Positions 1 through 64,000 of a stretch of DNA of 64,000 bases are shown piece after piece; positions within the stretch are counted from its first letter, which is position 1; each line of letters begins with the position of its first letter. The stretch covers positions 1 to 64,000 of the IMG/VR virus record IMGVR_UViG_3300012971_000002. The stretch is one strand, 5' to 3'. The translations under genes and the position numbers were made by a program. The notes below the pieces were generated by a model. That model was given only the letters and a program-made list of their open reading frames with translations. It did no database searches and was not told the DNA's origin. Source of the stretch: a virus.

Positions 1-75
1 CAAAGCAATCGAAGAAATTATGGAGAAACTTCCGGAGTATCTTACCGGAACTTTTCCAGCATTGGAGATGAAGCA

Positions 76-477
76 ATGCACATACGCGAATGGTTTGTAT
101 CGCGCCACACCAGATTTGTGGAAGCTGAACTCGCCGCGCTCAAACTTGAATTGGCTCGAGTTCGATCCGAAGAACGTGAACGTCTTGATGATCTAAAAAA
201 GACTCACGCCGAAGAGTTATCTCGTGCTATATCAGATGTCGCATACCACCGGGATGAGGTAGAACGGTTGCGCCGCTTCCTTCTTCCGGGTATGGCTCCG
301 GCTTACGATGTGGTGCGTGAAGCAAGCTCTCCCAGCGCACCGGAATTGGTCCCTGACAAGTACGCCGGATTGACACCATTTCAGCGGATGCAAGCCAAGG
401 ATCTGGAAGCACAGGACGAGGAAATAAAACGGCGCAAACAAGTTCCAGCACCACCGGCAGAATCCACCGCCGCATAA
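76..477 (+). CDS. hypothetical protein, Arg/Glu-rich coiled-coil-like
   Basis: 133-aa ORF at head of + strand gene train; GGAG 8 nt upstream of ATG; no family recognised. Confidence 0.55.
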   Translation: MHIREWFVSRHTRFVEAELAALKLELARVRSEERERLDDLKKTHAEELSRAISDVAYHRDEVERLRRFLLPGMAPAYDVVREASSPSAPELVPDKYAGLTPFQRMQAKDLEAQDEEIKRRKQVPAPPAESTAA

Positions 478-492
478 GTTTGGAGGAATCAA

Positions 493-942
493 ATGGCTGT
501 CACAGCGAAAGACGGAACGCGACACCACTCCGCAAGCCGCGCCGCATTCCATGACAAGATGGCCGCGGACAAAACCGCAGCGGGTAAAGGCGATGGTGGC
601 GTCGAAACCAAGCCCAAAGGTGAAGCGGCCGATGGAGCCGAAGACGGCGAAGATGTCAGCCACATGCCGATCCATGAAGTGGTGGAAAAGCACGGACCGG
701 CGCACAAGGTGGAACTCGATCACGATCACGAAGGCGGCAAGCACACCAAGACTTCGCACCATGGCGGGAAGAAACACGTCTCCGAACACGAGAACGCACA
801 CGAAGCGCACCAGCACGGCATGATGGCCGCGGGCGTGGAAGAATCGCCGGACGAAGAACAGGAAACTCCGGATGATGCGAACCGCGAACTCGAAGGAGAG
901 AACGAAGAGAACGAAGGGGCTTCGATCCCCGGCATGGCTTAA
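493..942 (+). CDS. hypothetical His-rich acidic protein
   Basis: 149-aa ORF with GGAGGA upstream; 17 His plus many Asp/Glu/Gly, no hydrophobic core. Confidence 0.6.
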   Translation: MAVTAKDGTRHHSASRAAFHDKMAADKTAAGKGDGGVETKPKGEAADGAEDGEDVSHMPIHEVVEKHGPAHKVELDHDHEGGKHTKTSHHGGKKHVSEHENAHEAHQHGMMAAGVEESPDEEQETPDDANRELEGENEENEGASIPGMA

Positions 943-1022
943 CGGTCTCAAAGCAACAGGGGAGTGGGCGAGCGCGGTCCGGCACTCACTCCCCACTTTT
1001 TCTATCTGAGGGAGATAGGGAA

Positions 1023-1322
1023 ATGTCAGAACCGAAAGAGATCACCACGAAAGACCGGGAAGGCTTCGAGAAAGAAGCGCACAAGCAGATCGTGCGCGGC
1101 CGTCACCGGCTCATCTTGGAAATGGCCAGCAAAGGCAAGACCAAGGATGAGATCAACGGCGTGGTGATGATGATTGACTGGAAGCAAGAACAGGAGTGGG
1201 TTGCGGAAGAACTCGAGCAAACGGAGAAGTTAAAACGTGCCACGGCCGCGGCCGCGGTAGATGCGAAAACTCCCGCTCCGGTTCCGGTCCAGATCCCGAT
1301 ACCGCCTTCGCAAAGCAACTGA
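1023..1322 (+). CDS. hypothetical protein
   Basis: 99-aa ORF, purine-rich RBS upstream, Lys/Glu-rich; no family recognised. Confidence 0.55.
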   Translation: MSEPKEITTKDREGFEKEAHKQIVRGRHRLILEMASKGKTKDEINGVVMMIDWKQEQEWVAEELEQTEKLKRATAAAAVDAKTPAPVPVQIPIPPSQSN

Positions 1323-1323
1323 G

Positions 1324-1512
1324 ATGCCGTACACGCGCCAACAGGTGAAGTTCCTTTTCTCTAGCGGATCCCCGCTGTCTCCGGAACAAAAAGAAAAAAT
1401 GCACAGCGAATTGCACGCCAATCCCGCGCTTGGCCACATGAAGAAAGGCAGCGCGGAGATGAAACGTCCTTCTCGAATGGCCCATGCCTTCCAAGCAGCA
1501 CGCAGGAGATGA
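1324..1512 (+). CDS. small basic hypothetical protein (62 aa)
   Basis: Internal ATG of track ORF 1261-1512, 1 nt after stop of previous gene; C-terminus RMAHAFQAARRR resembles that of the 2360-2548 product. Confidence 0.5.
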   Translation: MPYTRQQVKFLFSSGSPLSPEQKEKMHSELHANPALGHMKKGSAEMKRPSRMAHAFQAARRR

Positions 1513-1516
1513 AGCA

Positions 1517-1681
1517 ATGATTATTTACTTTTCTTTGCTCGTGGCCATCATTGGAGTTTTGATGTACGCGCTTTGCACGAATGCCAAGTTGCAGGAGATC
1601 GGCCGGTTGCTGTTCTTCGCCGGGATCTTGGCATTCCTTCTGGGGACCGGATCTTCGTTGCAGGTATTGAAGCCGCACTGA
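1517..1681 (+). CDS. small membrane protein (54 aa, two predicted TM helices)
   Basis: ATG 4 nt after upstream stop, AGGAGA SD; hydrophobic stretches IIYFSLLVAIIGVLMYAL and LLFFAGILAFLLG. Confidence 0.6.
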   Translation: MIIYFSLLVAIIGVLMYALCTNAKLQEIGRLLFFAGILAFLLGTGSSLQVLKPH

Positions 1682-1693
1682 AAAGGGTTGGTG

Positions 1694-2128
1694 ATGGAAC
1701 GTAGAAACTTTCTGGCATCGCTCGCAAGTATCCCGCTTTGGGCAAGACCGCCGCTTCCCTCTGAACAAAAAGTGAAGCCGTACATGACTGTGCCACCGGC
1801 ACCGGCTACGAACATCACGGAGATCAATGTCGGATGTTCCGCGCTTTTCCCGAGTACCTTCCGTGCCGCTCGAGACTTCTGGGGTGAAGACTGTGAAGTG
1901 ATCGGCCATCCGGCGCAAAAGTCCGCATGGAATATAGCGCGTCAATTGATGGGGAATCCGGCATACAGCACCGAATGGAACGAAGCCCAAGACGAATACT
2001 TCATGGGCAAAGAGTTTACGGCCGATTACACCATGCCGATGGATGAGATCCACTTTCGCCGGAATGGCAAGGTTGTGGGCAAGATCCGGCAACTGGCGAT
2101 TCCAATGTCCTACATGAGCGTGCGATGA
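1694..2128 (+). CDS. hypothetical exported protein with twin-arginine-like signal
   Basis: N-terminus MERRNFLASLASIPLWA fits the Tat S/T-R-R-x-F-L pattern; ATG inside track ORF 1688-2128. Confidence 0.55.
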   Translation: MERRNFLASLASIPLWARPPLPSEQKVKPYMTVPPAPATNITEINVGCSALFPSTFRAARDFWGEDCEVIGHPAQKSAWNIARQLMGNPAYSTEWNEAQDEYFMGKEFTADYTMPMDEIHFRRNGKVVGKIRQLAIPMSYMSVR

Positions 2129-2367
2129 ATAAGCCCACCTATCCAGCCGATCACAAACCCGGAATGCGCGTACCGAAGGGTGGCTCGATGTGCGCGAACT
2201 GTCGCTACCTGAAAGACGCCGAAAAAAGAATTTGCGGCAATAGAGACTTTGTGAAGTGGAATGGTTCAGAAGTTATTCCCGCTCCGGTCAATGAATACTG
2301 TTCTGATTGGTACGAACCTAAGCATAATGTGGTGACTTCGGCACTGAAGGGAGAAAGAAATGGCTAA
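2125..2367 (+). CDS. hypothetical Cys-containing protein
   Basis: 80-aa ORF, ATGA overlap with upstream stop; CANC...C...C pattern. Confidence 0.55.
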   Translation: MNKPTYPADHKPGMRVPKGGSMCANCRYLKDAEKRICGNRDFVKWNGSEVIPAPVNEYCSDWYEPKHNVVTSALKGERNG

Positions 2368-2548
2368 CCGCTGGATGCAGGACGAAGCAGAACGCGAAAA
2401 ACACGCGGGGACCAAAGGAAGCTTTACCCGTCTTGCTCATCGTCACGGTCTTTCCGTTGGCGAAGAGATTACACGCGATGAAGACAAGCCGGGGCACGAA
2501 GGTAAAATGGCACGGATGGCGAAAGCTTTCAGATCGGCACGAAAATAA
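2360..2548 (+). CDS. small basic hypothetical protein
   Basis: 62-aa ORF overlapping upstream gene by 8 nt; KGSFTRLAHRHGLSVGEEI and C-terminal RMAKAFRSARK. Confidence 0.5.
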   Translation: MANRWMQDEAEREKHAGTKGSFTRLAHRHGLSVGEEITRDEDKPGHEGKMARMAKAFRSARK

Positions 2549-2567
2549 AACTCTGTGACGGAGGATT

Positions 2568-2840
2568 ATGTCAATGGCAATCGCGCTTACATCTAGTCCG
2601 CTGTCCATCGCCAGTATCATGCGATGGAATGGCGTAGTCACGCTCAAAGTCCTGAACCACGGCTTTACACAAGGCGTTCATGTTGGCGCTTCGCTTCGCG
2701 TCATCAATGCACCGGATCCCAGCTACAACGGAACCTTTTCCATCGCCAAAGTGGTGGACGCTGACACGATCCAATATCTGCAGCCGACACAGAACGACAT
2801 TCACACCGAACTCAGGGGTGGCGCAATTTCCGTGGGATGA
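2568..2840 (+). CDS. hypothetical protein, stand-alone copy of a beta-rich module also repeated in large virion proteins
   Basis: 90-aa ORF; motif GVHVGASLRVINAPDPSYNGTFSIAKV resembles repeats inside 13304-17911 and 37213-37899 products. Confidence 0.55.
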   Translation: MSMAIALTSSPLSIASIMRWNGVVTLKVLNHGFTQGVHVGASLRVINAPDPSYNGTFSIAKVVDADTIQYLQPTQNDIHTELRGGAISVG

Positions 2841-2877
2841 GGTTATACTCATGCCGCGGTAGGACGGAAAACGGGCA

Positions 2878-2917
2878 GGGGAAGCATCACTAGGCGCGAG
2901 TCTGGGATGGCTTCCCC
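2878..2917 (+). terminator. stem-loop between small-gene cluster and portal-like gene (terminator-like, no clear U-tract)
   Basis: GGGGAAGCATC ... GATGGCTTCCCC, about 11 bp with one bulge, 17-nt loop, followed by AATAAATT. Confidence 0.35.
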
Positions 2918-2940
2918 AATAAATTACGAAGAGGGTTTAG

Positions 2941-5532
2941 TTGGCAACCGCAGTTGCGAACTTCACCGAAGAAGAAACCAAAAAGCAAGGCGATGCCGAA
3001 ACACCGGATGAAGAAATTAAGCCCGGAGTTTTAGCTGGCGTAGATGTTTCTTTCGAACCGGATTATTGCGAAGACAGCGAAGACTATCCCCTGACATCTG
3101 AAGAAGTGGCCGCACTCAAAGAGATGTGCCGCAAAGCACAGACTCGCGACACACCGGCGCGGCTGATCGAGATCATTCAGGCGTGGGAAGCGGCGCTGTT
3201 CTACCGCGGCTATCAATTCCTCATTCCCTTGCGTGGCGGTGGCTGGAAGATCCCGAGTGAAGCGACGGGCTACGGTCCGTCTATGCAGATTGATCTCTCG
3301 CTTTTGCCCACGAACATCTACTCGTCTTACGGCCAGATGATTATCTCCGCGCTTACCCGCTCCGTGCCGAACGTCCGCTTCCAAGCGAATCAGGATTCAA
3401 GCGATGCGGCCATCACGAGCGCACAATCCGCGGACAAGTTCGTGAAGGTGATCCGGCGCAACAATGATTTGATCGTGGTCCAGACCGATGCAGCGCGTTA
3501 TCTCTGGTGTGACGGCCGCGCTCTCTATTGGTCCAGATGGGAAGTGGATGGCCAGCGCTTCGGATGGCAGGAGAAGGATCAGCCCAGCAATATCGTGCCG
3601 GAGAACGAACCGCCAACGGAAGTGGAAGAAAGTATCGTCGCGGGCGAAGAAAAGAAGGAAGTCCAAGAACAAAGCACGCCGATTGTTTCCGAAGACGAGG
3701 AAGCGCAAGACAACGTTACCGGCGAAGAAGCGGAAGAGGAACTGGAAGAAGCCACCAAGGGCCGCACGCCGAACGGGCAAGAAGTCCGCACCGCACACGG
3801 CAAACTCGAATGCAAGATGGTGCCGATGGCCGCGGCGAATCTCGCCGCTTGTGATGCGTTGCAGTTCGAACTCGAAGTGGACGAATGCCGCGCCAAGGGC
3901 ATGTTTCCGAAGAAAGCGGATGAGATCCATGGCGGGCAACAGGGCCAGAGCGAAGCCACGATTGCGCGGCTGGCTCGAGAGAACGTCAAGCTTGGAATGC
4001 AATCCACCTACGTCACCGCGGACTCTTCTTCACGCGATGTGACGATCCAGCGGACGTGGTGCCGTCCCTCTGCCTTCATGTGGGTGGACAACGAAGCCAC
4101 GCGCAATTCGCTCATCAAGAAGTTCCCCGATGGCGTCTACATCTGTTACGCCGGGGAAACCTTCATCTGGGCGCGGAACGAAAACATTGACGATTCATGG
4201 GCTGAGATCCAAGCCTACTCCGGCGACGGCCAGAACCGGAACGCGCTGGGCACTTCGATGATGCCCGCACAGAAGCGCATCAACAATTGGCTGGATCTCA
4301 TCAACGATTACTTTGTCCGCGGGATCCCCAAGATCTACATGGACAACAAAGCGTTCGATGTTCAGGCGCTCCGGCAACAGTCCAACGTTCCCGGTGACCG
4401 CGTGCCGATGAAACGCCAAGGGATCCCGGTGGAACAGCTTGTGTGGGCCGAACCGAAGGTGGAAGCACCGGCTTCGCTGTTCGAGTTCGTGAAGGAATAC
4501 ATCGGACCGCTTTGCGAATTGCTCACCGGTGGCTATCCGGCTATCTCTGGCGGCCAATCCGATACGGATACCTTCCGCGGCATGGCGCTGCAGCGGGATC
4601 AAGCATTAGGCCGGTTGGGACCAACGTGGCACAACATCCAGAACGCCGAAGCCAGAGCCACCAAGAACGAAGTGCGCTGGGGATCCAAGATGCGGAAAGG
4701 CACGATCAACGAACGGATTCCCGGTGGCGAAGTCATTCGTCTCGAAGTGAACGATCTGAAGTCCAACATTGCTTGCTATGCCGAATCGGATGAGAACTTC
4801 CCCGAGAGCTACCCGCAAAAGCAACAGCGGCTTGTGGGCTTCATGCAAGACTCTGCGAAGAATCCGATGCTGGGTGAAGTGCTCTACAATCCGGCGAATC
4901 TCGTGTTCCTGAAGTCCATGGTGGCGTTGCCGGAACTCTACATCCCGCAAGTGCTCGCATGGGAAAAGCAACTGGGCGAACTCGAGCTACTGACGAAACA
5001 GAAGCCGATCCCGAATCCGCAGATTGCCGAAGCGCAAGCCATGCTCGAGAAGTTAAAGAAGATGCCCAATGTGGATCAGACTCAACTCTTGGCGGTCCAA
5101 CAGGAAATTGACCAAATGGCCAAGACGAAGCCACTCGTTTCCTCTGTCACCGTAGATGGCCAAGTGGAAGACAACGAAACAGAAGCCATGTGTTGCTGGA
5201 AGTTTATGATGGAGCGCGAAGGCCGGAAACTAAAGCGCGTGAATCCGGAAGCCTTTGAGAACGTGCGCTTGCACTTCATGGATCACCAAGAAGCCGGACA
5301 ACAGAAAGCGGCCGCGGCTCCGGCACCTTCGAAACCGCCGTCCGAGTCCATTAATTACAAAGATGTGGCCGCAAATGATCCGGGCGCTGCAGCGCAATTG
5401 CTTGGCAAAGGTGGGATGACGCCCACCACACCAGCTTCGCCAGCGGAACCGCAATCATCGCCGGGAGTCCCATCGGCAATGCCAGCGCTTCCCGGTCCGG
5501 GGCAAGCAAGTCCCACGACACCGGCGAAATAA
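2941..5532 (+). CDS. portal-like protein (assigned by size and synteny)
   Basis: 863-aa ORF with TTG start immediately upstream of scaffold-like and capsid-like genes; acidic insert and Pro/Ala-rich C-terminus; no motif-level proof. Confidence 0.6.
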   Translation: MATAVANFTEEETKKQGDAETPDEEIKPGVLAGVDVSFEPDYCEDSEDYPLTSEEVAALKEMCRKAQTRDTPARLIEIIQAWEAALFYRGYQFLIPLRGGGWKIPSEATGYGPSMQIDLSLLPTNIYSSYGQMIISALTRSVPNVRFQANQDSSDAAITSAQSADKFVKVIRRNNDLIVVQTDAARYLWCDGRALYWSRWEVDGQRFGWQEKDQPSNIVPENEPPTEVEESIVAGEEKKEVQEQSTPIVSEDEEAQDNVTGEEAEEELEEATKGRTPNGQEVRTAHGKLECKMVPMAAANLAACDALQFELEVDECRAKGMFPKKADEIHGGQQGQSEATIARLARENVKLGMQSTYVTADSSSRDVTIQRTWCRPSAFMWVDNEATRNSLIKKFPDGVYICYAGETFIWARNENIDDSWAEIQAYSGDGQNRNALGTSMMPAQKRINNWLDLINDYFVRGIPKIYMDNKAFDVQALRQQSNVPGDRVPMKRQGIPVEQLVWAEPKVEAPASLFEFVKEYIGPLCELLTGGYPAISGGQSDTDTFRGMALQRDQALGRLGPTWHNIQNAEARATKNEVRWGSKMRKGTINERIPGGEVIRLEVNDLKSNIACYAESDENFPESYPQKQQRLVGFMQDSAKNPMLGEVLYNPANLVFLKSMVALPELYIPQVLAWEKQLGELELLTKQKPIPNPQIAEAQAMLEKLKKMPNVDQTQLLAVQQEIDQMAKTKPLVSSVTVDGQVEDNETEAMCCWKFMMEREGRKLKRVNPEAFENVRLHFMDHQEAGQQKAAAAPAPSKPPSESINYKDVAANDPGAAAQLLGKGGMTPTTPASPAEPQSSPGVPSAMPALPGPGQASPTTPAK

Positions 5533-5596
5533 AAGTTTGAAGGAATAAAATTCCTTCGAAAAGTACAAATCGGGTAACTAAATCGGGGAGGAAGTC

Positions 5597-7015
5597 ATGG
5601 ACGATCCAAATGCTATTGCTGGTGCTGGTGCGGGTGGTGGCGGCGCTGACGGTGCCGGTGATGGTGGTGCCGCTGCAGCCGTTGCGGATCCGGAAGTAGA
5701 TCCCAATGCCGGTGGTGGTGCGGCTCCGGCCGATGGCGGGGAAGCTGGCGGTGGCGACGGCGCGGCCGCGGCTGGCGGTGCGGAAGAAGAACGTTTACCG
5801 GGAGATCAAAGCACGGACGATCACCCGGAACGTGAAGAGATCTCTACCGATGGCCGCACGATTGACAAAGCCACTCGTGACGCCATTTCCAGACTCGAGA
5901 AGACGGACAAGAACCTTGCGAAGTTCGTGCGCGACACCGCTTTCCGCAATCAGGCGGTGGCCAAGGAATTTCCGGAAGCCAAGAACTTCAAGGAAGTAGT
6001 CAGCAACATCCGCACACTCAAGGCCACGCTCGAAGCCGTGGGTGGATCCGAAGGAATCGAAAGTCTGGAAACCGAAGTAGGCGACTACCGGAACGAGATC
6101 CAGCAATTCGCCAGAGGGGACCGCTCCCTGATCGAACAGCTTTACGAAGCGAATCCCGAAAATACGATGGTGGCCGCTCGCAATGCGCTTGAAGTACTGG
6201 GCGAGAAAAGCGCGAAGTTGCTCGATGAAGCCATGCTTCCCAGCGTGGTGCGCCGGTTCAATCAAGCCCAACTTCCGCAAATTCTCGCTGCAGTTATGAA
6301 GTTTTGCGAAGAAGGCAAAGGCCAAGAAGCTTGGGATCAGGCGAAACGAGTTCACGATTGGATGACCAATCTTGCAACTCAGGCCGGTGAGATCTCGAAG
6401 AATGTCAAACAAGTGGATCCGCGGGAACAAGCGCTGACGGACCGCGAAAACAAGATGAACCAACGCGAAGCCGATCACTATGACCGCACGATCAGCAACA
6501 GCGTCACCAAGCGGAATAACGATGCGCTTGGCACCGTGCTCACGGCTTCGTTCTGGAAGTCCATCGGCTACGATGGCAAAGACATGGGTGAATCCCGGCG
6601 CGACTTCACGCAAGGCGTAATGAATCGCGTGTGGGCCGCGATGAAAGCGGACAAGACGTTCCAGAAGAATGCTCACGCGGTCAAAGCCAAAGGCGATGCG
6701 GATCGTAGCGCGGAGTTCATATCGGACAAGTTCGAGGAACTTCTTCCGGATATTTTCCGGAACTACAAGAATATGCGCTTCCCCAGCCGTGGCGCGGCCA
6801 AGCCAGCCGCACCGGCCGCGAAGAATGGTGCCGCACCGGCGAACAAAGCCGCGGCTCCGGCCGCTGCAGCGGCGGTTACGCTGAAGCCGAAGCCACAGGA
6901 AATTGACTGGGACAAGACCACGGATGAGATGTTCAACATCGGCGGCAAGGTGGGCAAAGCTTACCGCAAGGACAACGGCAAGCTGGTGCAATGGAACTGG
7001 GCCGATCAGCCATAA
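5597..7015 (+). CDS. scaffolding-like protein
   Basis: 472-aa ORF between portal-like and capsid-like genes; Gly/Ala/Asp low-complexity N-terminus, helical charged middle, Ala/Pro-rich tail; GGGGAGGAAG SD. Confidence 0.55.
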   Translation: MDDPNAIAGAGAGGGGADGAGDGGAAAAVADPEVDPNAGGGAAPADGGEAGGGDGAAAAGGAEEERLPGDQSTDDHPEREEISTDGRTIDKATRDAISRLEKTDKNLAKFVRDTAFRNQAVAKEFPEAKNFKEVVSNIRTLKATLEAVGGSEGIESLETEVGDYRNEIQQFARGDRSLIEQLYEANPENTMVAARNALEVLGEKSAKLLDEAMLPSVVRRFNQAQLPQILAAVMKFCEEGKGQEAWDQAKRVHDWMTNLATQAGEISKNVKQVDPREQALTDRENKMNQREADHYDRTISNSVTKRNNDALGTVLTASFWKSIGYDGKDMGESRRDFTQGVMNRVWAAMKADKTFQKNAHAVKAKGDADRSAEFISDKFEELLPDIFRNYKNMRFPSRGAAKPAAPAAKNGAAPANKAAAPAAAAAVTLKPKPQEIDWDKTTDEMFNIGGKVGKAYRKDNGKLVQWNWADQP

Positions 7016-7022
7016 GTTTTTG

Positions 7023-7052
7023 TTGACACTTTCCGGCAAGCGGCTGTACCGT
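7023..7052 (+). promoter_or_regulatory. candidate sigma70-like promoter in 237-nt leader of capsid gene
   Basis: GTTGACA-N18-TACCGT, same geometry as the candidate promoter at 55602-55631 (GTTGACA-N18-TACAGT); weak -10. Confidence 0.25.
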
Positions 7053-7258
7053 ATCGGCATTGCTCAGAGATGTCGTGGTCACGCCCACGCTAAAAATATG
7101 AAGCCTCTCTGGCCAAACCAACACAATCGGGAAAAGCACTGAACTCGCGTGATTGACTTCACGTTGAGCGCCAACGCTGAATAGGCAGCAAAGCACAAGC
7201 TGGCAGATCTCGGGAATCTGCAGAACGTGCGCGTTGAGCCACTGCTGAGGTTGTGTCC

Positions 7259-8599
7259 ATGCCAGCGAACCCGCTCGCAGAAGCCGCTGTTGAAGCCGTA
7301 GAGCTAGAGAATTTTGCAAAGGGCATTCCGGATTACGTCTACAAGGGCCGGACTGTCTACAATCTTTTCAAAAAGGGCAGCAAGACTTATCCCACCGCCA
7401 ATATCACACAGGCCGGTGGCGTAACCCGTCCGGCATTCCGTGTGCCGATGCGGATCCAGTCCGGCGCGGCAATCTTCCAAGCCACCGGCAACGGTGACGC
7501 TCTAGGCCGTGGGACCGGTTCGCAGTGGATTGCCGGAGATCTTTCTCCGGTGGGACTCTTCGCCGGTTGCGAGATCACCTACCTTGCTCGCAAAGCCACC
7601 GAAGGGCCGAAGCGCGGACTCATCGCACTCCGGGCTGAAGAACTCAAGAACTCGTTCGAAACCTTCATGCAAGGTGTGGACGCTCAGTTCTTGACGGACG
7701 GCTCCGGCGCGGTGCTTCAAATCCCATCCACCGCGGTTATCACGACTGGCGGTTCCGGCGCTCAGACTTCGATCATCTCCGGTCTGGGCGGTCAGGCGAA
7801 CCAGTTACAGGAACAGCAAGTTGTCCAGTTCTTCGCCGCGGAAGGCGGTTCACCGCGTACCGGTGGTGTGGCAACGGCCACGGTTTCCTATGTGGACGGC
7901 GCGGCCGACATCGTGTACTTCAGCACCGCGCTCCCGAACGGCACCACGACGGGCGACTTCATTATGATTCAGGGCAGCACCGGCGCTTTGAACTCCGGCG
8001 TGCTCGGGATCTATGCGTTCCAAGTGGCATCGAACACCGGCACGATCCTGAATCTGTCGCGTTCTTCGTTCCCCGGCCAGTTGTCCACGCCGAACATCAA
8101 CAAGAACAACGCGCCGATCAACCTGACGGACGGCTACAAGGCTGAGATCTTGATCGGCCGCGGGTTGGGCCAAGAAAACAAAGCAGTGGACGAGTTCACT
8201 TGGATCTGTGGGCCGGATCAGCAACTTGCCGTTGCCCAGCTTTACACCCAAGTACTTGCCCAGTACATGCTTCCGTCCGGCGATAAGGCGCTGGATATGG
8301 CCAAGAAGAACATGTCTCCCACTTATGCCGGACGCGAATTGCACGTTGCGTATTCGGCCAAGGCGGGGCGTCTGGATGCGGTTGTACCGCCGAACTGGGG
8401 CATCGTTGAGACGGTTGAACCGTCCATCTATGACTTCGGTGATGGCGTCACCACGATGCCGATTCCGGACTTTGCCGGTCAGGGCAGCTACCTGACTTCT
8501 TCGATCTTCTTCTACAACGCCTTCTTGAACCTGTTCAATTCGAACCTGAAGGCGGGTTGCTACATCTCGAGCGCGGCTGTTCCCAGCGTCACGAGCTAG
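7259..8599 (+). CDS. major capsid-like protein (by synteny and size)
   Basis: 446 aa from ATG 7259 (GAGG 8 nt upstream; track start GTG 7253); follows scaffold-like gene, followed by hairpin. Confidence 0.6.
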   Translation: MPANPLAEAAVEAVELENFAKGIPDYVYKGRTVYNLFKKGSKTYPTANITQAGGVTRPAFRVPMRIQSGAAIFQATGNGDALGRGTGSQWIAGDLSPVGLFAGCEITYLARKATEGPKRGLIALRAEELKNSFETFMQGVDAQFLTDGSGAVLQIPSTAVITTGGSGAQTSIISGLGGQANQLQEQQVVQFFAAEGGSPRTGGVATATVSYVDGAADIVYFSTALPNGTTTGDFIMIQGSTGALNSGVLGIYAFQVASNTGTILNLSRSSFPGQLSTPNINKNNAPINLTDGYKAEILIGRGLGQENKAVDEFTWICGPDQQLAVAQLYTQVLAQYMLPSGDKALDMAKKNMSPTYAGRELHVAYSAKAGRLDAVVPPNWGIVETVEPSIYDFGDGVTTMPIPDFAGQGSYLTSSIFFYNAFLNLFNSNLKAGCYISSAAVPSVTS

Positions 8600-8623
8600 T
8601 AGCTGACAGAAGAAAAACATTCG

Positions 8624-8645
8624 GGGAGCATCGCAAGGTGCTCCC
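8624..8645 (+). terminator. stem-loop after capsid gene (attenuator/terminator-like)
   Basis: GGGAGCA-tcgcaagg-TGCTCCC 25 nt after the stop codon; no strong U-tract. Confidence 0.35.
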
Positions 8646-8672
8646 TGAAACTTCAAACAAATCGGGGAAAAT

Positions 8673-9125
8673 ATGGAAACCATCACCACTCCGGCACAGG
8701 ATACTGTTCCGGCCAGCCGTAAATTCTACGAACTCAAAGCACGCGGTAAGTGGGTACTCATCCGCATGATTGCCCAAGAGGAACGCATCTCGGAAGGCGG
8801 CATCCGGATCCGTGAAGCCCAAGCACGCACGCAACACGGTCATGTAGTGGATGTGGACACGGCCGAAGTGCGCGGTCTCGCGGTGGGCCAGATCGTGGTA
8901 TTCACGAACTTTCCGAACGCGCTCGATGATGTGGAAGAACTCACCGGCGAGCGGGATCTGTATCTGGTGCGGGAAGAAGAGATCTATGCGGCCGCGGAAG
9001 AGATCACGGATCCGCTGAAGCTTGCCGTCATCAAGGGCCGCATCGCGCTCCGTGAAGCGAAGTATGTCATCAAGGATGAAGATGAGACGATTGAACAAGC
9101 GCTCGAGAAAGCGAAGCAATCGTGA
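8673..9125 (+). CDS. GroES/Cpn10-like co-chaperonin candidate
   Basis: KWVLIRMIAQEERISEGGIRIREAQARTQHGHVVDVD...VGQIVVF...DLYLVREEEIYA follows the GroES pattern (V-x-V-K...GGI-x-L...G-x-V-x-A-V...GD-x-V-x-F...I-x-x-x-D-I-x-A) by eye. Confidence 0.5.
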   Translation: METITTPAQDTVPASRKFYELKARGKWVLIRMIAQEERISEGGIRIREAQARTQHGHVVDVDTAEVRGLAVGQIVVFTNFPNALDDVEELTGERDLYLVREEEIYAAAEEITDPLKLAVIKGRIALREAKYVIKDEDETIEQALEKAKQS

Positions 9126-9835
9126 GTGAATCGCGCCAGTGTCCCAAGGAATTTCAGGACCGCATTGACCGGATGTTCGGCAAGAACAAATTCGGTGGTC
9201 CGATCTACAAGATTGCTTGGGCGCAAAGCGAAACCCAGAAGATGGCCTTCAGTCGTTTCACGGACCGCGGCGATGTCAGCGGTTATGAACAACGGCTGAA
9301 AGGATCCAACACACCATGCTGGATGATTATGCGGTGGAAAGATCCATCGCACTACGGTTCACCGGATCTCTTCTACTCGAACACGTTCATGGACGGGATG
9401 AATCTGTACTTCATGGGTGATTACCCATGGCAGGGACGCTACGAAATTCTTTACATGATGTGCCGGAAAGAATTTGTGAACGGGAAGCTGGAAGTCAACG
9501 CGCTTCCGCTCGATCACCTGTTCATTGACAAGATCATCCCGCTGCTCATCGAATGCCAGTACATGACGCTGTTCGAACGGCAAGCCGCGGCACAGATGGA
9601 GAAGGAATATCTCCGCAAGCAAGAAGTGAACGAACTCGCGGACAGGATGATGAACGATCTGCCCGCGTGGTACGGTCCGGTTTCCTATTCGAACCAAGGC
9701 TGTAGAACGTCGCTTCTCGATACGATGATGGACAAGATCCAGAAGCGCTGGGAAAAAATGTCAGGGTACGGCCGTCCGGTCTTTGCGAAGGGTATGGCGC
9801 AAGGCAACCGGCCGTCTGTGCTTTCACGAATCTAA
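9122..9835 (+). CDS. hypothetical virion-module protein
   Basis: 237-aa ORF, GTGA overlap with upstream gene; no family recognised. Confidence 0.6.
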   Translation: MSESRQCPKEFQDRIDRMFGKNKFGGPIYKIAWAQSETQKMAFSRFTDRGDVSGYEQRLKGSNTPCWMIMRWKDPSHYGSPDLFYSNTFMDGMNLYFMGDYPWQGRYEILYMMCRKEFVNGKLEVNALPLDHLFIDKIIPLLIECQYMTLFERQAAAQMEKEYLRKQEVNELADRMMNDLPAWYGPVSYSNQGCRTSLLDTMMDKIQKRWEKMSGYGRPVFAKGMAQGNRPSVLSRI

Positions 9836-9850
9836 AATCGGGAGAACACA

Positions 9851-10789
9851 ATGCCACTTGAAGCAACACATGATCTAACGAACGATTCAGCAAATGCAGT
9901 ACGGGCATCGCAAGCGAAGATGAACGAACAGAATAGTCCCAAGGGTGCAAGGCTCGAGGCTGGCGACGATATTCCGATGCCAACCTACAAGCTTTACATC
10001 TACAACATTCTCGAACTCGAGCACGAGATCAATCAGCCACCGGCCTTCCCGCGCTTCATCATTCCGGCCAAGCCGAAAGACAAGAAGTTTTCCGTGCTCA
10101 TGTTCCCCGCTTTCATCAAAGAACGTTACGAACGGCCGGGATCCACGGAGTACTATTTCAAGCATATTGACGGCCGCAAGTATGCCGGACAATTGCTGAA
10201 TCCCGCTTCGTTCCCCGGAACGAACTGGCAAGCGCAATTGCAGAACTGGCGCTCGAACGATCAGTTCGGGAATAACTACAACTCGCTGGGATGTTTTTGG
10301 TCCCTGACTACGCCGGACGATCCGAAGCTGGACGAAGAGATCGAGAAGTTCAAAATCGTGGCACGCAAGACGCTGGAAGCTTTGGTCCGGCAAGCCGAAT
10401 TTTTCTACAACTCGAAAAAGGAAAACGAGATCACGCCATTGATGCACTTCGCGATGGATTACCTTCGCAAAACTTCGCCGTGGCACATGCGTTCGGATCT
10501 CATGGTGGATTGCCCGAATTGCGGCGAAGCGGTCAAGGAAGGTGTGGCGTATCACCGGAACAGCTTTGGCGAGCGCTGCATCATTGACGTGGCACGTTGC
10601 GCGGAGATCGGGATCTTCCCGTTTGCCGCGACATCCGCGGCCGTGCCGGTGCCGGTGGTGCCGGTTGCGCGGGAAGGCGCGGGCATGGCGTCCGGAGATC
10701 CGGAAGAAGACGAACTCGAAAACTTGGCTTCGGCCGGTGCGGCGAAAGAAGTAGCTCGCGCCACGAAGGGAGCGAAGCGCAGAAGTTAA
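9851..10789 (+). CDS. hypothetical virion-module protein
   Basis: 312-aa ORF, GGGAGAA SD; CPNCGE...C...C patch and Ala/Pro-rich acidic tail. Confidence 0.6.
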   Translation: MPLEATHDLTNDSANAVRASQAKMNEQNSPKGARLEAGDDIPMPTYKLYIYNILELEHEINQPPAFPRFIIPAKPKDKKFSVLMFPAFIKERYERPGSTEYYFKHIDGRKYAGQLLNPASFPGTNWQAQLQNWRSNDQFGNNYNSLGCFWSLTTPDDPKLDEEIEKFKIVARKTLEALVRQAEFFYNSKKENEITPLMHFAMDYLRKTSPWHMRSDLMVDCPNCGEAVKEGVAYHRNSFGERCIIDVARCAEIGIFPFAATSAAVPVPVVPVAREGAGMASGDPEEDELENLASAGAAKEVARATKGAKRRS

Positions 10790-10917
10790 CACGATCTTCG
10801 CTGGGACGGTTCCGTACCCGCGTTGCTGCCTTTACCCGCCTAGCGCGGTGACGACCCGATTTGGGTAGTCAAGGCGACCCGCAGCCGTCCCGGCGATGCA
10901 AGTTTGGAAGGGAGCGT

Positions 10918-11736
10918 ATGCCTAACACACAACAATCCGGTTTCCCTACGCTCCAATCGTGCATGGATCTCGCTCGATCCATCGTCAACGATATGTATCC
11001 CGGCACTGGTGGCACGAACGGCCGAATCCTCACGAACAGCGCACCCTTCACGATTCACTACATCAATTCCGCACAGCGCACCGTGGCACGCGAACTTCGC
11101 ATTGAAGGTGTGACGTTCCCGATCAAGGACGGCATCATCCTTCCGAATCTGACGCCGGTGTCTACACCCAGCGTTGACGTGCAAACTTTTGTGGGCTTCG
11201 AAGGTTACTTCGATGGCTACACGCTTCATCCCACACCGAAACTTCCGAGCGATGCCTTGCAAGTTTTAGTGGTCTCGGAACAGACCGCGGGATCCGGATT
11301 GGGTTACAGCGAGATGATTCAACCCGAGAATGGATTGCCTTCCACGATCCAGACACAAGTATTGGGAATGTGGGAATGGAGACAGTACCGGATTTACATG
11401 ATCGGGAGCACCGCCACGAAAAACTTGCGGATCCGCTACCAGTCCGGCGTGGTGCCATTCAATACGCCACCGGCCGATTTTGATACCACCTACCTTTCAA
11501 TTCTCGATTCCGAAGAAGCGGTAGCTTCCCAGATTGCGATGCTGTACGCCGGTGCGCGTGGCGGCGGCAACGTTGCCTTCGCCAAAGAGATGCACGAAAA
11601 AGCGATTGATGACATGTCCAACGAATGGGTGCGCCGTCAACAGCAACAGAACTTCCGGCGTCCAGCTTACGAAGGTGCCGGTTCCCAGAACGAACAAGGA
11701 ACGCCGCTCGGACCTGTGGACAACTGGGGGACATAA
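10918..11736 (+). CDS. hypothetical virion-module protein
   Basis: 272 aa from ATG 10918 (GGAAGGGAG SD); ends in TAATG overlap with tail-fibre-like gene. Confidence 0.6.
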   Translation: MPNTQQSGFPTLQSCMDLARSIVNDMYPGTGGTNGRILTNSAPFTIHYINSAQRTVARELRIEGVTFPIKDGIILPNLTPVSTPSVDVQTFVGFEGYFDGYTLHPTPKLPSDALQVLVVSEQTAGSGLGYSEMIQPENGLPSTIQTQVLGMWEWRQYRIYMIGSTATKNLRIRYQSGVVPFNTPPADFDTTYLSILDSEEAVASQIAMLYAGARGGGNVAFAKEMHEKAIDDMSNEWVRRQQQQNFRRPAYEGAGSQNEQGTPLGPVDNWGT

Positions 11737-12740
11737 TGTCTTTCTTCCGTAAAGACGGAACGGTGAACACGGCGCTGGGTGTGGGGATCTCCGGCGCGTT
11801 CGTCTACGTTTGCAATCAACCGGCGAGCACCGGCTCCATTCCACCTTCACCACTGGCCACGATCTATTCGGACGCGAGCGGCACGCCGCTGGCGAATCCG
11901 GTGATTACGGACGGACTCGGAAACTTCTTCTTCTACGCGGCTACCGGAACGTACACGCTGGTTTACTTCGATCCGCTGGGCCGGATCCAAGAACAGATCT
12001 TTGCCGATCAGCAAGTAGTTTCTCCCGGTGGTGGATCCGTCACCAGTGTCGCCATGACGGTGCCCACTGGCTTCTCCATCTCCGGCTCGCCGGTCACAGC
12101 AAGCGGCACGCTGGGGCTGGGCTATTCTTCGGATTGGAATGCGAACACGTTCATCGCCGGTCCCACCGGTGGCGGTGCCGGAGCGCCATCTCGGCGCACA
12201 CTCGTTACCGCGGATCTTCCGGCCGGTGTCGGCACGGTCTCGAGTGTAGCCGTAACACATACGACTTCCAGCGCACTCTTGAGTCTCGGAGTTTCCGGAT
12301 CTCCGATCACTACAAGCGGCACCATCGGACTCACCGTCAACTTGGTGAATCAGAACGCAAATACTTTCTGGGCCGGTCCGGTTTCCGGCGCTGCCGGTCC
12401 GATCACGGCGCGTGTGATGGTGCCCGCGGATCTGCCCGCGGCGGTGACCGTTGCTCCGGCCGCTTCGTTCGCGCTCGATGCTTCGGTGACCGGCGCGTTC
12501 TACATCACGCTGAATCAAAACATGGTGCTCACGGCTTTGAATAACGGAGTGAAGGGCCAGCGTGTTATATTCCAGTGGACGCAAGACGGAACAGGCGGGT
12601 GGACGTTCACTCTACCCGCGGCATTCAAGGGATACACGGTGATTCCGACGAATGCGAACAGCGTCACACTTCAAGAGTTCATGTCCGATGGTGCGGGAAC
12701 TTGGCGGGCAACAGGACCGGGATCCAGCACACCTTCGTAA
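11736..12740 (+). CDS. tail fibre-like protein with tandem internal repeats
   Basis: 334 aa; two copies of SGSP(V/I)T-SGT-GL...NANTF-AGP...ADLPA, a pattern common in phage fibre proteins. Confidence 0.65.
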   Translation: MSFFRKDGTVNTALGVGISGAFVYVCNQPASTGSIPPSPLATIYSDASGTPLANPVITDGLGNFFFYAATGTYTLVYFDPLGRIQEQIFADQQVVSPGGGSVTSVAMTVPTGFSISGSPVTASGTLGLGYSSDWNANTFIAGPTGGGAGAPSRRTLVTADLPAGVGTVSSVAVTHTTSSALLSLGVSGSPITTSGTIGLTVNLVNQNANTFWAGPVSGAAGPITARVMVPADLPAAVTVAPAASFALDASVTGAFYITLNQNMVLTALNNGVKGQRVIFQWTQDGTGGWTFTLPAAFKGYTVIPTNANSVTLQEFMSDGAGTWRATGPGSSTPS

Positions 12741-12755
12741 ACATGAAGTTCGCCA

Positions 12756-12771
12756 TGTGGCCGCGGCCACA
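12756..12771. repeat. perfect 16-bp GC-rich palindrome in intergenic region
   Basis: TGTGGCCGCGGCCACA 16 nt after the tail-fibre stop codon; could form a 6-bp stem with a 4-nt loop in RNA. Confidence 0.6.
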
Positions 12772-12835
12772 GTTGCAAACAACACTCCGCGGATCGGCGT
12801 TCCCGAATGCGCCGATGCACGACTGAGGAACCATC

Positions 12836-13207
12836 ATGGCCGTTCTTGTTGTAGTCCAGTCCGGGTACATCACGTCCATAGATCAACGCCGGTTGATTAT
12901 TCAGGGGCAGTTGAAAGTCACCGGCACGCCGTATATTCCGGGTGGTGTCGCGCTCGATTCGATCTTGCTCGCGCTTCCGGAAGCCACCACGAACAGCGGC
13001 GTGCGGCGTTGCATTATGACGTCACTCACCGGCACCGGTTACATGTACCAGCGTCTCTCGAATGGAAAGTTGATGATCCTGCAGGTTCCCGTCAATGGTT
13101 CGCTGACTACCGCGGCACCATTGAACGAGATCCCGGCCAGCACCAACATGCAGGGCATCAATAACGATTTGATTGACTTCGAAGCTGAGTTCATTCGTAA
13201 CGCATAA
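12836..13207 (+). CDS. hypothetical virion-module protein
   Basis: 123-aa ORF, GAGGAA SD, followed by a strong terminator. Confidence 0.55.
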   Translation: MAVLVVVQSGYITSIDQRRLIIQGQLKVTGTPYIPGGVALDSILLALPEATTNSGVRRCIMTSLTGTGYMYQRLSNGKLMILQVPVNGSLTTAAPLNEIPASTNMQGINNDLIDFEAEFIRNA

Positions 13208-13214
13208 CGGATGG

Positions 13215-13250
13215 AAGCGGAGTACTTCGAGAAGGGTGCTCCGCTTTTTT
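13215..13250 (+). terminator. rho-independent terminator
   Basis: AAGCGGAG...CTCCGCTT stem followed by TTTTTT, 8 nt after stop of 12836-13207. Confidence 0.7.
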
Positions 13251-13303
13251 CCTGAAAGGTTCCTTCTGATCGGGAGACTTCCATCGGAAACTTCGCACAA
13301 CCT

Positions 13304-16300
13304 TTGGTCTCGCAAGACCTAGATGTTTTCGGTGGTCTCTACACGGAATCCAATCCGCAAGATCTTGCTCCGGGCGCTTCCCCTGTCGCTGTCAATTGTT
13401 CGTTCATCATCGGTTCGGTAGAAATTCGGCCGGGGCTTCAATCGAATTTCTACTACACGGACTTCTTCCAAGAAAAATTGGATGGCTTCGCCGGGAACAT
13501 CAACGCAGTGAATCAGATTGCGTGGACCAACCCGATGAATGCCACGCTGAACAATGCTTCGCTGTTTGCTACCGTCGCACTGAATAACTCCGCACCGGCC
13601 GTCAACGGCATCATCTCGTTCGATCAGGTAATCACCGCAACAGATCTCACCGGCACCAGTGTTCACATCACCACGCCACCGCTCACACCTTCTTCGGCTG
13701 ACGATTGGGCATTATTCATTTCCACGATCTCGCTGTTCGGCGCTGGTGTTACGGTCTCGCCCAATGGAAGTTGGGTGCTACCGGCACCACCATTCTCCAC
13801 GATCCAAGGTGGTGCGGCTTATGAACAAGTAGCGACGGCCGCGGTTGCGGGCGATGCGAGCATCAACAATACAAACTTCTGGGCCGCTTCGCTTTTGCTG
13901 TTCAACATGGCCGGTTCACTCGAACCAACATGCGTGGGCAGTGCGGGAACGAGTGGCGGGTTTGGAATCGGAGATCACTTCGTTCCCTTTTCCAATCCGA
14001 ACATTGCCGGAAACATTCTCTTGTGCATTGTGGTATCGCAAGATGCTGGTGAGATGGGGATCGTAATCAGCGATTCCCAACTCAACGCATGGCACCGGCT
14101 CACCAAGACCGTCACCGCTCCGGGTGGCTTCGGCATCACGCAAGAAGTGTGGATGGTGGATTCCTGCAAAGCCGGTTCGAATACGGTGGATTGCAATATC
14201 GCCAGTAGTTCGATCACATCCGGCAGCATCACGATTTATGAAATGCAGAAAGGCAGCTTCGCGCCACCTTCCGGCAACACTTCACAGTTTCTTGAATTTT
14301 TGAATTTCCCTTTTTCCATTCCCACCACGCTTTCCGTGTTCGGTTTCGAGATCGAGATCAGCGGCAAGCAAGACAATCTTGCGCCGGACGCCATCCTGAC
14401 GCTGCAACTGTTGAATCCCGGTCCCACGTCGCCAACGCATACCTTCCAGCTTCCAGCATCCACCGGCACCGTCACATTCGGAAGTCCTACGGATGACTGG
14501 GGACTGACGCTGACACCGGCTTTGTTTAACGATCCCAACTTTGGGTTTAAGGTTCAGGCCACGGCGTTAAGCGGATCTGTCGTTACGTTCAGTATCAACG
14601 CTGCCTTCATCAAAGTCTTTCTGTCTCCGAATCCCGCGCCTTCGATCAATTACCTGAAGACGTTCGCGGAAACAGATGGACAGATCAACAATCTCTTCTT
14701 GGGCAGCAACGGAATCATGTATCAGGAAGATCCCAACAATGCGGAGTTCGCGCTCACCGCGGTCTACACGGCCATCGAACCGGGATCCTTCGCACAGTCT
14801 TGCACCCAATCGGATCGGGAGTTCATCGCCATCTCGGATCTCTTGCAGGGTACGGACATTCCGTACACCTACAACGATACGAACTTTGACCGTTGCTCAC
14901 AGGTTGGTCCGGGCGCACCGCCTTCTTGCTCGAGTTCGGCCGTTGGCCAGAACATTGTTTCGATCACCCAGACCGCGGCACAAAGTGATCCCGAAGCGGC
15001 GGGGCATCTTTCCGGCTTACTGTGGAGTTCCGGTCCGGGTAGCACATCACCGGGGAACGTGGTCACCGTCTACTATGCCCGCACCGCGGCGCTGGCCAAT
15101 CCGGATCCGAATTTGCAACCGGGAGTAGGCGTAGCGCTCGCCGGTCTGGGTGGCGTCAACTCAATTCCGCAACTGGCCAACGGCGTCTACACCGTCACCA
15201 GCATCGGCCAAGGGATCCCACCGGGAGCACAGTTCTCGCGTTGGTATTTCACGATCCAGCAAACTAGCACGCTGTTCCAGAATGAAGCCGATCACATCGA
15301 AGGCCATGGACCGTTCGGCACTTATCAGGTGACCACGGCCACGATGACTACGGCCGCACAAGTGCCGAATCTGCAGGTAGGCAATCAGTTCCAGATCTCC
15401 GGCACCGGTGGCGCTCCTACGGCTGGCTACGATGGCACTTGGACAGTGCTCACCACGCCGAATGCTTCCCAGTTGCAGATCACCAGCACCGTGCTTTCCG
15501 GCAACCTTGCCACCTACGGCTTCACGCTCATCACCGGCACCGCGCCAGTAGTGGGTGAGTTCGTCACCGTCACCGGCACGCTGAACGGCAACGGGATCTT
15601 CAACGTTACGAACGTGGTCATTCAGGCCGCATCGCCGGGAAACTTCACGATTCAATTGTTCGGGGCGAATGTTCCATCGGCCGCGGAGACTGGATCCGGA
15701 ATTATTGCCGGTACGATCTTCACTTTCGATCCCATGGCGATTGTGGGGAACAAAGCGGGTGGATCTATCGTCACCACCGGCATCGTAGGTGCTGGTGTTC
15801 GCAAGTGTTGCTACTCGTTTCTCACTCGCGACGGCTATCTGACGCAACCTTCACCGATCACTACCTTCGATGTGCCTTCCGGCGCGTCTACATTGGTCAT
15901 TTCCAATTTGCTTACCGGTCCACCGAACGTGGTGGCTCGAGTCATCCACTTGACCGCGGCCAATGGCGGCAACTTCTACAACATTCCGGAGCCGGTGCCG
16001 GTGCTTTCGAACGGCGTGACGATCACGAACACGTCTACATGGGTGAATGACAATACTTCCACCAGCGCCACACTGAGTTTTTCCGATGGCGTGCTTCTTG
16101 CGGCCACACAAATTGACACACAGGGCAACAATCTGTTCGAAACCGCGGAACTCGGCAGTTCTTTGGGCTTCGTTCCCTATGCCAGCCGCATTTTTGCGAT
16201 TGGCGAACAGAACAAGATCACGAATTTCCTGAATTGGTCTTTCGATGGCGGGATTTTGGGTGGATCCGGCGCTTCGGCAACCTATCCGGCCGGTTGGACG

Positions 16301-17911
16301 GTGGATTCCACAAGCGGCGGTGGTGTCAGTGTCATCAATTCGCCAATTTTCGGCTTCGCGTACTCCGTAACGAACTCTACCGGCAGCACGCAAGCAAAGT
16401 ACGGCATGATTTACCAGAACGCCTTTCAGGATGAGTTCCAAGTTCCGATCATCCAGCCGTCCACCACCTACAGCGTGCGCGTGACGGCGAGTTTGCCCAC
16501 CGGAGCGAGCACCGGACAGTTCGTGGTGGATCTTTTCAGCCCCACTATCGGCGTGGCATCGGGAACGTTCACGCTGCAGTTCACACAACTCACTAGCACG
16601 ATGCAGATCTTCACCGGCACGCTGTTGACTACCGGTCTAGCACCGGTGCCGAACGATCTCCGGCTCCGGATCTACACCACCAACATCCTGAACACCGTGC
16701 AATTCGTTGCGGATCGAGTGGAAGTCTTCCCCACGAAGCAACCGAACCTTGCCACGCAAGTTACCGGCAGCTACATCAACAATTTTGAAGCCTTCGATCA
16801 GGTGACCGGCGTAATTTCCGGTGCGGTCCAGAATCAACAGCCAATCCGATCGGCTTTTGTGCTTTTCGATGTGTTGTATCTCGTGAAGTCCAAATCTTTC
16901 TTGGCAATTCGCAATGTTGACGGTCTCGAGCCGGTATTTTGGGGAACTCCGCGAGTGGTCTCCAATTCTGTCGGCACGCCTTCGATCTACGGTGTCACTT
17001 CGGGCATTGATACGCCGAACTCCGGCGAAGAATGGAGCATCATCGCTGGGGAAGCCGGTGCATACATCTTCAACGGCGGCGAACCGGTGAAACTCTCGGA
17101 AGAGATCCAAACCTTGTGGAACCGGATTAACTGGGCTTACGGCCACACGCTCTGGGTACAGAATGACATCGAGAACCGAAGAATCTTGTTTGGTGTGCCA
17201 CTCAAAACTGTGGACGAAGATGGAAACTTCTTCCAGTGGCTACCGCAAGGATTCATTGCCGCGGATCCCGCACCCACCAAGCCGAATGTGGTGCTCGAAT
17301 TGAGCTACAAGATGCTGAACACGGCCGGGGCTTTGATGAACAGCGTTGGCGTGCGGCCAACTTACAGCGGCAAGCTGATCCACACCGATTACACACGCAA
17401 ATGGTCCGTATGGACGATGAGCATTCCAGCCGCGGCGTTTATTTCACGGAAAGCGCTCGCGGACAGTCCTACCGCGCCGATCATGCTGGGCAATTCCGCG
17501 AATAACGGCAAGATCTATCAATTAGTGGAAGGCTTCAAACAAGATGATGGCGTGGCGATTCACCAGAGCTACTTCACTTACGCTTTCCCGTCCACCGATC
17601 AGGAACAGAATCTTCGGATTGGTCCGACACGCAAAACGTTCCACATGCTCTTGGCCATCATTGACGGAACCGGATCCGTCGCGGTCACTGCTTACCCGAA
17701 CACACTAGATACGCCATTCGCCACACCGCTCGTGCCGGATCTTCCGCTCCCCGGTTCGAACAATGGCGATACGGAAATTGTGGTCAACGTTACAGCGAAC
17801 CGGTGTCTCTTCGGCTTCGATTCGAATGCAGTGGATTCCGGTTTCGAACTTTCGCGGCTCAACTTGTCCATGACGCCGGATCCGTGGGCACCGGTGCGCG
17901 GGAGTAACTAA
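13304..17911 (+). CDS. giant virion/tail protein (1535 aa)
   Basis: Uninterrupted 4.6-kb ORF with TTG start; Thr/Ser/Gly/Asn-rich beta-type composition; three internal copies of the G-x-V-x-(I/V)-x-G...(Y/F)(N/D)G-x-(F/W/Y)-x-V module. Confidence 0.7.
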   Translation: MVSQDLDVFGGLYTESNPQDLAPGASPVAVNCSFIIGSVEIRPGLQSNFYYTDFFQEKLDGFAGNINAVNQIAWTNPMNATLNNASLFATVALNNSAPAVNGIISFDQVITATDLTGTSVHITTPPLTPSSADDWALFISTISLFGAGVTVSPNGSWVLPAPPFSTIQGGAAYEQVATAAVAGDASINNTNFWAASLLLFNMAGSLEPTCVGSAGTSGGFGIGDHFVPFSNPNIAGNILLCIVVSQDAGEMGIVISDSQLNAWHRLTKTVTAPGGFGITQEVWMVDSCKAGSNTVDCNIASSSITSGSITIYEMQKGSFAPPSGNTSQFLEFLNFPFSIPTTLSVFGFEIEISGKQDNLAPDAILTLQLLNPGPTSPTHTFQLPASTGTVTFGSPTDDWGLTLTPALFNDPNFGFKVQATALSGSVVTFSINAAFIKVFLSPNPAPSINYLKTFAETDGQINNLFLGSNGIMYQEDPNNAEFALTAVYTAIEPGSFAQSCTQSDREFIAISDLLQGTDIPYTYNDTNFDRCSQVGPGAPPSCSSSAVGQNIVSITQTAAQSDPEAAGHLSGLLWSSGPGSTSPGNVVTVYYARTAALANPDPNLQPGVGVALAGLGGVNSIPQLANGVYTVTSIGQGIPPGAQFSRWYFTIQQTSTLFQNEADHIEGHGPFGTYQVTTATMTTAAQVPNLQVGNQFQISGTGGAPTAGYDGTWTVLTTPNASQLQITSTVLSGNLATYGFTLITGTAPVVGEFVTVTGTLNGNGIFNVTNVVIQAASPGNFTIQLFGANVPSAAETGSGIIAGTIFTFDPMAIVGNKAGGSIVTTGIVGAGVRKCCYSFLTRDGYLTQPSPITTFDVPSGASTLVISNLLTGPPNVVARVIHLTAANGGNFYNIPEPVPVLSNGVTITNTSTWVNDNTSTSATLSFSDGVLLAATQIDTQGNNLFETAELGSSLGFVPYASRIFAIGEQNKITNFLNWSFDGGILGGSGASATYPAGWTVDSTSGGGVSVINSPIFGFAYSVTNSTGSTQAKYGMIYQNAFQDEFQVPIIQPSTTYSVRVTASLPTGASTGQFVVDLFSPTIGVASGTFTLQFTQLTSTMQIFTGTLLTTGLAPVPNDLRLRIYTTNILNTVQFVADRVEVFPTKQPNLATQVTGSYINNFEAFDQVTGVISGAVQNQQPIRSAFVLFDVLYLVKSKSFLAIRNVDGLEPVFWGTPRVVSNSVGTPSIYGVTSGIDTPNSGEEWSIIAGEAGAYIFNGGEPVKLSEEIQTLWNRINWAYGHTLWVQNDIENRRILFGVPLKTVDEDGNFFQWLPQGFIAADPAPTKPNVVLELSYKMLNTAGALMNSVGVRPTYSGKLIHTDYTRKWSVWTMSIPAAAFISRKALADSPTAPIMLGNSANNGKIYQLVEGFKQDDGVAIHQSYFTYAFPSTDQEQNLRIGPTRKTFHMLLAIIDGTGSVAVTAYPNTLDTPFATPLVPDLPLPGSNNGDTEIVVNVTANRCLFGFDSNAVDSGFELSRLNLSMTPDPWAPVRGSN

Positions 17912-18516
17912 TGGCACTGGACATCCAGCGACAGATTGACGAATTGCGCCAGCATCCGGAACTGGGCAGAGCATTCTCTACAATCTTTCAGCGCATCGAA
18001 GATGCCATCAATCATCTCGCCGTCAACGCCGGTGTGGATGCCAATGGCGCGAAACTCCCACCGCCGCGGCCGTTGCAAGCGTTCAATGTGCAATCCGATG
18101 GCAATGGAACATTCCATGCTTCGATCTCGCACGATGCTCAATTGAACCGCGGCATTGCTTACTTCGCGGAATACGACACAGATCCCAGCTTCGCGAAGCC
18201 GCATGTGGTGCCGATGCACACCAGCCGCACGATGATCCCGCAAACGTTGCCGCACAAAGACGGAAACGGAAACGTCATCAATTACTACTGGCGGGCTTAC
18301 GCGCAATATCCCGGCAGTGATCCCGGCGTGAAGATGAACTTCGGCGGCACTACGCCTACGCCGCTCAATGCCGGTGGTGGCGCACAGATGGATCTCTTTG
18401 CCAGTACGGGAAGCGGCACCGCACAGAACTCCGGCGAAGAAGGTGGATCGGGTTTCGGAAAAGTGTTGTATCGTCAGGCCAGCGGAGTGAAGCGCACCAG
18501 CGCACAGAACCAATGA
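17911..18516 (+). CDS. hypothetical virion-module protein
   Basis: 201-aa ORF, TAATG overlap with the giant gene. Confidence 0.6.
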   Translation: MALDIQRQIDELRQHPELGRAFSTIFQRIEDAINHLAVNAGVDANGAKLPPPRPLQAFNVQSDGNGTFHASISHDAQLNRGIAYFAEYDTDPSFAKPHVVPMHTSRTMIPQTLPHKDGNGNVINYYWRAYAQYPGSDPGVKMNFGGTTPTPLNAGGGAQMDLFASTGSGTAQNSGEEGGSGFGKVLYRQASGVKRTSAQNQ

Positions 18517-18902
18517 TCCGTTCCTACGAACCGAAAGACGAAGTTGCGATTCACGAGATCTATCTGGCCAACCAACTTCCCGCGGAATGTTTTCCGGACT
18601 TCACCGATCCTTTGATGCTGCATACCGGCGTAGTGGAAATTGAAAACAAAGTGGTGATGTCGTGCTCGATCCGCGGCACTTCGGAACTGTATCTGTTCGT
18701 GGATCACGCGGCGGGCACGCCGGAAGAACGCTGGCAATGGATGCAGGAATTGCGCGAATACATCGTGCGCGAAGCATGGCGACTGGGTTTGGATCAGATG
18801 TCTTGCTGGATCCCACCGGAAATTGAACTAAGTTTCAAAGACCGGCTCGAGCAAATGGGATTCCAGAAGTCACCATGGTCTTGCTACACGTTGAAGTTAT
18901 GA
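18513..18902 (+). CDS. GNAT-like N-acetyltransferase candidate
   Basis: 129 aa, ATGA overlap; IRSYEPKDEVAIHEIY start and length fit a minimal GNAT fold; weak by-eye call. Confidence 0.45.
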   Translation: MIRSYEPKDEVAIHEIYLANQLPAECFPDFTDPLMLHTGVVEIENKVVMSCSIRGTSELYLFVDHAAGTPEERWQWMQELREYIVREAWRLGLDQMSCWIPPEIELSFKDRLEQMGFQKSPWSCYTLKL

Positions 18903-18963
18903 TATGCTCTCTTCACAATCGGGTTGAAAGTACGATGGTTTTTCTTTAGAGGGGATTCCGCGT

Positions 18964-19632
18964 ATGGCAACCCGCGCCCATTCATTCACTGAATGCGCCC
19001 TAGCTGAACATCGAACTGAATCACTCCGCGGACTGTTCCATGTGGAACGTCACCCAGTCTACTTTGATCGTTCCATCCAAAGCCGTGCAAAGGGACAAGC
19101 CGATACATCTACGAATGTAGGAGCCGGTTACGGAGCTACAGCCGGACAGATCGGATCTTCGATTATCCCCGGACTCGAGCGGCAAGCACAAGGTGGCGTA
19201 GGACTCACTCCCACACAGAAGAACAATGCACTCGTGGCTGGTGCGGAAGCGGTAGGCGGTGCCGGAGCCGGTACACGCGGCGCGGCCACGCTCGAAGCGA
19301 TGCGAACACGGAATCCGGGTGGCTTCAGTGCGGCGCTCGATGAAGCGGCACGGCAACGCGGCCGTCAGACTTCAGCCAACGCGCTGGGTGTGGAGAATCT
19401 GGACACACAGATTGCGAACCAGAAACAGCGGGAAGCGCAACAGATGCTTGCCGGTCTCTACGGCACGGATACATCGCGCCAGTTGCAAGCGATGGGCTTG
19501 GCGAATGAAGATCTCAACACCGCGCTGAATGCCGGAAAAACAGGTTGGTTGCAGAACACCGAAGGTGTGCTGGACACGATCAGCGGTATGGGTAGTTCCG
19601 CGGCGGGTGTAAAGAAAGCGTTCTTCCCATAA
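18964..19632 (+). CDS. hypothetical internal-virion-type protein (Gly/Ala/Gln-rich)
   Basis: 222-aa ORF preceding two large coiled-coil/ejection-type proteins. Confidence 0.55.
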   Translation: MATRAHSFTECALAEHRTESLRGLFHVERHPVYFDRSIQSRAKGQADTSTNVGAGYGATAGQIGSSIIPGLERQAQGGVGLTPTQKNNALVAGAEAVGGAGAGTRGAATLEAMRTRNPGGFSAALDEAARQRGRQTSANALGVENLDTQIANQKQREAQQMLAGLYGTDTSRQLQAMGLANEDLNTALNAGKTGWLQNTEGVLDTISGMGSSAAGVKKAFFP

Positions 19633-19636
19633 GACG

Positions 19637-21229
19637 ATGGCACCGACACTTGAAGAAATTATGAAGTTGCCGGACACGGTAAGTGATGACCACCTTGCCG
19701 CGCTGGGAATTTTGAAGAAGCCCGCACAACCGGCACCGCCTACGCCAATCAAACCGATGGCACCGGCCAGCGCTCGCGATATAGATCTGGCGGTGACCGG
19801 CGCACATGTTGGTCATCCCACGAATATCTCAGAACACAACAAAGAAATTTTGATGAGCGGCGCGGATCCCGGTCTCACGCCAACGGTTGGCGACAAAGGC
19901 GTGCTCACGGCGCTCGCACCGCAACCGCCGAATCTTTCGTTCAAGGAAAAGATGGCATTGCCACAAATGTCCGCGGCCGTGCCGATGGGATCTTCGAACT
20001 ACTACGAAGGCCAGCTACAGCGGGAAGCACTTGCAAAAGAGAATCCATGGGGAAGCGCGGAGAATCATCCGGGCGTACTGGGCAAGATCGGGCATGTGCT
20101 CGGACGTGTCGGCAACATCGCATTCACCGCGGCCGCGCCGGGATTGGCTACGCTCACAGAAGGTACAGATCTCAACAAACTGGCCGTAGCTTCACAGAAC
20201 CGGGAAGCGCTCGAGCGAGCCAAAACTCAGGAACTCGCGGAAGAATCCGAAAAGACACGCGCCAAGCATGAAGAGAACGTTTCGAATATCAACCAAGAAA
20301 AATTGGAAGAAACCGAACGCACCAACCGCGCCAAAGATGAAGTAAATCTCGCGAACCATGGCTTGAAGCGTGATGCGGAAGGGAACATTGTCGCGGATAC
20401 AGAATCGCCGGTCTATCAACAGAATCAGGAGAAGATGAAGAACGCGGCCGCGCTTCGCGACAGCGCCGTTGCCTTGCGGAAGTCCCAAGAGAATTTGAAC
20501 GTGGCGAAGGAAGAGTTCGAGAAGTCCAAGAACGATCCCAATTCGCCACAATATCAGCTTGCGCTGAAGAAACTGGCCGCGGCGAATCTGGCGCATGAAG
20601 TTGCCCAGAAGAATCTCGAATTGCACGAACGCGAGTACGAAAACAAAATAAAGGAACAGGAATTTGTTAAGCCTAGCGGTCAGAGTCAGAGCCGTGGTAG
20701 CGCCGCGCAAGCGGTTCTTGATTTGATCCCAGATCTAAAGAATTTGGTCAACGAACACCGTGCGGACATGGGACCAATTATGGGACGAATCAACCGCGGC
20801 GAACTCGAGATCGGAAACGTGGATCCGGAAATTGCGAAGCTGTATTCCGCGATGAAGTCTTTCTATGCGTTGCAACCGGCCGTGCATGGATTCAAAAACG
20901 CGGAGTTCGTCAAAGACTTCGAGCACGCGCTGGGTACACTCGAGCGGAATCCGGATGCGTTCATCTCCGGTATGGAAGGCTTGAGACCAACACTCGAATC
21001 TGTGGCCAAGGAAGGCAAGACGTTCCACCGGAGAATTGTGGAAGGCCAGCCGACTACTCCGGCCGGTGGCGCTACTCCACCCGCTGGGGGGGGACAACCG
21101 CCACAAGGAAAGTCTTGGGTTTACGATACAAAGGGTGACCGGCACGCGGTCTTCACGAACAAGCTTGATGACTTCCTGAAGGATCCCCAGTATAAGGGCT
21201 GGACCAAGAATGCCCCCACAGTCCACTAG
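19637..21229 (+). CDS. internal-virion-type coiled-coil protein
   Basis: 530 aa; long Lys/Glu/Asn/Ala heptad-like central region; position typical of ejection or core proteins. Confidence 0.6.
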   Translation: MAPTLEEIMKLPDTVSDDHLAALGILKKPAQPAPPTPIKPMAPASARDIDLAVTGAHVGHPTNISEHNKEILMSGADPGLTPTVGDKGVLTALAPQPPNLSFKEKMALPQMSAAVPMGSSNYYEGQLQREALAKENPWGSAENHPGVLGKIGHVLGRVGNIAFTAAAPGLATLTEGTDLNKLAVASQNREALERAKTQELAEESEKTRAKHEENVSNINQEKLEETERTNRAKDEVNLANHGLKRDAEGNIVADTESPVYQQNQEKMKNAAALRDSAVALRKSQENLNVAKEEFEKSKNDPNSPQYQLALKKLAAANLAHEVAQKNLELHEREYENKIKEQEFVKPSGQSQSRGSAAQAVLDLIPDLKNLVNEHRADMGPIMGRINRGELEIGNVDPEIAKLYSAMKSFYALQPAVHGFKNAEFVKDFEHALGTLERNPDAFISGMEGLRPTLESVAKEGKTFHRRIVEGQPTTPAGGATPPAGGGQPPQGKSWVYDTKGDRHAVFTNKLDDFLKDPQYKGWTKNAPTVH

Positions 21230-24017
21230 TGATGATTACGGTCTCGAGAAAGCGCCCATCCCGGCCGTTCTCGATGATAAGTATGGGCTAGAAAAGTCCA
21301 CCGCTACAGCCGCGCCACCCAAGACACAGGCAGAGAAGAACGCCGAAGCACTGAAGACCGTTGGCCGCGTCACGGAGTTCGAAAAGAATCCGGAAGCCCA
21401 ACAGCCCAGCATCTTCCAGACGGCGAAACGAGTTCACGAAGCCGGACAACAGGAAGCGGAAAAATATCTACCGGAATCACTGAAACAGCCTTATCGGGAA
21501 TCACAGGATCTCACGCATCTCGCGATGGGACCGCTCGGAATGGTCTCACCGTATATTCACACCGGACTGGGTAAAGCGGGTGACGTCGCGGCTGAAGAAG
21601 CGGAACGGCAAAAGACTTTGCAGCAACAGGCCGCGGCTCAAGGCAAGCCGATAGATCCGCGTGCTTTCACTGGTGTCGGCGCACTTGGCGCACTCGCTGA
21701 TACCGCACATCTGGGATCTGAGATGTTCACGCCGAAAGGTATCGCCACCACGGCCGGTGCGGTGCTTGCCAATACGAATCCGGTGACCGCTGTTCCAGTA
21801 GATCTTGCTTTCATGGCTCACGGCGCTAAAGGTTTGAGCGAAGCGGCTCCCGAAGCTTTGAAGGGAGATCCGCAAGCGATTCAGAACGCTTTGCTGTCCA
21901 CTTCGGAAATGACCGGAGCCGCGGCCGGACTTCCTGAGAACGTACCGAAGTTTATCCCGGCAGCGAAAACAGCCATCGCCAAAGTTGGCGAACCGTTCCA
22001 CATCGGGATGACCGGCGAAGAACTCCTGAAGAAAGGCGTCTCGCCACGCGCACAAGCCACCGGCTGGGATGAAGCGGTAGCGCGTCCGGGTGTTCAGCGT
22101 GCGCTCGTGGAGCACAACAAAGCCACGCCGATCAACAGCGCCGCGGATCTCGATGAAGCCATCCCGGTGATGAAAGACAAGATCTGGACAGAGAAAGTTG
22201 AACCGGCACTCGAGCGGCAAGGCCAGCGGCCGGTAGACATGAAGCCGGTAGCGGATGCCATCCGTTCGGAAAAAGTAATATCGAAAGAGATGCAACGCTT
22301 TGAACCAGAAGAAGCCGCGAAGCTTAACAAGTTGGCCGATGATCTGAGTCACGCCGAAACCGTGGAAAGCGCAAATGGTCTCTTGAAGTATGTGAACGGA
22401 AAACTCGAAACCTACTTCCAGAAGTATCCCAGCGCACGCCGCGCCAACTTGATGAACAACCCGGAAACAGCCGGATGGGAAGCAGCACGCCAAACCATTC
22501 GTCAGCAATTTCTGAAGACGCTCGAAGATGCCGGGGAAACTCAGGTGCGCGATGCGCGTGGCGATTACGGTGCGCTCGAGACGATGGGCAAAGAAGTGGA
22601 GCGCCGCGTCAATGTGGCCGAACGTCAGAAGCCATGGAGTCTACCGCGGATCTTGGGTGTGACCGGTGCATTGCCTACGGCTGGGACAAGTCTTGCGCTG
22701 GGCGAACTGATTCATCACTTAAACAAGCCGGATGTGCTTATCCGTCGCGGTGTCGGACGGCTTGAGCCACCACCGGAAGCGCCGTTCACGGCACCGCCGA
22801 AGTTCACACCGGCCGCGCCACCGCCACCGGCCGCAACCCAGATCCCGATGAATCTCCCACCGGAGAACGCACCGCTGTTCAACATTCAGCAAACGCCGCG
22901 GCTCCGGCCGGACATGGAAGCGCCGCGGCTTGGTCCGATCACCGGCGAACAGACTCCGCTTCACCTTCCGGAATCGCCGGAGCAAGCGCCACTCTTCAGT
23001 ATTCCGCAAACTCGCGGCAACGTACCCGAGACGCCGAAGATCGGTGGAGAAGGTTTGAAGCTTGGTCCACCGCACAACGTGGAAGCGGAAACGGCCGGAC
23101 TTCCGAAGGTAAAGACCGGCGAAGGCACCGTCACCCGCGGCACAACAGCGAATTTCCAACCGGCGAAAGGCGCGGGCAGACAAGCCACCACGGCCGAAAC
23201 CGCGGAACTTCCCAATCTTCCTAATCCGAAGCCCGCGGATCTCAAGCCGGGAGAAACCGTTCAGGACCGCTTCTTCGATGAGAAGACGAAGCAATGGGCA
23301 CCAGAGCGGCAAGCGAACCACGCGGCTTATGTAGAACACAACCTGAAGGGCAAGGTAGCTCCTACGGATCGGCCACCGGAAGCCACGATCACGATTGGCG
23401 GCACCGGCGCTGGCAAGAGTACGTTCACGCGGAAATATCTCGATGAGAATCCGAACGCCGTGAACGTGGATCCGGATCGAGCGAAGCTATCGGTGCCGGA
23501 ATACGAAGGCTTGAAGAAGACAGATCCGGCGAAGGCGGCGTTCCGAGTACACGAAGAAGCTTCGTCCATGTCCAAGCAACTCCTGAAAGCGGCCGCGGAA
23601 AAGAAGATGGACTTCTTGTATGACACCACTACCGGTGGAAGTGATGCCGCGCTTTACCAGCGCTTAAAGGATGCCGGATACCACGTCCGGATCGTCTATG
23701 TGGATCTCCCGGTGGAAGAAGCCATCAATCGAGCGAAGCTTCGTGCGGAATCAAGTCCAGATCCGGCGAGCCGCGGCCGTGTCGTACCGGAAAACATCAT
23801 CCGGCAGAAACATCAAGAAGCGGCGAATACCTTTATGAAGTTCAAGAACGATCCATCCGTGGATGAGATCCAAGCCTACGATAACAGCGGCAAGAATCTG
23901 GAACCGTTCTATAATCGGAAAGGCACCACGGAAAAGACGTACAACCCGGAAACATTCGAACGTGTTCGCGCCAAGGCAGGAGCCAATGAACCCAAGCCAG
24001 CCGGAAAAGTCCACTAA
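21210..24017 (+). CDS. large virion-module protein with C-terminal zeta-toxin-like P-loop kinase domain
   Basis: 935 aa. C-terminal ITIGGTGAGKSTF...NVDPDRAKLSVPEYEGL...FLYDTTTGG...GYHVRIVYVDLPVEEAI...R...IQAYDNSGK parallels the zeta/PezT layout. Pro-rich linker upstream. Confidence 0.7.
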   Translation: MPPQSTSDDYGLEKAPIPAVLDDKYGLEKSTATAAPPKTQAEKNAEALKTVGRVTEFEKNPEAQQPSIFQTAKRVHEAGQQEAEKYLPESLKQPYRESQDLTHLAMGPLGMVSPYIHTGLGKAGDVAAEEAERQKTLQQQAAAQGKPIDPRAFTGVGALGALADTAHLGSEMFTPKGIATTAGAVLANTNPVTAVPVDLAFMAHGAKGLSEAAPEALKGDPQAIQNALLSTSEMTGAAAGLPENVPKFIPAAKTAIAKVGEPFHIGMTGEELLKKGVSPRAQATGWDEAVARPGVQRALVEHNKATPINSAADLDEAIPVMKDKIWTEKVEPALERQGQRPVDMKPVADAIRSEKVISKEMQRFEPEEAAKLNKLADDLSHAETVESANGLLKYVNGKLETYFQKYPSARRANLMNNPETAGWEAARQTIRQQFLKTLEDAGETQVRDARGDYGALETMGKEVERRVNVAERQKPWSLPRILGVTGALPTAGTSLALGELIHHLNKPDVLIRRGVGRLEPPPEAPFTAPPKFTPAAPPPPAATQIPMNLPPENAPLFNIQQTPRLRPDMEAPRLGPITGEQTPLHLPESPEQAPLFSIPQTRGNVPETPKIGGEGLKLGPPHNVEAETAGLPKVKTGEGTVTRGTTANFQPAKGAGRQATTAETAELPNLPNPKPADLKPGETVQDRFFDEKTKQWAPERQANHAAYVEHNLKGKVAPTDRPPEATITIGGTGAGKSTFTRKYLDENPNAVNVDPDRAKLSVPEYEGLKKTDPAKAAFRVHEEASSMSKQLLKAAAEKKMDFLYDTTTGGSDAALYQRLKDAGYHVRIVYVDLPVEEAINRAKLRAESSPDPASRGRVVPENIIRQKHQEAANTFMKFKNDPSVDEIQAYDNSGKNLEPFYNRKGTTEKTYNPETFERVRAKAGANEPKPAGKVH

Positions 24018-24100
24018 GAAGATGGATCCGGCCTTGAAAGAAGGCCACTACATTGACGAACAGTTGCCGGTGAACTGGACCGATGAAGATCTCGCCGGAA

Positions 24101-24583
24101 TTAAGTCCAATCACCAGAAATCACAACCGGCCGAGAAAAATCAGGATGAGCCGAAAGATAACCGATAACGTCCCACATATTTGACCAATCCATACTCGGA
24201 CTGAAGTGAACCAGCGCACCTTCGAATTTGTCCGCATTTGCTTTGTTCGGCCGGTCATCAATCAAGACGTCACCTTTCAAGATGCTCTTGTCACCAACCA
24301 TGACGATCTTTTCTTTTAGCTCCGGCAACCATCGCAGGATCCACAGAACTTTATCAGAGTAAGCATGAGCCACACCGGTTGGCGGTTTGGTGGCAATCCA
24401 CACATCATGGCCAAGTTCGATCAACCGATAAACTCCGGCGATGGCTCCGCGGATCGGCTCCATCTTTGCATACGCGCCTTCGATCTCCTGAAGCTGTTCG
24501 CCTGTGACTCGCCAGAGATCTTTTAAGGCATCGAAGTCAGCGAGTACACCGTCCATGTCAACGTAGATCCGCATCGTTTTCAC
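24101..24583 (-). CDS. 5'(3')-deoxyribonucleotidase (HAD superfamily, NT5C-like)
   Basis: 160 aa, GTG start; DMDGVLADF HAD motif I, ATKPP, VMVGDK...LIDD. Confidence 0.8.
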   Translation of the reverse strand: MKTMRIYVDMDGVLADFDALKDLWRVTGEQLQEIEGAYAKMEPIRGAIAGVYRLIELGHDVWIATKPPTGVAHAYSDKVLWILRWLPELKEKIVMVGDKSILKGDVLIDDRPNKANADKFEGALVHFSPSMDWSNMWDVIGYLSAHPDFSRPVVISGDWT

Positions 24584-24586
24584 CTT

Positions 24587-24760
24587 TTATTCCTGTGTGA
24601 AGTATGTGACGTTCGCCAGAGATAATGTCACAAGCTTTTTCTCTGTACGAAGAACCACTGTTCCGTTATCTGGCACCACGATCTCTAAGACTTCAGAGAA
24701 CACGGTATCCTGTTCTGGGTTTGTGAAGTGAACCACCACTTTTTTGTAGAAAGTATCCAT
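24587..24760 (-). CDS. small hypothetical protein (57 aa, below track cutoff)
   Basis: Hand-translated MDTFYKKVVVHFTNPEQDTVFSEVLEIVVPDNGTVVLRTEKKLVTLSLANVTYFTQE; AAGGAGAAAAAATG RBS; stop 3 nt before nucleotidase start. Confidence 0.45.
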   Translation of the reverse strand: MDTFYKKVVVHFTNPEQDTVFSEVLEIVVPDNGTVVLRTEKKLVTLSLANVTYFTQE

Positions 24761-24786
24761 TTTTTCTCCTTCTTTTCTTGAAACCC

Positions 24787-24815
24787 ATTATCGCGTATTA
24801 AACACCTGTGTTGAA
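24787..24815 (-). promoter_or_regulatory. candidate sigma70-like promoter for 24760<-24101 genes
   Basis: Minus strand TTCAAC-N17-GATAAT, then a leader with SD; abuts the AGTACTTCCGTACT element. Confidence 0.4.
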
Positions 24816-24829
24816 TAGTACGGAAGTAC
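24814..24829. promoter_or_regulatory. operator-like 16-mer AATAGTACGGAAGTAC (copy 1 of 2)
   Basis: Identical 16-mer at 55571-55586; 21 of 22 nt identical with flanks; both in promoter regions. Confidence 0.45.
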
Positions 24830-24835
24830 TTATTT

Positions 24836-25045
24836 TCAGCCAACTTCTTGCGGTTCGTAAGCGCCGGGAAGGATCCGGATAGGCTCTAAACCCTTGGCTA
24901 TTCGCTTGGGATTGGCCCACAGCACGCAAGCTTTGCAAATTGGCTCTTTGATACCATTCACCCGCACAGAAGGCACCAGATCGGGGTTAAAGCTGAATAA
25001 TTGCTTACAGTGGACGCACGGTGCGGTTGCCAGCATGTATCCCAT
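24836..25045 (-). CDS. small zinc-ribbon-like hypothetical protein
   Basis: 69 aa; CVHC...CKAC; TAATG overlap with upstream gene. Confidence 0.55.
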   Translation of the reverse strand: MGYMLATAPCVHCKQLFSFNPDLVPSVRVNGIKEPICKACVLWANPKRIAKGLEPIRILPGAYEPQEVG

Positions 25046-25818
25046 TAGTTTGCCCCTTTCTCGAGTAGATCCTTCACTTCGGCCGGAAGGCTTTCCTCTT
25101 TACCGGCCCAGCTTCCCTGTCCCCAGTAGAAGCCAGCGGCTTTGAGCGCGTTGAGAATGCTCCGATCCGGCTTCTCCGCGAAGGTAATCCGGCAGTAGCC
25201 ACTCTGGCATTTGGTGAACGTTACGCCGTTCGGAGCGGCTTCCGCGGCTTCCCGGCGAGTGTTCTGCATCTTCACCTGTTCGAGCCGCTTTTTGTCGCCG
25301 GAGATCCGCTGTCCCAAGTTCGATAGTTCATAAGGCAGGTGCGGAGCCTTGCCCCAGTAGCCACCAGCCGCGGCCAGCTTCTCTTTCAGCTTTTCGAGAT
25401 CAATTCCCAGCGCCGCAAGACCGGCCGCGTCTTGCTTCTTGTAGAGTTTATTTACCAGCTTCATCCGCTCGCGCTTGGCTTCGTTCTCCGCGATGCGTGC
25501 TTCCAACGCTTCCACCGCGTTGCTGTCATCCGAGAAGATGGAATTTTCTAGCTGATTCTCGATTCCACCAGCTTTCGCTTCGTGGTGTTCTGCAAGGTGG
25601 GCGAACTCAACACCTTTGTCCAAGTGGCCAGCGGCGCGGCCGCGGTAGTTCCTATCTCGCTTCTCGCTGTGATGGCCCACAAGGATCGGCTGTCCCATCG
25701 GGATCACGCTGAACATATCGTGGCCAGTCTTGAAGTGTCGTTCGGACTTCACTTCGGCTTTATCGGCCCACTCTCTACGCTTTTCCAGTTTCCGCTCGAG
25801 ACGTTCTCTCCGTGTCAT
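25045..25818 (-). CDS. DUF3560-like protein
   Basis: 257 aa; GQPILVGHHSEKRDR core and Arg/Glu/Lys-rich helices typical of DUF3560 as remembered. Confidence 0.65.
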   Translation of the reverse strand: MTRRERLERKLEKRREWADKAEVKSERHFKTGHDMFSVIPMGQPILVGHHSEKRDRNYRGRAAGHLDKGVEFAHLAEHHEAKAGGIENQLENSIFSDDSNAVEALEARIAENEAKRERMKLVNKLYKKQDAAGLAALGIDLEKLKEKLAAAGGYWGKAPHLPYELSNLGQRISGDKKRLEQVKMQNTRREAAEAAPNGVTFTKCQSGYCRITFAEKPDRSILNALKAAGFYWGQGSWAGKEESLPAEVKDLLEKGAN

Positions 25819-25820
25819 GT

Positions 25821-26078
25821 TTATGCTCCTAAGATTCGATCAGCGGCCCAGTTTTCAAAGCGAAGCGCGGGCTGGCCGTTCAGTTCTCCGCGCATTGCCC
25901 AAGTGAAGTTCGTGGCGTTGCGGTAAGGATCCAAATCCGGAAAGTCTTTCTTGGCTTCGGCTAGATCCGGGTATTCGTGGACATCCCAGCTATTTTCGTT
26001 TTTGATGACGATCTGGACTGGGATTGCGTTGATGTCTACTGAATCGAGCCAAGTGGGGTAGTGCTTGGGTTTGTCCAT
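25821..26078 (-). CDS. hypothetical protein
   Basis: 85-aa ORF, 2-nt spacing to flanking genes. Confidence 0.55.
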   Translation of the reverse strand: MDKPKHYPTWLDSVDINAIPVQIVIKNENSWDVHEYPDLAEAKKDFPDLDPYRNATNFTWAMRGELNGQPALRFENWAADRILGA

Positions 26079-26079
26079 T

Positions 26080-26289
26080 TTATGCTTTCTCCTGAAGTGC
26101 TTTTTCCCATGTCTCGCGGTGCGCCCAGCGTTTCATGTACTCTTTGCCGGGAACAGCGCAACGAAGCCAAACGATGCTTTTTCCTTCTTGGATCGGCGTG
26201 GCGAAGTAGGGGACGGTGTGGCCGTTATATCCGTCCGGCAGGTTGATGATTCTGTCTTGGGGATTCTTGGCTTTTTGTTGGTGTCTCAT
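26080..26289 (-). CDS. hypothetical protein, predicted leaderless
   Basis: 69-aa ORF; ATG lies 5 nt after the -10 of the promoter cassette at 26295-26336. Confidence 0.55.
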   Translation of the reverse strand: MRHQQKAKNPQDRIINLPDGYNGHTVPYFATPIQEGKSIVWLRCAVPGKEYMKRWAHRETWEKALQEKA

Positions 26290-26294
26290 GTTGT

Positions 26295-26336
26295 AGATTA
26301 CGCCTTAACCGGTACGTTGTCAACCTATTTGTTTAA
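26295..26336 (-). promoter_or_regulatory. promoter cassette P4: TTAAACA-N6-TTGACA-N17-TAATCT-N5-ATG
   Basis: Read on minus strand; TAA stop of upstream gene is embedded in TTAAACA; one of four aligned copies. Confidence 0.6.
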
Positions 26337-26701
26337 CTTTCTTTTGGGGTGAAGTCGCTCCGGACGGTGGCCAGTTGGGATCCCAGATCCAAGATGTAGA
26401 TCTCCGCGACACCGTTGGAATAGTGTCCACGGATGCCGTAGAAGCCCCATGGCGCGAGATCCGGGCTGGTGGCTACATGGGAGACTTTGGGGATCTTGTA
26501 GTCCCTGATAGCGGTCTCTATGGCCATTGCTTCAGCAATCCCCATCTCTAGGCCATGGTTGGGGACTTCTTGCCATTCCAAGTTCTCGATGGCTTTCACT
26601 ACCATGTCGCGGGATGTGATGACTCCCGGCCATTCGGCCGGATCTACCGGCTTGCCGATGAACTCTTCGCCGGTCTTGGTCCAGTTCTGTTGGGTGGCCA
26701 T
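26333..26701 (-). CDS. hypothetical protein
   Basis: 122 aa from internal ATG (MATQQNW...) that forms a TAATG overlap with the upstream gene; longer track ORF start rejected. Confidence 0.55.
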   Translation of the reverse strand: MATQQNWTKTGEEFIGKPVDPAEWPGVITSRDMVVKAIENLEWQEVPNHGLEMGIAEAMAIETAIRDYKIPKVSHVATSPDLAPWGFYGIRGHYSNGVAEIYILDLGSQLATVRSDFTPKES

Positions 26702-26907
26702 TACCGCACCGCCTTCACGAAGTTGCGTAGCGTGGCCACACCGGCTGTCCCATACTGTCCACCCATGTTCAATACCCAACCAGCCGGACCGCGCATGATG
26801 GCTCTGCCAGTCTTCTCTTTCCACTCCTGTCCATTCCGGCCGAAGCCATTGGGAACTAGGATCGTTACTTTGTCACCGTGCTTGATCTGATCGAATTGGA
26901 TCTGCAT
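26701..26907 (-). CDS. hypothetical protein
   Basis: 68 aa from ATG 26907 preceded by AGGAAGGGGAAAAGA. Confidence 0.5.
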   Translation of the reverse strand: MQIQFDQIKHGDKVTILVPNGFGRNGQEWKEKTGRAIMRGPAGWVLNMGGQYGTAGVATLRNFVKAVR

Positions 26908-27061
26908 TCTTTTCCCCTTCCTCATTGAATTTGATTCCGTGCTTTTTCAAGATCTCCCGCGCTTCGGCTTTGGTCATGCCACCCATGATTCGAGCGCCAA
27001 TGTCGGAAAGCTTCAGCGTGTCTTTAGCGATGCGGATCTGGTGTTTAGCGAAGATGTCCAT
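26873..27061 (-). CDS. hypothetical protein
   Basis: 62-aa ORF with GGAGAAAAC RBS. Confidence 0.5.
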   Translation of the reverse strand: MDIFAKHQIRIAKDTLKLSDIGARIMGGMTKAEAREILKKHGIKFNEEGEKNADPIRSDQAR

Positions 27062-27069
27062 GTTTTCTC

Positions 27070-27348
27070 CTACAAGAGCCGATAGTGTGCTGCTACTTCA
27101 CCGCGTTCGTCGCGGATGATGACTTCCGTGTATCCGTTCCCAGCCGGTGAGATCCCTTCGATCAAGCCACCTTTGATCCAGTCCATTCGGGAGACTTTGC
27201 CATCCGGCTTTAGCATGTCGAAACCATAGGATCTGTGCTCTTTGACCGTGCGCGGTTGCGGTTCCTTCATTGGTACATAGCATCCGATGAGTTCCAGTTG
27301 ACGGCCGATGTAGAAGAGAGTTTTCAGTTCGTTTCGTGTGAGTTCCAT
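27070..27348 (-). CDS. hypothetical protein
   Basis: 92 aa from ATG 27348 preceded by AGGAGAAAAACA. Confidence 0.5.
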   Translation of the reverse strand: MELTRNELKTLFYIGRQLELIGCYVPMKEPQPRTVKEHRSYGFDMLKPDGKVSRMDWIKGGLIEGISPAGNGYTEVIIRDERGEVAAHYRLL

Positions 27349-27358
27349 TGTTTTTCTC

Positions 27359-27796
27359 CTAGTCAATTCGGCTTTGCGCGTAGATTTTGATTCCCATGAT
27401 CTCGTGGACTACTTTGGCGAAACCGTGCGCCCATGCTTCGTTGCGCGTCATGGACTGTGTTCTCAGTGGGGACCAGATGTGGACACCGCCACCGTACCAG
27501 CTTCCCTTGCGTCCACCGCTTCGGCCGCGGCCGGTTTTTACCAGCCACTTGGCGAAGGCACAGTTGCCGGGATGAACTTCCACCCAGCCGAACCCGCAAA
27601 CGCCGTCCGCGACGTACCATTGTTTTTCGATGGGGGAATTATCATCGGCCATGTTCTGGTGCTGGGAGACAACCATCGGAACACAGACCGCTTCGCGTGC
27701 TGCCTTATTGCCCGCTTCCATGGCAGCGTTGAAGATGTCTAAATAGAGCGCTTCTTTCTTTTCTTGCTTGGTTTGGTATTTCGGTTGGTGTGTCAT
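27359..27796 (-). CDS. hypothetical protein, predicted leaderless
   Basis: 145 aa; conserved-looking core DGVCGFGWVEVHPGNCAFAKWL...QSMTRNEAWAHGFAKV; ATG 5 nt after the -10 of cassette P3. Confidence 0.6.
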   Translation of the reverse strand: MTHQPKYQTKQEKKEALYLDIFNAAMEAGNKAAREAVCVPMVVSQHQNMADDNSPIEKQWYVADGVCGFGWVEVHPGNCAFAKWLVKTGRGRSGGRKGSWYGGGVHIWSPLRTQSMTRNEAWAHGFAKVVHEIMGIKIYAQSRID

Positions 27797-27801
27797 GTTC
27801 T

Positions 27802-27842
27802 AGTTTACATGAAACCAGAACGTTGTCAACCCCTATGTTTAA
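27802..27842 (-). promoter_or_regulatory. promoter cassette P3: TTAAACA-N6-TTGACA-N16-TAAACT-N5-ATG
   Basis: Minus strand; TAA stop of upstream gene embedded in TTAAACA. Confidence 0.6.
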
Positions 27843-28099
27843 TAGCGGGTTGCCTTCGTATAATCTTCGCTTGGCACCAGCCACGCTTCGGATCCGTCAT
27901 CATGGCGCACGGAAAGCGCCGGAACCTTGAGGGATCCTTCCACCATGCCGGTCTGGAATACCGTTCCCAGTTGGCCGGTCTTGCGGTGGCGCACGCGGTC
28001 ATTCACTTTGATCTTCTCCGAGAGCGTGCGCTTGAAGTCATTCTCGAGACGGGCTTGATTCCCGCCGAAGATCTTCTGAAAGAACATAGATGCGGTCAT
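27839..28099 (-). CDS. hypothetical protein
   Basis: 86 aa from ATG forming an ATGA overlap with the NlpC/P60-like gene stop. Confidence 0.5.
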   Translation of the reverse strand: MTASMFFQKIFGGNQARLENDFKRTLSEKIKVNDRVRHRKTGQLGTVFQTGMVEGSLKVPALSVRHDDGSEAWLVPSEDYTKATRY

Positions 28100-28626
28100 T
28101 CGACACCTTCCTTGAACCTGCGAATTGTGACCGGACCGGTGAACCATGGATCCGTTTCCGGTTTGTCTGAAAGTTGAAACTTGGCGATATTGCCGCGCCG
28201 GTAGTCCGCATCAATCCAGCGGCCGGATCCGAGATAGACCGCCACATGCTGGCCATTGAAGTTGGCCACATCTCCCGGCTTTAACAGGTATTCTTTGAGA
28301 TCCGCACGCTGGGCAAAGACGCGGATCACATTCGTCTTGGTCTTCCAGTAGACGAAAGTGAGTTCGTCGCCGTGGGCATTGGCGATAAACTTGGCGCAAT
28401 CCAATTCTTCGGTGTTGGAACGGTAGCCTTCCAGCCACTCGAGACGGGTGAGATAGTTCGAAGGATATGGAAGGTAAGCGCGGTTGTCCCAGAGCCGGAA
28501 CAGCAAGACGGCCGCGGCCAAAAGGATCACAACGGCGAGCGCCGCGACGATCCGGCGCTTGGCATACTGGGAGACAAAATATATTAGAGATCCTAATGAG
28601 ATTCCTAATAGGATTGCCGTTTGCAT
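28096..28626 (-). CDS. membrane-anchored NlpC/P60-like cysteine peptidase
   Basis: LDCAKFIANAH (Cys), KPGDVANFNGQHVAVYLGSGRWIDA (His) fit C40 layout; two N-terminal hydrophobic helices; start 28626 has AAAGGGGAA SD, alternative ATG at 28665. Confidence 0.55.
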   Translation of the reverse strand: MQTAILLGISLGSLIYFVSQYAKRRIVAALAVVILLAAAVLLFRLWDNRAYLPYPSNYLTRLEWLEGYRSNTEELDCAKFIANAHGDELTFVYWKTKTNVIRVFAQRADLKEYLLKPGDVANFNGQHVAVYLGSGRWIDADYRRGNIAKFQLSDKPETDPWFTGPVTIRRFKEGVE

Positions 28627-28747
28627 GTTTCCCCTTTCAGGTATAAAGTATGCCAACTTCGCCATGCAAGGTTAATAGTACCTTTGCTCTAAAAGTGCTT
28701 AAAAAGTAGGTACGTTCGATTCGCCGGACTTTCGCCAAGGGAGAACC

Positions 28748-30610
28748 ATGAAGATCGGAATTGTGACGAATATCAGCGCGGGGATCGGCTTGGCCACCGA
28801 ATATGGGCTTCTTCGCGATTACCTTGAAAAGCTTGGCCACCAAGTAACCGGCTTCCAGTTCGATGAAGAAGCGCCGGAGAAGCTGGAACCGATAGATCTA
28901 ATGATCTCGCTGGAAACCGTGTGCCGTCATCTGGTGGACATCGCGCCGGTCAATTGGCTGATCCCGAATCCGGAATGGACCAAGCCGCACGATCTGGATC
29001 TGATCGGCAGAGCCTACAATAAGATCCTGTGCAAGACGCGGGAAGGCGAGCGGATCTTCAAGTGTTACTTTCCGGACCGGACGCATTATGTAGGCTTTCT
29101 GGCGCGTGACGTCTTCAATCCACAGATCATCCGGAAACAGCGCTTCCTTCACATTGGCGGCAATTCCTCTTTCCGCGGTACTCAAGAAGTGCTCGATGCG
29201 TGGAAGTGGCGCAAGGATGGCTTCCCGATTGGCGCAGAACTCCTGATCGTCAGCAAGGCATTGCGGGAGCGGCCGGAGATCCCGAACGTGAAGTACTTCG
29301 ATTGGCTACCGGAGAACGAACTCCGTACGCTGCAGAATGAATGCCTGTTCCATATCTACCCGTCCGGAACCGAAGGTTTCGGCCACGCTATCCGTGAAGC
29401 GATGAGCACGAACGCCATGGTGCTGACCACGGCCGCACCGCCGATGGATGAGATCCATAGCGCCAGTAAAGTCCAAGCCCACGGTTGGTCCACCTATAAC
29501 CTTGCGAAAGTCTACGAAGTTTCCGCGCTGGATATTCATGTGGCGTGCAAGGAATTTCTTGCGAATAGTTCGCTGTTCGGTTATGGAATCTTCGGGGATT
29601 CACGCGAAGAGTTTTTGCGCGGCAATGAGTTCTTCCGGACCGCTTTCGCGGAACATCTCGAAGACTTCGTGCCGCGCTCCATGCGGATGGCTATCGCTTC
29701 CCGGCAAGGAAAGATGCGGATCTCATTCTTGGGGAATTTCCTTGCGGCCGAAAGCACGGAGAACATGATCCGTTGGGCGCTCGAGCAAGCGCTCGATCAC
29801 AGCGTGGATCTCCTGCAGGAGAACGAAGCCACACTCCGGAAGATAGATCTATCGTGTCGGAACTCGGATCTCTTTCTCTGGGTACGAACTCCCGGCTGGC
29901 TCAAAGTAGAAGACCGGGAAATGTTGGCGTGGCTTGCGGATCGTGGCTACCGGACCGCGAGCATCCATCTGGACAAGTTCTGGGGAATCCCTGAACGGGA
30001 AGCGCTGATCGGCAAGATCCCATTCTGGAAGACGAACTTTGTCTTTACCGCGGACGGTTCACGCGACGAAGACTTCGAAAAAGCCGGTGTCAATCATCAT
30101 TGGATGCAACCGGCTGTCAGCGAAGTCTACGTCCATCCCGGCACACCGCGAGATCACTACCGGTGCGATGTGGGATTCGTAGGCGCAAAGGATTACCACA
30201 GCGAGTATCCCTTCCGGCGTCAGATGGTGGAATTTCTCGAACGGACGTATGGCAACCGCTTCAAGCACATCACCGGGATCCGCGGCCACGAACTGAACGA
30301 TGTCTATGCGAGCATGAAGATCGTGGTGGGTGATTGCATTTTTGCCGGAACGCCGCGGTATTGGTCAGACCGCGTGCCGGAAACAATCGGCCGTCACGGC
30401 TTTCTTCTTCACCCGGAAGTACAGGGCTTGGATCTCCCGGTAGCCACTTACCAGCCGCAAGATCTCAAGTCACTCAAGGAACAGATTGATCTGTGGCTGT
30501 TCAATGAGGGACCGCGGAAAGAAGTGATAAAACAAGGTGTGGAACAGATCCGGCGCGATGATACTTGGACCGTGCGAATGCGCCAGATCTTGGAGATTGT
30601 CACGGCATGA
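28748..30610 (+). CDS. two-domain glycosyltransferase (GT4-like plus CgeB-like C-terminal domain)
   Basis: 620 aa; FHIYPSGTEGFGHAIREAMSTNAMVLTT matches the GT1/GT4 E-x-F-G...EAM motif; C-terminal half resembles Glyco_trans_1_2/CgeB-type; AAGGGAGAA SD. Confidence 0.75.
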   Translation: MKIGIVTNISAGIGLATEYGLLRDYLEKLGHQVTGFQFDEEAPEKLEPIDLMISLETVCRHLVDIAPVNWLIPNPEWTKPHDLDLIGRAYNKILCKTREGERIFKCYFPDRTHYVGFLARDVFNPQIIRKQRFLHIGGNSSFRGTQEVLDAWKWRKDGFPIGAELLIVSKALRERPEIPNVKYFDWLPENELRTLQNECLFHIYPSGTEGFGHAIREAMSTNAMVLTTAAPPMDEIHSASKVQAHGWSTYNLAKVYEVSALDIHVACKEFLANSSLFGYGIFGDSREEFLRGNEFFRTAFAEHLEDFVPRSMRMAIASRQGKMRISFLGNFLAAESTENMIRWALEQALDHSVDLLQENEATLRKIDLSCRNSDLFLWVRTPGWLKVEDREMLAWLADRGYRTASIHLDKFWGIPEREALIGKIPFWKTNFVFTADGSRDEDFEKAGVNHHWMQPAVSEVYVHPGTPRDHYRCDVGFVGAKDYHSEYPFRRQMVEFLERTYGNRFKHITGIRGHELNDVYASMKIVVGDCIFAGTPRYWSDRVPETIGRHGFLLHPEVQGLDLPVATYQPQDLKSLKEQIDLWLFNEGPRKEVIKQGVEQIRRDDTWTVRMRQILEIVTA

Positions 30611-31479
30611 TTCCTGTTCTCTGGCACCACGCGGATAGTTTTTGGGATTGTGCAATGCCGCGGTACATTCTGGATTACGCGACGGAATGTGACCATCAAA
30701 TCCTCAAGCCGGAAGGCTACAACCCGATTGGCCGGATCGGCGTGATCGTGATTCCCGGCCGTCATTCATGTGGCGACTATGAAGTGCTGAACCGTGTGGC
30801 CAGTCTTTACAGCAAAGTAGTCTGGATTATCATTGGCGACGAAGAAGGGATCTTCCACTCCGATCAGTTGCAACATCCGAACCAGCGGCTCTGGTGGTTC
30901 ATGCCACCGATCAATCCCAAGCAAAAAGTGGATGTTCCGGCCATCAACGGCTGGACCACGAAAGCGCTCGATCTGATCTATGAACAGAAGAAGCGGCACC
31001 TTCCGCGTAAGTGGGATTGGTCTTTCTACGGACAGGTGACACACAGCCGTCGCGTGCAATGCGTAGATGCGCTGCAGAGTATTCCGAACGGGGACATCGT
31101 TGTGACGCCGGGATTCTCGCAAGGCGTGCCGCAAGAACAGTACTTTGAAACCATGGTGCAATCGAAGTTTGTTCCTTGTCCGGCCGGTCCGTGTACGGTG
31201 GATTCGTTCCGGTTCGCGGAAGCGCTTGAAGCCGGTTGTATTCCCATCGCAGACAACCGCACCCAGCACGAAAGCTATCCACCGGGATACTGGGAATATG
31301 TTCTCGGAAACAAGTTCTTTCCGTTCTGGGTAATCAACGATTGGGCCAAGTTGCCGGACGTGATCGAGACGTTGCTTCCGAAGTGGAAGGATGTCTCGGA
31401 AGAGTGTATGCACTTCTGGAAGTCCTACAAGAAGTCACTCGTGAGGCAAATGCGAAAGGATCTCGAATGCGAGATATAA
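30607..31479 (+). CDS. exostosin/GT47-like glycosyltransferase
   Basis: 290 aa, ATGA overlap; FVPCPAGPCTVDSFRFAEALEAGCIPI matches the exostosin-family C-terminal motif. Confidence 0.6.
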   Translation: MIPVLWHHADSFWDCAMPRYILDYATECDHQILKPEGYNPIGRIGVIVIPGRHSCGDYEVLNRVASLYSKVVWIIIGDEEGIFHSDQLQHPNQRLWWFMPPINPKQKVDVPAINGWTTKALDLIYEQKKRHLPRKWDWSFYGQVTHSRRVQCVDALQSIPNGDIVVTPGFSQGVPQEQYFETMVQSKFVPCPAGPCTVDSFRFAEALEAGCIPIADNRTQHESYPPGYWEYVLGNKFFPFWVINDWAKLPDVIETLLPKWKDVSEECMHFWKSYKKSLVRQMRKDLECEI

Positions 31480-32183
31480 CCGTGGTGATTCCCACTTCAC
31501 CGATCCCGGCGCATCCTTCCACGGAGATTATCGAGCGCACGATCCAATCCATCCGGAAACATTTACCGGATTCTGAGATCGTCATCATGTGTGATGGCGT
31601 GCGGCCGGAAGTGGAACATCGCAGCAAGCAATACCGGGAATACCTTGTCTACCTGATCGAACAGGTGAATTTCAGGTATGCCAACGTTTTAATCTGTCCC
31701 TTTGCGAAGCACCTACAGCAAGCCGGAATGATGAAGGCAACTATGGCGTGGTGCCACACGCCGCTTGTTCTTTTCTGTGAGCACGACGCCACGATTGATG
31801 ACAAGCCGATTGATTGGCTGGGAATCCGCTGGATGCTGGCTTCCGAAAAAGCCAATACAGTTCGCTTCTACTGGCACGAAACCTTGCACCCGGAGCACCA
31901 GCATCTCTTCGGGGAACGCGAAGGGGACTTCGTTAAAACGATCCAGTGGTCTTCGTGGCCGCACGTCTCCCGCACGGACTTCTATCGGCGCATTCTGGAC
32001 GAATACTTTTCCGGCGATGATTGCAAGATGATCGAAACCGTGATGTACTCGCCGGTCTTGGAATTGCCGTGGGAAAAGTTCAAGACATGGATTTACGCTC
32101 CCGAGCCGGACGCTATCCGCTTCCACCATCTGGATGCACGGCGAGATCCGGTAACAGGCGAAAAAGATCCGGGGAGTTGGTAA
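31467..32183 (+). CDS. GT-A fold glycosyltransferase (GT2-like)
   Basis: 238 aa; ITVVIPTSPIPAHPS...VIMCDG N-terminus; 13-nt overlap with upstream gene. Confidence 0.55.
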   Translation: MRDITVVIPTSPIPAHPSTEIIERTIQSIRKHLPDSEIVIMCDGVRPEVEHRSKQYREYLVYLIEQVNFRYANVLICPFAKHLQQAGMMKATMAWCHTPLVLFCEHDATIDDKPIDWLGIRWMLASEKANTVRFYWHETLHPEHQHLFGEREGDFVKTIQWSSWPHVSRTDFYRRILDEYFSGDDCKMIETVMYSPVLELPWEKFKTWIYAPEPDAIRFHHLDARRDPVTGEKDPGSW

Positions 32184-32938
32184 TGGCTGAATCGCAAGAA
32201 GATGTGATCGGCAAGATGCAAGTCTGGGCATGGAACGAGATTGCTCGAGTTCATCCGGAGATCAAACCGCACTTTTTCAGTTTCGATGATCCGTACATGA
32301 TAAGTGAGATCGTAGCGCGTGACACTTACCGCTTCCGTGCCAAGCCCGGAGATCGTGTCATGGACATCGGCGCGAACGTAGGAGTCTTCACAACGTTGTG
32401 TGCGGTGAACGGCGCACAAGTAACCGCCTACGAACCACACCCGGAAGCTTATCTCATCTTGCTGGACACGATTCAGCGGAGCGGCATCCAAGACCGCGTG
32501 ATCCCGAAACAAATGGCTGTGTGGACGCATTCCGGCCAGTGTGCATACCATCCGGGCAAGACTCCGGCGCATAGCCATCCCGGCCAGACATGGGATTCCT
32601 ACAATGGCGCTGTGGTGTGGCCGGACAATTCCGGACCGGCGAACATGGCATGTGTTTCCTTCGAAGACGCCATCGGACTCGAAGACTGGGATTGCGTAAA
32701 GATGGACATCGAAGGCGCGGAGTTTGAACTTCTCCTGACCGCACCGCTTGAAGCGTTACTACGGATCAAATACCTGACACTGGAACTCCACAACGGCTGG
32801 GCTGAGAAACCGGCTTATGATGCGCTGATCGAACTATTGGGCAAGTTCTTCAAGCTTGAAGGAACTCCGGACGGGGATCCCCGCTTCGCCGGAGAAGACC
32901 GTTTCATTTCCGTCTATGCAACACGAAAGGCACTTTGA
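32183..32938 (+). CDS. FkbM-family SAM-dependent methyltransferase
   Basis: 251 aa, TAATG overlap; VMDIGANVGVFT...AYEPHPEAY...KMDIEGAEFELL. Confidence 0.75.
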   Translation: MAESQEDVIGKMQVWAWNEIARVHPEIKPHFFSFDDPYMISEIVARDTYRFRAKPGDRVMDIGANVGVFTTLCAVNGAQVTAYEPHPEAYLILLDTIQRSGIQDRVIPKQMAVWTHSGQCAYHPGKTPAHSHPGQTWDSYNGAVVWPDNSGPANMACVSFEDAIGLEDWDCVKMDIEGAEFELLLTAPLEALLRIKYLTLELHNGWAEKPAYDALIELLGKFFKLEGTPDGDPRFAGEDRFISVYATRKAL

Positions 32939-33774
32939 TGACTACCTTGTTGATGACCGGCGCAACCGGCTTTGCTGGCCGCGCTGTAGTGAATGAAGTT
33001 CTCACTCGAACCGATTGGAATATCGCCTCATTTCAAAGAGAGTGTGGAAAATTCGAATCGGAAAGAGTGGTGGAAATTCCTTGGGACTTCAAACATCCGA
33101 TGCTGGAAGCGTATATGCGTGTTCCTGTTGATGCTGATATGTTTTTCCTTCATCTTGGTGCCGATGTCCATGCTCTGCGTTCCTTGAAGGATCCGGCTTC
33201 TTTTGTAGAAACCAACGTAATGGGGACCGCCAACGTGCTCGATCTTGCTCGCCGGATGGATGTGGATCTCTTTGCTTACGTTTCCACCGGCGAAGTCTTT
33301 GGTGGCCGCGACGATGGCTACAGCAACGAAGAGGATCCGCACCGGCCGTCCAATCCTTACGCTGCAACCAAAGCCGCGGGCGAACTCCTGACGTACAGCT
33401 ATCACCGCGCTTTTGATCTACCGGCAATCATCGTGCGGACACTAAACATCTTCAGTATGGATCAAAAGGATCCGTCCAAGTTCGTGCCGATTGTCCGCAA
33501 AGCGCTCGAGACCGGCGAGACGATGAAGCTTCATGCGAAAGATGGAAGACCGGGAGTCCGTCAGTGGCTCCATGTCACCGCTTTCGCCAATCAACTAGTG
33601 GATCTCCTGAAAACTGCAACCATCGGCAAGTCATACCATCTCTACGGGGAAGAACTGAACAACCTGCAGATGGCCCAGCGTGTGGCCACGGAACTGGGCA
33701 AGGAACTGAAGTACGAATTTATCCGGATGCCGAAGACGCACGAATACCGTTATGCGATGGCGAGAAACCGATGA
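32935..33774 (+). CDS. NAD-dependent sugar epimerase/reductase (extended SDR)
   Basis: 279 aa, ATGA overlap; MTGATGFAGRAV Rossmann motif and YAATKAAGE (YxxxK). Confidence 0.8.
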   Translation: MMTTLLMTGATGFAGRAVVNEVLTRTDWNIASFQRECGKFESERVVEIPWDFKHPMLEAYMRVPVDADMFFLHLGADVHALRSLKDPASFVETNVMGTANVLDLARRMDVDLFAYVSTGEVFGGRDDGYSNEEDPHRPSNPYAATKAAGELLTYSYHRAFDLPAIIVRTLNIFSMDQKDPSKFVPIVRKALETGETMKLHAKDGRPGVRQWLHVTAFANQLVDLLKTATIGKSYHLYGEELNNLQMAQRVATELGKELKYEFIRMPKTHEYRYAMARNR

Positions 33775-34724
33775 CAACTTGCCTTGTGACCGGTGGGGCT
33801 GGATTCCTTGGCTCGCACCTTGTGAAGCATCTTCTCGAGCACACGGATTGGAACATCAAGGTGTGGGACAGCTTCACCTATGCCGCGATGGGTGGCGAAC
33901 GGCTGAAAGGCTTGGCGAAAAATAGCCGCTTCGACCTGACTGTGATAGACGTGAACCATGCGGATTATCAGGAGCTGGATCCGTCCATCAAATACATCGC
34001 GCATCTTGCCGCGGAAACTCACGTCACGCGAAGTATCGAGAAGGCTAGACCGTTTCTCTATTCCAATATCTTTGGAACTTATTCCATGCTCGAGTTCGCC
34101 CGTCAGTTGCCGAACCTGAAAAAGTTCCTGTACTTCTCCACTGATGAAGTTTTTGGCTCGTCAGATCTAACCGAAGAGTATTTCGGGGAATGGTCTCGTT
34201 ACCGGAGCGGGAATCCCTATGCGGCCACCAAAGCGGCCGGGGAAGAACTCGCATTGGCATGGTGCAATACTTTCGGTGTGCCGGTAGTGATCTCGCACTG
34301 TTCGAACCTGTTCGGGGAAGGCCAGCATCCAGAGAAGTTCATTCCACGGATAATCTACGAGATCTCTCGAGATCGGGAAGTGGTCATTCACGCCAAACCA
34401 AACGGCGAGCCGGGGCGACGGATGTACGTCTACGTTGGCGACGTCGCGGCCGCAATTAAGTTACTTCTCGAGCAAGCGGAGATCCATTGCAAGTACAACA
34501 TCCCCGGCGTTACTTTTTCCAATCTTGAAATTGCGGAGAAGATCAGCGGGATGATTGGGAAAAAATTAAAGTACTCACTGGCTTATCCGCACAAAGAACG
34601 GCCGGGATGGGACTTCTCCTATAACATTTCCGGTGATGCCATCAAAGAATATGGCTGGGAGCGCGGGGACTTCGATACACAGCTTCAGCAAACGATCCAG
34701 AGTGAGTTTGTATGCCGCGGGTAA
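33771..34724 (+). CDS. NDP-sugar 4,6-dehydratase-like SDR (RfbB-like)
   Basis: 317 aa, ATGA overlap; VTGGAGFLGSHL, STDEVFG, YAATKAAGE, NLFGEGQHPEKFIPR. Confidence 0.75.
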   Translation: MTTCLVTGGAGFLGSHLVKHLLEHTDWNIKVWDSFTYAAMGGERLKGLAKNSRFDLTVIDVNHADYQELDPSIKYIAHLAAETHVTRSIEKARPFLYSNIFGTYSMLEFARQLPNLKKFLYFSTDEVFGSSDLTEEYFGEWSRYRSGNPYAATKAAGEELALAWCNTFGVPVVISHCSNLFGEGQHPEKFIPRIIYEISRDREVVIHAKPNGEPGRRMYVYVGDVAAAIKLLLEQAEIHCKYNIPGVTFSNLEIAEKISGMIGKKLKYSLAYPHKERPGWDFSYNISGDAIKEYGWERGDFDTQLQQTIQSEFVCRG

Positions 34725-35359
34725 ACACGAAGAGTGATTCCTACGAAGCACTATGCTGGGACGTCATCACCAACGTACACCGCTACATTCCGAAGCCAAG
34801 AGATCGTGTACTGGATCTCGGCGCTCACTTCGGCGTGTTCTCGCTGTACTGTGCGGCACGCGGTTGCTATGTCAAAGCTGTGGAACCGAATCCCGAAGTG
34901 CTGGTGGAACTTGTTCACTCCGCGGCCGTGGCGAACGACATCGGAAATGGAAAGATCGAGATCGTCAACGCGGCCGTTGCGGATAAATACAGAAAGGGTT
35001 TCCTTTGGCACTTTCCGGAAACCAGTGCAATCAATACCATCATGGGACGTTCCGGATCCGATGGCTGTATAGAAGTCCAATGCTTCTCGCTGGCCGATCT
35101 CTTGGGTGAAAGCTATTGGGATTGTGTCAAGGTGGACATTGAAGGTGCGGAATACGAAACATTTATGGCCGCGTCAGAAGCAACCTTGGAGCGGATCGGC
35201 TACCTGACCATGGAAATTCACACAGATCTCATTCCGCAAGGCCAATGCCAAGAACTCGTGAAGAAGCTGGAACAAAACTTCGATTCAACTTCCAAGCTTT
35301 ACCTGAAATGGAATGGCGAACAGACTGACATCGTGACAGCCATCTACTGTTGGAGATGA
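34712..35359 (+). CDS. FkbM-family SAM-dependent methyltransferase
   Basis: 215 aa; VLDLGAHFGVFSLYCAARG...AVEPNPEV...KVDIEGAEYE. Confidence 0.75.
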   Translation: MPRVNTKSDSYEALCWDVITNVHRYIPKPRDRVLDLGAHFGVFSLYCAARGCYVKAVEPNPEVLVELVHSAAVANDIGNGKIEIVNAAVADKYRKGFLWHFPETSAINTIMGRSGSDGCIEVQCFSLADLLGESYWDCVKVDIEGAEYETFMAASEATLERIGYLTMEIHTDLIPQGQCQELVKKLEQNFDSTSKLYLKWNGEQTDIVTAIYCWR

Positions 35360-35363
35360 ATTT

Positions 35364-35687
35364 TTGTCTTTCTTTATACATGGCCATGCCACTGATAATG
35401 GAAGAACCGCCGAGTACGATGCTTGGCATAACATGCTTCAACGTTGCACAAATCCCAATCGTCCGGGCTATAGAGATTATGGTGCTCGCGGGATAAAGGT
35501 GTGTGTCCGATGGCGTGTTTTTGTAAATTTTTTGATGGATATGGGAAGAAAGCCTTCTGAAAAACACAGCATAGATCGAATCAACAATAACGGGAACTAT
35601 GAACCAGAAAATTGCCGTTGGGCCACCCGATCTCAGCAACAATCTAATCAACGAAAGCGCCGAAAGAAAGGATCTATTCATGCGTGA
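35364..35687 (+). CDS. small HNH/AP2-like DNA-binding protein (family often annotated HNH endonuclease)
   Basis: 107 aa, TTG start; EYDAWHNMLQRCTNP...YGARGIKVC..W..F..FL.DMG.KP....IDRINNNGNYEPENCRWAT; visibly A/T-richer than flanks. Confidence 0.6.
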   Translation: MSFFIHGHATDNGRTAEYDAWHNMLQRCTNPNRPGYRDYGARGIKVCVRWRVFVNFLMDMGRKPSEKHSIDRINNNGNYEPENCRWATRSQQQSNQRKRRKKGSIHA

Positions 35688-36624
35688 ATTGGTATTGGTT
35701 ACAACCTATAAAAGAAGATTCTTGTTGTTTTCCTGCCTTGAGCGAATCCGTACTTATGGGAAGGATATTCCTATCTGTGTTTTTTCAGATCGTGGAGCCA
35801 TGGAAGGCATGGATGTAGCGGAGATGTTTAAGGCTAAATGGATCCAGATGCCGGATCACGATTATTACGGAAACAGCTACAACACCATGGAAGCATACCG
35901 CTTCGCTTATAACTCCGGCGCGGATCTAACGTATCTGATTGAAGACGATGTGATGATCCACCCGGACTTCTTCGACTGGCACCGCAAGATGCACGAAGAA
36001 TGGACGGATATTTTTGCGGCTTTAGGGTGGGTATTTAATCAACACGCTCCTATAGATCACGGTGATATGTTTCAGCCGTGGATCTATTCAATTGGTCTAA
36101 GCCTGACGCGGGAGAAATTGCGGTTAGTTTCGGAGCACGCATCGCCGCGGTACTACGCCGACATGCCGGGATATATCCGTGACACCTTTCCGGCGAGTAG
36201 CTTCAATGTGCCATTCCAGATGGCCCACGTCGAACAGGACGGACTGATCCAAAGGATCTTGGAGAAGGATCGAAGCCAAACGGTTTCATCCGGCATCGCG
36301 CACTGTAGTCACATCGGCATGGGTGGCTATAACCGCGGATGGTCCAGCTATGCGAAGTTTTTCCACGGCATAGATCACTACGAAGACGCGGCCAAGAAAG
36401 TGGATGCGCTACTTGCGGATCCGTACTGGCGCATCTCGCTGTTCGGCCGGGGAATTGTAGAGCGCGAAGTGGGACAGGAGATCCCGGCACGTCAGTTGGA
36501 TTACCGGATCCGGTTCGATGGCTGGGAATCCGAGTTCACGAGCGAGATGAGCCGGGATCACCTTCCGAAGCGGATCAACAGCGCAGAAATTCCGGAGCAC
36601 GCGGAAATTGTGCTAATATCCTGA
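35680..36624 (+). CDS. GT-A-like glycosyltransferase candidate
   Basis: 314 aa from ATG 35680; LVLVTTYKRRFLL...LIEDDV (DxD-like); weak by-eye call. Confidence 0.5.
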   Translation: MRELVLVTTYKRRFLLFSCLERIRTYGKDIPICVFSDRGAMEGMDVAEMFKAKWIQMPDHDYYGNSYNTMEAYRFAYNSGADLTYLIEDDVMIHPDFFDWHRKMHEEWTDIFAALGWVFNQHAPIDHGDMFQPWIYSIGLSLTREKLRLVSEHASPRYYADMPGYIRDTFPASSFNVPFQMAHVEQDGLIQRILEKDRSQTVSSGIAHCSHIGMGGYNRGWSSYAKFFHGIDHYEDAAKKVDALLADPYWRISLFGRGIVEREVGQEIPARQLDYRIRFDGWESEFTSEMSRDHLPKRINSAEIPEHAEIVLIS

Positions 36625-36673
36625 CCATCGCCAGAATCGGGCTGGCCTATTTCTCTTTTTTCAAAGAGAGGAT

Positions 36674-37195
36674 ATGTCATCCTATGGTTTTAGATTTGGA
36701 TTCGGATTTTCTGGTGGCGGTGCGGGCGTGACACCCCCCGGTGGCACGAGTGGCGAAGTCCAATTCAATGACTCCGGAGTATTCGGCGGGATTGCCACTT
36801 CCGTCTTCGATAAGAGCACCCAATCGCTGAGTTTCGCTTTTTCTGGCGCAAGTTCCGGATTTGAAATAAATCCGGATGATGGCGGCGCGAACTCCACAAA
36901 TTCAATTTTCAGCGGCGCTTCTATAGCTCTTTCTTCGAGTGGTGGAACTTCCCTTACTTTAGACAATTCCGGAGTAAGTACGGTTCTTGGAAGCATCACA
37001 TCTGTTTTCTCCGTGAAAGATTCAGGATCGAGTCCGATCATTCAAGCGACACACGATACCAAGCTGGGATTCTTTGCAGCACCGCCAATTGCCAAGCCAA
37101 CTGTTACCGGTGCGAAGCTTCCATCCGATGTGGTGATGGCCAGTTTGCTTACCGCTTTGAAAAATTTGGGACTGATTACGGATTCCACAACTTGA
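36674..37195 (+). CDS. tail fibre-like protein
   Basis: 173 aa; GTSGEVQFNDSGVFGG N-terminal motif and C-terminal ASLLTALKNLGLITDST, both common in phage fibre proteins. Confidence 0.6.
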   Translation: MSSYGFRFGFGFSGGGAGVTPPGGTSGEVQFNDSGVFGGIATSVFDKSTQSLSFAFSGASSGFEINPDDGGANSTNSIFSGASIALSSSGGTSLTLDNSGVSTVLGSITSVFSVKDSGSSPIIQATHDTKLGFFAAPPIAKPTVTGAKLPSDVVMASLLTALKNLGLITDSTT

Positions 37196-37212
37196 GATTG
37201 GGAGAATAATCT

Positions 37213-37899
37213 ATGCCACCTTACAACAGCAATCCGGGTAAAAACACCGCGATGCAATGCCTTACTCCCGGCGTTCCGGCATACGCTTTCGGTTCGAAGC
37301 CACTGAACCAACCCACCACGCTTCTTCAGGTGACGAACGTGGCGCTCACAAGCAACGTTGCCACGGTCACAGTTCAGGTGCGTGAAGGAAGCATCCCGGC
37401 CGTTGGTTCGCTTATTTCGATCACTGGAACTTCGAACACCGCTGGCCTGTTCAATGTCACCGGAAAAGCAATCACCGGCGTTTCCATCAATTCCTCAACT
37501 GGAATCGGCACGATTACTTTCGCACTTACTCATGCCGATGTGGTTTCCGCGGCCGATTCTGGACAAGGCTATGTTCCGGTTCCGGAGACGGCCGAAGCCG
37601 CTGTCGCTGCCACCAAGAGTCAGGCGTTCGCTATTCAAAACACGATTGGCCGTGGCTATGGGATAACTTGGGCATTCACCTATCCATCGGCACCGGCTTC
37701 CGCTTCGATCCAACTGGAAGGTGCGGTCAACGATGTGGATGGCGAATACACGATCATTGGCAGCGCTCAAACCGGCGTGAGCGGTTATGTGGAAATTCCT
37801 GCAACGCTTCCTACACTGGTGAATTTCGTTCGCTTGAATCTGACGGCTTTGAGCGGTGGCGCGAGTCCTACAGTAGTAGGCAAGATCTTAGTTTCGTAA
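37213..37899 (+). CDS. hypothetical tail-associated protein
   Basis: 228 aa; contains a copy of the beta-rich module (VGSLISITGTSNTAGLFNVTGKAI). Confidence 0.55.
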   Translation: MPPYNSNPGKNTAMQCLTPGVPAYAFGSKPLNQPTTLLQVTNVALTSNVATVTVQVREGSIPAVGSLISITGTSNTAGLFNVTGKAITGVSINSSTGIGTITFALTHADVVSAADSGQGYVPVPETAEAAVAATKSQAFAIQNTIGRGYGITWAFTYPSAPASASIQLEGAVNDVDGEYTIIGSAQTGVSGYVEIPATLPTLVNFVRLNLTALSGGASPTVVGKILVS

Positions 37900-37920
37900 T
37901 CGGATAGGAGTTCCGGCGAT

Positions 37921-39483
37921 ATGTCGAATCCTGTAGTGGTGTCATTTGGCGATTCCATGACACAAGGCGCGTCCGCAGCCGCGAATAATCTGTACGCGCC
38001 TTACCCGTATTTACTCGCCATGCCCGGACTTTGGAACACCTTTGACAAAGGTGTGAACGGAAACACCGTTGCCAACATGCTGACAACGTACACAACTCAA
38101 GTGAGTCCGTTGTTCGATGCCACGGCTCCGGCTAATGTCTGCATTGTTTTTGCTGGCACAAATGATTTTGCGATAAACGGTGCCACTGTCGCCACAACTT
38201 ACGCGAATCTTGTCACGCTTTGTCAGGCGATTCGAGCGGTTGGCTTCAAAGTGGTGGTGGTTCAGATGCCAAGCCGGACAGGGAACAATGCAATTGGTGG
38301 CGAATCACTGGACACCGATAAGACAGCATACAATGCGCTGATTGATGCCAACTGGACAACCTTCGCGGATGCGGAATTTGTTCTTCCTTCCACGATCACC
38401 GCGAACGGTTCCTTCTCCAACACCACTTATTTCCAGACCGATGGAGTTCATCCGAATCAGTTCACGCACAACACGATTTTTGGACCGGGGTTGACCACGA
38501 TCATCACTCCATACGGTCCTGCTGGAACTACCAACACGAACCTTCCGCTGGCAACGGATTCTTTTGTCCGCGCCGATGAAAACCCGCTGAATGCCAGCAC
38601 TTGGGGAATCCCCACCGGCGCTTCGGCTTTGAAATTAGTGAGCAATACAGTTCAGGCCAGCGCTGGTGGTGTGTTCGCTACGGAATATACGAAGCAAGGG
38701 CCAGCATCGTGGCCGGTAGACAATTATTCACAAGCTGTAGCGGTGTCATCTGCAAATAGCCAATTCCCCAGTGTTGCCACTCGCATTCAAACAGGGATTC
38801 GGACGTGGTACATCGCACAACTAACTTGCGGTGCTGGTGCGACGATTCCAACTGGGACTGGAACTACTCTAGGGAATACAACGCCTATAAATATCGTCAA
38901 AAACATAAACACCGTACAAACAACACTCGCCACCGGACAAGGAACAGCGTGGCAACCCGGAGATATTTTAGAAATTGAAACTGTAGGAACGACCATCAAC
39001 GCTTATCAATTGTGCGCTGGTGGTGTCACGAAGATTCTGCGAGCAACTGCCACTGATGCCGTAATCGCTTCAGGACTTCCCGGCATAAGCATCGTAAATC
39101 TTGTTGCTTCGTTTGGCGCGTGGACTGGTGGAGCGGTCAATGCCACCAGTGCCATTTCCGCTGGATCACCGCAAGCGGCAAAACTGAACACGACTTTCGC
39201 AACGAATCTAGCGGTGATCGTGCGCGATTCAAAAGGAAATGCAATTCAAGGCATCACGGTGACATTCACCGCACCGGGGAGCGGCCCAAGTGGAACGTTC
39301 GCCGGTGGCGTCAATACGGCTGTCACCAATGCGAGCGGCATTGCCACCGCACCGGCTTTCACGTCCAATGGTTTTGGTGGAAGCTATGCCGTTGTGGCGT
39401 CCGTACCGGGACTAGCCAATCTTTCTTTCAATCTAGTCAACGGTGGTGGCGACTTAGCGTTCGACTTCAGATTCAGGTTTTAG
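37921..39483 (+). CDS. SGNH/GDSL hydrolase with C-terminal Ig-like domain (tail-associated esterase candidate)
   Basis: 520 aa; VVSFGDSMTQG (block I), VFAGTNDF (block III), DGVHPN (block V); C-terminus ITVTFTAPGSGPSGTF...NASGIATAP resembles a bacterial Ig-like domain. Confidence 0.75.
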   Translation: MSNPVVVSFGDSMTQGASAAANNLYAPYPYLLAMPGLWNTFDKGVNGNTVANMLTTYTTQVSPLFDATAPANVCIVFAGTNDFAINGATVATTYANLVTLCQAIRAVGFKVVVVQMPSRTGNNAIGGESLDTDKTAYNALIDANWTTFADAEFVLPSTITANGSFSNTTYFQTDGVHPNQFTHNTIFGPGLTTIITPYGPAGTTNTNLPLATDSFVRADENPLNASTWGIPTGASALKLVSNTVQASAGGVFATEYTKQGPASWPVDNYSQAVAVSSANSQFPSVATRIQTGIRTWYIAQLTCGAGATIPTGTGTTLGNTTPINIVKNINTVQTTLATGQGTAWQPGDILEIETVGTTINAYQLCAGGVTKILRATATDAVIASGLPGISIVNLVASFGAWTGGAVNATSAISAGSPQAAKLNTTFATNLAVIVRDSKGNAIQGITVTFTAPGSGPSGTFAGGVNTAVTNASGIATAPAFTSNGFGGSYAVVASVPGLANLSFNLVNGGGDLAFDFRFRF

Positions 39484-39492
39484 GGAGAAGCC

Positions 39493-39765
39493 ATGTCCAG
39501 ATGGTTTAATAACCTGAAAGATGGGGATCGTGTCGCTTTGATCCTGATCGGTATCGGTTTAACGTTCGTGCTGATCGGATCCATGGCCACATTTGGCGCA
39601 ATTCTGTTCGTGAAAGAAGACGCACGCATTGACCGTTCCATCGTGGCGCTCGCCGTTCTGGGATCTCAAGGCGGTGGGCTTATCACGGCTGGCATGGGTG
39701 TTCTAAAATTAAGAGATAACGGTACGTCTCAAACTACTCCACCTGCAGGAGACGGGAAGGGATGA
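39493..39765 (+). CDS. holin-like membrane protein candidate
   Basis: 90 aa, two hydrophobic helices, AGGGAGAAGCC RBS, adjacent to peptidase gene. Confidence 0.45.
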   Translation: MSRWFNNLKDGDRVALILIGIGLTFVLIGSMATFGAILFVKEDARIDRSIVALAVLGSQGGGLITAGMGVLKLRDNGTSQTTPPAGDGKG

Positions 39766-40010
39766 TGGACACTGGCGGCAAGCATGTAATTCAGATACAG
39801 ACGATCCATGTAATCATGGGCGTGTTGGTCTGGGTTGCAACGATTATTTTTTTCATTGCGAATCTTCAGGCACAAGCAAACGACACGGCTCGCCGCGTGA
39901 AAGAACTGGAAGACCGGCAACCGGTCACCTATCAACAGATGCACGATGCCTTGCAACCCATCGAGCAACGTGCGGATCGAATCGAACGCAAGCTGGACAA
40001 CCTGAAGTAG
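39762..40010 (+). CDS. single-pass membrane protein with coiled-coil tail (lysis accessory candidate)
   Basis: 82 aa, ATGA overlap; IMGVLVWVATIIFFIANL helix then charged helix. Confidence 0.45.
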   Translation: MMDTGGKHVIQIQTIHVIMGVLVWVATIIFFIANLQAQANDTARRVKELEDRQPVTYQQMHDALQPIEQRADRIERKLDNLK

Positions 40011-40463
40011 TCAGACCGCAAAGGCAACGTGGTCAACCGGCGTGTACTTCTCCGCGTTGTGTGTCGCGCCTTCGAGCACGCTCCGGACTCCGGGCATGGC
40101 CACATTCATCGAGATGTGAAGGATCGAGAATCCGTTCGCATCATGCTCCAAGATCAATTGGTGAAACGGAAGCTTGGGATTCTCGCGGATCCAATCGAAG
40201 ACCGGCCGTGATTGCTGGTGGGGAACATAGCCATCCACGGCGCAATGTTCCGCGGTGTAAAGGTGTTCGCTGTTCGGCTGGCCGTGCGCTTCCGTGTTGG
40301 CTTCTTCGGTGCGGCGAGCGGAAGTGATCTTGAAGGCTCCGAACTGTTCGCGGATCGGCTCGAGCACGCTTAAACAAAAGCGCCTTACCACAGGGATACA
40401 TTCTTCCGGAAGCGGTCCATCCTGTTCGAACTCACTCTGATCGAAGTGCGGGCTGAGTAACAT
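40011..40463 (-). CDS. peptidase M15-like (D-Ala-D-Ala carboxypeptidase fold) endolysin candidate
   Basis: 150 aa from ATG 40463 (AGGGAGAA SD); FDQSEF...LEPIREQFG...ITSARRT...H...AVD pattern; longer track ORF would overlap the csp gene. Confidence 0.65.
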   Translation of the reverse strand: MLLSPHFDQSEFEQDGPLPEECIPVVRRFCLSVLEPIREQFGAFKITSARRTEEANTEAHGQPNSEHLYTAEHCAVDGYVPHQQSRPVFDWIRENPKLPFHQLILEHDANGFSILHISMNVAMPGVRSVLEGATHNAEKYTPVDHVAFAV

Positions 40464-40474
40464 TCGGTTCTCCC

Positions 40475-40504
40475 TTGACTGAAACCATGGCGAAGTTATA
40501 TATA
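40475..40504 (+). promoter_or_regulatory. sigma70-like promoter of the cold-shock gene
   Basis: TTGACT followed at 16-18 nt by a TATATATA run; about 35-nt leader with AAGGGAGAA SD. Confidence 0.55.
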
Positions 40505-40538
40505 CAGGATACCTGATAGGCAAGGGAGAACGTCCGCG

Positions 40539-40745
40539 GTGGGCAAAGAACAAGGTACAGTGAAGTGGTTTAACAGTTCCAAAGGGTACGGCTTCATTCA
40601 GCGCAAAGGCAACGCCGATATTTTCGTGCATTACTCCGGTATCATCACCGAAGGCTATAAGACGTTGAATGAAGGGGATCACGTTCTCTTCGAAGTGAAA
40701 GACACGCCAAAGGGTTTGCAAGCAATCAACGTAGAACCGGCTTAA
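40539..40745 (+). CDS. csp: cold-shock protein (CspA family)
   Basis: 68 aa, GTG start; GTVKWFNSSKGYGFI (RNP1) and DIFVHYS (RNP2). Confidence 0.9.
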   Translation: MGKEQGTVKWFNSSKGYGFIQRKGNADIFVHYSGIITEGYKTLNEGDHVLFEVKDTPKGLQAINVEPA

Positions 40746-40759
40746 CTTAGGAGACTTCC

Positions 40760-41137
40760 ATGCCGCATCGCATCTTCGCTGTGCTGACAATCCTCTGTCT
40801 TCTTTCTGGCGGTTGTCTGAAGGCTCCGATCCATCCCGGCGCGGTGGACAAGATTGATTCGCTCGCCTACGATGCGAATCTTCTTTACGATTCCGCTATC
40901 AAAGATGCGAAGGCAGATCTCGCGGCCGGTACGCTTCCTCAGACAGTGATCCCGTTTCTGAATAAAATGATTGCCGCTTACGATGTACTGAACGCCGCGA
41001 CGAAGGCTTACCACGCGGCTGGTGTTCCCGGTGGCACACCGGACATGCTCGCAAAACTGAATGAAGCGGAAGCTGCAGCGGCCGCGGCCTTTGCTGAATT
41101 TGTGAAGGTTTATCCGAAAGCAGGTACAAAGAAATGA
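40760..41137 (+). CDS. lipoprotein
   Basis: 125 aa; signal peptide with lipobox LLSGGC; Ala-rich helical body. Confidence 0.65.
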   Translation: MPHRIFAVLTILCLLSGGCLKAPIHPGAVDKIDSLAYDANLLYDSAIKDAKADLAAGTLPQTVIPFLNKMIAAYDVLNAATKAYHAAGVPGGTPDMLAKLNEAEAAAAAAFAEFVKVYPKAGTKK

Positions 41138-41391
41138 GCACAACACCGACACCGCCACCCAAGGGATCTCTACTGGATCGGCTTCTGTCCATTGCGGATT
41201 TGGCCGCTTCCGGTATTTCCGCGGTAACGACTGGCACACCGATTGGTGCCGGTGCATCCATGGCCGATATTCTTATTAAGATGGGCCAGCACGCCGCGGC
41301 CGCGTATGAAGCAGAAACTGGCCAGCCTTACGATCTGAGCAAGATCCCGCAAGAAGATCTGGTGCCGGATCCGAACGCGCCGAAGTCTTAG
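41134..41391 (+). CDS. hypothetical protein
   Basis: 85-aa ORF, ATGA overlap with lipoprotein gene. Confidence 0.5.
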   Translation: MSTTPTPPPKGSLLDRLLSIADLAASGISAVTTGTPIGAGASMADILIKMGQHAAAAYEAETGQPYDLSKIPQEDLVPDPNAPKS

Positions 41392-41496
41392 CGATACTCC
41401 ACCTACAATGCGAGCACGAAAGGGGAGCGTATAGCCAAAGATCTCACAGTCCAGTAACAGGAAGTTGCACCGCGTCCGCAAACGGCCGGATATCCT

Positions 41497-42036
41497 GTGA
41501 AGGAAAAGTGGACCAAGAGATCAGCGGCTTGTTTTTACGCTCCCTTAATTTTTGTCTGTGCTACCATCCGAGCCATGTTCGACCATCACGACACCGTGAA
41601 GGCGCTGAATCGTATTGCCGACGAACTAGCCCAGACGAATAGGATTCTCCGGCGCATCTATCGGTTGGAACTTCTCGAGAACCAGATCTACGACTTCACG
41701 CTCTCGCAACTTGGAGGAAATGACATGGCAATCAACGGAATTTTGGTTGGTGGAAGTGGATCGTTCCAGATCGGCTTTGTTCCACCGAACGGTGTTCCTC
41801 TACAAACCGGCCCATCGGTCTCTGTAGATGATCCGAAGGTGACACTGAGTCCGGTAGATCCCAACACGAATCAGTTCACCGCGGCCGTCGCATCCGATGA
41901 TACGGCAACATCTTTCAATGTGACGCTCTCCGGCGTCAATGGCGCGGGTACGGCTTTGAGCCATACCTTCAACGTCCCAATCTTGGCACCGCCACCGCCA
42001 CAGATCACGGACTTCACACTCGATCAGATCAGTTAA
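41497..42036 (+). CDS. hypothetical protein (possible Ig-like C-terminus)
   Basis: 179-aa ORF with GTG start (alternative ATG 41575); no SD at either; converges on 42033-42593. Confidence 0.45.
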   Translation: MKEKWTKRSAACFYAPLIFVCATIRAMFDHHDTVKALNRIADELAQTNRILRRIYRLELLENQIYDFTLSQLGGNDMAINGILVGGSGSFQIGFVPPNGVPLQTGPSVSVDDPKVTLSPVDPNTNQFTAAVASDDTATSFNVTLSGVNGAGTALSHTFNVPILAPPPPQITDFTLDQIS

Positions 42037-42593
42037 CTAGCTTGTGGTGGTTCCGGGGAGTTCCGGATTGGTTTCTGGAACTCCCTCAATTTTTCCTTCA
42101 CGACTTGAGCGATGTTGGCATGATTGCGGCGTAGTGTGTTCGCAAGCTTGTCACGCCGGACTTCCACGGAATACTTCAGCCCGAGACAGTACAGACAATT
42201 GTGAAGCGCTTCATCCACCGGCCGATCTGTAGCGCCACAGCCATCGCACCGATAGAGTCCTGCAGGAACCAAACGAAGCACCGGCACATAGTTGAAGATC
42301 GGCTTGCCATTCGAATCGGTGTGGCACGGTCCGGCCGGGGAACGCTGAAGGCGTAGCGAGATCTCTGCGAGCAAGGCTTCTTCCTTCGTTCCCATCTTTG
42401 AAGTGAGAATACGGGTGGCCAATTTGCCAACTTGCCGGTCCGTGTAGTGCTCGAAGGCATCGGACCACATGATGCTCTTGAAGAAGCTTTCCGCGAACTC
42501 TTCTTCTTTCTCTGGTGGATCGAACCACTTCGCAAAGCGCGTAATGAACAAGCCAGATCTACGAATTAGGTGGGCTATCTTCGCAGACTTCAT
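42033..42593 (-). CDS. hypothetical protein with CxxC...CxxC patch
   Basis: 186-aa ORF 6 nt downstream of the ATPase gene; YRCDGCGA...HNCLYCLG. Confidence 0.55.
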   Translation of the reverse strand: MKSAKIAHLIRRSGLFITRFAKWFDPPEKEEEFAESFFKSIMWSDAFEHYTDRQVGKLATRILTSKMGTKEEALLAEISLRLQRSPAGPCHTDSNGKPIFNYVPVLRLVPAGLYRCDGCGATDRPVDEALHNCLYCLGLKYSVEVRRDKLANTLRRNHANIAQVVKEKLREFQKPIRNSPEPPQAS

Positions 42594-42599
42594 GGATCC

Positions 42600-44330
42600 T
42601 CACAGTTCCAGAAACCAAGCGGCAATTTTGACGTGGCCTTGCCGCGGGTATGTCACAAGTCCTTTGGTCTTCAGAGCGCCAAGCGGATTCTTGAACGCGC
42701 TGCTAGTTTCGGAATAGCCCGAAGCCAGCGCCAGTTCTCTCCGTGCCAATTCCACACCACCGGTCAACGGTTCAAGGATCTTCCATTCTGGACCGCTGCA
42801 AATATGCTGGATCCGGCGCTCGATCTCTGTGCGGTCTACTGCGTTGACGTGTGGCGCTACCCGTTCGCCTTCATCCGTCAGATTGACATGGCCGGGATGC
42901 GGATAACCTACGAAGCCTTTGGTGTTGAGCGCTCCCAGCGGATTCTTGAATGCGCTACTCGTGGGCGAATAGGTAGACCATGCCGCAACCATGTCACGCG
43001 GCGGCGCTTCCTGTCCGATCTGCCGGAGTTCGGCCAGAGCCTTGAGAATCCGCGCTTCCGGTCCGGAGAGATCTCCGTTTACTTCCGTTGTGTGGACATG
43101 GCCAAAAGGCGTCTCTTTTACTTTGTGAGTGAAGGTACGCACCGATGATTCGATGGATTGCTTTATCACCTTTGGATCTATCTCGATCTTCGGGTAATCG
43201 GCCAGTGGTTCTTCCACATACTTCGTGGCCATCCGGATGATGGAAGTGAGCATATTCCGCGTTTCTACCAGTTGACGCCTGAAATGCTGGGCGCTAACGC
43301 GCCACGGCTCGATGTGCTGCGATAAAGCGGCTTGGATGGTGGAAGATGCCACGGTCAAACGTTCGGCCTTCTGGGGCACCGGCTGGGGCTTTCTGGCCAG
43401 TTCTAGGCGCAACCGGCTGATCTCGGCCTTCAATTTGACCGGATCGTTGGCTTCGGCTTCCTTCACAACGTGCTCGAGTTTGGTCTTCAGATCGGCCAGA
43501 TCCACACCGGCCCAGCCGTGCAACTTGGCGGTATCGGCCGGGGACTGTGGCCGGAAGGAATCGTAGGTCTTGAACATTGGGAAGTGGATCTGCTTTGGCC
43601 CAAAGTCAATCTCCGGGGACCAAGCCCACGCATCACCGCGCTTCATTTGAGCAAGCGAGTTCAGTACTTCCTTCCCCTTCTCGGAATCGCCACAGCCTTC
43701 GATCCAATCGCGCACAGCATCTCTGTCCCACTTAGTAGTGACGCGCATGGCGATAAGCGTTTCACATGAAGTCAAAAAATCATTGTGAACCTTCGAAGCG
43801 CGTTGACTGGCACCGATCAGCGTGATCCCGATCCCGCGGGCTTCCGCGGCCAGCTTATTGGACCAATGGAGCATCATCCCGGCTTTGTTATCCAGAACCT
43901 TACCCTTCGGCGCGAAGTTGTGGACTTCATCGATCACGAGATAGATCTTTCCCTGAAGCACGCGGAACAAGTTCGAAGCGAAGTCGATCCAAAAGGTAGT
44001 GCGCTCTCCCGGCATGAAGTCACGCATTTGAAGGATTGCGGATCGATTGCCGGTGCCTAGCAATTCGGCCATCACTTTGCCGGAGAGATGCGAAAGCGGA
44101 AGATCTTGGTGCTGGCCACCGAAGACCGGAACAGGGTAACCGGCTCGCTTGCCGTCTTTGTCCAGCTTCAGTCCCCACCAGTCCGCTTTCGGCGTGATTA
44201 CGATCACGCGCTTGTCGTGGTCCAAGAGATATTCCACAAGATCCCGCACGGCCGAAGACTTGCCCGCGCCGGTCTTGCCCAGTGTGATGATATGTTGCTC
44301 GAGCGCTTCAACTGGGATCGGTAGACTCAT
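42600..44330 (-). CDS. HerA/FtsK-superfamily P-loop ATPase with two tandem C-terminal winged-helix repeats
   Basis: 576 aa; Walker A LGKTGAGKSS, Walker B YLVIDEVHNF, GASQRAS; repeats SGPE-x-(R/K)IL...S-x-YS-x-TSSAFKNPLGAL-x-TKG-x-V-x-YP...GHV at aa 422-485 and 512-570. Confidence 0.7.
   Translation of the reverse strand: MSLPIPVEALEQHIITLGKTGAGKSSAVRDLVEYLLDHDKRVIVITPKADWWGLKLDKDGKRAGYPVPVFGGQHQDLPLSHLSGKVMAELLGTGNRSAILQMRDFMPGERTTFWIDFASNLFRVLQGKIYLVIDEVHNFAPKGKVLDNKAGMMLHWSNKLAAEARGIGITLIGASQRASKVHNDFLTSCETLIAMRVTTKWDRDAVRDWIEGCGDSEKGKEVLNSLAQMKRGDAWAWSPEIDFGPKQIHFPMFKTYDSFRPQSPADTAKLHGWAGVDLADLKTKLEHVVKEAEANDPVKLKAEISRLRLELARKPQPVPQKAERLTVASSTIQAALSQHIEPWRVSAQHFRRQLVETRNMLTSIIRMATKYVEEPLADYPKIEIDPKVIKQSIESSVRTFTHKVKETPFGHVHTTEVNGDLSGPEARILKALAELRQIGQEAPPRDMVAAWSTYSPTSSAFKNPLGALNTKGFVGYPHPGHVNLTDEGERVAPHVNAVDRTEIERRIQHICSGPEWKILEPLTGGVELARRELALASGYSETSSAFKNPLGALKTKGLVTYPRQGHVKIAAWFLEL
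42621..43067 (-). repeat. tandem duplication encoding the two winged-helix-like modules
   Basis: Protein-level repeat with 16 consecutive near-identical residues (TSSAFKNPLGAL.TKG); coordinates derived from aa positions. Confidence 0.65.
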
Positions 44331-44620
44331 TCCGTACTTCTCCGTGTGTATTCATCACAAACTTCTACTTCATAGGATTGAGTAATTGGAACTTTGCCAC
44401 CAAGCAACGTGGTGCTAGTCCGTGCTTCTTTGTGGCTTTTGGTACAAGACCATTCAGACTTTTTCAACGTGAACGAAGGTTGTTTTGAATCCCAATACAC
44501 AGCGGGGATGATGAAAAGAGACAAGAAGAATATGATCGAGCACACAACCTTGAAAAGAGAAATGATCGTGGATTCGTCACCCATTGCCCATCGTTCCCAA
44601 GCCATTATGAATTTACGCAT
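44327..44620 (-). CDS. small membrane protein
   Basis: 97-aa ORF, hydrophobic VVCSIIFFLSLFIIPAVYW; ATGA overlap with ATPase gene start. Confidence 0.45.
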   Translation of the reverse strand: MRKFIMAWERWAMGDESTIISLFKVVCSIIFFLSLFIIPAVYWDSKQPSFTLKKSEWSCTKSHKEARTSTTLLGGKVPITQSYEVEVCDEYTRRSTE

Positions 44621-45618
44621 CTGTTATCCGGAAATTCCCGATATTCCTTTCCATCGAGTTTGTGACCGGCTTCTTTCTTGCCCACGTGCTCGAGATAGTT
44701 CCCGTCTTTCGAATGCTGAATACATGCGCCGAGATCCCGCGTAAAGACCGGCTTGCCGTCCACCGCGATGCAATGCCGTTTCTCTACATGGACAAGTTCG
44801 CGTTGTCCCCATTCTCCCCATTGCTTGAAGAAGAACGGGATCTGATAGTCTTTGCAAAATTGCCGCGTGGATCTTGCCCAGTCCGGAGCCATCGGACGTG
44901 CATTGGTGCCGGATTCCCCACCGGCCACGATCCAGTTGAGCGCACACAGCCACTCTTGTTTCGGGAGCGCTTCTTTCCAGTCGATTGGCCCAAGCGCCGG
45001 TTCATAGCTCACCCAGCGCACGGCCGCGGGAGTTTGTACCAGGAGCGGAAGCCGTTCGTTCGCGGTCTTCTGATCTTCCACACTCACGCCAAGCCACACG
45101 TTTGGTAGCGGCCAAGCCCTAGTCATGTCACAGGTGGGATGTGCGCCAACTTCATCGAATAGCATAGAGATCCCGCTGTAAGCCGCGGCCGGATCGACGC
45201 CATGAAGTATGGACAGCATCCGCGCCGGACGCTTAGTTAGGATCTGGAAGGTATGACGCTGGGAGAGCGCCATCACGCCAAAGATCTTCCAGATCCACGC
45301 TTCTTCCACCGCGGCATGGAAAAGATCACTCATCGAGTTCACGAAGATCCGGCTGGGCTTCTGCCAGCGAAGCGGATCCTGAAGGTGTTCTTTCACGAAT
45401 GCGACTTTGCCCGTCCAGCGGGCTTCTTGGCGCTCTTTGGCTGTGCCTTGGCCGATGGTGACGAACTCCGCTAGGCCATGGTAGGGTTGGCCGGGATCAC
45501 TGAAGCGAGCCGCTACACTTTCGGCGTAGCAATTCCTACAACCTTCGCTCACTCTCGAGCACCCGCGGATCGGATTCCACGTTGCGTCTGTCCATTCGAT
45601 CTTTGTTTTCTTTCCCAT
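44605..45618 (-). CDS. phage Gp37/Gp68 family protein (DUF5131)
   Basis: 337 aa; canonical N-terminus KIEWTDATWNPIRGCSRVSEGCRNCYAE. Confidence 0.85.
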   Translation of the reverse strand: MGKKTKIEWTDATWNPIRGCSRVSEGCRNCYAESVAARFSDPGQPYHGLAEFVTIGQGTAKERQEARWTGKVAFVKEHLQDPLRWQKPSRIFVNSMSDLFHAAVEEAWIWKIFGVMALSQRHTFQILTKRPARMLSILHGVDPAAAYSGISMLFDEVGAHPTCDMTRAWPLPNVWLGVSVEDQKTANERLPLLVQTPAAVRWVSYEPALGPIDWKEALPKQEWLCALNWIVAGGESGTNARPMAPDWARSTRQFCKDYQIPFFFKQWGEWGQRELVHVEKRHCIAVDGKPVFTRDLGACIQHSKDGNYLEHVGKKEAGHKLDGKEYREFPDNRCVNS

Positions 45619-45937
45619 TGCTCACCTTCAAGTAATCGCGGCATCGGTCATACCACAATATCCAGAGATATACCGTTTCAGCGTTCGCATAATTCGCAAG
45701 ACAAGGCAAACGGTGATGCGTCCATCGAGCATAGATCCCGAACATACTCTTTCGCTGCAATCGCATCGAACAGTGACGGCAAAACCCTGAGTTCTTCCAC
45801 TTCGCGGATCCACACACTGGACATTTGTAGCTTTTCCATTCTTTCTGGAATTGCTCGAACACTGGAAGAAGAACTGGCGCTAGAACGACAAATCCAGCGC
45901 CAGCCGTTGGAGCGCTATTCTTCACCTTCATCATCAA
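45536..45937 (-). CDS. hypothetical Cys-rich protein
   Basis: 133-aa ORF; CPVCGS...CRHC; 3' end overlaps DUF5131 start by 83 nt, so its extent is uncertain. Confidence 0.35.
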   Translation of the reverse strand: MMMKVKNSAPTAGAGFVVLAPVLLPVFEQFQKEWKSYKCPVCGSAKWKNSGFCRHCSMRLQRKSMFGIYARWTHHRLPCLANYANAETVYLWILWYDRCRDYLKVSNGKENKDRMDRRNVESDPRVLESERRL

Positions 45938-46544
45938 AAAGCTTTTCTTGCGTGTTCTTCATCTCGAGCCACATGTGAACGTTGTAGTTTGCATCCGCGA
46001 ACTTTGCCATTTCCCGGCTCCATGGCACCTGAAGTCTGAACTGGTAGCGAATCACTTTCAGCGCCGTGCCTTCGCCTTTCTTCTGGATCACGGCGATGTT
46101 CGCATGGGTTACTTTCGCGGCCGGTAGGCGCATCTCTTCTTCTTTGACATCGTGCGCCAAGAAAAAAGCGACAGTCTGACCGGGGACTTCAAAAGAGACT
46201 TTCGGCCGGTGCGGCCGTTTCACCCACTTCCAATTTTCTTCTACGATCTTCGAGAAGAGACCGGCGTGGGCATCGGTGAGCGCCAGCGACACGCGAAAGG
46301 AAATGATCTTGTCACTAGTCTTCGGTGCGTTGGCGAAGACTGGCGGCATGATGAACGCTTCGAACCGATCCTTGACTACCACCAGTCTTTTTTCTTTCGG
46401 CGTCTCGAGAAGTTCCGCTTGTTCACCGGCCGCGGCTGACTTGCCGTCCGATGGTGAATCTTCTTTTGGACCAATCCCACGGCTCCCAGTTTTCTTTGGC
46501 GCATTCTTCTTCGAAGGAAGAAGGTGCGGCTTGTTCTTTGCCAT
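45915..46544 (-). CDS. hypothetical protein with acidic C-terminal tail
   Basis: 209 aa; basic disordered N-terminus, ends LFDDEGEE (SSB-like tail, speculative). Confidence 0.55.
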   Translation of the reverse strand: MAKNKPHLLPSKKNAPKKTGSRGIGPKEDSPSDGKSAAAGEQAELLETPKEKRLVVVKDRFEAFIMPPVFANAPKTSDKIISFRVSLALTDAHAGLFSKIVEENWKWVKRPHRPKVSFEVPGQTVAFFLAHDVKEEEMRLPAAKVTHANIAVIQKKGEGTALKVIRYQFRLQVPWSREMAKFADANYNVHMWLEMKNTQEKLFDDEGEE

Positions 46545-46570
46545 AAACGCTCCTGAATTGTGTTTTGATA

Positions 46571-46620
46571 CAGCGGGGAATGCAGCGGGGACTATACCCT
46601 TGTTCGCTATGCAAGGTCAA
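46571..46620 (-). promoter_or_regulatory. candidate promoter TTGACC-N18-TATAGT followed by two 9-nt direct repeats
   Basis: Minus strand; TGA stop of upstream gene lies inside TTGACC; TCCCCGCTG-CAT-TCCCCGCTG starts right after the -10. Confidence 0.45.
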
Positions 46621-46994
46621 TTAGGGATTAGCTGTGCGAGCACAAGGCAATTATCCTTCCGGTTGACATCTCCGGCCCAACCGTGAGGAAGCGGTTTGAC
46701 AGATGTACCATTCCAGCCGGTGAAGCCGAACAGTTGCGCGATAGTGAATGCGATGTACGGATTCGGAAGAAGCTTGCTTGGTACGGAGATGCTGAGATGT
46801 CGCCACAACCCGCCATCTTTCGTCTTCGAGATCGTGAAGACACAGCGGAACGTATCCAAGTGACAGACATAGCGTGGATCGTCGCCGGGAATAAAATTAG
46901 ATCCTACGATGAAGTGGTTCTCCGCTCTCTCTGCGAAGTCTCGCACTTCTTTCACCTTTGGCTTTGCGGCTTCTTCATCGAGTACGCGGATCAT
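46617..46994 (-). CDS. hypothetical protein
   Basis: 125-aa ORF in minus gene train. Confidence 0.55.
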   Translation of the reverse strand: MIRVLDEEAAKPKVKEVRDFAERAENHFIVGSNFIPGDDPRYVCHLDTFRCVFTISKTKDGGLWRHLSISVPSKLLPNPYIAFTIAQLFGFTGWNGTSVKPLPHGWAGDVNRKDNCLVLAQLIPN

Positions 46995-47412
46995 TTTTCA
47001 CCTTCGCTGATTCATTCAACGCTGTGAGAGCCTTGTTTATCATTTCTTGAGTGAAACCGATTCGAATGAGTTCGCCACAGTAACCGATATAGTCCCCACC
47101 GTAGATCTTTCGTTCCATCGGTGTTTTCATTGCGTGAATCCGCATTGACACACAGTATAAATTCTCGAGAATATGGGGATCCGCTTTCGGTATGAACCGG
47201 CGCACGAAACGTTCTGGTAACAAATGGTCCACCGCACGCTTCCAAAGCCATTTCTTCCGGCCGTCCGGATTGACCACGACATAAAGCCCAAGGCAATCGC
47301 CGGAGATCTCACACTTTTTACCGGCTCGCTTGAAGACTTTATCCCGCTGTTCGATCCAGTGCTTGCGCCGCGGATACTTCCGTCCCTGAGTGCGTGTTTT
47401 CGATCTGAGCAT
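46975..47412 (-). CDS. HNH endonuclease-like protein
   Basis: 145 aa; KKCEISGD...AVDHLLPERF...NLYCVSMRIHAMKT fits a C-x-x-C/D-H...N...H-x-x-K HNH layout. Confidence 0.5.
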   Translation of the reverse strand: MLRSKTRTQGRKYPRRKHWIEQRDKVFKRAGKKCEISGDCLGLYVVVNPDGRKKWLWKRAVDHLLPERFVRRFIPKADPHILENLYCVSMRIHAMKTPMERKIYGGDYIGYCGELIRIGFTQEMINKALTALNESAKVKNDPRTR

Positions 47413-47770
47413 GTCGTTTCACCAAGTGAATTATCGTAGTGTGGTGCTTATTCAAGAGCGCTCCAATACGCGGATAGGTATATCCGAACTGTCGCGCCAT
47501 GACAGAAACTTTTTGCCGCGCTTCCACTAGTCGCGGCGTATTGCCACCGCCGATGATCTGCGCGGTAGAGATCTTCATCTCTTCGGCTACACTTTCAAGG
47601 ATGTTCCACAAGCGCCGGTCCTGATCTTTCCGGATGTCAATGGCGTTGATAGATAGTTCGCGCCGGATTGCTGACATACAATCCGAACAGACATTCGAGA
47701 ACAGCTTCATTACCACCGACATCGGCACTACAATGTGATCTAATTCGTTTTTTCCACTCATATTCACCAA
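47339..47770 (-). CDS. DnaA domain IV-like helix-turn-helix protein
   Basis: 143 aa; RLVEARQKVSVMARQFGYTYPRIGALLNKHHTTIIH parallels DnaA C-terminal R...aRq.amyl...s...IG..f..dHsTV. Confidence 0.6.
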   Translation of the reverse strand: MVNMSGKNELDHIVVPMSVVMKLFSNVCSDCMSAIRRELSINAIDIRKDQDRRLWNILESVAEEMKISTAQIIGGGNTPRLVEARQKVSVMARQFGYTYPRIGALLNKHHTTIIHLVKRHAQIENTHSGTEVSAAQALDRTAG

Positions 47771-47926
47771 CTTTCCACATTTCTATCCACAACCTAAACG
47801 AAAGAGATTAAAACCACTTACCTTGAAACCGCTTAAATTTTCCACAGCACCACCACTTGACTTATGGTTTACGCTATCCTTGGGTTTCAAGAAAAAGCCA
47901 CAGAAAGAGTCATCACAACCGCAAGA

Positions 47927-48178
47927 TCAACCATACTTTCTTGTAATTTCTTCGCCCTGTCGCAAGAGCATTTGTCTTCGAGTCTCGAGATCCTTGGCGC
48001 TCATCTGTGCCGGAAAGATATTCATGCGTCTGGCCAGATCCTTGACACTTCGCGCCACCGGTCCAGTGAAGAACCACCGGCCTTCGCCGGTCTCTAGGTT
48101 TTTGAAGTGTCGCCAGTGTCCAACACGAACAACGCGCTCACCGTTCAATACTTCAGCTTCCACTTCGATGAACGTCAT
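47927..48178 (-). CDS. hypothetical protein
   Basis: 83 aa from internal ATG forming an ATGA overlap with the micro-ORF upstream. Confidence 0.5.
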   Translation of the reverse strand: MTFIEVEAEVLNGERVVRVGHWRHFKNLETGEGRWFFTGPVARSVKDLARRMNIFPAQMSAKDLETRRQMLLRQGEEITRKYG

Positions 48179-48273
48179 TTGATTCCCTTGTGGCCACAGC
48201 CACACGGACAGCCTTTCTTGAAACAATCATCGTGACGGCCGGTCTTGCACGGATAACTGATCTTCACTTTCAT
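48175..48273 (-). CDS. Cys-rich micro-protein (32 aa, below track cutoff)
   Basis: Hand-translated MKVKISYPCKTGRHDDCFKKGCPCGCGHKGIK; ATGA overlaps at both ends link it into the gene chain. Confidence 0.4.
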   Translation of the reverse strand: MKVKISYPCKTGRHDDCFKKGCPCGCGHKGIK

Positions 48274-48785
48274 ACCGTTATTCCTTTCTTTCTATCGAAT
48301 AGTCCGGCCCAGTTTTGGAGCGTGGCATCGTCCACGTCCGCATAGGTGGACAGGATGAACTCCCATAATTCTTCATGGGTGCGGATCTTGAGCACGCGCA
48401 TCAAGCGCGACTGTAAGGATTCCGTGTCTTCATACTTTTCCGGATCCGGTTTGACGGCCGCGGCGAGATCCATGGAGACACGCCACGAGATCACACACTT
48501 ATTCTCCGGTGCCGGTGCATCCTTCTTGCGGATCCGGCTCGATGCGGCCATGGTGCCATTTTGGCCAGTTTTGATGATCTGATCTTTGGTATGGCCAACA
48601 TTGCGACAGATGAGAATTGCTTCCACTTTGCGCTTCAGGTTCGCAACCGGCGCTTCGATCCGCTTGGCTAGTCGCTGGATCTCATCTTCGCGCTGATCCG
48701 GTGGACAAAGAAAGGCGAACTCCACAAGCGAGCGCCATGCTTGCTGGGAATGATTTACGAAACGATCTCGCGTGGTGGGTGTCAT
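48270..48785 (-). CDS. hypothetical protein
   Basis: 171-aa ORF, ATGA-coupled on both sides. Confidence 0.55.
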   Translation of the reverse strand: MTPTTRDRFVNHSQQAWRSLVEFAFLCPPDQREDEIQRLAKRIEAPVANLKRKVEAILICRNVGHTKDQIIKTGQNGTMAASSRIRKKDAPAPENKCVISWRVSMDLAAAVKPDPEKYEDTESLQSRLMRVLKIRTHEELWEFILSTYADVDDATLQNWAGLFDRKKGITV

Positions 48786-49087
48786 TTCACATCATAGAAA
48801 TTACCGGGAGAGATTTTTGCTTCCGGCCCAAGTTCTTCGAGCATAAGCTTCGCGCAATCTTGACAGAGGATGATGGTTTTGAACTTCAATACGTTCGGCA
48901 AGTTCATATCGTGAACCGCCACCATGGCCTTGCAACAAAGACAACTGATTTTCCGCTTGGAGATGTTTGCATTCCTTCCCGGCCAGATCGGGCAGATCAA
49001 TATGTGTTGCTCTGTCCCTTCCGGTGCATCCGGGTAGGTGGCAATCAGGTGGCGCACTAACTTCAGGCGTTCTTCGAGGTCCATCAT
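48782..49087 (-). CDS. hypothetical zinc-binding-like protein
   Basis: 101 aa with seven Cys, including CLCC and CQDC pairs; ATGA overlap with recT stop. Confidence 0.55.
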   Translation of the reverse strand: MMDLEERLKLVRHLIATYPDAPEGTEQHILICPIWPGRNANISKRKISCLCCKAMVAVHDMNLPNVLKFKTIILCQDCAKLMLEELGPEAKISPGNFYDVK

Positions 49088-50598
49088 TCGAACTTCAATC
49101 CTTCTTGGCCTTCACCAGCGGCGGGTTTCTTCGTCTTGATCGGCGTCTTACCGTCTTCCATGAACTCGATCCCGCCGATGTTCTTGAGTCCCACGATCTG
49201 TGGACCATACTTCTCGTCATCATGGACGAAGAACGCACAATCCACGCCGTGCTCTTTTGCTTTCACCAGCCAATCGAAAAAGTTATGATCCCAAGTGTTC
49301 ATCCAGACCGCTCGAGCGCCGGTTTTCACCATCAAACTCATGTACGGAACTTTCCTCTTCGTGCTAGTCTTCAGTTCGGTTAGCTTGATGACAGCGCCAG
49401 AAACTAACCGCTGAGTGGAAGAAGACGGCGAGCGGAACTCTCCAGAACCACCAGCCTTCCCCTTTCCACTCTCCGCGGTCTTCGTGTTCCGGTCTCCTTT
49501 CGCATTACCAGAATCTTGTTTCTTCGGCGGTTGCTTGGTGGGCAACGTCTCGATGTATTCGTAATTGTTTTCATCGCAGACTGTTCGAAGGATCCCCAGA
49601 TCCTTGCCGGTAGCGACGTGCCAGAACTCATCCTTGCCCCAGACAAGTATTGCCTTTGCTTGGATCTTCTCGAGCGCTTCCGTGCTGCAATGCACCGATG
49701 GCCGTCTTTGATCGTCAGCGCGGGAATAATCCACTTCCACTTCGCCGGAGTATGTTCGCTTGGTGTGTGAAGCTTCCTCTTTCTGCCGGTCCACTTCCGT
49801 ATTGATCTTGTGCTGGGCTTTGGCCGCGCCGGTGACTGGTACGCCATTCGCATCGAAACCCTTGCTGTCCACGATCTGACGGCCACCATCGGTTTCGAGT
49901 TCGCGGCGCTGGGCCATCTCTTGGATGAGGAACACATTGCCTTGGCCGGGGAAGTTGCGCCGGTACGCTTTCGCTTGAGCGCACTTCTCGAGTTGATTCG
50001 TAGGCATTCGGTTCCAGAAGTCCGCTTTCTTCTCCGTGAGATCCTTTGGCGCGAACTCTTCCCAGTACACAGAGATCTCTACCGGCTCGCCACCCTTGCG
50101 CTTGACGGTGACCGTTGCGGTCTCGGGAATCCGGCGCTTTGCTGGTGTGCGCCGATCCGGTTCGAACCAAGTGAACTTCGCGTCACCGATCCCGCCGAAG
50201 TCTTTGTGATCTCGAGCGGCCATCATGGCGAAGCCATCAATCCCGGTGATCTGAACCATATCTTTGGGACCGGTGCCTTTGCGGCTTTCATCGTTATTGA
50301 AGAAGATGGCGTAGACTTGCTTGCGAAAAGGATCGAGACCGTTCGCTTCACAGCAATGCAGAAACAGCGCCAGTTGCATATCGTCCGCTTCTTTACAGAC
50401 CGTGCGCTTGATGAGATCCACTTTCGCCCGCGGCATCACGCGGCCCTGATACATCGGCTGGACTGGTGCCAGCGGTGCCGGTGCGGCCGGAACTATTGCG
50501 GTGACAGGATTAGCCTTCGCCTTCTTTCGGCGCGTCTTCCGGATCCGGCCAGCCTTCGGCCGGTTTCGTTTGATCGTCTTCTTCTTTGCGTGTGGCAT
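49084..50598 (-). CDS. recT: RecT-family single-strand annealing protein with about 250-aa C-terminal extension
   Basis: LALFLHCCEANGLDPFRKQVYAIFF...ITGIDGFAMMAARD...NQLEKCAQAKAYRRNFP is RecT-like; start set at ATG 50598 (GGGAGAGA SD), track start 50613. Confidence 0.8.
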   Translation of the reverse strand: MPHAKKKTIKRNRPKAGRIRKTRRKKAKANPVTAIVPAAPAPLAPVQPMYQGRVMPRAKVDLIKRTVCKEADDMQLALFLHCCEANGLDPFRKQVYAIFFNNDESRKGTGPKDMVQITGIDGFAMMAARDHKDFGGIGDAKFTWFEPDRRTPAKRRIPETATVTVKRKGGEPVEISVYWEEFAPKDLTEKKADFWNRMPTNQLEKCAQAKAYRRNFPGQGNVFLIQEMAQRRELETDGGRQIVDSKGFDANGVPVTGAAKAQHKINTEVDRQKEEASHTKRTYSGEVEVDYSRADDQRRPSVHCSTEALEKIQAKAILVWGKDEFWHVATGKDLGILRTVCDENNYEYIETLPTKQPPKKQDSGNAKGDRNTKTAESGKGKAGGSGEFRSPSSSTQRLVSGAVIKLTELKTSTKRKVPYMSLMVKTGARAVWMNTWDHNFFDWLVKAKEHGVDCAFFVHDDEKYGPQIVGLKNIGGIEFMEDGKTPIKTKKPAAGEGQEGLKFE

Positions 50599-50821
50599 CA
50601 CTGTCTCTCCCATCCATGCGCTTGCAAGTAAACGCCGGTTTGATCTCGTGAAGGAAATGGCTCCCGATGGACTTTGCTTCCATCAATGCGGAATAGTTTT
50701 CCGGTTCCACGCCGCTGTATTGGTAGATCGAGCCGCGCTTGAACTCTACTTCCAGCACTTTGGTTGCCGGATCGTAGCCAATACTGGCTAAGAGTGATGA
50801 CTTGATAGCAATTCGTTCCAT
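50510..50821 (-). CDS. KTSC domain protein
   Basis: 103 aa from ATG 50821; SSLLASIGYDPATKVLEVEFKRGSIYQYSGVEPENYSALMEAKSIGSHF fits the KTSC pattern; acidic tail overlaps recT start. Confidence 0.6.
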   Translation of the reverse strand: MERIAIKSSLLASIGYDPATKVLEVEFKRGSIYQYSGVEPENYSALMEAKSIGSHFLHEIKPAFTCKRMDGRDSDATRKEEDDQTKPAEGWPDPEDAPKEGEG

Positions 50822-51051
50822 AGTTGCTCCGTTTTTTCCTGAAGACATTGTTCCAGTAAGATCATGCAATCTTCGTCTGACTTTTCTTCGTGTTGGTTCA
50901 ACTTCAGGCTGAACTCTGATAACTGAAGCGCGGCAATACCAAACTCAATGGGAAGGTTTTTTTTCTTGGCATACTCAAGTCCGGCTTTCAGCATCACTTT
51001 TGAGAGTTCACCAAGTTCAGTCTTAACCCATGCTTTGCTGATCGGATCCAT
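50788..51051 (-). CDS. hypothetical protein
   Basis: 87 aa from ATG forming a TAATG overlap with upstream gene. Confidence 0.45.
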   Translation of the reverse strand: MDPISKAWVKTELGELSKVMLKAGLEYAKKKNLPIEFGIAALQLSEFSLKLNQHEEKSDEDCMILLEQCLQEKTEQLWNELLSSHHS

Positions 51052-51920
51052 TAGATTGAATCTTCCCAAGTGACCGTGATTCCGGGGCACTTTGCTTCCG
51101 CGGCCGCTTTTACTTGCTCGAGTGTGGCATCCTTCGGCATCTGTCCCCGCATTCCGCGTACCATCTGGCCGATCAGAACTTCGTTGGCCATAAGATACTC
51201 TCGCGGGATGGCATTGGCCGCGGTGATCGTAAACTTGAAGTTGACGCGGCGTTGTAATCCAGCAACGGCCGGAACATTCGTGAGCACTGTCATCTTTTCC
51301 ACCGGCGCATTCTTGGCCGCTTCGGCATCGGCTTCCGCTTGTGCTTTCTCCGCTTCTGCGATGTCGCCGGTCTCTCTCAAGAGCCGCGCACCTTCACGCT
51401 TGCCGATCTTCCCGGCTTTCATGTCGCGCTTGATCTCCGCAATCTTTTCCTTGCGACGTTCTTCCGCTTCCGCGAGATCCGCTTTGCGCTTGGCTTCGGC
51501 TTGTTCGCGCTGTTCTTTCGCCTTGGCATCGTTCAGCCGCTTCTCTTCGAGTTCTTTCGCCAGTCGTTCTTCGCGCTGGTAGTTCGTCATCTTTTTCTCG
51601 AGCATGTCTTCGGTGGGAGTGACCAATGTTTCATACGCGGTGATCTTGTTTTTGATGTAGTCCTGTCCGCGCTTCAGTAGTTCCTTCCACTTCTCCATAC
51701 TCTTACCACCAATCTTTTTGGTGGCGCGGATCTCTTTCAAAAGGTTTCCGGCATCCAAGAACGATGCGGGAGAGTTCACGAAGATCTTTTCCGCTTTCGG
51801 TTTAAGTTCCATCGTGAAGTGATGTTCTGCATTGGCAATCTCTACCAGTGAGTTCTCGATCCCATCCAGTTTGGTAGATGGAATGATCTCTACGACTGGC
51901 TTCGCCGTTTTACTTGCCAT
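51051..51920 (-). CDS. hypothetical coiled-coil protein
   Basis: 289 aa; long Lys/Glu/Ala/Arg helical centre; no family recognised. Confidence 0.6.
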   Translation of the reverse strand: MASKTAKPVVEIIPSTKLDGIENSLVEIANAEHHFTMELKPKAEKIFVNSPASFLDAGNLLKEIRATKKIGGKSMEKWKELLKRGQDYIKNKITAYETLVTPTEDMLEKKMTNYQREERLAKELEEKRLNDAKAKEQREQAEAKRKADLAEAEERRKEKIAEIKRDMKAGKIGKREGARLLRETGDIAEAEKAQAEADAEAAKNAPVEKMTVLTNVPAVAGLQRRVNFKFTITAANAIPREYLMANEVLIGQMVRGMRGQMPKDATLEQVKAAAEAKCPGITVTWEDSI

Positions 51921-51953
51921 GATGGTTGGTTTCCTTTCGTTTCGTGCGGAGAG

Positions 51954-52454
51954 TTACTTTATACCGCGTCTGACTTTGCTATGCAAGGGCTTTGTTTTAT
52001 TGGGTAACTTTACTTGGCGCATGTAGCCTTTGGCGATAATCTCCGCGATTGCTTCGCGGAGTTCGGTGCTCTTTTCTACTGTCAGTTTTGGCAGGATCCG
52101 CATGAAGTGAAGTTCGGTTAGGATGTCAATCGCCATGTGCGTGGCGTTGCGCTGAGTCTTCTTCTCGCGGACGGTCTTCGCATTCTTCCAGCCGTGAAGG
52201 ATCACGGTGCCACCGGCTTCGTACCATTGCTGGTATGTCGGAAGTGACTTGATCTTCGCTTCGTGCGCGGCCATGTTCGAAGCATTGGTGGTTTGAACCA
52301 GTGCAATCTCTCCCGGCCGCATCGCTAGAATGTCACCGAAGCCAAAAGCGTCAATCCGGCGTCTGGCGAATTGGTTGTACTTCTCCACGATGTGGCACGT
52401 CCAGCCTTCGGCGCGGAGTTTCTTGAGAGACCATTGCGTTGGTTTAGTGGCCAC
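51954..52454 (-). CDS. hypothetical protein, possible PD-(D/E)XK-like nuclease/resolvase
   Basis: 166 aa, GTG start; RRRIDAFGFGDILAMRPGEIALVQTT loosely resembles a D...(E/Q)xK core; position next to recT module; functional call weak. Confidence 0.4.
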   Translation of the reverse strand: MATKPTQWSLKKLRAEGWTCHIVEKYNQFARRRIDAFGFGDILAMRPGEIALVQTTNASNMAAHEAKIKSLPTYQQWYEAGGTVILHGWKNAKTVREKKTQRNATHMAIDILTELHFMRILPKLTVEKSTELREAIAEIIAKGYMRQVKLPNKTKPLHSKVRRGIK

Positions 52455-52620
52455 GGATCAATTCCTTTTCCAACTTGTTCAACGCTTCCAAGCCTTTTTC
52501 AATTTCATCTAACGTGGCCTTTGTAATTGGATGTTCGCTTTCTTCATCCGCGGCGAGCACTGTATTGAATGCTCTGTTCAGCGCTTTGCGGATTATCAAT
52601 AGTTCCGGTTTAGTGGCCAT
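52444..52620 (-). CDS. small helical hypothetical protein (58 aa, below track cutoff)
   Basis: Hand-translated MATKPELLIIRKALNRAFNTVLAADEESEHPITKATLDEIEKGLEALNKLEKELIRGH; GGTGAAAAATG RBS; overlaps downstream start by 11 nt. Confidence 0.4.
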   Translation of the reverse strand: MATKPELLIIRKALNRAFNTVLAADEESEHPITKATLDEIEKGLEALNKLEKELIRGH

Positions 52621-52740
52621 TTTTCACCTTGAAGCGCCAAACCAGATGATAAGTACCGGCGAAGTTGGCGAAGACATTGAAGTAAGTTCTTCCCCGCCAC
52701 GTTCGCCGGTACGGTCTCACCGAGAATGGAGCCTTGATCT

Positions 52741-53427
52741 TCACGCTGCCTTATCGTTTGTCTCGTCTTCGTCTTCTTCTGGTTTGTCGTAGACAGAGCC
52801 GCGGTGATCCTTGTCATCATCCGGCACGAAGACCGGCGTGATTCCCTTCTCGATCAGATCCTTCACTTCTTCGCTGTCACGCTGGGACTCGAGCACTAGC
52901 TTTTCGATTCGCTGTGGACGCCACACCTTGAAGATCCCCGGCTTAAAGACGATCTTCTCATCCAGTCCGGGGACAAGCCCGCGCTGTTCGTCTTCCTTTT
53001 CGGCCGGAACATAAGTCCGGATCGTCTTGGGATGTGCCAGAAGGATCCAAGTAATCCCAACCTTGAAACCGCGTGGGATTGCTTTGATGCGCCGGGAGAT
53101 CCCCATCTCCGCGCCTTCCTGATCGAAGTCCGCTGGTGTCTTGTAGAACTTTTCCCCGATCCAGAGAAGACCGGCTTTGCCCATCTCCGAAGTAGCCATG
53201 CAAAGCGGGCAAGCGAAGTCATCTTTGCAATCCGGGTGAACGCCACCAACCAAGAGCGCGACATCAACCCAAGTCCAGCCGCGGGATTGCTTGATCCCTT
53301 GTGAACAGCACGGACAGACTTCGAGCGGGATCGGGAGCCGGTCACACTCCACGCCACCGCCACCGCTCACCAAGTACAGACCGCCAACTTTCCGGAAACC
53401 ACAACCGCGACGTTTTTCTATTGCCAT
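52741..53427 (-). CDS. hypothetical Cys-rich protein
   Basis: 228 aa from ATG 53427 (AGGGAGAAAAAC SD); RGCGFRKVGGLYLV...CPCC...CPLC. Confidence 0.6.
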   Translation of the reverse strand: MAIEKRRGCGFRKVGGLYLVSGGGGVECDRLPIPLEVCPCCSQGIKQSRGWTWVDVALLVGGVHPDCKDDFACPLCMATSEMGKAGLLWIGEKFYKTPADFDQEGAEMGISRRIKAIPRGFKVGITWILLAHPKTIRTYVPAEKEDEQRGLVPGLDEKIVFKPGIFKVWRPQRIEKLVLESQRDSEEVKDLIEKGITPVFVPDDDKDHRGSVYDKPEEDEDETNDKAA

Positions 53428-53441
53428 GTTTTTCTCCCTTT

Positions 53442-53795
53442 TCAAAAACTGAAATCGTAGTATTCATCACGCTGGCCCAATGCGAGACCGGTTCCATTCT
53501 TTGTTGAACTACCGGCTTCCACCCAACGGCCGTTTTTGCGGAGAGTGAAGATAAACTTCACGCCTTCGGGATTCGGTTCGAAGGTATAAGACTGGCATTC
53601 GCTCTGACCATTCTTATCGGTGCGAATTGCTTTGTCTTGCTGAACCACGATGCGCTTCTTATTTTCTGAGATCTCAATTACCGTCGCCGCATGTCTATCC
53701 GAGTGAAAACAAAGCGTTGCTCCCATTCCTACGGCCGGATCCGGCATCTTGGAACTTTCGGCAATCCGATTCATTAAACCGCCGTACAGTCTCAT
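53442..53795 (-). CDS. hypothetical protein
   Basis: 117 aa from internal ATG forming an ATGA overlap with upstream gene. Confidence 0.5.
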   Translation of the reverse strand: MRLYGGLMNRIAESSKMPDPAVGMGATLCFHSDRHAATVIEISENKKRIVVQQDKAIRTDKNGQSECQSYTFEPNPEGVKFIFTLRKNGRWVEAGSSTKNGTGLALGQRDEYYDFSF

Positions 53796-54031
53796 TGCTC
53801 CCTCTCTTTTCTCACGTTGTAGCGTGGTCCAACTCCCAAATAAGGCTGAGGAACGAACTCGAACTCTTTCGGCGTAACCCAAACCGTTTCGCAGAGCACG
53901 CCAAGTTCCGCTTTCTTCGTATCGTAGGATCCCGGCGCATCGCCGCATTTCCGGTCTGGGAAGTGTTCAGTCAGGAAGGCATCGCGTTCTTCGATGGTGG
54001 CGAAAGTGATCTTGATCGTCATTCGTGACAC
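53792..54031 (-). CDS. hypothetical protein
   Basis: 79 aa, GTG start directly after upstream stop, GGGAGA 6 nt upstream. Confidence 0.5.
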   Translation of the reverse strand: MSRMTIKITFATIEERDAFLTEHFPDRKCGDAPGSYDTKKAELGVLCETVWVTPKEFEFVPQPYLGVGPRYNVRKEREQ

Positions 54032-54214
54032 TCACAGTCTCCCTATCAGTTCGTTGTTTTCAAAGATCTCGATGAAGGAATAGCCGGTGCCTTTGGGATC
54101 GTGGTTTGGCCGGTATTCCCAGCCATCATTCCCGGCGTTCAGTTCGGCCGCTAGGGCTTCAGCCTTTTCCCTTGTCAGGAGTCTTGCCGGTTCGTTGATG
54201 ATCTTCTTTATCAC
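54032..54214 (-). CDS. hypothetical protein, predicted leaderless (GTG start)
   Basis: 60-aa ORF; GTG lies 5 nt after the -10 of cassette P2. Confidence 0.5.
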   Translation of the reverse strand: MIKKIINEPARLLTREKAEALAAELNAGNDGWEYRPNHDPKGTGYSFIEIFENNELIGRL

Positions 54215-54219
54215 AAGAA

Positions 54220-54261
54220 AGAATACTCCTAAACTTGGCGCTTGTCAACACCTATGTTTAA
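54220..54261 (-). promoter_or_regulatory. promoter cassette P2: TTAAACA-N6-TTGACA-N17-TATTCT-N5-GTG
   Basis: Minus strand; TAA stop of upstream gene embedded in TTAAACA in the same register as P3 and P4. Confidence 0.6.
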
Positions 54262-55292
54262 CCCCAAGCCACTGTGGCCAGTAGCTTTTTCTCTTGTGCC
54301 GCTTGTTTCTTCGCCAGTTTCGCTTTCGCTATTTCTTCTTCGGTCTGAGCCAGTGTGGCGCGTTTGAAGAAGCCGAACTTGGGATCATCCTTGCTCGCCG
54401 TAATCGTTGCGGTGAAGAAGACTTTATCGCCGCGGTCCACGTTGGCGAACCGGTTGCCGTAGATCTTGCTGCCATTCTCGAGTTTGATGAGAGCCTTGGT
54501 GTCAACTCCATCATCGTGGTAGTGGTAGGCTGGCCGATCCACTTCTTTGAGCGCCAGCACTTCGCCGGTCACTGTCACGCGGCCGGTAGGGACTGGGCCA
54601 GCCGCATCGGCTTCCGCTTTGCGCTGGGCTTCGATGATCGGCCGGTCTTGGATCTTTTGCAGAAGCTTGGCTACGAACTCCGCTTGTTTATCGCTGACGT
54701 TGCCATACTTCACTAGCTTGCCTACGATGTCGCGGATCGTGCGTTCTTCGAACCGGTCCCAATCGTGGAAGGCTTCAGCCTGTCCGCAATCGCATGTTCC
54801 CGGCATATAACCGGTGTAATCGTTGTAGACCGCTTTGCATCCTTCCGCGTGCTTCGGATATTCGGCCGTGTAGAGTTCCCAAGCGCCGATCAATCCCTTG
54901 TCAGCGAGAAGCGCGATGGCTTTCCGCTTGCCAGCTACCGCTTCGCGGGCATCGGCCACTTGCTTCCGGAACAGGTTCATTCCGTCCGCATCGTAGGAGA
55001 TCCCCATCTTCTGGGCGCAATTGACGCCCACCACGATGTATTCGTTGCTTTTCGCGTGATGGTAGAGAACCAAGTAGATGGCTTGGACGTTGCCACAGAT
55101 CCCGCAAGATCCGTTGCTGTAGTGACGAAGCTGGCCACCGGTGCGAGCCATGTGGGCTTTGGCTAGTTCGCGCTGGTGGAGCATGAAGTGGCAATCCCCG
55201 ATCCCGGTGATGTTCATCGTCCAGATGGCCACTTCCTGATAGTCTTCAGGGATGATGGCGCTGGGGCGGTGGATGTCGGTGCGTTCGTTCAC
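54258..55292 (-). CDS. hypothetical protein with Cys cluster
   Basis: 344 aa from GTG 55292 (GTGA overlap with upstream stop); NGSCGICGN...C...CDCG; no family recognised. Confidence 0.6.
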   Translation of the reverse strand: MNERTDIHRPSAIIPEDYQEVAIWTMNITGIGDCHFMLHQRELAKAHMARTGGQLRHYSNGSCGICGNVQAIYLVLYHHAKSNEYIVVGVNCAQKMGISYDADGMNLFRKQVADAREAVAGKRKAIALLADKGLIGAWELYTAEYPKHAEGCKAVYNDYTGYMPGTCDCGQAEAFHDWDRFEERTIRDIVGKLVKYGNVSDKQAEFVAKLLQKIQDRPIIEAQRKAEADAAGPVPTGRVTVTGEVLALKEVDRPAYHYHDDGVDTKALIKLENGSKIYGNRFANVDRGDKVFFTATITASKDDPKFGFFKRATLAQTEEEIAKAKLAKKQAAQEKKLLATVAWG

Positions 55293-55507
55293 AGTGCCAC
55301 TCCCAGAACGTATGTCTCCATACTGTAGAAGCCTTGGGGATTGTCGAAGTACTGACGGATGACTTGCTTGCCGAAGACTTCCTCTACCAGCCACTCACCC
55401 TTCCAGACTTCATTCAGGTTGGCCAGCGGTTTGACGGTTCCCAGAAAGTTATGGACGGCGTTGAATCCCTTGGCGGCGGCTACTTTCTTTGCATTCTCAA
55501 GAGTCAT
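55289..55507 (-). CDS. hypothetical protein, first gene of leftward operon
   Basis: 72-aa ORF with AGGAGA SD downstream of cassette P1. Confidence 0.55.
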   Translation of the reverse strand: MTLENAKKVAAAKGFNAVHNFLGTVKPLANLNEVWKGEWLVEEVFGKQVIRQYFDNPQGFYSMETYVLGVAL

Positions 55508-55530
55508 TTGGTATCTCCTGATTACATTTC

Positions 55531-55572
55531 ATTATGGGCTTAAAGCCGTCCGTTGTCAACATATATGTTTAA
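55531..55572 (-). promoter_or_regulatory. promoter cassette P1: TTAAACA-N6-TTGACA-N17-CATAAT
   Basis: Minus strand, in the divergent control region; the N6 plus flanks form the perfect palindrome AACATATATGTT. Confidence 0.6.
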
Positions 55573-55586
55573 TAGTACGGAAGTAC
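55571..55586. promoter_or_regulatory. operator-like 16-mer AATAGTACGGAAGTAC (copy 2 of 2)
   Basis: Lies between the divergent -35 elements; identical to 24814-24829. Confidence 0.45.
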
Positions 55587-55588
55587 CA

Positions 55589-55631
55589 GTCAACCGGCAG
55601 GTTGACAACTGGCATAGCAAAGGCGTACAGT
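55589..55631 (+). promoter_or_regulatory. candidate rightward promoter with overlapping inverted repeat
   Basis: TTGACA (55602-55607)-N18-TACAGT, ATG 7 nt later; GTCAACC-GGCA-GGTTGAC inverted repeat covers the -35. Confidence 0.5.
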
Positions 55632-55638
55632 CCGGACC

Positions 55639-55812
55639 ATGAAACCTATCACTCTGGAAGAAGCTGTAAAGAAGGCCGGTGGCGCTCGCAAGGTAGCGGA
55701 AGCCATCGGTGTATCCGTGCAAGCCGTTTACCGCGTCATCAAAGGGGACTTCCATCCCAGCGATGAACTACTGAAGTACGTCAAACTCAAGCGCGTCTAC
55801 GTTTGGCGATGA
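55639..55812 (+). CDS. Cro/YdaS-like HTH protein (57 aa, below track cutoff)
   Basis: Hand-translated MKPITLEEAVKKAGGARKVAEAIGVSVQAVYRVIKGDFHPSDELLKYVKLKRVYVWR; HTH AEAIGVSVQAVYRV; divergent from leftward operon. Confidence 0.6.
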   Translation: MKPITLEEAVKKAGGARKVAEAIGVSVQAVYRVIKGDFHPSDELLKYVKLKRVYVWR

Positions 55813-55904
55813 GAACTCACTCGCAAGAAGTTGTGTTGCGTGGCTTCAAGATCCTTGCGTGGCTTGTGGGGATCATTCTTTTGATGGCGTGGGCGAACCG
55901 ATGA
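55809..55904 (+). CDS. possible 31-aa membrane micro-protein
   Basis: MRTHSQEVVLRGFKILAWLVGIILLMAWANR; ATGA overlaps at both ends; could be coincidental. Confidence 0.3.
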   Translation: MRTHSQEVVLRGFKILAWLVGIILLMAWANR

Positions 55905-56128
55905 AAACTTTTCGGATCTTACGCGAAGGCAAAGAAGTTGCTCGAGTGACCGCGGAGAATTTGGAGTTCTCCAAAGTGAGCAAGCTGAACAGCAAGACCA
56001 TGGAAACGGAACGGGTGGATGACCGGTTCCTGTTCAAGATGGTGGATCCGGAAGACAAAGATGCGGTCTTCGTGGTGGCGCTGTCGCACAAGAAAGATCT
56101 AATGGTGGTGGAAGATGAGTCCGCTTAA
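55901..56128 (+). CDS. hypothetical protein
   Basis: 75 aa from ATG 55901 inside track ORF 55859-56128. Confidence 0.5.
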   Translation: MKTFRILREGKEVARVTAENLEFSKVSKLNSKTMETERVDDRFLFKMVDPEDKDAVFVVALSHKKDLMVVEDESA

Positions 56129-56291
56129 AAAAGTTCTTCGGTATATCCGCACACCACTTCCCAAGAAGTGGTCATTCGGCCATCCGCACGCGAGTAGCGT
56201 GGAACTGATCTTGGAATGCGGACATAGTAAGTTTCAAAAAGGTGCGGTGAAGATTCCGATCAAAGCACGGTGCCGGGATTGTCTTATTTAG
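56115..56291 (+). CDS. small hypothetical His/Cys protein (58 aa, below track cutoff)
   Basis: Hand-translated MSPLKKVLRYIRTPLPKKWSFGHPHASSVELILECGHSKFQKGAVKIPIKARCRDCLI; overlaps upstream stop by 14 nt. Confidence 0.4.
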   Translation: MSPLKKVLRYIRTPLPKKWSFGHPHASSVELILECGHSKFQKGAVKIPIKARCRDCLI

Positions 56292-56481
56292 GATTCTTCA
56301 AGCGCCAGTACGCCGCTTGCCTAGAGATCCCGAGTTTCTTGGCCAGCACGTTGGCTTCGCTGACGTGACCAGCCCACCGGCTCTTGGCACCGGCGCGGCC
56401 GTTGCGTTGGTTCTTTCGGCGAGCCAGTTCCCGGCATTGCTTGCATCGCGTTCTCTTGTGGCGTAGACACTTGCGAACCAT
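56284..56481 (-). CDS. small basic HTH protein in antisense orientation to its block
   Basis: 65 aa from internal ATG; C-terminal EANVLAKKLGISRQAAYWRLKN is HTH-like; TTGAAG-N18-TAGATT-N8-ATG upstream. Confidence 0.45.
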   Translation of the reverse strand: MVRKCLRHKRTRCKQCRELARRKNQRNGRAGAKSRWAGHVSEANVLAKKLGISRQAAYWRLKNPK

Positions 56482-56499
56482 GGAAAGGTAATCTAGCAA

Positions 56500-56919
56500 A
56501 TGGGACTCTATAACTTCAAGCAACGCTTCGCGCCATTCATTCTGGACGGCCGGAAACAACACACGATCCGGAAGGATCGGCTCGATGGCCATGTGGACAC
56601 TCCGGGCTTAGATATTTGCCATTGCTTCGTGGGACTCCGCACGAAGAAGTCTATCCTTCTGGGCCGATGGCCATGTCACAAGGTGGACCGGATCATCGTC
56701 CTGAATATGGATCCCAATTCTCCGCTCGTTCCGCGCAACACCGTGATCCGCGTGAACGATGAGAAGCTGACGGAAGACGAATGCGAACGGCTTGCTCGAG
56801 CCGATGGCTTCAAAGACTTCACGGAGTTCGTTTCTTTCTGGCGGGCAGAGCACAAGTTTCCGTTCTCCGGCCACATCATTCACTGGAAGTTTGAGAAAGG
56901 AAAAAATGAGCGAAGCTGA
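56500..56919 (+). CDS. ASCH domain-like protein
   Basis: 139 aa; FKQRFAPFILDGRKQHTIRK N-terminus and size fit the ASCH/PUA-like pattern. Confidence 0.6.
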   Translation: MGLYNFKQRFAPFILDGRKQHTIRKDRLDGHVDTPGLDICHCFVGLRTKKSILLGRWPCHKVDRIIVLNMDPNSPLVPRNTVIRVNDEKLTEDECERLARADGFKDFTEFVSFWRAEHKFPFSGHIIHWKFEKGKNERS

Positions 56920-57373
56920 TCTGGATAAAAGCATCGAGGAATTACCAATCTCTGTCCGAACCTACAATTGCCTGAAAGCTGCAAACTTATTGACGATCCG
57001 AAGCGTTGTGCTGAAGACTCGGAAAGAACTCCGTGAATACAGAAACTTCGGGAGAAAAAGCGTATTGGAATTAGAAGAAGAACTGGCGCGGATCGGCTTG
57101 TGTCTCTCTAAAAAACCAATGCACCGTTTCCATGTCACTACAAACCGCGAAGTTGGGGAACCAATTCTTGAACTGAGAGACAGAGAACAAGAAGCTGGCC
57201 ACACACTTATTGCAGAGTTCTATCCATCGGAAGCGTGGAATGCTCACCACGAGATCTTGAAGTTGGCCGCATCTTTGAATGGCATGGTGATGCCAAATGT
57301 AAGCGTCGCGAACGGAATGCGCTTGGAAGAACTCGAGCGCCGTGTTCATAAATTGGAGAAAATGATTCGATGA
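56906..57373 (+). CDS. RNA polymerase alpha subunit C-terminal domain (alpha-CTD) homologue fused to an unknown helical domain
   Basis: 155 aa; IEELPISVRTYNCLKAANLLTIRSVVLKTRKELREYRNFGRKSVLELEEELARIGLCL aligns by eye with E. coli [57 protein letters not shown]. Confidence 0.8.
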   Translation: MSEADLDKSIEELPISVRTYNCLKAANLLTIRSVVLKTRKELREYRNFGRKSVLELEEELARIGLCLSKKPMHRFHVTTNREVGEPILELRDREQEAGHTLIAEFYPSEAWNAHHEILKLAASLNGMVMPNVSVANGMRLEELERRVHKLEKMIR

Positions 57374-57864
57374 AACTTCATCCCGCACGGATCTTTGTTG
57401 GCGCGGCCGGTAGAGTCACGGAATGTCTACTGGAACTCGAGCCTTCGGATCCACCAGATGTCAAAGGATCCCTTGCCTCTTGGTTCTGTCAGTGTCCGGG
57501 CCAATCCGTAGCATGGCAGCACTACTCACTTACCATGATCCATCTTCGGCCGATTGAAGGCGTCAAGCCACCGATCATTAGACGGCAAGGCGCAACGCAT
57601 GAAGTCATGCTGTACGCGCTCGATCCCAAGCCGAATCCGGTTCCCGAAGATCTCAACACTTGGCACTTCTTGCGGCCGGTGAACTATGTGGGACAGATGA
57701 CACTTCCATCCGATCAAGCCGCGGTAGATTGTCTCTATCATCTTGCCCGCGGTGTTGCAGATGGATTGATCTGGGCTGAACCACCGCTATCCGGCCGAAC
57801 TCAAGAATGGGATCACCAGCTTCGCCAACTCGAAGACCATGCGGCTGGAAAGCACGCGAACTGA
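57370..57864 (+). CDS. hypothetical protein
   Basis: 164-aa ORF, ATGA overlap with upstream gene. Confidence 0.55.
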   Translation: MKLHPARIFVGAAGRVTECLLELEPSDPPDVKGSLASWFCQCPGQSVAWQHYSLTMIHLRPIEGVKPPIIRRQGATHEVMLYALDPKPNPVPEDLNTWHFLRPVNYVGQMTLPSDQAAVDCLYHLARGVADGLIWAEPPLSGRTQEWDHQLRQLEDHAAGKHAN

Positions 57865-57867
57865 ACC

Positions 57868-58140
57868 ATGGCATATTGCGTAAAAGTGGATCTTGGCGAC
57901 GGCACTACGGCATTCGTGCGGATGAGCGGATCCCGGCCGAAACGACAGAAGTGCGCGTGGTGCGATAAAGACGGAACCAAGCTTTGTGACTACCGGCTTT
58001 CACCAAACGCACGCAGATCTCAAACTTGCGATGCGCCCATGTGTGACGATCACGCGAAGAACATAGGACCAAACCGGGATCTCTGTCCGAATCACGCGAA
58101 CCGGCCGGAACAAAAAAGCTTAGGTCTAGTACCTGAATAA
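57868..58140 (+). CDS. hypothetical Cys-rich protein
   Basis: 90 aa; CAWCDK...C...CDAPMCDDH...CPNH. Confidence 0.55.
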   Translation: MAYCVKVDLGDGTTAFVRMSGSRPKRQKCAWCDKDGTKLCDYRLSPNARRSQTCDAPMCDDHAKNIGPNRDLCPNHANRPEQKSLGLVPE

Positions 58141-58178
58141 CACCGTTCACAATCCTGAAGGAAAAAGAGGCAGAACCA

Positions 58179-58424
58179 ATGTGTAGACACTGCGAGAGAT
58201 TGGTAGAAGACGCTGAACACAAGCAAGTTGTGCATGACTTCATGGCCATTCTCACGGCCGGGATCAATCGCAAACTCGGAGAACTCCATGCCGGTTTCAC
58301 TGTCACCGTGGATGAAGTGGAGTTCAATGCGACGATGCCGAACAAGAACGCACCAATTCCTCAAGCAACCCATCCGGCCGTGCTGCGTTTGCTTTACCGG
58401 GATTTACTTGATTCCGTGAAGTGA
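58179..58424 (+). CDS. hypothetical protein
   Basis: 81-aa ORF in + gene train. Confidence 0.5.
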   Translation: MCRHCERLVEDAEHKQVVHDFMAILTAGINRKLGELHAGFTVTVDEVEFNATMPNKNAPIPQATHPAVLRLLYRDLLDSVK

Positions 58425-58454
58425 TGTAATCTCTTCCCATCGGGTATCGTCACT

Positions 58455-58970
58455 GTGGCTAAAAAGAAGAAGCTTGCACCGCGAGCGCGGAAATTCGTCA
58501 AAGCTTTAGCTAAAGGCATGTCACAAAAGGATGCTGCTATCGCGGCCGGTTATCCCCCCAAAAATGCCCGCCAATCTGCCTACCAAGTCATGCAAGCTGT
58601 TCAATCCAAGATGCCGGATATTATGAACCGGTACGGTCTCACCGATGAAATTCTGATAGACAAGTATTTACTCCCTTTGATGAATGCCAAGGAAACGAAG
58701 TTTTTCCCGTTTCGCAAAGAAGAAACAAAGACCATCAAGATCGGCAAGAAAGAAAAATTGGTCACAGAAACGGTTCAAGTGATCGAGAAGCGTGAAGTCA
58801 CCGCATGGGGCGCACGCCGGGATGGACTGGATTTGGCCTTCCGCGTCAAGGGATCCTTCTCACCGAAGACGGAAGAAGAAGCGCGTGTCACTCAGCAATT
58901 CACTGGGCCAACCGTAATCGTGCTCGATCTCCCGCGGCCGAAGCGGCCGGTGCAAAGTGAAAGCGCGTAA
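58455..58970 (+). CDS. terS: terminase small subunit-like protein
   Basis: 171 aa, GTG start; RKFVKALAKGMSQKDAAIAAGYPPKNARQSAYQVMQ matches the Terminase_2-type N-terminal HTH; later RRDGLDLAFRVKGSF. Confidence 0.65.
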   Translation: MAKKKKLAPRARKFVKALAKGMSQKDAAIAAGYPPKNARQSAYQVMQAVQSKMPDIMNRYGLTDEILIDKYLLPLMNAKETKFFPFRKEETKTIKIGKKEKLVTETVQVIEKREVTAWGARRDGLDLAFRVKGSFSPKTEEEARVTQQFTGPTVIVLDLPRPKRPVQSESA

Positions 58971-58984
58971 CGCATACAATTGAG

Positions 58985-59030
58985 TTGACAGACGTAAAGA
59001 CAGCGAATACATTAACAACTGTAAAGACAG
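58985..59030 (+). promoter_or_regulatory. candidate promoter TTGACA-N17-TACATT with two GTAAAGACAG direct repeats
   Basis: Repeats at 58994-59003 (in spacer) and 59021-59030 (abutting the ATG of the RHH gene). Confidence 0.5.
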
Positions 59031-59501
59031 ATGAGCACAACTCTGATAAACCTTCGCGTGCCGGATACGGACGTGAGCGGATGGCGCAAAGAAGCGGATC
59101 TATCAGGTCTAACTCTGTCGGAATGGATCCGTCGCAAGTGTAACGATTCGAAGATTCCGGTTGCCAGCCCGGAAAGTGTAAATGGAAATGGGACGCAAAC
59201 TGATTCGACATCCTTACGGGTACGAAGAGATCCTGATCGTGGATCTCGCGGTGGTACGTCCACACGATCTTCCGCACGAAACAAAAATGCTGCCGGGGAT
59301 TCTGAAGTGGAACGAAATGATGCGCCGAATGGTGGAAATCGAAACGCGAGTCCTTCGGGAAGAGATGGAACGACTAAGACAGTCGCGCCTGAACTGGATC
59401 GGCAGCGGCATGTTCAGGATTCCAATGCGAATCGTGGCCGAGCCTGTCCGCACGGCATAAAGAAAGGCTATCGCTGTACGTTGTGTGGAGGGATTGTTTG
59501 A
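59031..59501 (+). CDS. ribbon-helix-helix (CopG/Arc-like) protein with low-complexity middle and C-terminal Cys knuckle
   Basis: 156 aa; INLRVPDTDVSGWRKEADLSGLTLSEWIRRK fits RHH; ends CPHGIKKGYRCTLCGG; next gene starts 1 nt after its stop; competing ORF 59182-59460 in another frame. Confidence 0.5.
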   Translation: MSTTLINLRVPDTDVSGWRKEADLSGLTLSEWIRRKCNDSKIPVASPESVNGNGTQTDSTSLRVRRDPDRGSRGGTSTRSSARNKNAAGDSEVERNDAPNGGNRNASPSGRDGTTKTVAPELDRQRHVQDSNANRGRACPHGIKKGYRCTLCGGIV

Positions 59502-59502
59502 A

Positions 59503-59691
59503 ATGATTCCTGTCTCAAATGCCGATAAACTTCGAATTGGTTTTGCTTTCGAATTGATCCGACAAGGAAATACGGTCACTGTTCTCAGTCTTTCGGAAAT
59601 GGAAGGAATAGTTCTCCGTGCTCTTGAGGGTGAATTTGACAGAGATATTTTGATTGGCCCATCAAGAACACCACTATCGGACATCAAATAA
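59503..59691 (+). CDS. hypothetical protein
   Basis: 62 aa from ATG 59503, GGAGGGA 9 nt upstream. Confidence 0.5.
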   Translation: MIPVSNADKLRIGFAFELIRQGNTVTVLSLSEMEGIVLRALEGEFDRDILIGPSRTPLSDIK

Positions 59692-60002
59692 TGCCCACAC
59701 TCTGGCACCAATCCGGAGTAAATAAAGATGGCGAACCATTTGTCCATCTGTTTATGGATGACAAGCCACTAGGTCAGTTCACGCCGGAAGAAGCGCGAGA
59801 TCACGCGAAGAATATGCTCGAAGCAACCGAAGCGGCCGAACAGGATGCGTTCCTGTTCCACTTCTTTATGAAGGAACTAAAAGCGCCGGTTGAGCACGCG
59901 ATGGGCATCATCGTAGAGTTCCGGAAGTTCCGCGAAGCGCGTGGGAAGAAGGGACCGCCTTCGGATCGAAGTGAGTTCATGGATCCGAACAAGATGAAGT
60001 AG
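59691..60002 (+). CDS. hypothetical protein
   Basis: 103-aa ORF, TAATG overlap. Confidence 0.55.
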   Translation: MPTLWHQSGVNKDGEPFVHLFMDDKPLGQFTPEEARDHAKNMLEATEAAEQDAFLFHFFMKELKAPVEHAMGIIVEFRKFREARGKKGPPSDRSEFMDPNKMK

Positions 60003-60100
60003 TCTCCGAACGAATTTCCGTGTACTTACACCCCACACGGAATTGGAAGAGTGAGCAACTGGGTGAGACCGCTGTTCACTCTTTCAAGTTTAGGAACGTG

Positions 60101-60232
60101 ATGCGACATAAGGGACATAGAGATCTATCCATGGACATGGGTTGTCTTGCCATGTTTTTGCTGTTCTCCGTGGTAGGTTTCGTGTGCCTTGTCGCGCTGG
60201 TACATCACATCTTGAAGGATGGTGGCTTATGA
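60101..60232 (+). CDS. possible small membrane protein (43 aa)
   Basis: ATG after AGGAACG; hydrophobic LAMFLLFSVVGFVCLVALV; track ORF begins earlier at GTG 60020. Confidence 0.35.
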   Translation: MRHKGHRDLSMDMGCLAMFLLFSVVGFVCLVALVHHILKDGGL

Positions 60233-60609
60233 AAGTTCGCAGACTCGCAACGCTCGCGGAAGCCTACCAATGGTTCAAGAACGGAGATCATCCGGATGAC
60301 TTCTTGAAAGATACTCAAGGCTTCGAGAATGGAGAATTGCGAGTGTTCACCGGCGCGGAACGTAAAGCCCGCGACTGGGAAGGATCTGTCGTTCGTTATT
60401 TCCGGCGTCCGGATATAGACGGCGAATCACTTCACGGCGAAATGGGTATGAACAACGGTTGCGGTTGCAAGATGAACGATCACGGATGGATAGATGATGG
60501 TGGCAATGGCCAAATGGTTTGTCCCGGCGATTGGATCGTGAAAGAGCACGGCCGGTACTTGGTTTTGCATCCATTTGAGATGACTTCCAGTTTCGAAACG
60601 GTGAACTGA
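60229..60609 (+). CDS. hypothetical protein
   Basis: 126 aa from ATG forming an ATGA overlap with upstream stop. Confidence 0.55.
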   Translation: MKVRRLATLAEAYQWFKNGDHPDDFLKDTQGFENGELRVFTGAERKARDWEGSVVRYFRRPDIDGESLHGEMGMNNGCGCKMNDHGWIDDGGNGQMVCPGDWIVKEHGRYLVLHPFEMTSSFETVN

Positions 60610-60610
60610 A

Positions 60611-60982
60611 GTGACGCAAGGTGATCTCTTCCCGAAGCCGAAGCTGGATCCTAAGTGGAAAGTTCGGGATGACTTTCCAAAGCGGAATGACTTCAAAGAC
60701 ATCACAGCCAATCGGCATGGCGGTAATCCGGAAAGCCAAGAGGCGAACGTCTCCATCGCCAAGAACAAAGAAGCGGTTCGCATGGAAGTCTTTGAGTGGG
60801 CCAAGAAGCAAGGATCCAAAGGAATAACCGCGGATGAAACCGCGGCACACTTCAATTGCACCCACAATCACGTTGCGCCACGCATCGCTGAACTGAAGGC
60901 GATGAAAGTCTTGGTGAGATCTGGCGAACGAAGAAAAACGCGCACCGGCCGAATGGCCGCGGTCTTAGTGGTGAAGCAATGA
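60611..60982 (+). CDS. winged-helix DNA-binding protein candidate
   Basis: 123 aa, GTG start; GITADETAAHFNCTHNHVAPRIAELKAMKVLVRSGERRKT fits HTH plus wing. Confidence 0.5.
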   Translation: MTQGDLFPKPKLDPKWKVRDDFPKRNDFKDITANRHGGNPESQEANVSIAKNKEAVRMEVFEWAKKQGSKGITADETAAHFNCTHNHVAPRIAELKAMKVLVRSGERRKTRTGRMAAVLVVKQ

Positions 60983-61203
60983 AGCGGCCGAAGTTCAAAG
61001 TTGGACAGGTTGTGAGTTATCGCGGAGACCGGCGCACACGTCGCACAATCACGGCCAGATATTGGGATCCCAGCTACCCAGCTTGGCGCTATCGTTTCAC
61101 GGAACCGGGAATGAGCCGTCAATTCCAAGCGGTGTGGGCTGTTGTGGAATCTGAACTTCGCGCTGTAAGTAGCAAGGGAAGGAGAGTAGCGAATGAAGAT
61201 TAG
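60979..61203 (+). CDS. hypothetical protein
   Basis: 74-aa ORF, ATGA overlap. Confidence 0.5.
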   Translation: MKRPKFKVGQVVSYRGDRRTRRTITARYWDPSYPAWRYRFTEPGMSRQFQAVWAVVESELRAVSSKGRRVANED

Positions 61204-61360
61204 CTACAAGCTATATGGCCACTGCACGATGATTGTCGAAGGCACGAATATGCGTTGTCCTTTGTGCAACACATTGGTTCTCTCTGGCCAGCGACATGAG
61301 TGTGAACGCAAAGAACCGAAGAAATTGGAACGCAAAGCGGGAAGGAGAGTAAAGGAGTAA
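61193..61360 (+). CDS. small Cys-containing hypothetical protein (55 aa, below track cutoff)
   Basis: Hand-translated MKISYKLYGHCTMIVEGTNMRCPLCNTLVLSGQRHECERKEPKKLERKAGRRVKE; TAATG overlap with downstream gene. Confidence 0.4.
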   Translation: MKISYKLYGHCTMIVEGTNMRCPLCNTLVLSGQRHECERKEPKKLERKAGRRVKE

Positions 61361-61860
61361 TGAGCGAGCGAGTTGAATACTATCGCGGAGCAAAGGAAGC
61401 GTTCCAGCGCGTGGTGAAGGAATGGAACGTTGATCTAACGCGCGACAAAGTTCAGAACTGGGCAAATAATTGCGATGTCTACGAGGAACAGCATCGTCAG
61501 GAAGCGGCCAACGCCCCTGCTGTTCCCGCCGACAGGAAGGATTGCCCGTATTGCAACGATGGCAAGAACGAGGATGGATGTCCTACGCATGGGCCTTTCT
61601 ATCTCAACCCTGTTCCCGTAGAGGCAAGCGGGGACTTGTCCCAACAGATTTGCCGAGCTACCAGCGCCGTACCGATTGACCATCGCAAGGGTGAGAATTG
61701 TCCGCGCTGCGATGCAATTCAGAACGTACTTGCCGCACAGCCTAGCGGGATCCGCGAAAAGCTGTGGGCCGCAATAAAGCAATGCAGAGACGAACGTGGG
61801 AATGAGAACGTGTACGACTTCCTGAACGAATACCTTCCGAATGAACTTAGGAAACCATGA
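61360..61860 (+). CDS. hypothetical protein with CxxC pairs
   Basis: 166 aa; CPYCNDG...CPTHG and CPRCD. Confidence 0.55.
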   Translation: MSERVEYYRGAKEAFQRVVKEWNVDLTRDKVQNWANNCDVYEEQHRQEAANAPAVPADRKDCPYCNDGKNEDGCPTHGPFYLNPVPVEASGDLSQQICRATSAVPIDHRKGENCPRCDAIQNVLAAQPSGIREKLWAAIKQCRDERGNENVYDFLNEYLPNELRKP

Positions 61861-62129
61861 GAGTGGAATGGATCGAGTTCTGTTCGATTGACGTGGACAT
61901 GCTTGAAGCCCATGGCTGGACAGGCGAGCCGCTTCCACACGCGAAGTACAGCGGCGAAGTCATCAATGCCATTCGCGCCTTCGGGGAAACGCGCTTGGTG
62001 GTCATGCTGGATTCAGGCGAAGTCAAAGAAGTGGAAATTTCCAAGGTGAAGCGTTCAGAACCACTTCGTTACTTGGATCCAGCACTTCTTGAACCACCGG
62101 ATATAGACAAAACTGGCAAAGCGAAGTAG
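61857..62129 (+). CDS. hypothetical protein
   Basis: 90-aa ORF, ATGA overlap. Confidence 0.5.
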   Translation: MRVEWIEFCSIDVDMLEAHGWTGEPLPHAKYSGEVINAIRAFGETRLVVMLDSGEVKEVEISKVKRSEPLRYLDPALLEPPDIDKTGKAK

Positions 62130-62152
62130 ATTGCTTCCCTGAGAGGGGAACA

Positions 62153-62560
62153 ATGAAAACACTTCGCCTAGCCTTGCCGCTGTTACTCTGCATTCTGTTC
62201 GGATCCGTTGCTTCAGCCCATCCGTTTGCTTTGCGTGTGCCGCTTCCGGCACCCACCGCCACTTACTACTACGTTGTGACCGGCGTGGATGCGAACGGAC
62301 TCGAGAGCGCGAACTCGAGCGAAGCAAAAGCTACGCTTGTCCAAGGCATGACCAAAGGTGTCACGCTGACTTGGGTGAATCCTTCACCGGCCGCGGGCAG
62401 CAATCAATCGGCTATCGTTTCGAACAACGTTTACCGTGGCACCATACAGGGCGGTCCGTACACGAAGATCAACACCGCGCCGGTGACGGGAGGGACGACC
62501 TATCTGGACCCTTTCGTAGCACCGCCTGTGCCTACTGGTACAACGGCAGCGGTAAACTAA
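62153..62560 (+). CDS. secreted fibronectin type III-like protein
   Basis: 135 aa; signal peptide MKTLRLALPLLLCILFGSVASA; YYYVVTGVDANGLESANSSEA and YRGT...GPY are FN3-like. Confidence 0.6.
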   Translation: MKTLRLALPLLLCILFGSVASAHPFALRVPLPAPTATYYYVVTGVDANGLESANSSEAKATLVQGMTKGVTLTWVNPSPAAGSNQSAIVSNNVYRGTIQGGPYTKINTAPVTGGTTYLDPFVAPPVPTGTTAAVN

Positions 62561-62582
62561 CAAACTTCAACTGTACCCAGCC

Positions 62583-62831
62583 GTGAAGATCCCAGCCACG
62601 CATCGCATGACGCCGGATGAGATCCGCTTGCTTCATGCCCTGCAAACATATACGGTGACGCCCTATGTCATGGAACAAAAGGCGTGGCGCAAGCTAGTTG
62701 AAAAAAAAGACAAAGACCGCGAACGAAAGAAGAGACAACGTGAAAACCGAAAAAACGCTGAACGCCGATGGAAGGAAGTGGGGAGCGCGGATCCGCTTAA
62801 AGCGCGGCTTCCGCATGTCATTACCGGCTAA
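62583..62831 (+). CDS. hypothetical basic protein
   Basis: 82-aa ORF, GTG start; Lys/Arg-rich centre. Confidence 0.45.
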   Translation: MKIPATHRMTPDEIRLLHALQTYTVTPYVMEQKAWRKLVEKKDKDRERKKRQRENRKNAERRWKEVGSADPLKARLPHVITG

Positions 62832-63069
62832 GGATCCGGCCGATCTGGCCAGCCGTCAGATCCAACGGGCTGATGTTCGCCGGTCCGCATGGCACAAGTG
62901 GCGGTGCTTTCGCGGTCCGATGGGAGAGATTGACCAAGCGCCGCGAGATGACCATGGCGTGATCCCGCGACGTGTGCGCCGGTCAATTGCTCGAGCCGTA
63001 GCCAAGCAAGCGTATAAGATCATGGGACGGAAAGGCTCTACCACGAATGTCGGATCAGCAAGAACCTGA
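62815..63069 (+). CDS. possible hypothetical basic protein
   Basis: 84 aa from ATG inside track ORF 62698-63069; fills an otherwise 215-nt gap; overlaps both neighbours. Confidence 0.3.
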   Translation: MSLPAKDPADLASRQIQRADVRRSAWHKWRCFRGPMGEIDQAPRDDHGVIPRRVRRSIARAVAKQAYKIMGRKGSTTNVGSART

Positions 63070-63412
63070 ATCGCATCTGGGCCACTATCGCACGCTGGAC
63101 GGCAAGACACTGTTCGTTTATGCCCGGACCAACCAACAAAAGGTGCTGATCGTTTCGGCCGATTGCATCGGCTTACTGAAGAAGGGCTGTGTGTTGATGA
63201 CGCCGGATGAAGAGTTTATTCTGGCGTTCTCTTACGACATCGAAGAGACCAACTCGCAAGCCGTGTCCATGATGGAATGTACCGGCAACAGTATTGATGG
63301 CGAGCTAATGAAGTTCATCATCAAAGACGGCGCGAAGCCAAGACGGAAGAAGAAGGCAAAGAATGAAAAAGCTGGGACCGAACGAACCGATAGATCCACG
63401 TCTGGCGCTTGA
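63047..63412 (+). CDS. hypothetical protein
   Basis: 121-aa ORF with Lys-rich tail. Confidence 0.5.
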   Translation: MSDQQEPESHLGHYRTLDGKTLFVYARTNQQKVLIVSADCIGLLKKGCVLMTPDEEFILAFSYDIEETNSQAVSMMECTGNSIDGELMKFIIKDGAKPRRKKKAKNEKAGTERTDRSTSGA

Positions 63413-63518
63413 TGTCTTCATTGTGTTTTTCCTGTTTTGGTATGTGATCCGGCAATATGGAGTTCCGTTTCTGGCCTATGTCTTGCATGGCCGCTTCAGT
63501 TTCGAATAGACTTCCGGT

Positions 63519-63618
63519 GGGCCGCTGGTGGAACTGGCAGACACATTCGCCTCAAAAGCGAACGGCGCAAAGGTTCATAGCCTCAGCTTTGTGAGTTCGA
63601 GTCTCACGCGGCCTACCA
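63519..63618 (+). tRNA. tRNA-Leu(CAA), type II, with unusually long (28-nt) variable region and encoded CCA
   Basis: Hand-folded: acceptor GGGCCGC/GCGGCCT (G-U first pair), 3-bp D stem GTG/CAC with AACTGGCAGA loop, anticodon stem TTCGC/GCGAA, loop CTCAAAA, T arm GTGAG-TTCGAGT-CTCAC, ACCA end. Confidence 0.7.
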
Positions 63619-63637
63619 AATCAAATTGGAGGATTCC

Positions 63638-63952
63638 ATGGCAGATCTTGAAAAGCATTACGATACTCGCCGCGCTGTTCCAGTTGGTGGCGCTACCAGT
63701 ATTACGCGAGAAGAACCAAAGTTCGGACTTGTAGAAATGGGCACGCAGAATGTGAGTTCGTTGATTGATCTGCGAAGCCGTTTAGTCGCCATCCTGAATA
63801 CGATGCGAAGTCCGGATGCCGGTGGTGCTCCCGGTCAAGATGCGCCTTACCCGAAGAACATCACGCTCGAGGATTCTTCGCGAATCATCGGAGAACTTAT
63901 TCAGAATTGCCACGATCTAACCGGCGTCATCAATAAAACGCTCGGGATCTAA
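63638..63952 (+). CDS. hypothetical protein
   Basis: 104 aa from ATG 63638 (GGAGGA 6 nt upstream), inside track ORF 63626-63952. Confidence 0.5.
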   Translation: MADLEKHYDTRRAVPVGGATSITREEPKFGLVEMGTQNVSSLIDLRSRLVAILNTMRSPDAGGAPGQDAPYPKNITLEDSSRIIGELIQNCHDLTGVINKTLGI

Positions 63953-64000
63953 GTTCGATGACACAAGCGGCCGTTGCGGAAGCGCCACAGTTCCGGATCT

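Follow-up and report, generated by a model that had tools for sequence, protein, structure and literature searches.

What does a phage gain from a gene that carries the C-terminal domain of the bacterial RNA polymerase alpha subunit (aCTD) outside the subunit itself? UP elements and many activators reach bacterial RNA polymerase mainly by docking on the aCTD, and phage proteins that modify or block the host's domain are known. Within the window analysed here, positions 1 to 64,000 of IMG/VR record IMGVR_UViG_3300012971_000002, an open reading frame of the rightward strand (ATG at 56906, stop codon at 57371–57373) encodes a 155-aa protein that had been described, from the DNA letters alone, as a free-standing aCTD homologue. 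The window is a soil-phage contig (RecT, terS, endolysin, Cro-like gene), and the gene lies in its rightward early region, 3' of the Cro-like gene and 5' of terS. We identify its product as aCTD-X, an aCTD fused to an otherwise stand-alone phage family, X; free-standing it is not.

Residues 3–69 are a genuine aCTD. Residues 3–61 match Pfam PF03118 (RNA_pol_A_CTD) across profile positions 8–66 of 67 (E = 3.8e-18; 65.4 bits against a gathering cut-off of 23.8), no other Pfam family matches the 155-aa protein, and every significant match in a PDB sequence search is an RpoA aCTD, headed by B. subtilis 3ihq_B (7.9e-13). BLASTP aligns residues 8–68 without gaps to residues 255–315 of E. coli alpha at 38% identity. 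The AlphaFold2 model of residues 11–70, with block-mean pLDDT values of 89–96, predicts a compact helical fold with two helix-hairpin-helix (HhH) motifs, on which solved aCTDs can be superposed; its top Foldseek matches are all aCTDs, 1z3e_B first (TM 0.95, rmsd 0.9 Å, 67 columns). The original prediction had seen RpoA homology across residues 8–70 by eye, and had named a different HhH family as the outcome that would speak against it; both the profile match, well above cut-off, and the superposed model return aCTDs. In PHROGs, which hold no aCTD family, the sole match of the protein is a chance one to PmgS (E = 0.19).

The alpha N-terminal assembly domain (NTD; PF01193/PF01000) and the linker are absent from the protein in the Pfam search, and only the C-terminal ~65 positions of the NCBIfam rpoA models align with it (48–61 bits against cut-offs of 228–523), in agreement with the earlier observation that the NTD is missing. 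Lacking an NTD, aCTD-X cannot be a polymerase subunit.

The C-terminal part of the protein has a history of its own. X is found as stand-alone proteins of 71–122 aa in 17 other clusters (P0158–P0174), with 37–57% identity to residues 70–155; most of their genes lie on short metagenome contigs of soil phages, and one on a syntenic 67-kb phage contig (L006). The window protein matches the X profile with E = 1.8e-39, and 14 invariant and 7 near-invariant columns are common to both; the family invariants comprise an ELRD...LIAE.YP...LN core and an ERLxxLERRVxKLE helix. The predicted structure consists of strands at 75–80, 87–92 and 100–105, then helices at 110–124 and 140–154. Of the earlier description of a helical 85-aa C-terminal region, the heptad-like ending therefore stands (a/d positions L140-L143-V147-L150-I154), whereas the three predicted beta-strands speak against an all-helical domain. 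All X proteins keep the coiled-coil tail, which probably oligomerises the protein; divergent members have a longer one and also bear a basic C-terminal tail. Searches with X gave no family in Pfam or PHROGs, no Foldseek match (best E 0.6 in PDB and 0.29 in BFVD), and no relative in IMG/VR. Its genes adjoin those for RusA, a DUF559-like endonuclease, methylases, and terS. Fusion to an aCTD occurs in one of the 18 X clusters, in the window protein only, and no aCTD is found in another frame or in the uncalled gap that precedes the stand-alone X genes (L005, L006/7/8, L009, L011, L012). Because the protein joins an aCTD to a pre-existing X, any mechanism must take in X.

Comparison with L006 reveals the gene as an evolutionary chimera, in which an RpoA C-terminal segment and an ASCH-like gene were inserted before a pre-existing X gene (Table 1). 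The insertion, which contains the ASCH-like gene and the aCTD-coding segment, falls between the ribosome-binding/start region of X and its coding sequence, in frame before the ancestral start codon (M72, ATG 57119–57121). The aCTD/X junction lies exactly at the N-terminus of X, and the genomic position of X in the window is that in L006, where the counterpart of the flanking HTH-like gene lies ~25 bp from the X start. The ASCH-like gene scores 17.9 bits against Pfam PF04266 (E = 0.005; cut-off 21.2) and matches phrog_8581, a family without a named function, with E = 9.7e-14. Its last 14 nt overlap the aCTD-X start, suggesting translational coupling, and the start of the downstream 164-aa ORF overlaps the aCTD-X stop (ATGA). 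The ASCH–aCTD linkage did not recur: none of 80 viral aCTD loci yielded a tblastn match to the proteins encoded next to aCTD-X in the window.

Table 1. Features of the aCTD-X locus and of the promoters discussed with it (window coordinates)
Feature	Coordinates	Strand	Basis
Fourth TTAAACA promoter, looks leaderless; candidate target	26315–26336	-	Motif scan
Third TTAAACA promoter, looks leaderless; candidate target	27821–27842	-	Motif scan
Second leftward promoter with TTAAACA motif, 2 mismatches in extension; candidate target	54240–54261	-	Motif scan
Leftward early promoter, TTAAACA-N5-GTTGACAACG; candidate aCTD docking at ~-48 to -42	55551–55572	-	Promoter/motif scan
Early rightward sigma-70-like promoter, TTGACA-18-TACAGT, before Cro-like gene	55602–55631	+	Promoter scan
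HTH-like gene, small and basic product (65 aa from M38), left flank of insertion	56284–56481	-	73% aa identity to L006 9781–9960
~620-bp insertion relative to syntenic contig L006	56500–57118	+	DNA alignment, tblastn synteny
ASCH-like gene, 139 aa, co-inserted	56500–56919	+	Sub-threshold Pfam ASCH, phrog_8581
aCTD-X chimeric gene, 155 aa	56906–57373	+	ORF and translation; identical protein in three assemblies
aCTD module, residues 1–69	56906–57112	+	PF03118, PDB matches, E. coli alignment, AlphaFold2 and Foldseek
Domain X, residues 70–155, small alpha/beta plus C-terminal coiled-coil helix	57113–57373	+	Stand-alone homologues, model
X coiled-coil helix, residues 139–155	57320–57370	+	Model
Downstream 164-aa ORF, no family match	57370–57864	+	ORF list

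Among the matches listed, Acidobacteriota-type RpoA proteins share 49–58% identity with the phage aCTD in the best tblastn segments and 50–57% over the ungapped 61-residue core, and Acidobacteriota predominate among the best cellular RpoA matches listed, which is indicative; they are the likely host phylum. The window has no tRNA genes that could serve host assignment, and megablast of positions 50000–64000 against 50,697 phage records returned nothing. Base composition gives no clear signal of recent transfer, with a GC content of 44.9% in the aCTD segment (3rd percentile of the window) and 47.5% in the X part. As the fusion is a singleton and the aCTD has no close viral relatives (at most 47.5% identity), selection on the fusion cannot be gauged.

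The residues through which the aCTD contacts DNA are all kept. In the ungapped alignment to E. coli RpoA, R265, N268, C269, K271, N294, G296, K298, and S299 correspond to R18, N21, C22, K24, N47, G49, K51, and S52, so that the 265 determinant (R265, N268, C269, G296, K298, S299) is complete, bearing out the earlier placement of the UP-element contacts in VRTYNCLK and NFGRKS. The surfaces that contact protein partners have changed, at positions defined by 261 and 287 determinants of E. coli that may not transfer to the phage's host. Within the 261 determinant (D259, E261), through which E. coli alpha touches sigma region 4, proline (P14) stands at the E261 position, which holds E or D in 54 of the 54 closest RpoAs and in 59 of 81 viral aCTDs; at the D259 position the acidic residue is retained as E12. 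In the 287 determinant (residues 285–290), an activator contact in E. coli, TEVELL has become TRKELR: arginine replaces an E286 that 52 of the 54 closest RpoAs share and an L290 that 53 of them share, and lysine stands at the V287-equivalent position. The aCTD core has a net charge of +4, compared with -1 to +3 across all 54 RpoAs. The original prediction had included a decoy that would occupy UP elements or activator surfaces, and the part of it that concerns activator and sigma surfaces is weakened by the departures from E261, E286, and L290, which are near-invariant in the closest RpoAs.

aCTD genes of this kind are widespread among viruses. At least 280 stretches in IMG/VR encode an aCTD, and among 81 distinct viral aCTD segments R265 is kept in 74, N268 and S299 in 69 each, G296 in 66, and K298 in 59, a pattern which argues that DNA binding is the property under selection in viral copies. 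An NTD match was found in none of the aCTD ORFs of 80 IMG/VR loci (74 complete, 6 cut by a contig end), in a test that detected the domain in 80 of 80 cellular RpoAs. Many of the viral proteins consist of an N-terminal aCTD and a tail that looks helical or coiled-coil by eye. Some viral aCTD genes have neighbours for replication and recombination (VRR-NUC-like, methylase, DNA polymerase). In the same 50,697 phage records, tblastn of the protein returned 22, most of them unannotated short records or bacterial contigs with an apparent host rpoA; the only clear phage gene is that of Bacillus phage vB_BmeM-Goe8 (Goe8_c00050/c02430), whose 211-aa product has its aCTD at the C-terminus. The Goe8 gene lies inside the long terminal repeats amid small early-type genes; in SPO1-like phages the terminal-repeat region is a host-takeover module, which we apply to Goe8 by analogy. 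Metagenome proteins of cellular type include tandem aCTD arrays and fusions of aCTD with Sigma70_r4, SNF2, and ResIII. The window aCTD shares more identity with cellular RpoA (median 52.5%, up to 57.4%) than with the viral copies (median 41%, maximum 47.5%), suggesting an independent capture, and no flanking domain is common to the window protein and other viral aCTD proteins. We found no study of phage-encoded or stand-alone aCTD homologues in the literature, so the strategy is little explored, as the original prediction had supposed; with the IMG/VR copies and Goe8 in view, it is not rare.

The promoters of the phage offer candidate targets. A Cro-like HTH gene (55639–55812) follows the early rightward promoter, which probably feeds transcription into the ASCH-like and aCTD-X genes. 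The earlier report of TTAAACA in four phage promoters holds in that the composite TTAAACA-N6-TTGACA occurs exactly four times in the window, always on the minus strand, with none of the extended motif expected in shuffles. Significance is limited to this composite of TTAAACA with the -35 element; by itself, TTAAACA shows no enrichment (4.8 matches expected and 9 seen, a number that 12 of 100 shuffles reach). The composite is absent from the portions of related contigs examined, and 16 kb of the 67-kb aCTD-less relative L006 contain no exact match to the motif. As a sequence-exact heptamer accompanied by a partial palindrome, AACA-N4-TGTT, TTAAACA resembles an operator or promoter cassette more closely than a UP element read by shape. 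Since the aCTD of the host polymerase has the same DNA-contact residues, the heptamer needs no phage reader.

We tentatively propose, at rather less than even confidence, that aCTD-X binds A/T-rich promoter-upstream DNA as an oligomer, holding X in place there and competing with host aCTD. The rightward early or middle operon would supply the protein, which, as an oligomer, would settle on short A/T-rich, UP-element-like DNA just 5' of -35 elements, at sites normally occupied by the tethered aCTDs of the host polymerase. X would thereby be parked at promoter-upstream DNA and host aCTD competed away, so that UP-dependent initiation would change, most likely being dampened, at strong host promoters and/or the four leftward TTAAACA promoters. 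Untethered aCTD reportedly binds DNA weakly (Blatter and colleagues are said to have found this in 1994), and coiled-coil tails fit the resulting need for avidity. In favour of the model, the A/T-rich patch (TTAAACA...) of the four promoters stands at the position of a proximal UP subsite. The intact DNA contacts, the altered partner surfaces, the place of aCTD-X in the rightward early region, and the setting of the Goe8 gene also count for it. We count against it that X has no recognisable fold or family, that other viral aCTD genes have replication and recombination neighbours, that the heptamer is operator-like, and that the fusion is confined to a single X cluster. Reuse of the aCTD in cellular tandem arrays and SNF2/ResIII fusions also implies that tethering to DNA need not mean control of transcription.

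This last point leads to a possible, if doubtful, alternative, in which the aCTD is a portable HhH module that places X on DNA for replication, recombination, packaging, nucleoid remodelling, or anti-defence. Besides those arrays and helicase fusions, it would account for the neighbours of X genes and of other viral aCTD genes alike, nucleases and methylases among them, and the basic tail of divergent X members could be an alternative source of nucleic-acid affinity. A generic tether sits less easily with the intact 265 determinant, which reads narrow A/T minor grooves and evolved for promoter-upstream DNA, and the sigma region 4 fusions of aCTD point to promoter contexts. Alternatively, a soluble aCTD might mimic the host alpha tail and titrate activators, NusA-type factors, Spx-like regulators, or a defence or modifying enzyme. 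The predicted fold is essentially identical to that of cellular aCTDs, identity to RpoA of the probable host phylum reaches 58% among the matches listed, and the aCTD is a hub for many regulators. Yet the phage copy departs from near-invariant host residues exactly at the 261- and 287-equivalent patches, and keeps every DNA contact, which a pure protein decoy could do without; we regard this explanation as unlikely.

Quite unlikely, too, is that X binds the host polymerase and supplies an accessory third aCTD that redirects it to the TTAAACA promoters, which corresponds to the TTAAACA reader among the options of the original prediction. The fixed distance of TTAAACA from the -35 element in all four promoters, and the lack of an exact motif match in the 16 kb of aCTD-less L006, would suit such a role. 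The host aCTD, however, has the same DNA-contact residues, and the four promoters all point leftward, the early-left one among them, and would have to fire before or independently of a protein from the rightward operon. A non-functional fusion or an assembly artefact is very improbable. The fusion is indeed a singleton among 18 X clusters, and the three assemblies that contain it may stem from the same or related samples; but the sequence is identical in all three, including contigs of 47.9 kb and 67.1 kb, the frame is intact, both domains keep their family-invariant residues, and the junction coincides precisely with the N-terminus of X.

Set beside known systems, the phage module shares with the aCTD of bacterial RpoA its family, predicted fold, and 265 determinant residues; unlike RpoA, aCTD-X lacks an assembly domain and linker, has a more basic aCTD, and joins the end of that aCTD to an unrelated phage domain. 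Goe8 and the IMG/VR proteins are likewise viral and NTD-less, with contacts mostly kept and often a short extension, yet share no homology with the window protein outside the aCTD, and none of them has X. Stand-alone X proteins, for their part, have no extra domain, the N-terminal aCTD being the window protein's feature. The cellular multi-aCTD and fusion proteins also use the aCTD as a portable module outside RpoA, but are large, with several copies or enzymatic partners, and have no X. T4 Alt/ModA ADP-ribosylate R265, and gp67 of phage G1 reportedly blocks aCTD use at UP-dependent promoters. Whereas these act on host aCTD or sigma by modification or binding, the window phage encodes a copy of the domain, with neither an enzymatic nor a sigma-binding module. 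The likely outcome would be the same, a shift in how promoters that depend on UP elements or aCTD are used in the infected cell.

It is conceivable, although we hold it with some doubt, that phage aCTD proteins form a widespread class of host-takeover factors that act by domain mimicry and reprogramme promoter choice, the chimera, an example of separate origin, also delivering X as an effector domain. Such mimicry might, with similar reservation, work through oligomeric, polymerase-free aCTDs that occupy UP-element-type DNA beside -35 elements.

The locus presents a clean, datable domain capture, in which a host-type aCTD was placed before an existing phage gene, its DNA contacts kept and its partner contacts rewritten, and NTD-less aCTD genes are present on hundreds of viral contigs and in at least one cultured phage. 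If competition for UP-type DNA proves true, these proteins would add a new class to the known transcription hijackers and would provide tools for studying how UP elements work in little-studied phyla, the Acidobacteriota among them. If the aCTD merely tethers its partner to DNA, the fusion would still mark DNA as the working place of the X family.

We identify the 155-aa protein encoded in the rightward arm of the window as a member of the family of RNA polymerase alpha (RpoA) C-terminal domains (aCTDs) that is not itself an RpoA; its aCTD (residues 1-69) is followed by a second domain, X (residues 70-155). PF03118 (RNA_pol_A_CTD) is its sole Pfam match (residues 3-61, E 3.8e-18, 65.4 bits; gathering score 23.8 bits), and every significant PDB sequence match is an RpoA aCTD, the top one from B. 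subtilis (3ihq_B, E 7.9e-13). The AlphaFold2 model, with block-mean pLDDT of 89-96 over residues 11-70, superposes in Foldseek on solved aCTDs (1z3e_B, TM 0.95, rmsd 0.9 Å), and the top matches are all aCTDs. Profile search and superposition thus agree with the original prediction of a phage-borne aCTD homologue, and place these residues in no other helix-hairpin-helix family. NCBIfam rpoA equivalog models align through only their last ~65 positions, with scores far under their cut-offs, so the alpha N-terminal assembly domain (NTD) is absent, as had been supposed. The ungapped BLASTP alignment to E. coli RpoA (from NC_000913; query 8-68, alpha 255-315) pairs R265 with R18, N268 with N21, C269 with C22, K271 with K24, N294 with N47, G296 with G49, K298 with K51 and S299 with S52; the UP-element contacts said to be retained are therefore present as the complete '265 determinant'.

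The fusion to X is an architecture unique in the data searched. An earlier description of the C-terminal half as helical with a heptad pattern stands for the heptad, which is clean in the terminal helix (a/d positions L140, L143, V147, L150, I154), but this is not a plain helical tail: strands at 75-80, 87-92 and 100-105 and helices at 110-124 and 140-154 are predicted with moderate confidence. In an exhaustive search of metagenome protein representatives, P0128 alone matched just residues 70-151. Word-index searches, seeded first with the C-terminal part and later with an alignment of six members, assembled an X family of 18 clusters (37-57% identity), in which only the window protein carries an aCTD; the others stand alone, at 71-122 aa and without any Pfam domain. 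All-frame translation and full-protein tblastn of five independent contigs revealed no hidden aCTD upstream of X genes. The family has an invariant core, N..G..I.ELRD...LIAE.YP....N..YE...LN, and keeps an ERLxxLERRVxKLE helix, which in divergent members is drawn out into a longer coiled coil that leads into a basic tail. In P0171, P0173 and P0174, all divergent and stand-alone, this tail is arginine-rich (RRRR...) and may be an alternative route to nucleic-acid affinity. Searches with X turned up neither a Pfam or PHROG family nor a structural neighbour in PDB or BFVD.

The parent of the window, a 67.1-kb metagenomic phage contig, is syntenic with L006, a 67-kb phage contig bearing a stand-alone X gene: RecT shows 58% identity, and both contigs carry KTSC, DnaA_C-like and terS-like genes. 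In L006, X comes ~25 bp after a small minus-strand HTH-like gene; in the window the HTH-like gene is followed by an ASCH-like gene and by the aCTD segment in frame with X. On its right, the insertion that distinguishes the window runs up to the former start codon of X, which is today M72 (ATG 57119), and the ASCH-like gene overlaps the start of the aCTD-X gene by 14 nt. GC content is 44.9% in the aCTD-coding segment (3rd percentile of 207-bp windows), 47.5% in the X segment, 53.3% in the co-inserted ASCH-like gene and 53.8% in the whole window. Public gene calls for this contig include a 102-aa minus-strand ORF (56284-56592) and miss the overlapping plus-strand ASCH-like ORF. Since only residues 40-99 of the minus-strand ORF are conserved in L006, translation of it probably starts at M38 (56481), and with that start the overlap disappears.

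Features of the window, with strand and remarks
Feature	Position	Strand	Remark
TTAAACA cassette promoter	26315-26336	-	-10-like element, then ATG
TTAAACA cassette promoter	27821-27842	-	-10-like element, then ATG
Glycosyltransferase-like gene	28748-30610	+	620 aa
Endolysin-like gene	40011-40790	-	
TTAAACA cassette promoter	54240-54261	-	
TTAAACA cassette promoter	55551-55572	-	
Sigma-70-like promoter	55602-55631		upstream of aCTD-X; sequence scan
Cro-like HTH gene	55639-55812		upstream of aCTD-X
Small HTH-like gene	56284-56481	-	73% identical to L006 counterpart
ASCH-like gene	56500-56919	+	between HTH-like gene and aCTD segment; profile match weak
Insertion relative to L006, ~620 bp	56500-57118		DNA alignment
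aCTD-X gene	56906-57373	+	ORF, 155 aa
164-aa ORF, no assigned function			next after aCTD-X; overlaps its stop
terS-like gene	58455-58970		downstream of aCTD-X

The best matches to the window aCTD in a scan of GTDB species genomes (at least 80) show 49-58% identity; those listed are nearly all from Acidobacteriota (Vicinamibacterales, Terriglobia, Bryobacterales, Blastocatellia), indicative of a probable host in that phylum, and in 80 of 80 the match belongs to a full-length RpoA whose NTD can be recognised. The domain is nearer to the listed RpoAs (median identity 52.5%, maximum 57.4%) than to other viral aCTDs (41%, 47.5%), which suggests, at the level of sequence, independent capture from a host-type rpoA. 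Compared with 54 distinct RpoA segments, the closest among the matches listed, its DNA-contact positions are unchanged, and three near-invariant positions are altered: E. coli E261 is P14 (E or D in 54/54), E286 is R39 (E in 52/54) and L290 is R43 (L in 53/54). In E. coli, E261 falls within the 261 determinant, which contacts sigma region 4, and E286 and L290 fall within the 287 determinant, which contacts CAP-type activators; these assignments may not transfer to the host. The core carries a net charge of +4, against -1 to +3 in all 54 segments.

Viral aCTD genes without an NTD are widespread but uncharacterised. A pattern scan found at least 280 stretches encoding aCTD relatives in IMG/VR. 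Among the best 80 of these loci, 74 have a complete aCTD ORF and 6 have one truncated at a contig end; none of the 80 has an E. coli-like NTD by a test that detects one in 80/80 cellular RpoAs. Roughly 20 encode small proteins with an N-terminal aCTD and a 60-120-aa tail, helical by eye; others have a C-terminal aCTD, and a few are near-bare domains (75-111 aa). Across viral aCTDs the DNA contacts are mostly conserved: R265 is kept in 74/81, N268 and S299 in 69/81 each, G296 in 66/81 and K298 in 59/81. In the cultured Bacillus phage vB_BmeM-Goe8 (MN043729.1), an aCTD forms the C-terminal part of a 211-aa protein that bears the annotation 'RNA polymerase subunit alpha'; its gene occurs once per long terminal repeat (locus L004, 1959-2591; L175, 607-1239), amid many small early-type genes with 70-90-bp spacers, a layout resembling the SPO1 host-takeover module. 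PHROGs holds no aCTD family, and we found no paper on phage or stand-alone aCTD homologues. Three very large IMG/VR contigs (L042, 258 kb; L051, 200 kb; L056, 98 kb; aCTD match at 4001-4180 of each locus) have ~300-320-aa ORFs with the aCTD at an RpoA-like C-terminal position and no E. coli-like NTD by BLASTP; these may represent strongly diverged alpha-like proteins from huge phages.

A promoter and a Cro-like gene upstream, and a terS-like gene downstream, suggest early or middle expression of aCTD-X. At 55589-55606 a possible operator, the perfect inverted repeat GTCAACC-ggca-GGTTGAC, overlaps the -35 of the rightward early promoter. The ATG of the Cro-like gene (55639) lies just 8 nt past the -10, so the transcript from this promoter may be leaderless. 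Elsewhere, a 575-aa protein (42600-44330, minus strand) gives hits both to a terminase-large-subunit PHROG and to FtsK/SpoIIIE-like families, and another terminase-like gene lies on the parent contig past the right end of the window. The four TTAAACA promoters already reported are borne out: the window has exactly four copies of TTAAACA-N6-TTGACA, always leftward, within a common 22-bp cassette, TTAAACA-N5-GTTGACAACG, for which shuffles predict no occurrence; TTAAACA by itself is not enriched there. The cassette contains a partial palindrome, AACA-N4-TGTT, and its heptamer is predicted at about -48 to -42, the place of the proximal UP subsite. After the cassettes ending at 27842 and 26336, a -10-like GTAAACT or GTAATCT comes next and an ATG ~6 nt on, so these transcripts look leaderless.

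The original observation is confirmed, and its interpretation, as decoy, adaptor or TTAAACA reader, is supported in part. A reader role gains no demonstration from these promoters because the host aCTD has identical contact residues, and it seems distinctly improbable that X sits on polymerase while its aCTD reads TTAAACA as an accessory 'third aCTD'. That the protein is a decoy for aCTD-binding factors seems improbable, given altered 261 and 287 positions and retained DNA contacts. The protein is present in three assemblies, one a JGI metagenome, and an artefact or dead fusion is very hard to credit.

Outside RpoA, non-viral aCTDs are found repeated in tandem, up to 11 times, or joined to sigma region 4, SNF2 and ResIII modules. 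Large metagenome proteins of this kind (P0009, P0010, P0014, P0016, P0025, P0028, P0054) include tandem arrays and fusions to sigma-70 region 4, SNF2/ResIII helicase modules and RHS repeats, and we found no characterisation of such proteins. That an aCTD demonstrably serves elsewhere as a generic DNA-binding module weakens a role in initiation; that it is here a generic tether, holding X to DNA for a function other than transcription, is conceivable, if rather unlikely. We tentatively favour promoter-upstream competition, supported by the DNA contacts kept here and across viral copies, the rewritten partner-contact positions, the extra positive charge, the early gene position and a coiled-coil tail that could supply the avidity an untethered aCTD needs. 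As an oligomer and without polymerase, the aCTD-X protein would bind A/T-rich promoter-upstream DNA, compete there with the tethered aCTDs of host polymerase and place X through its attached aCTD, so that UP-dependent initiation would be modulated, most likely reduced.
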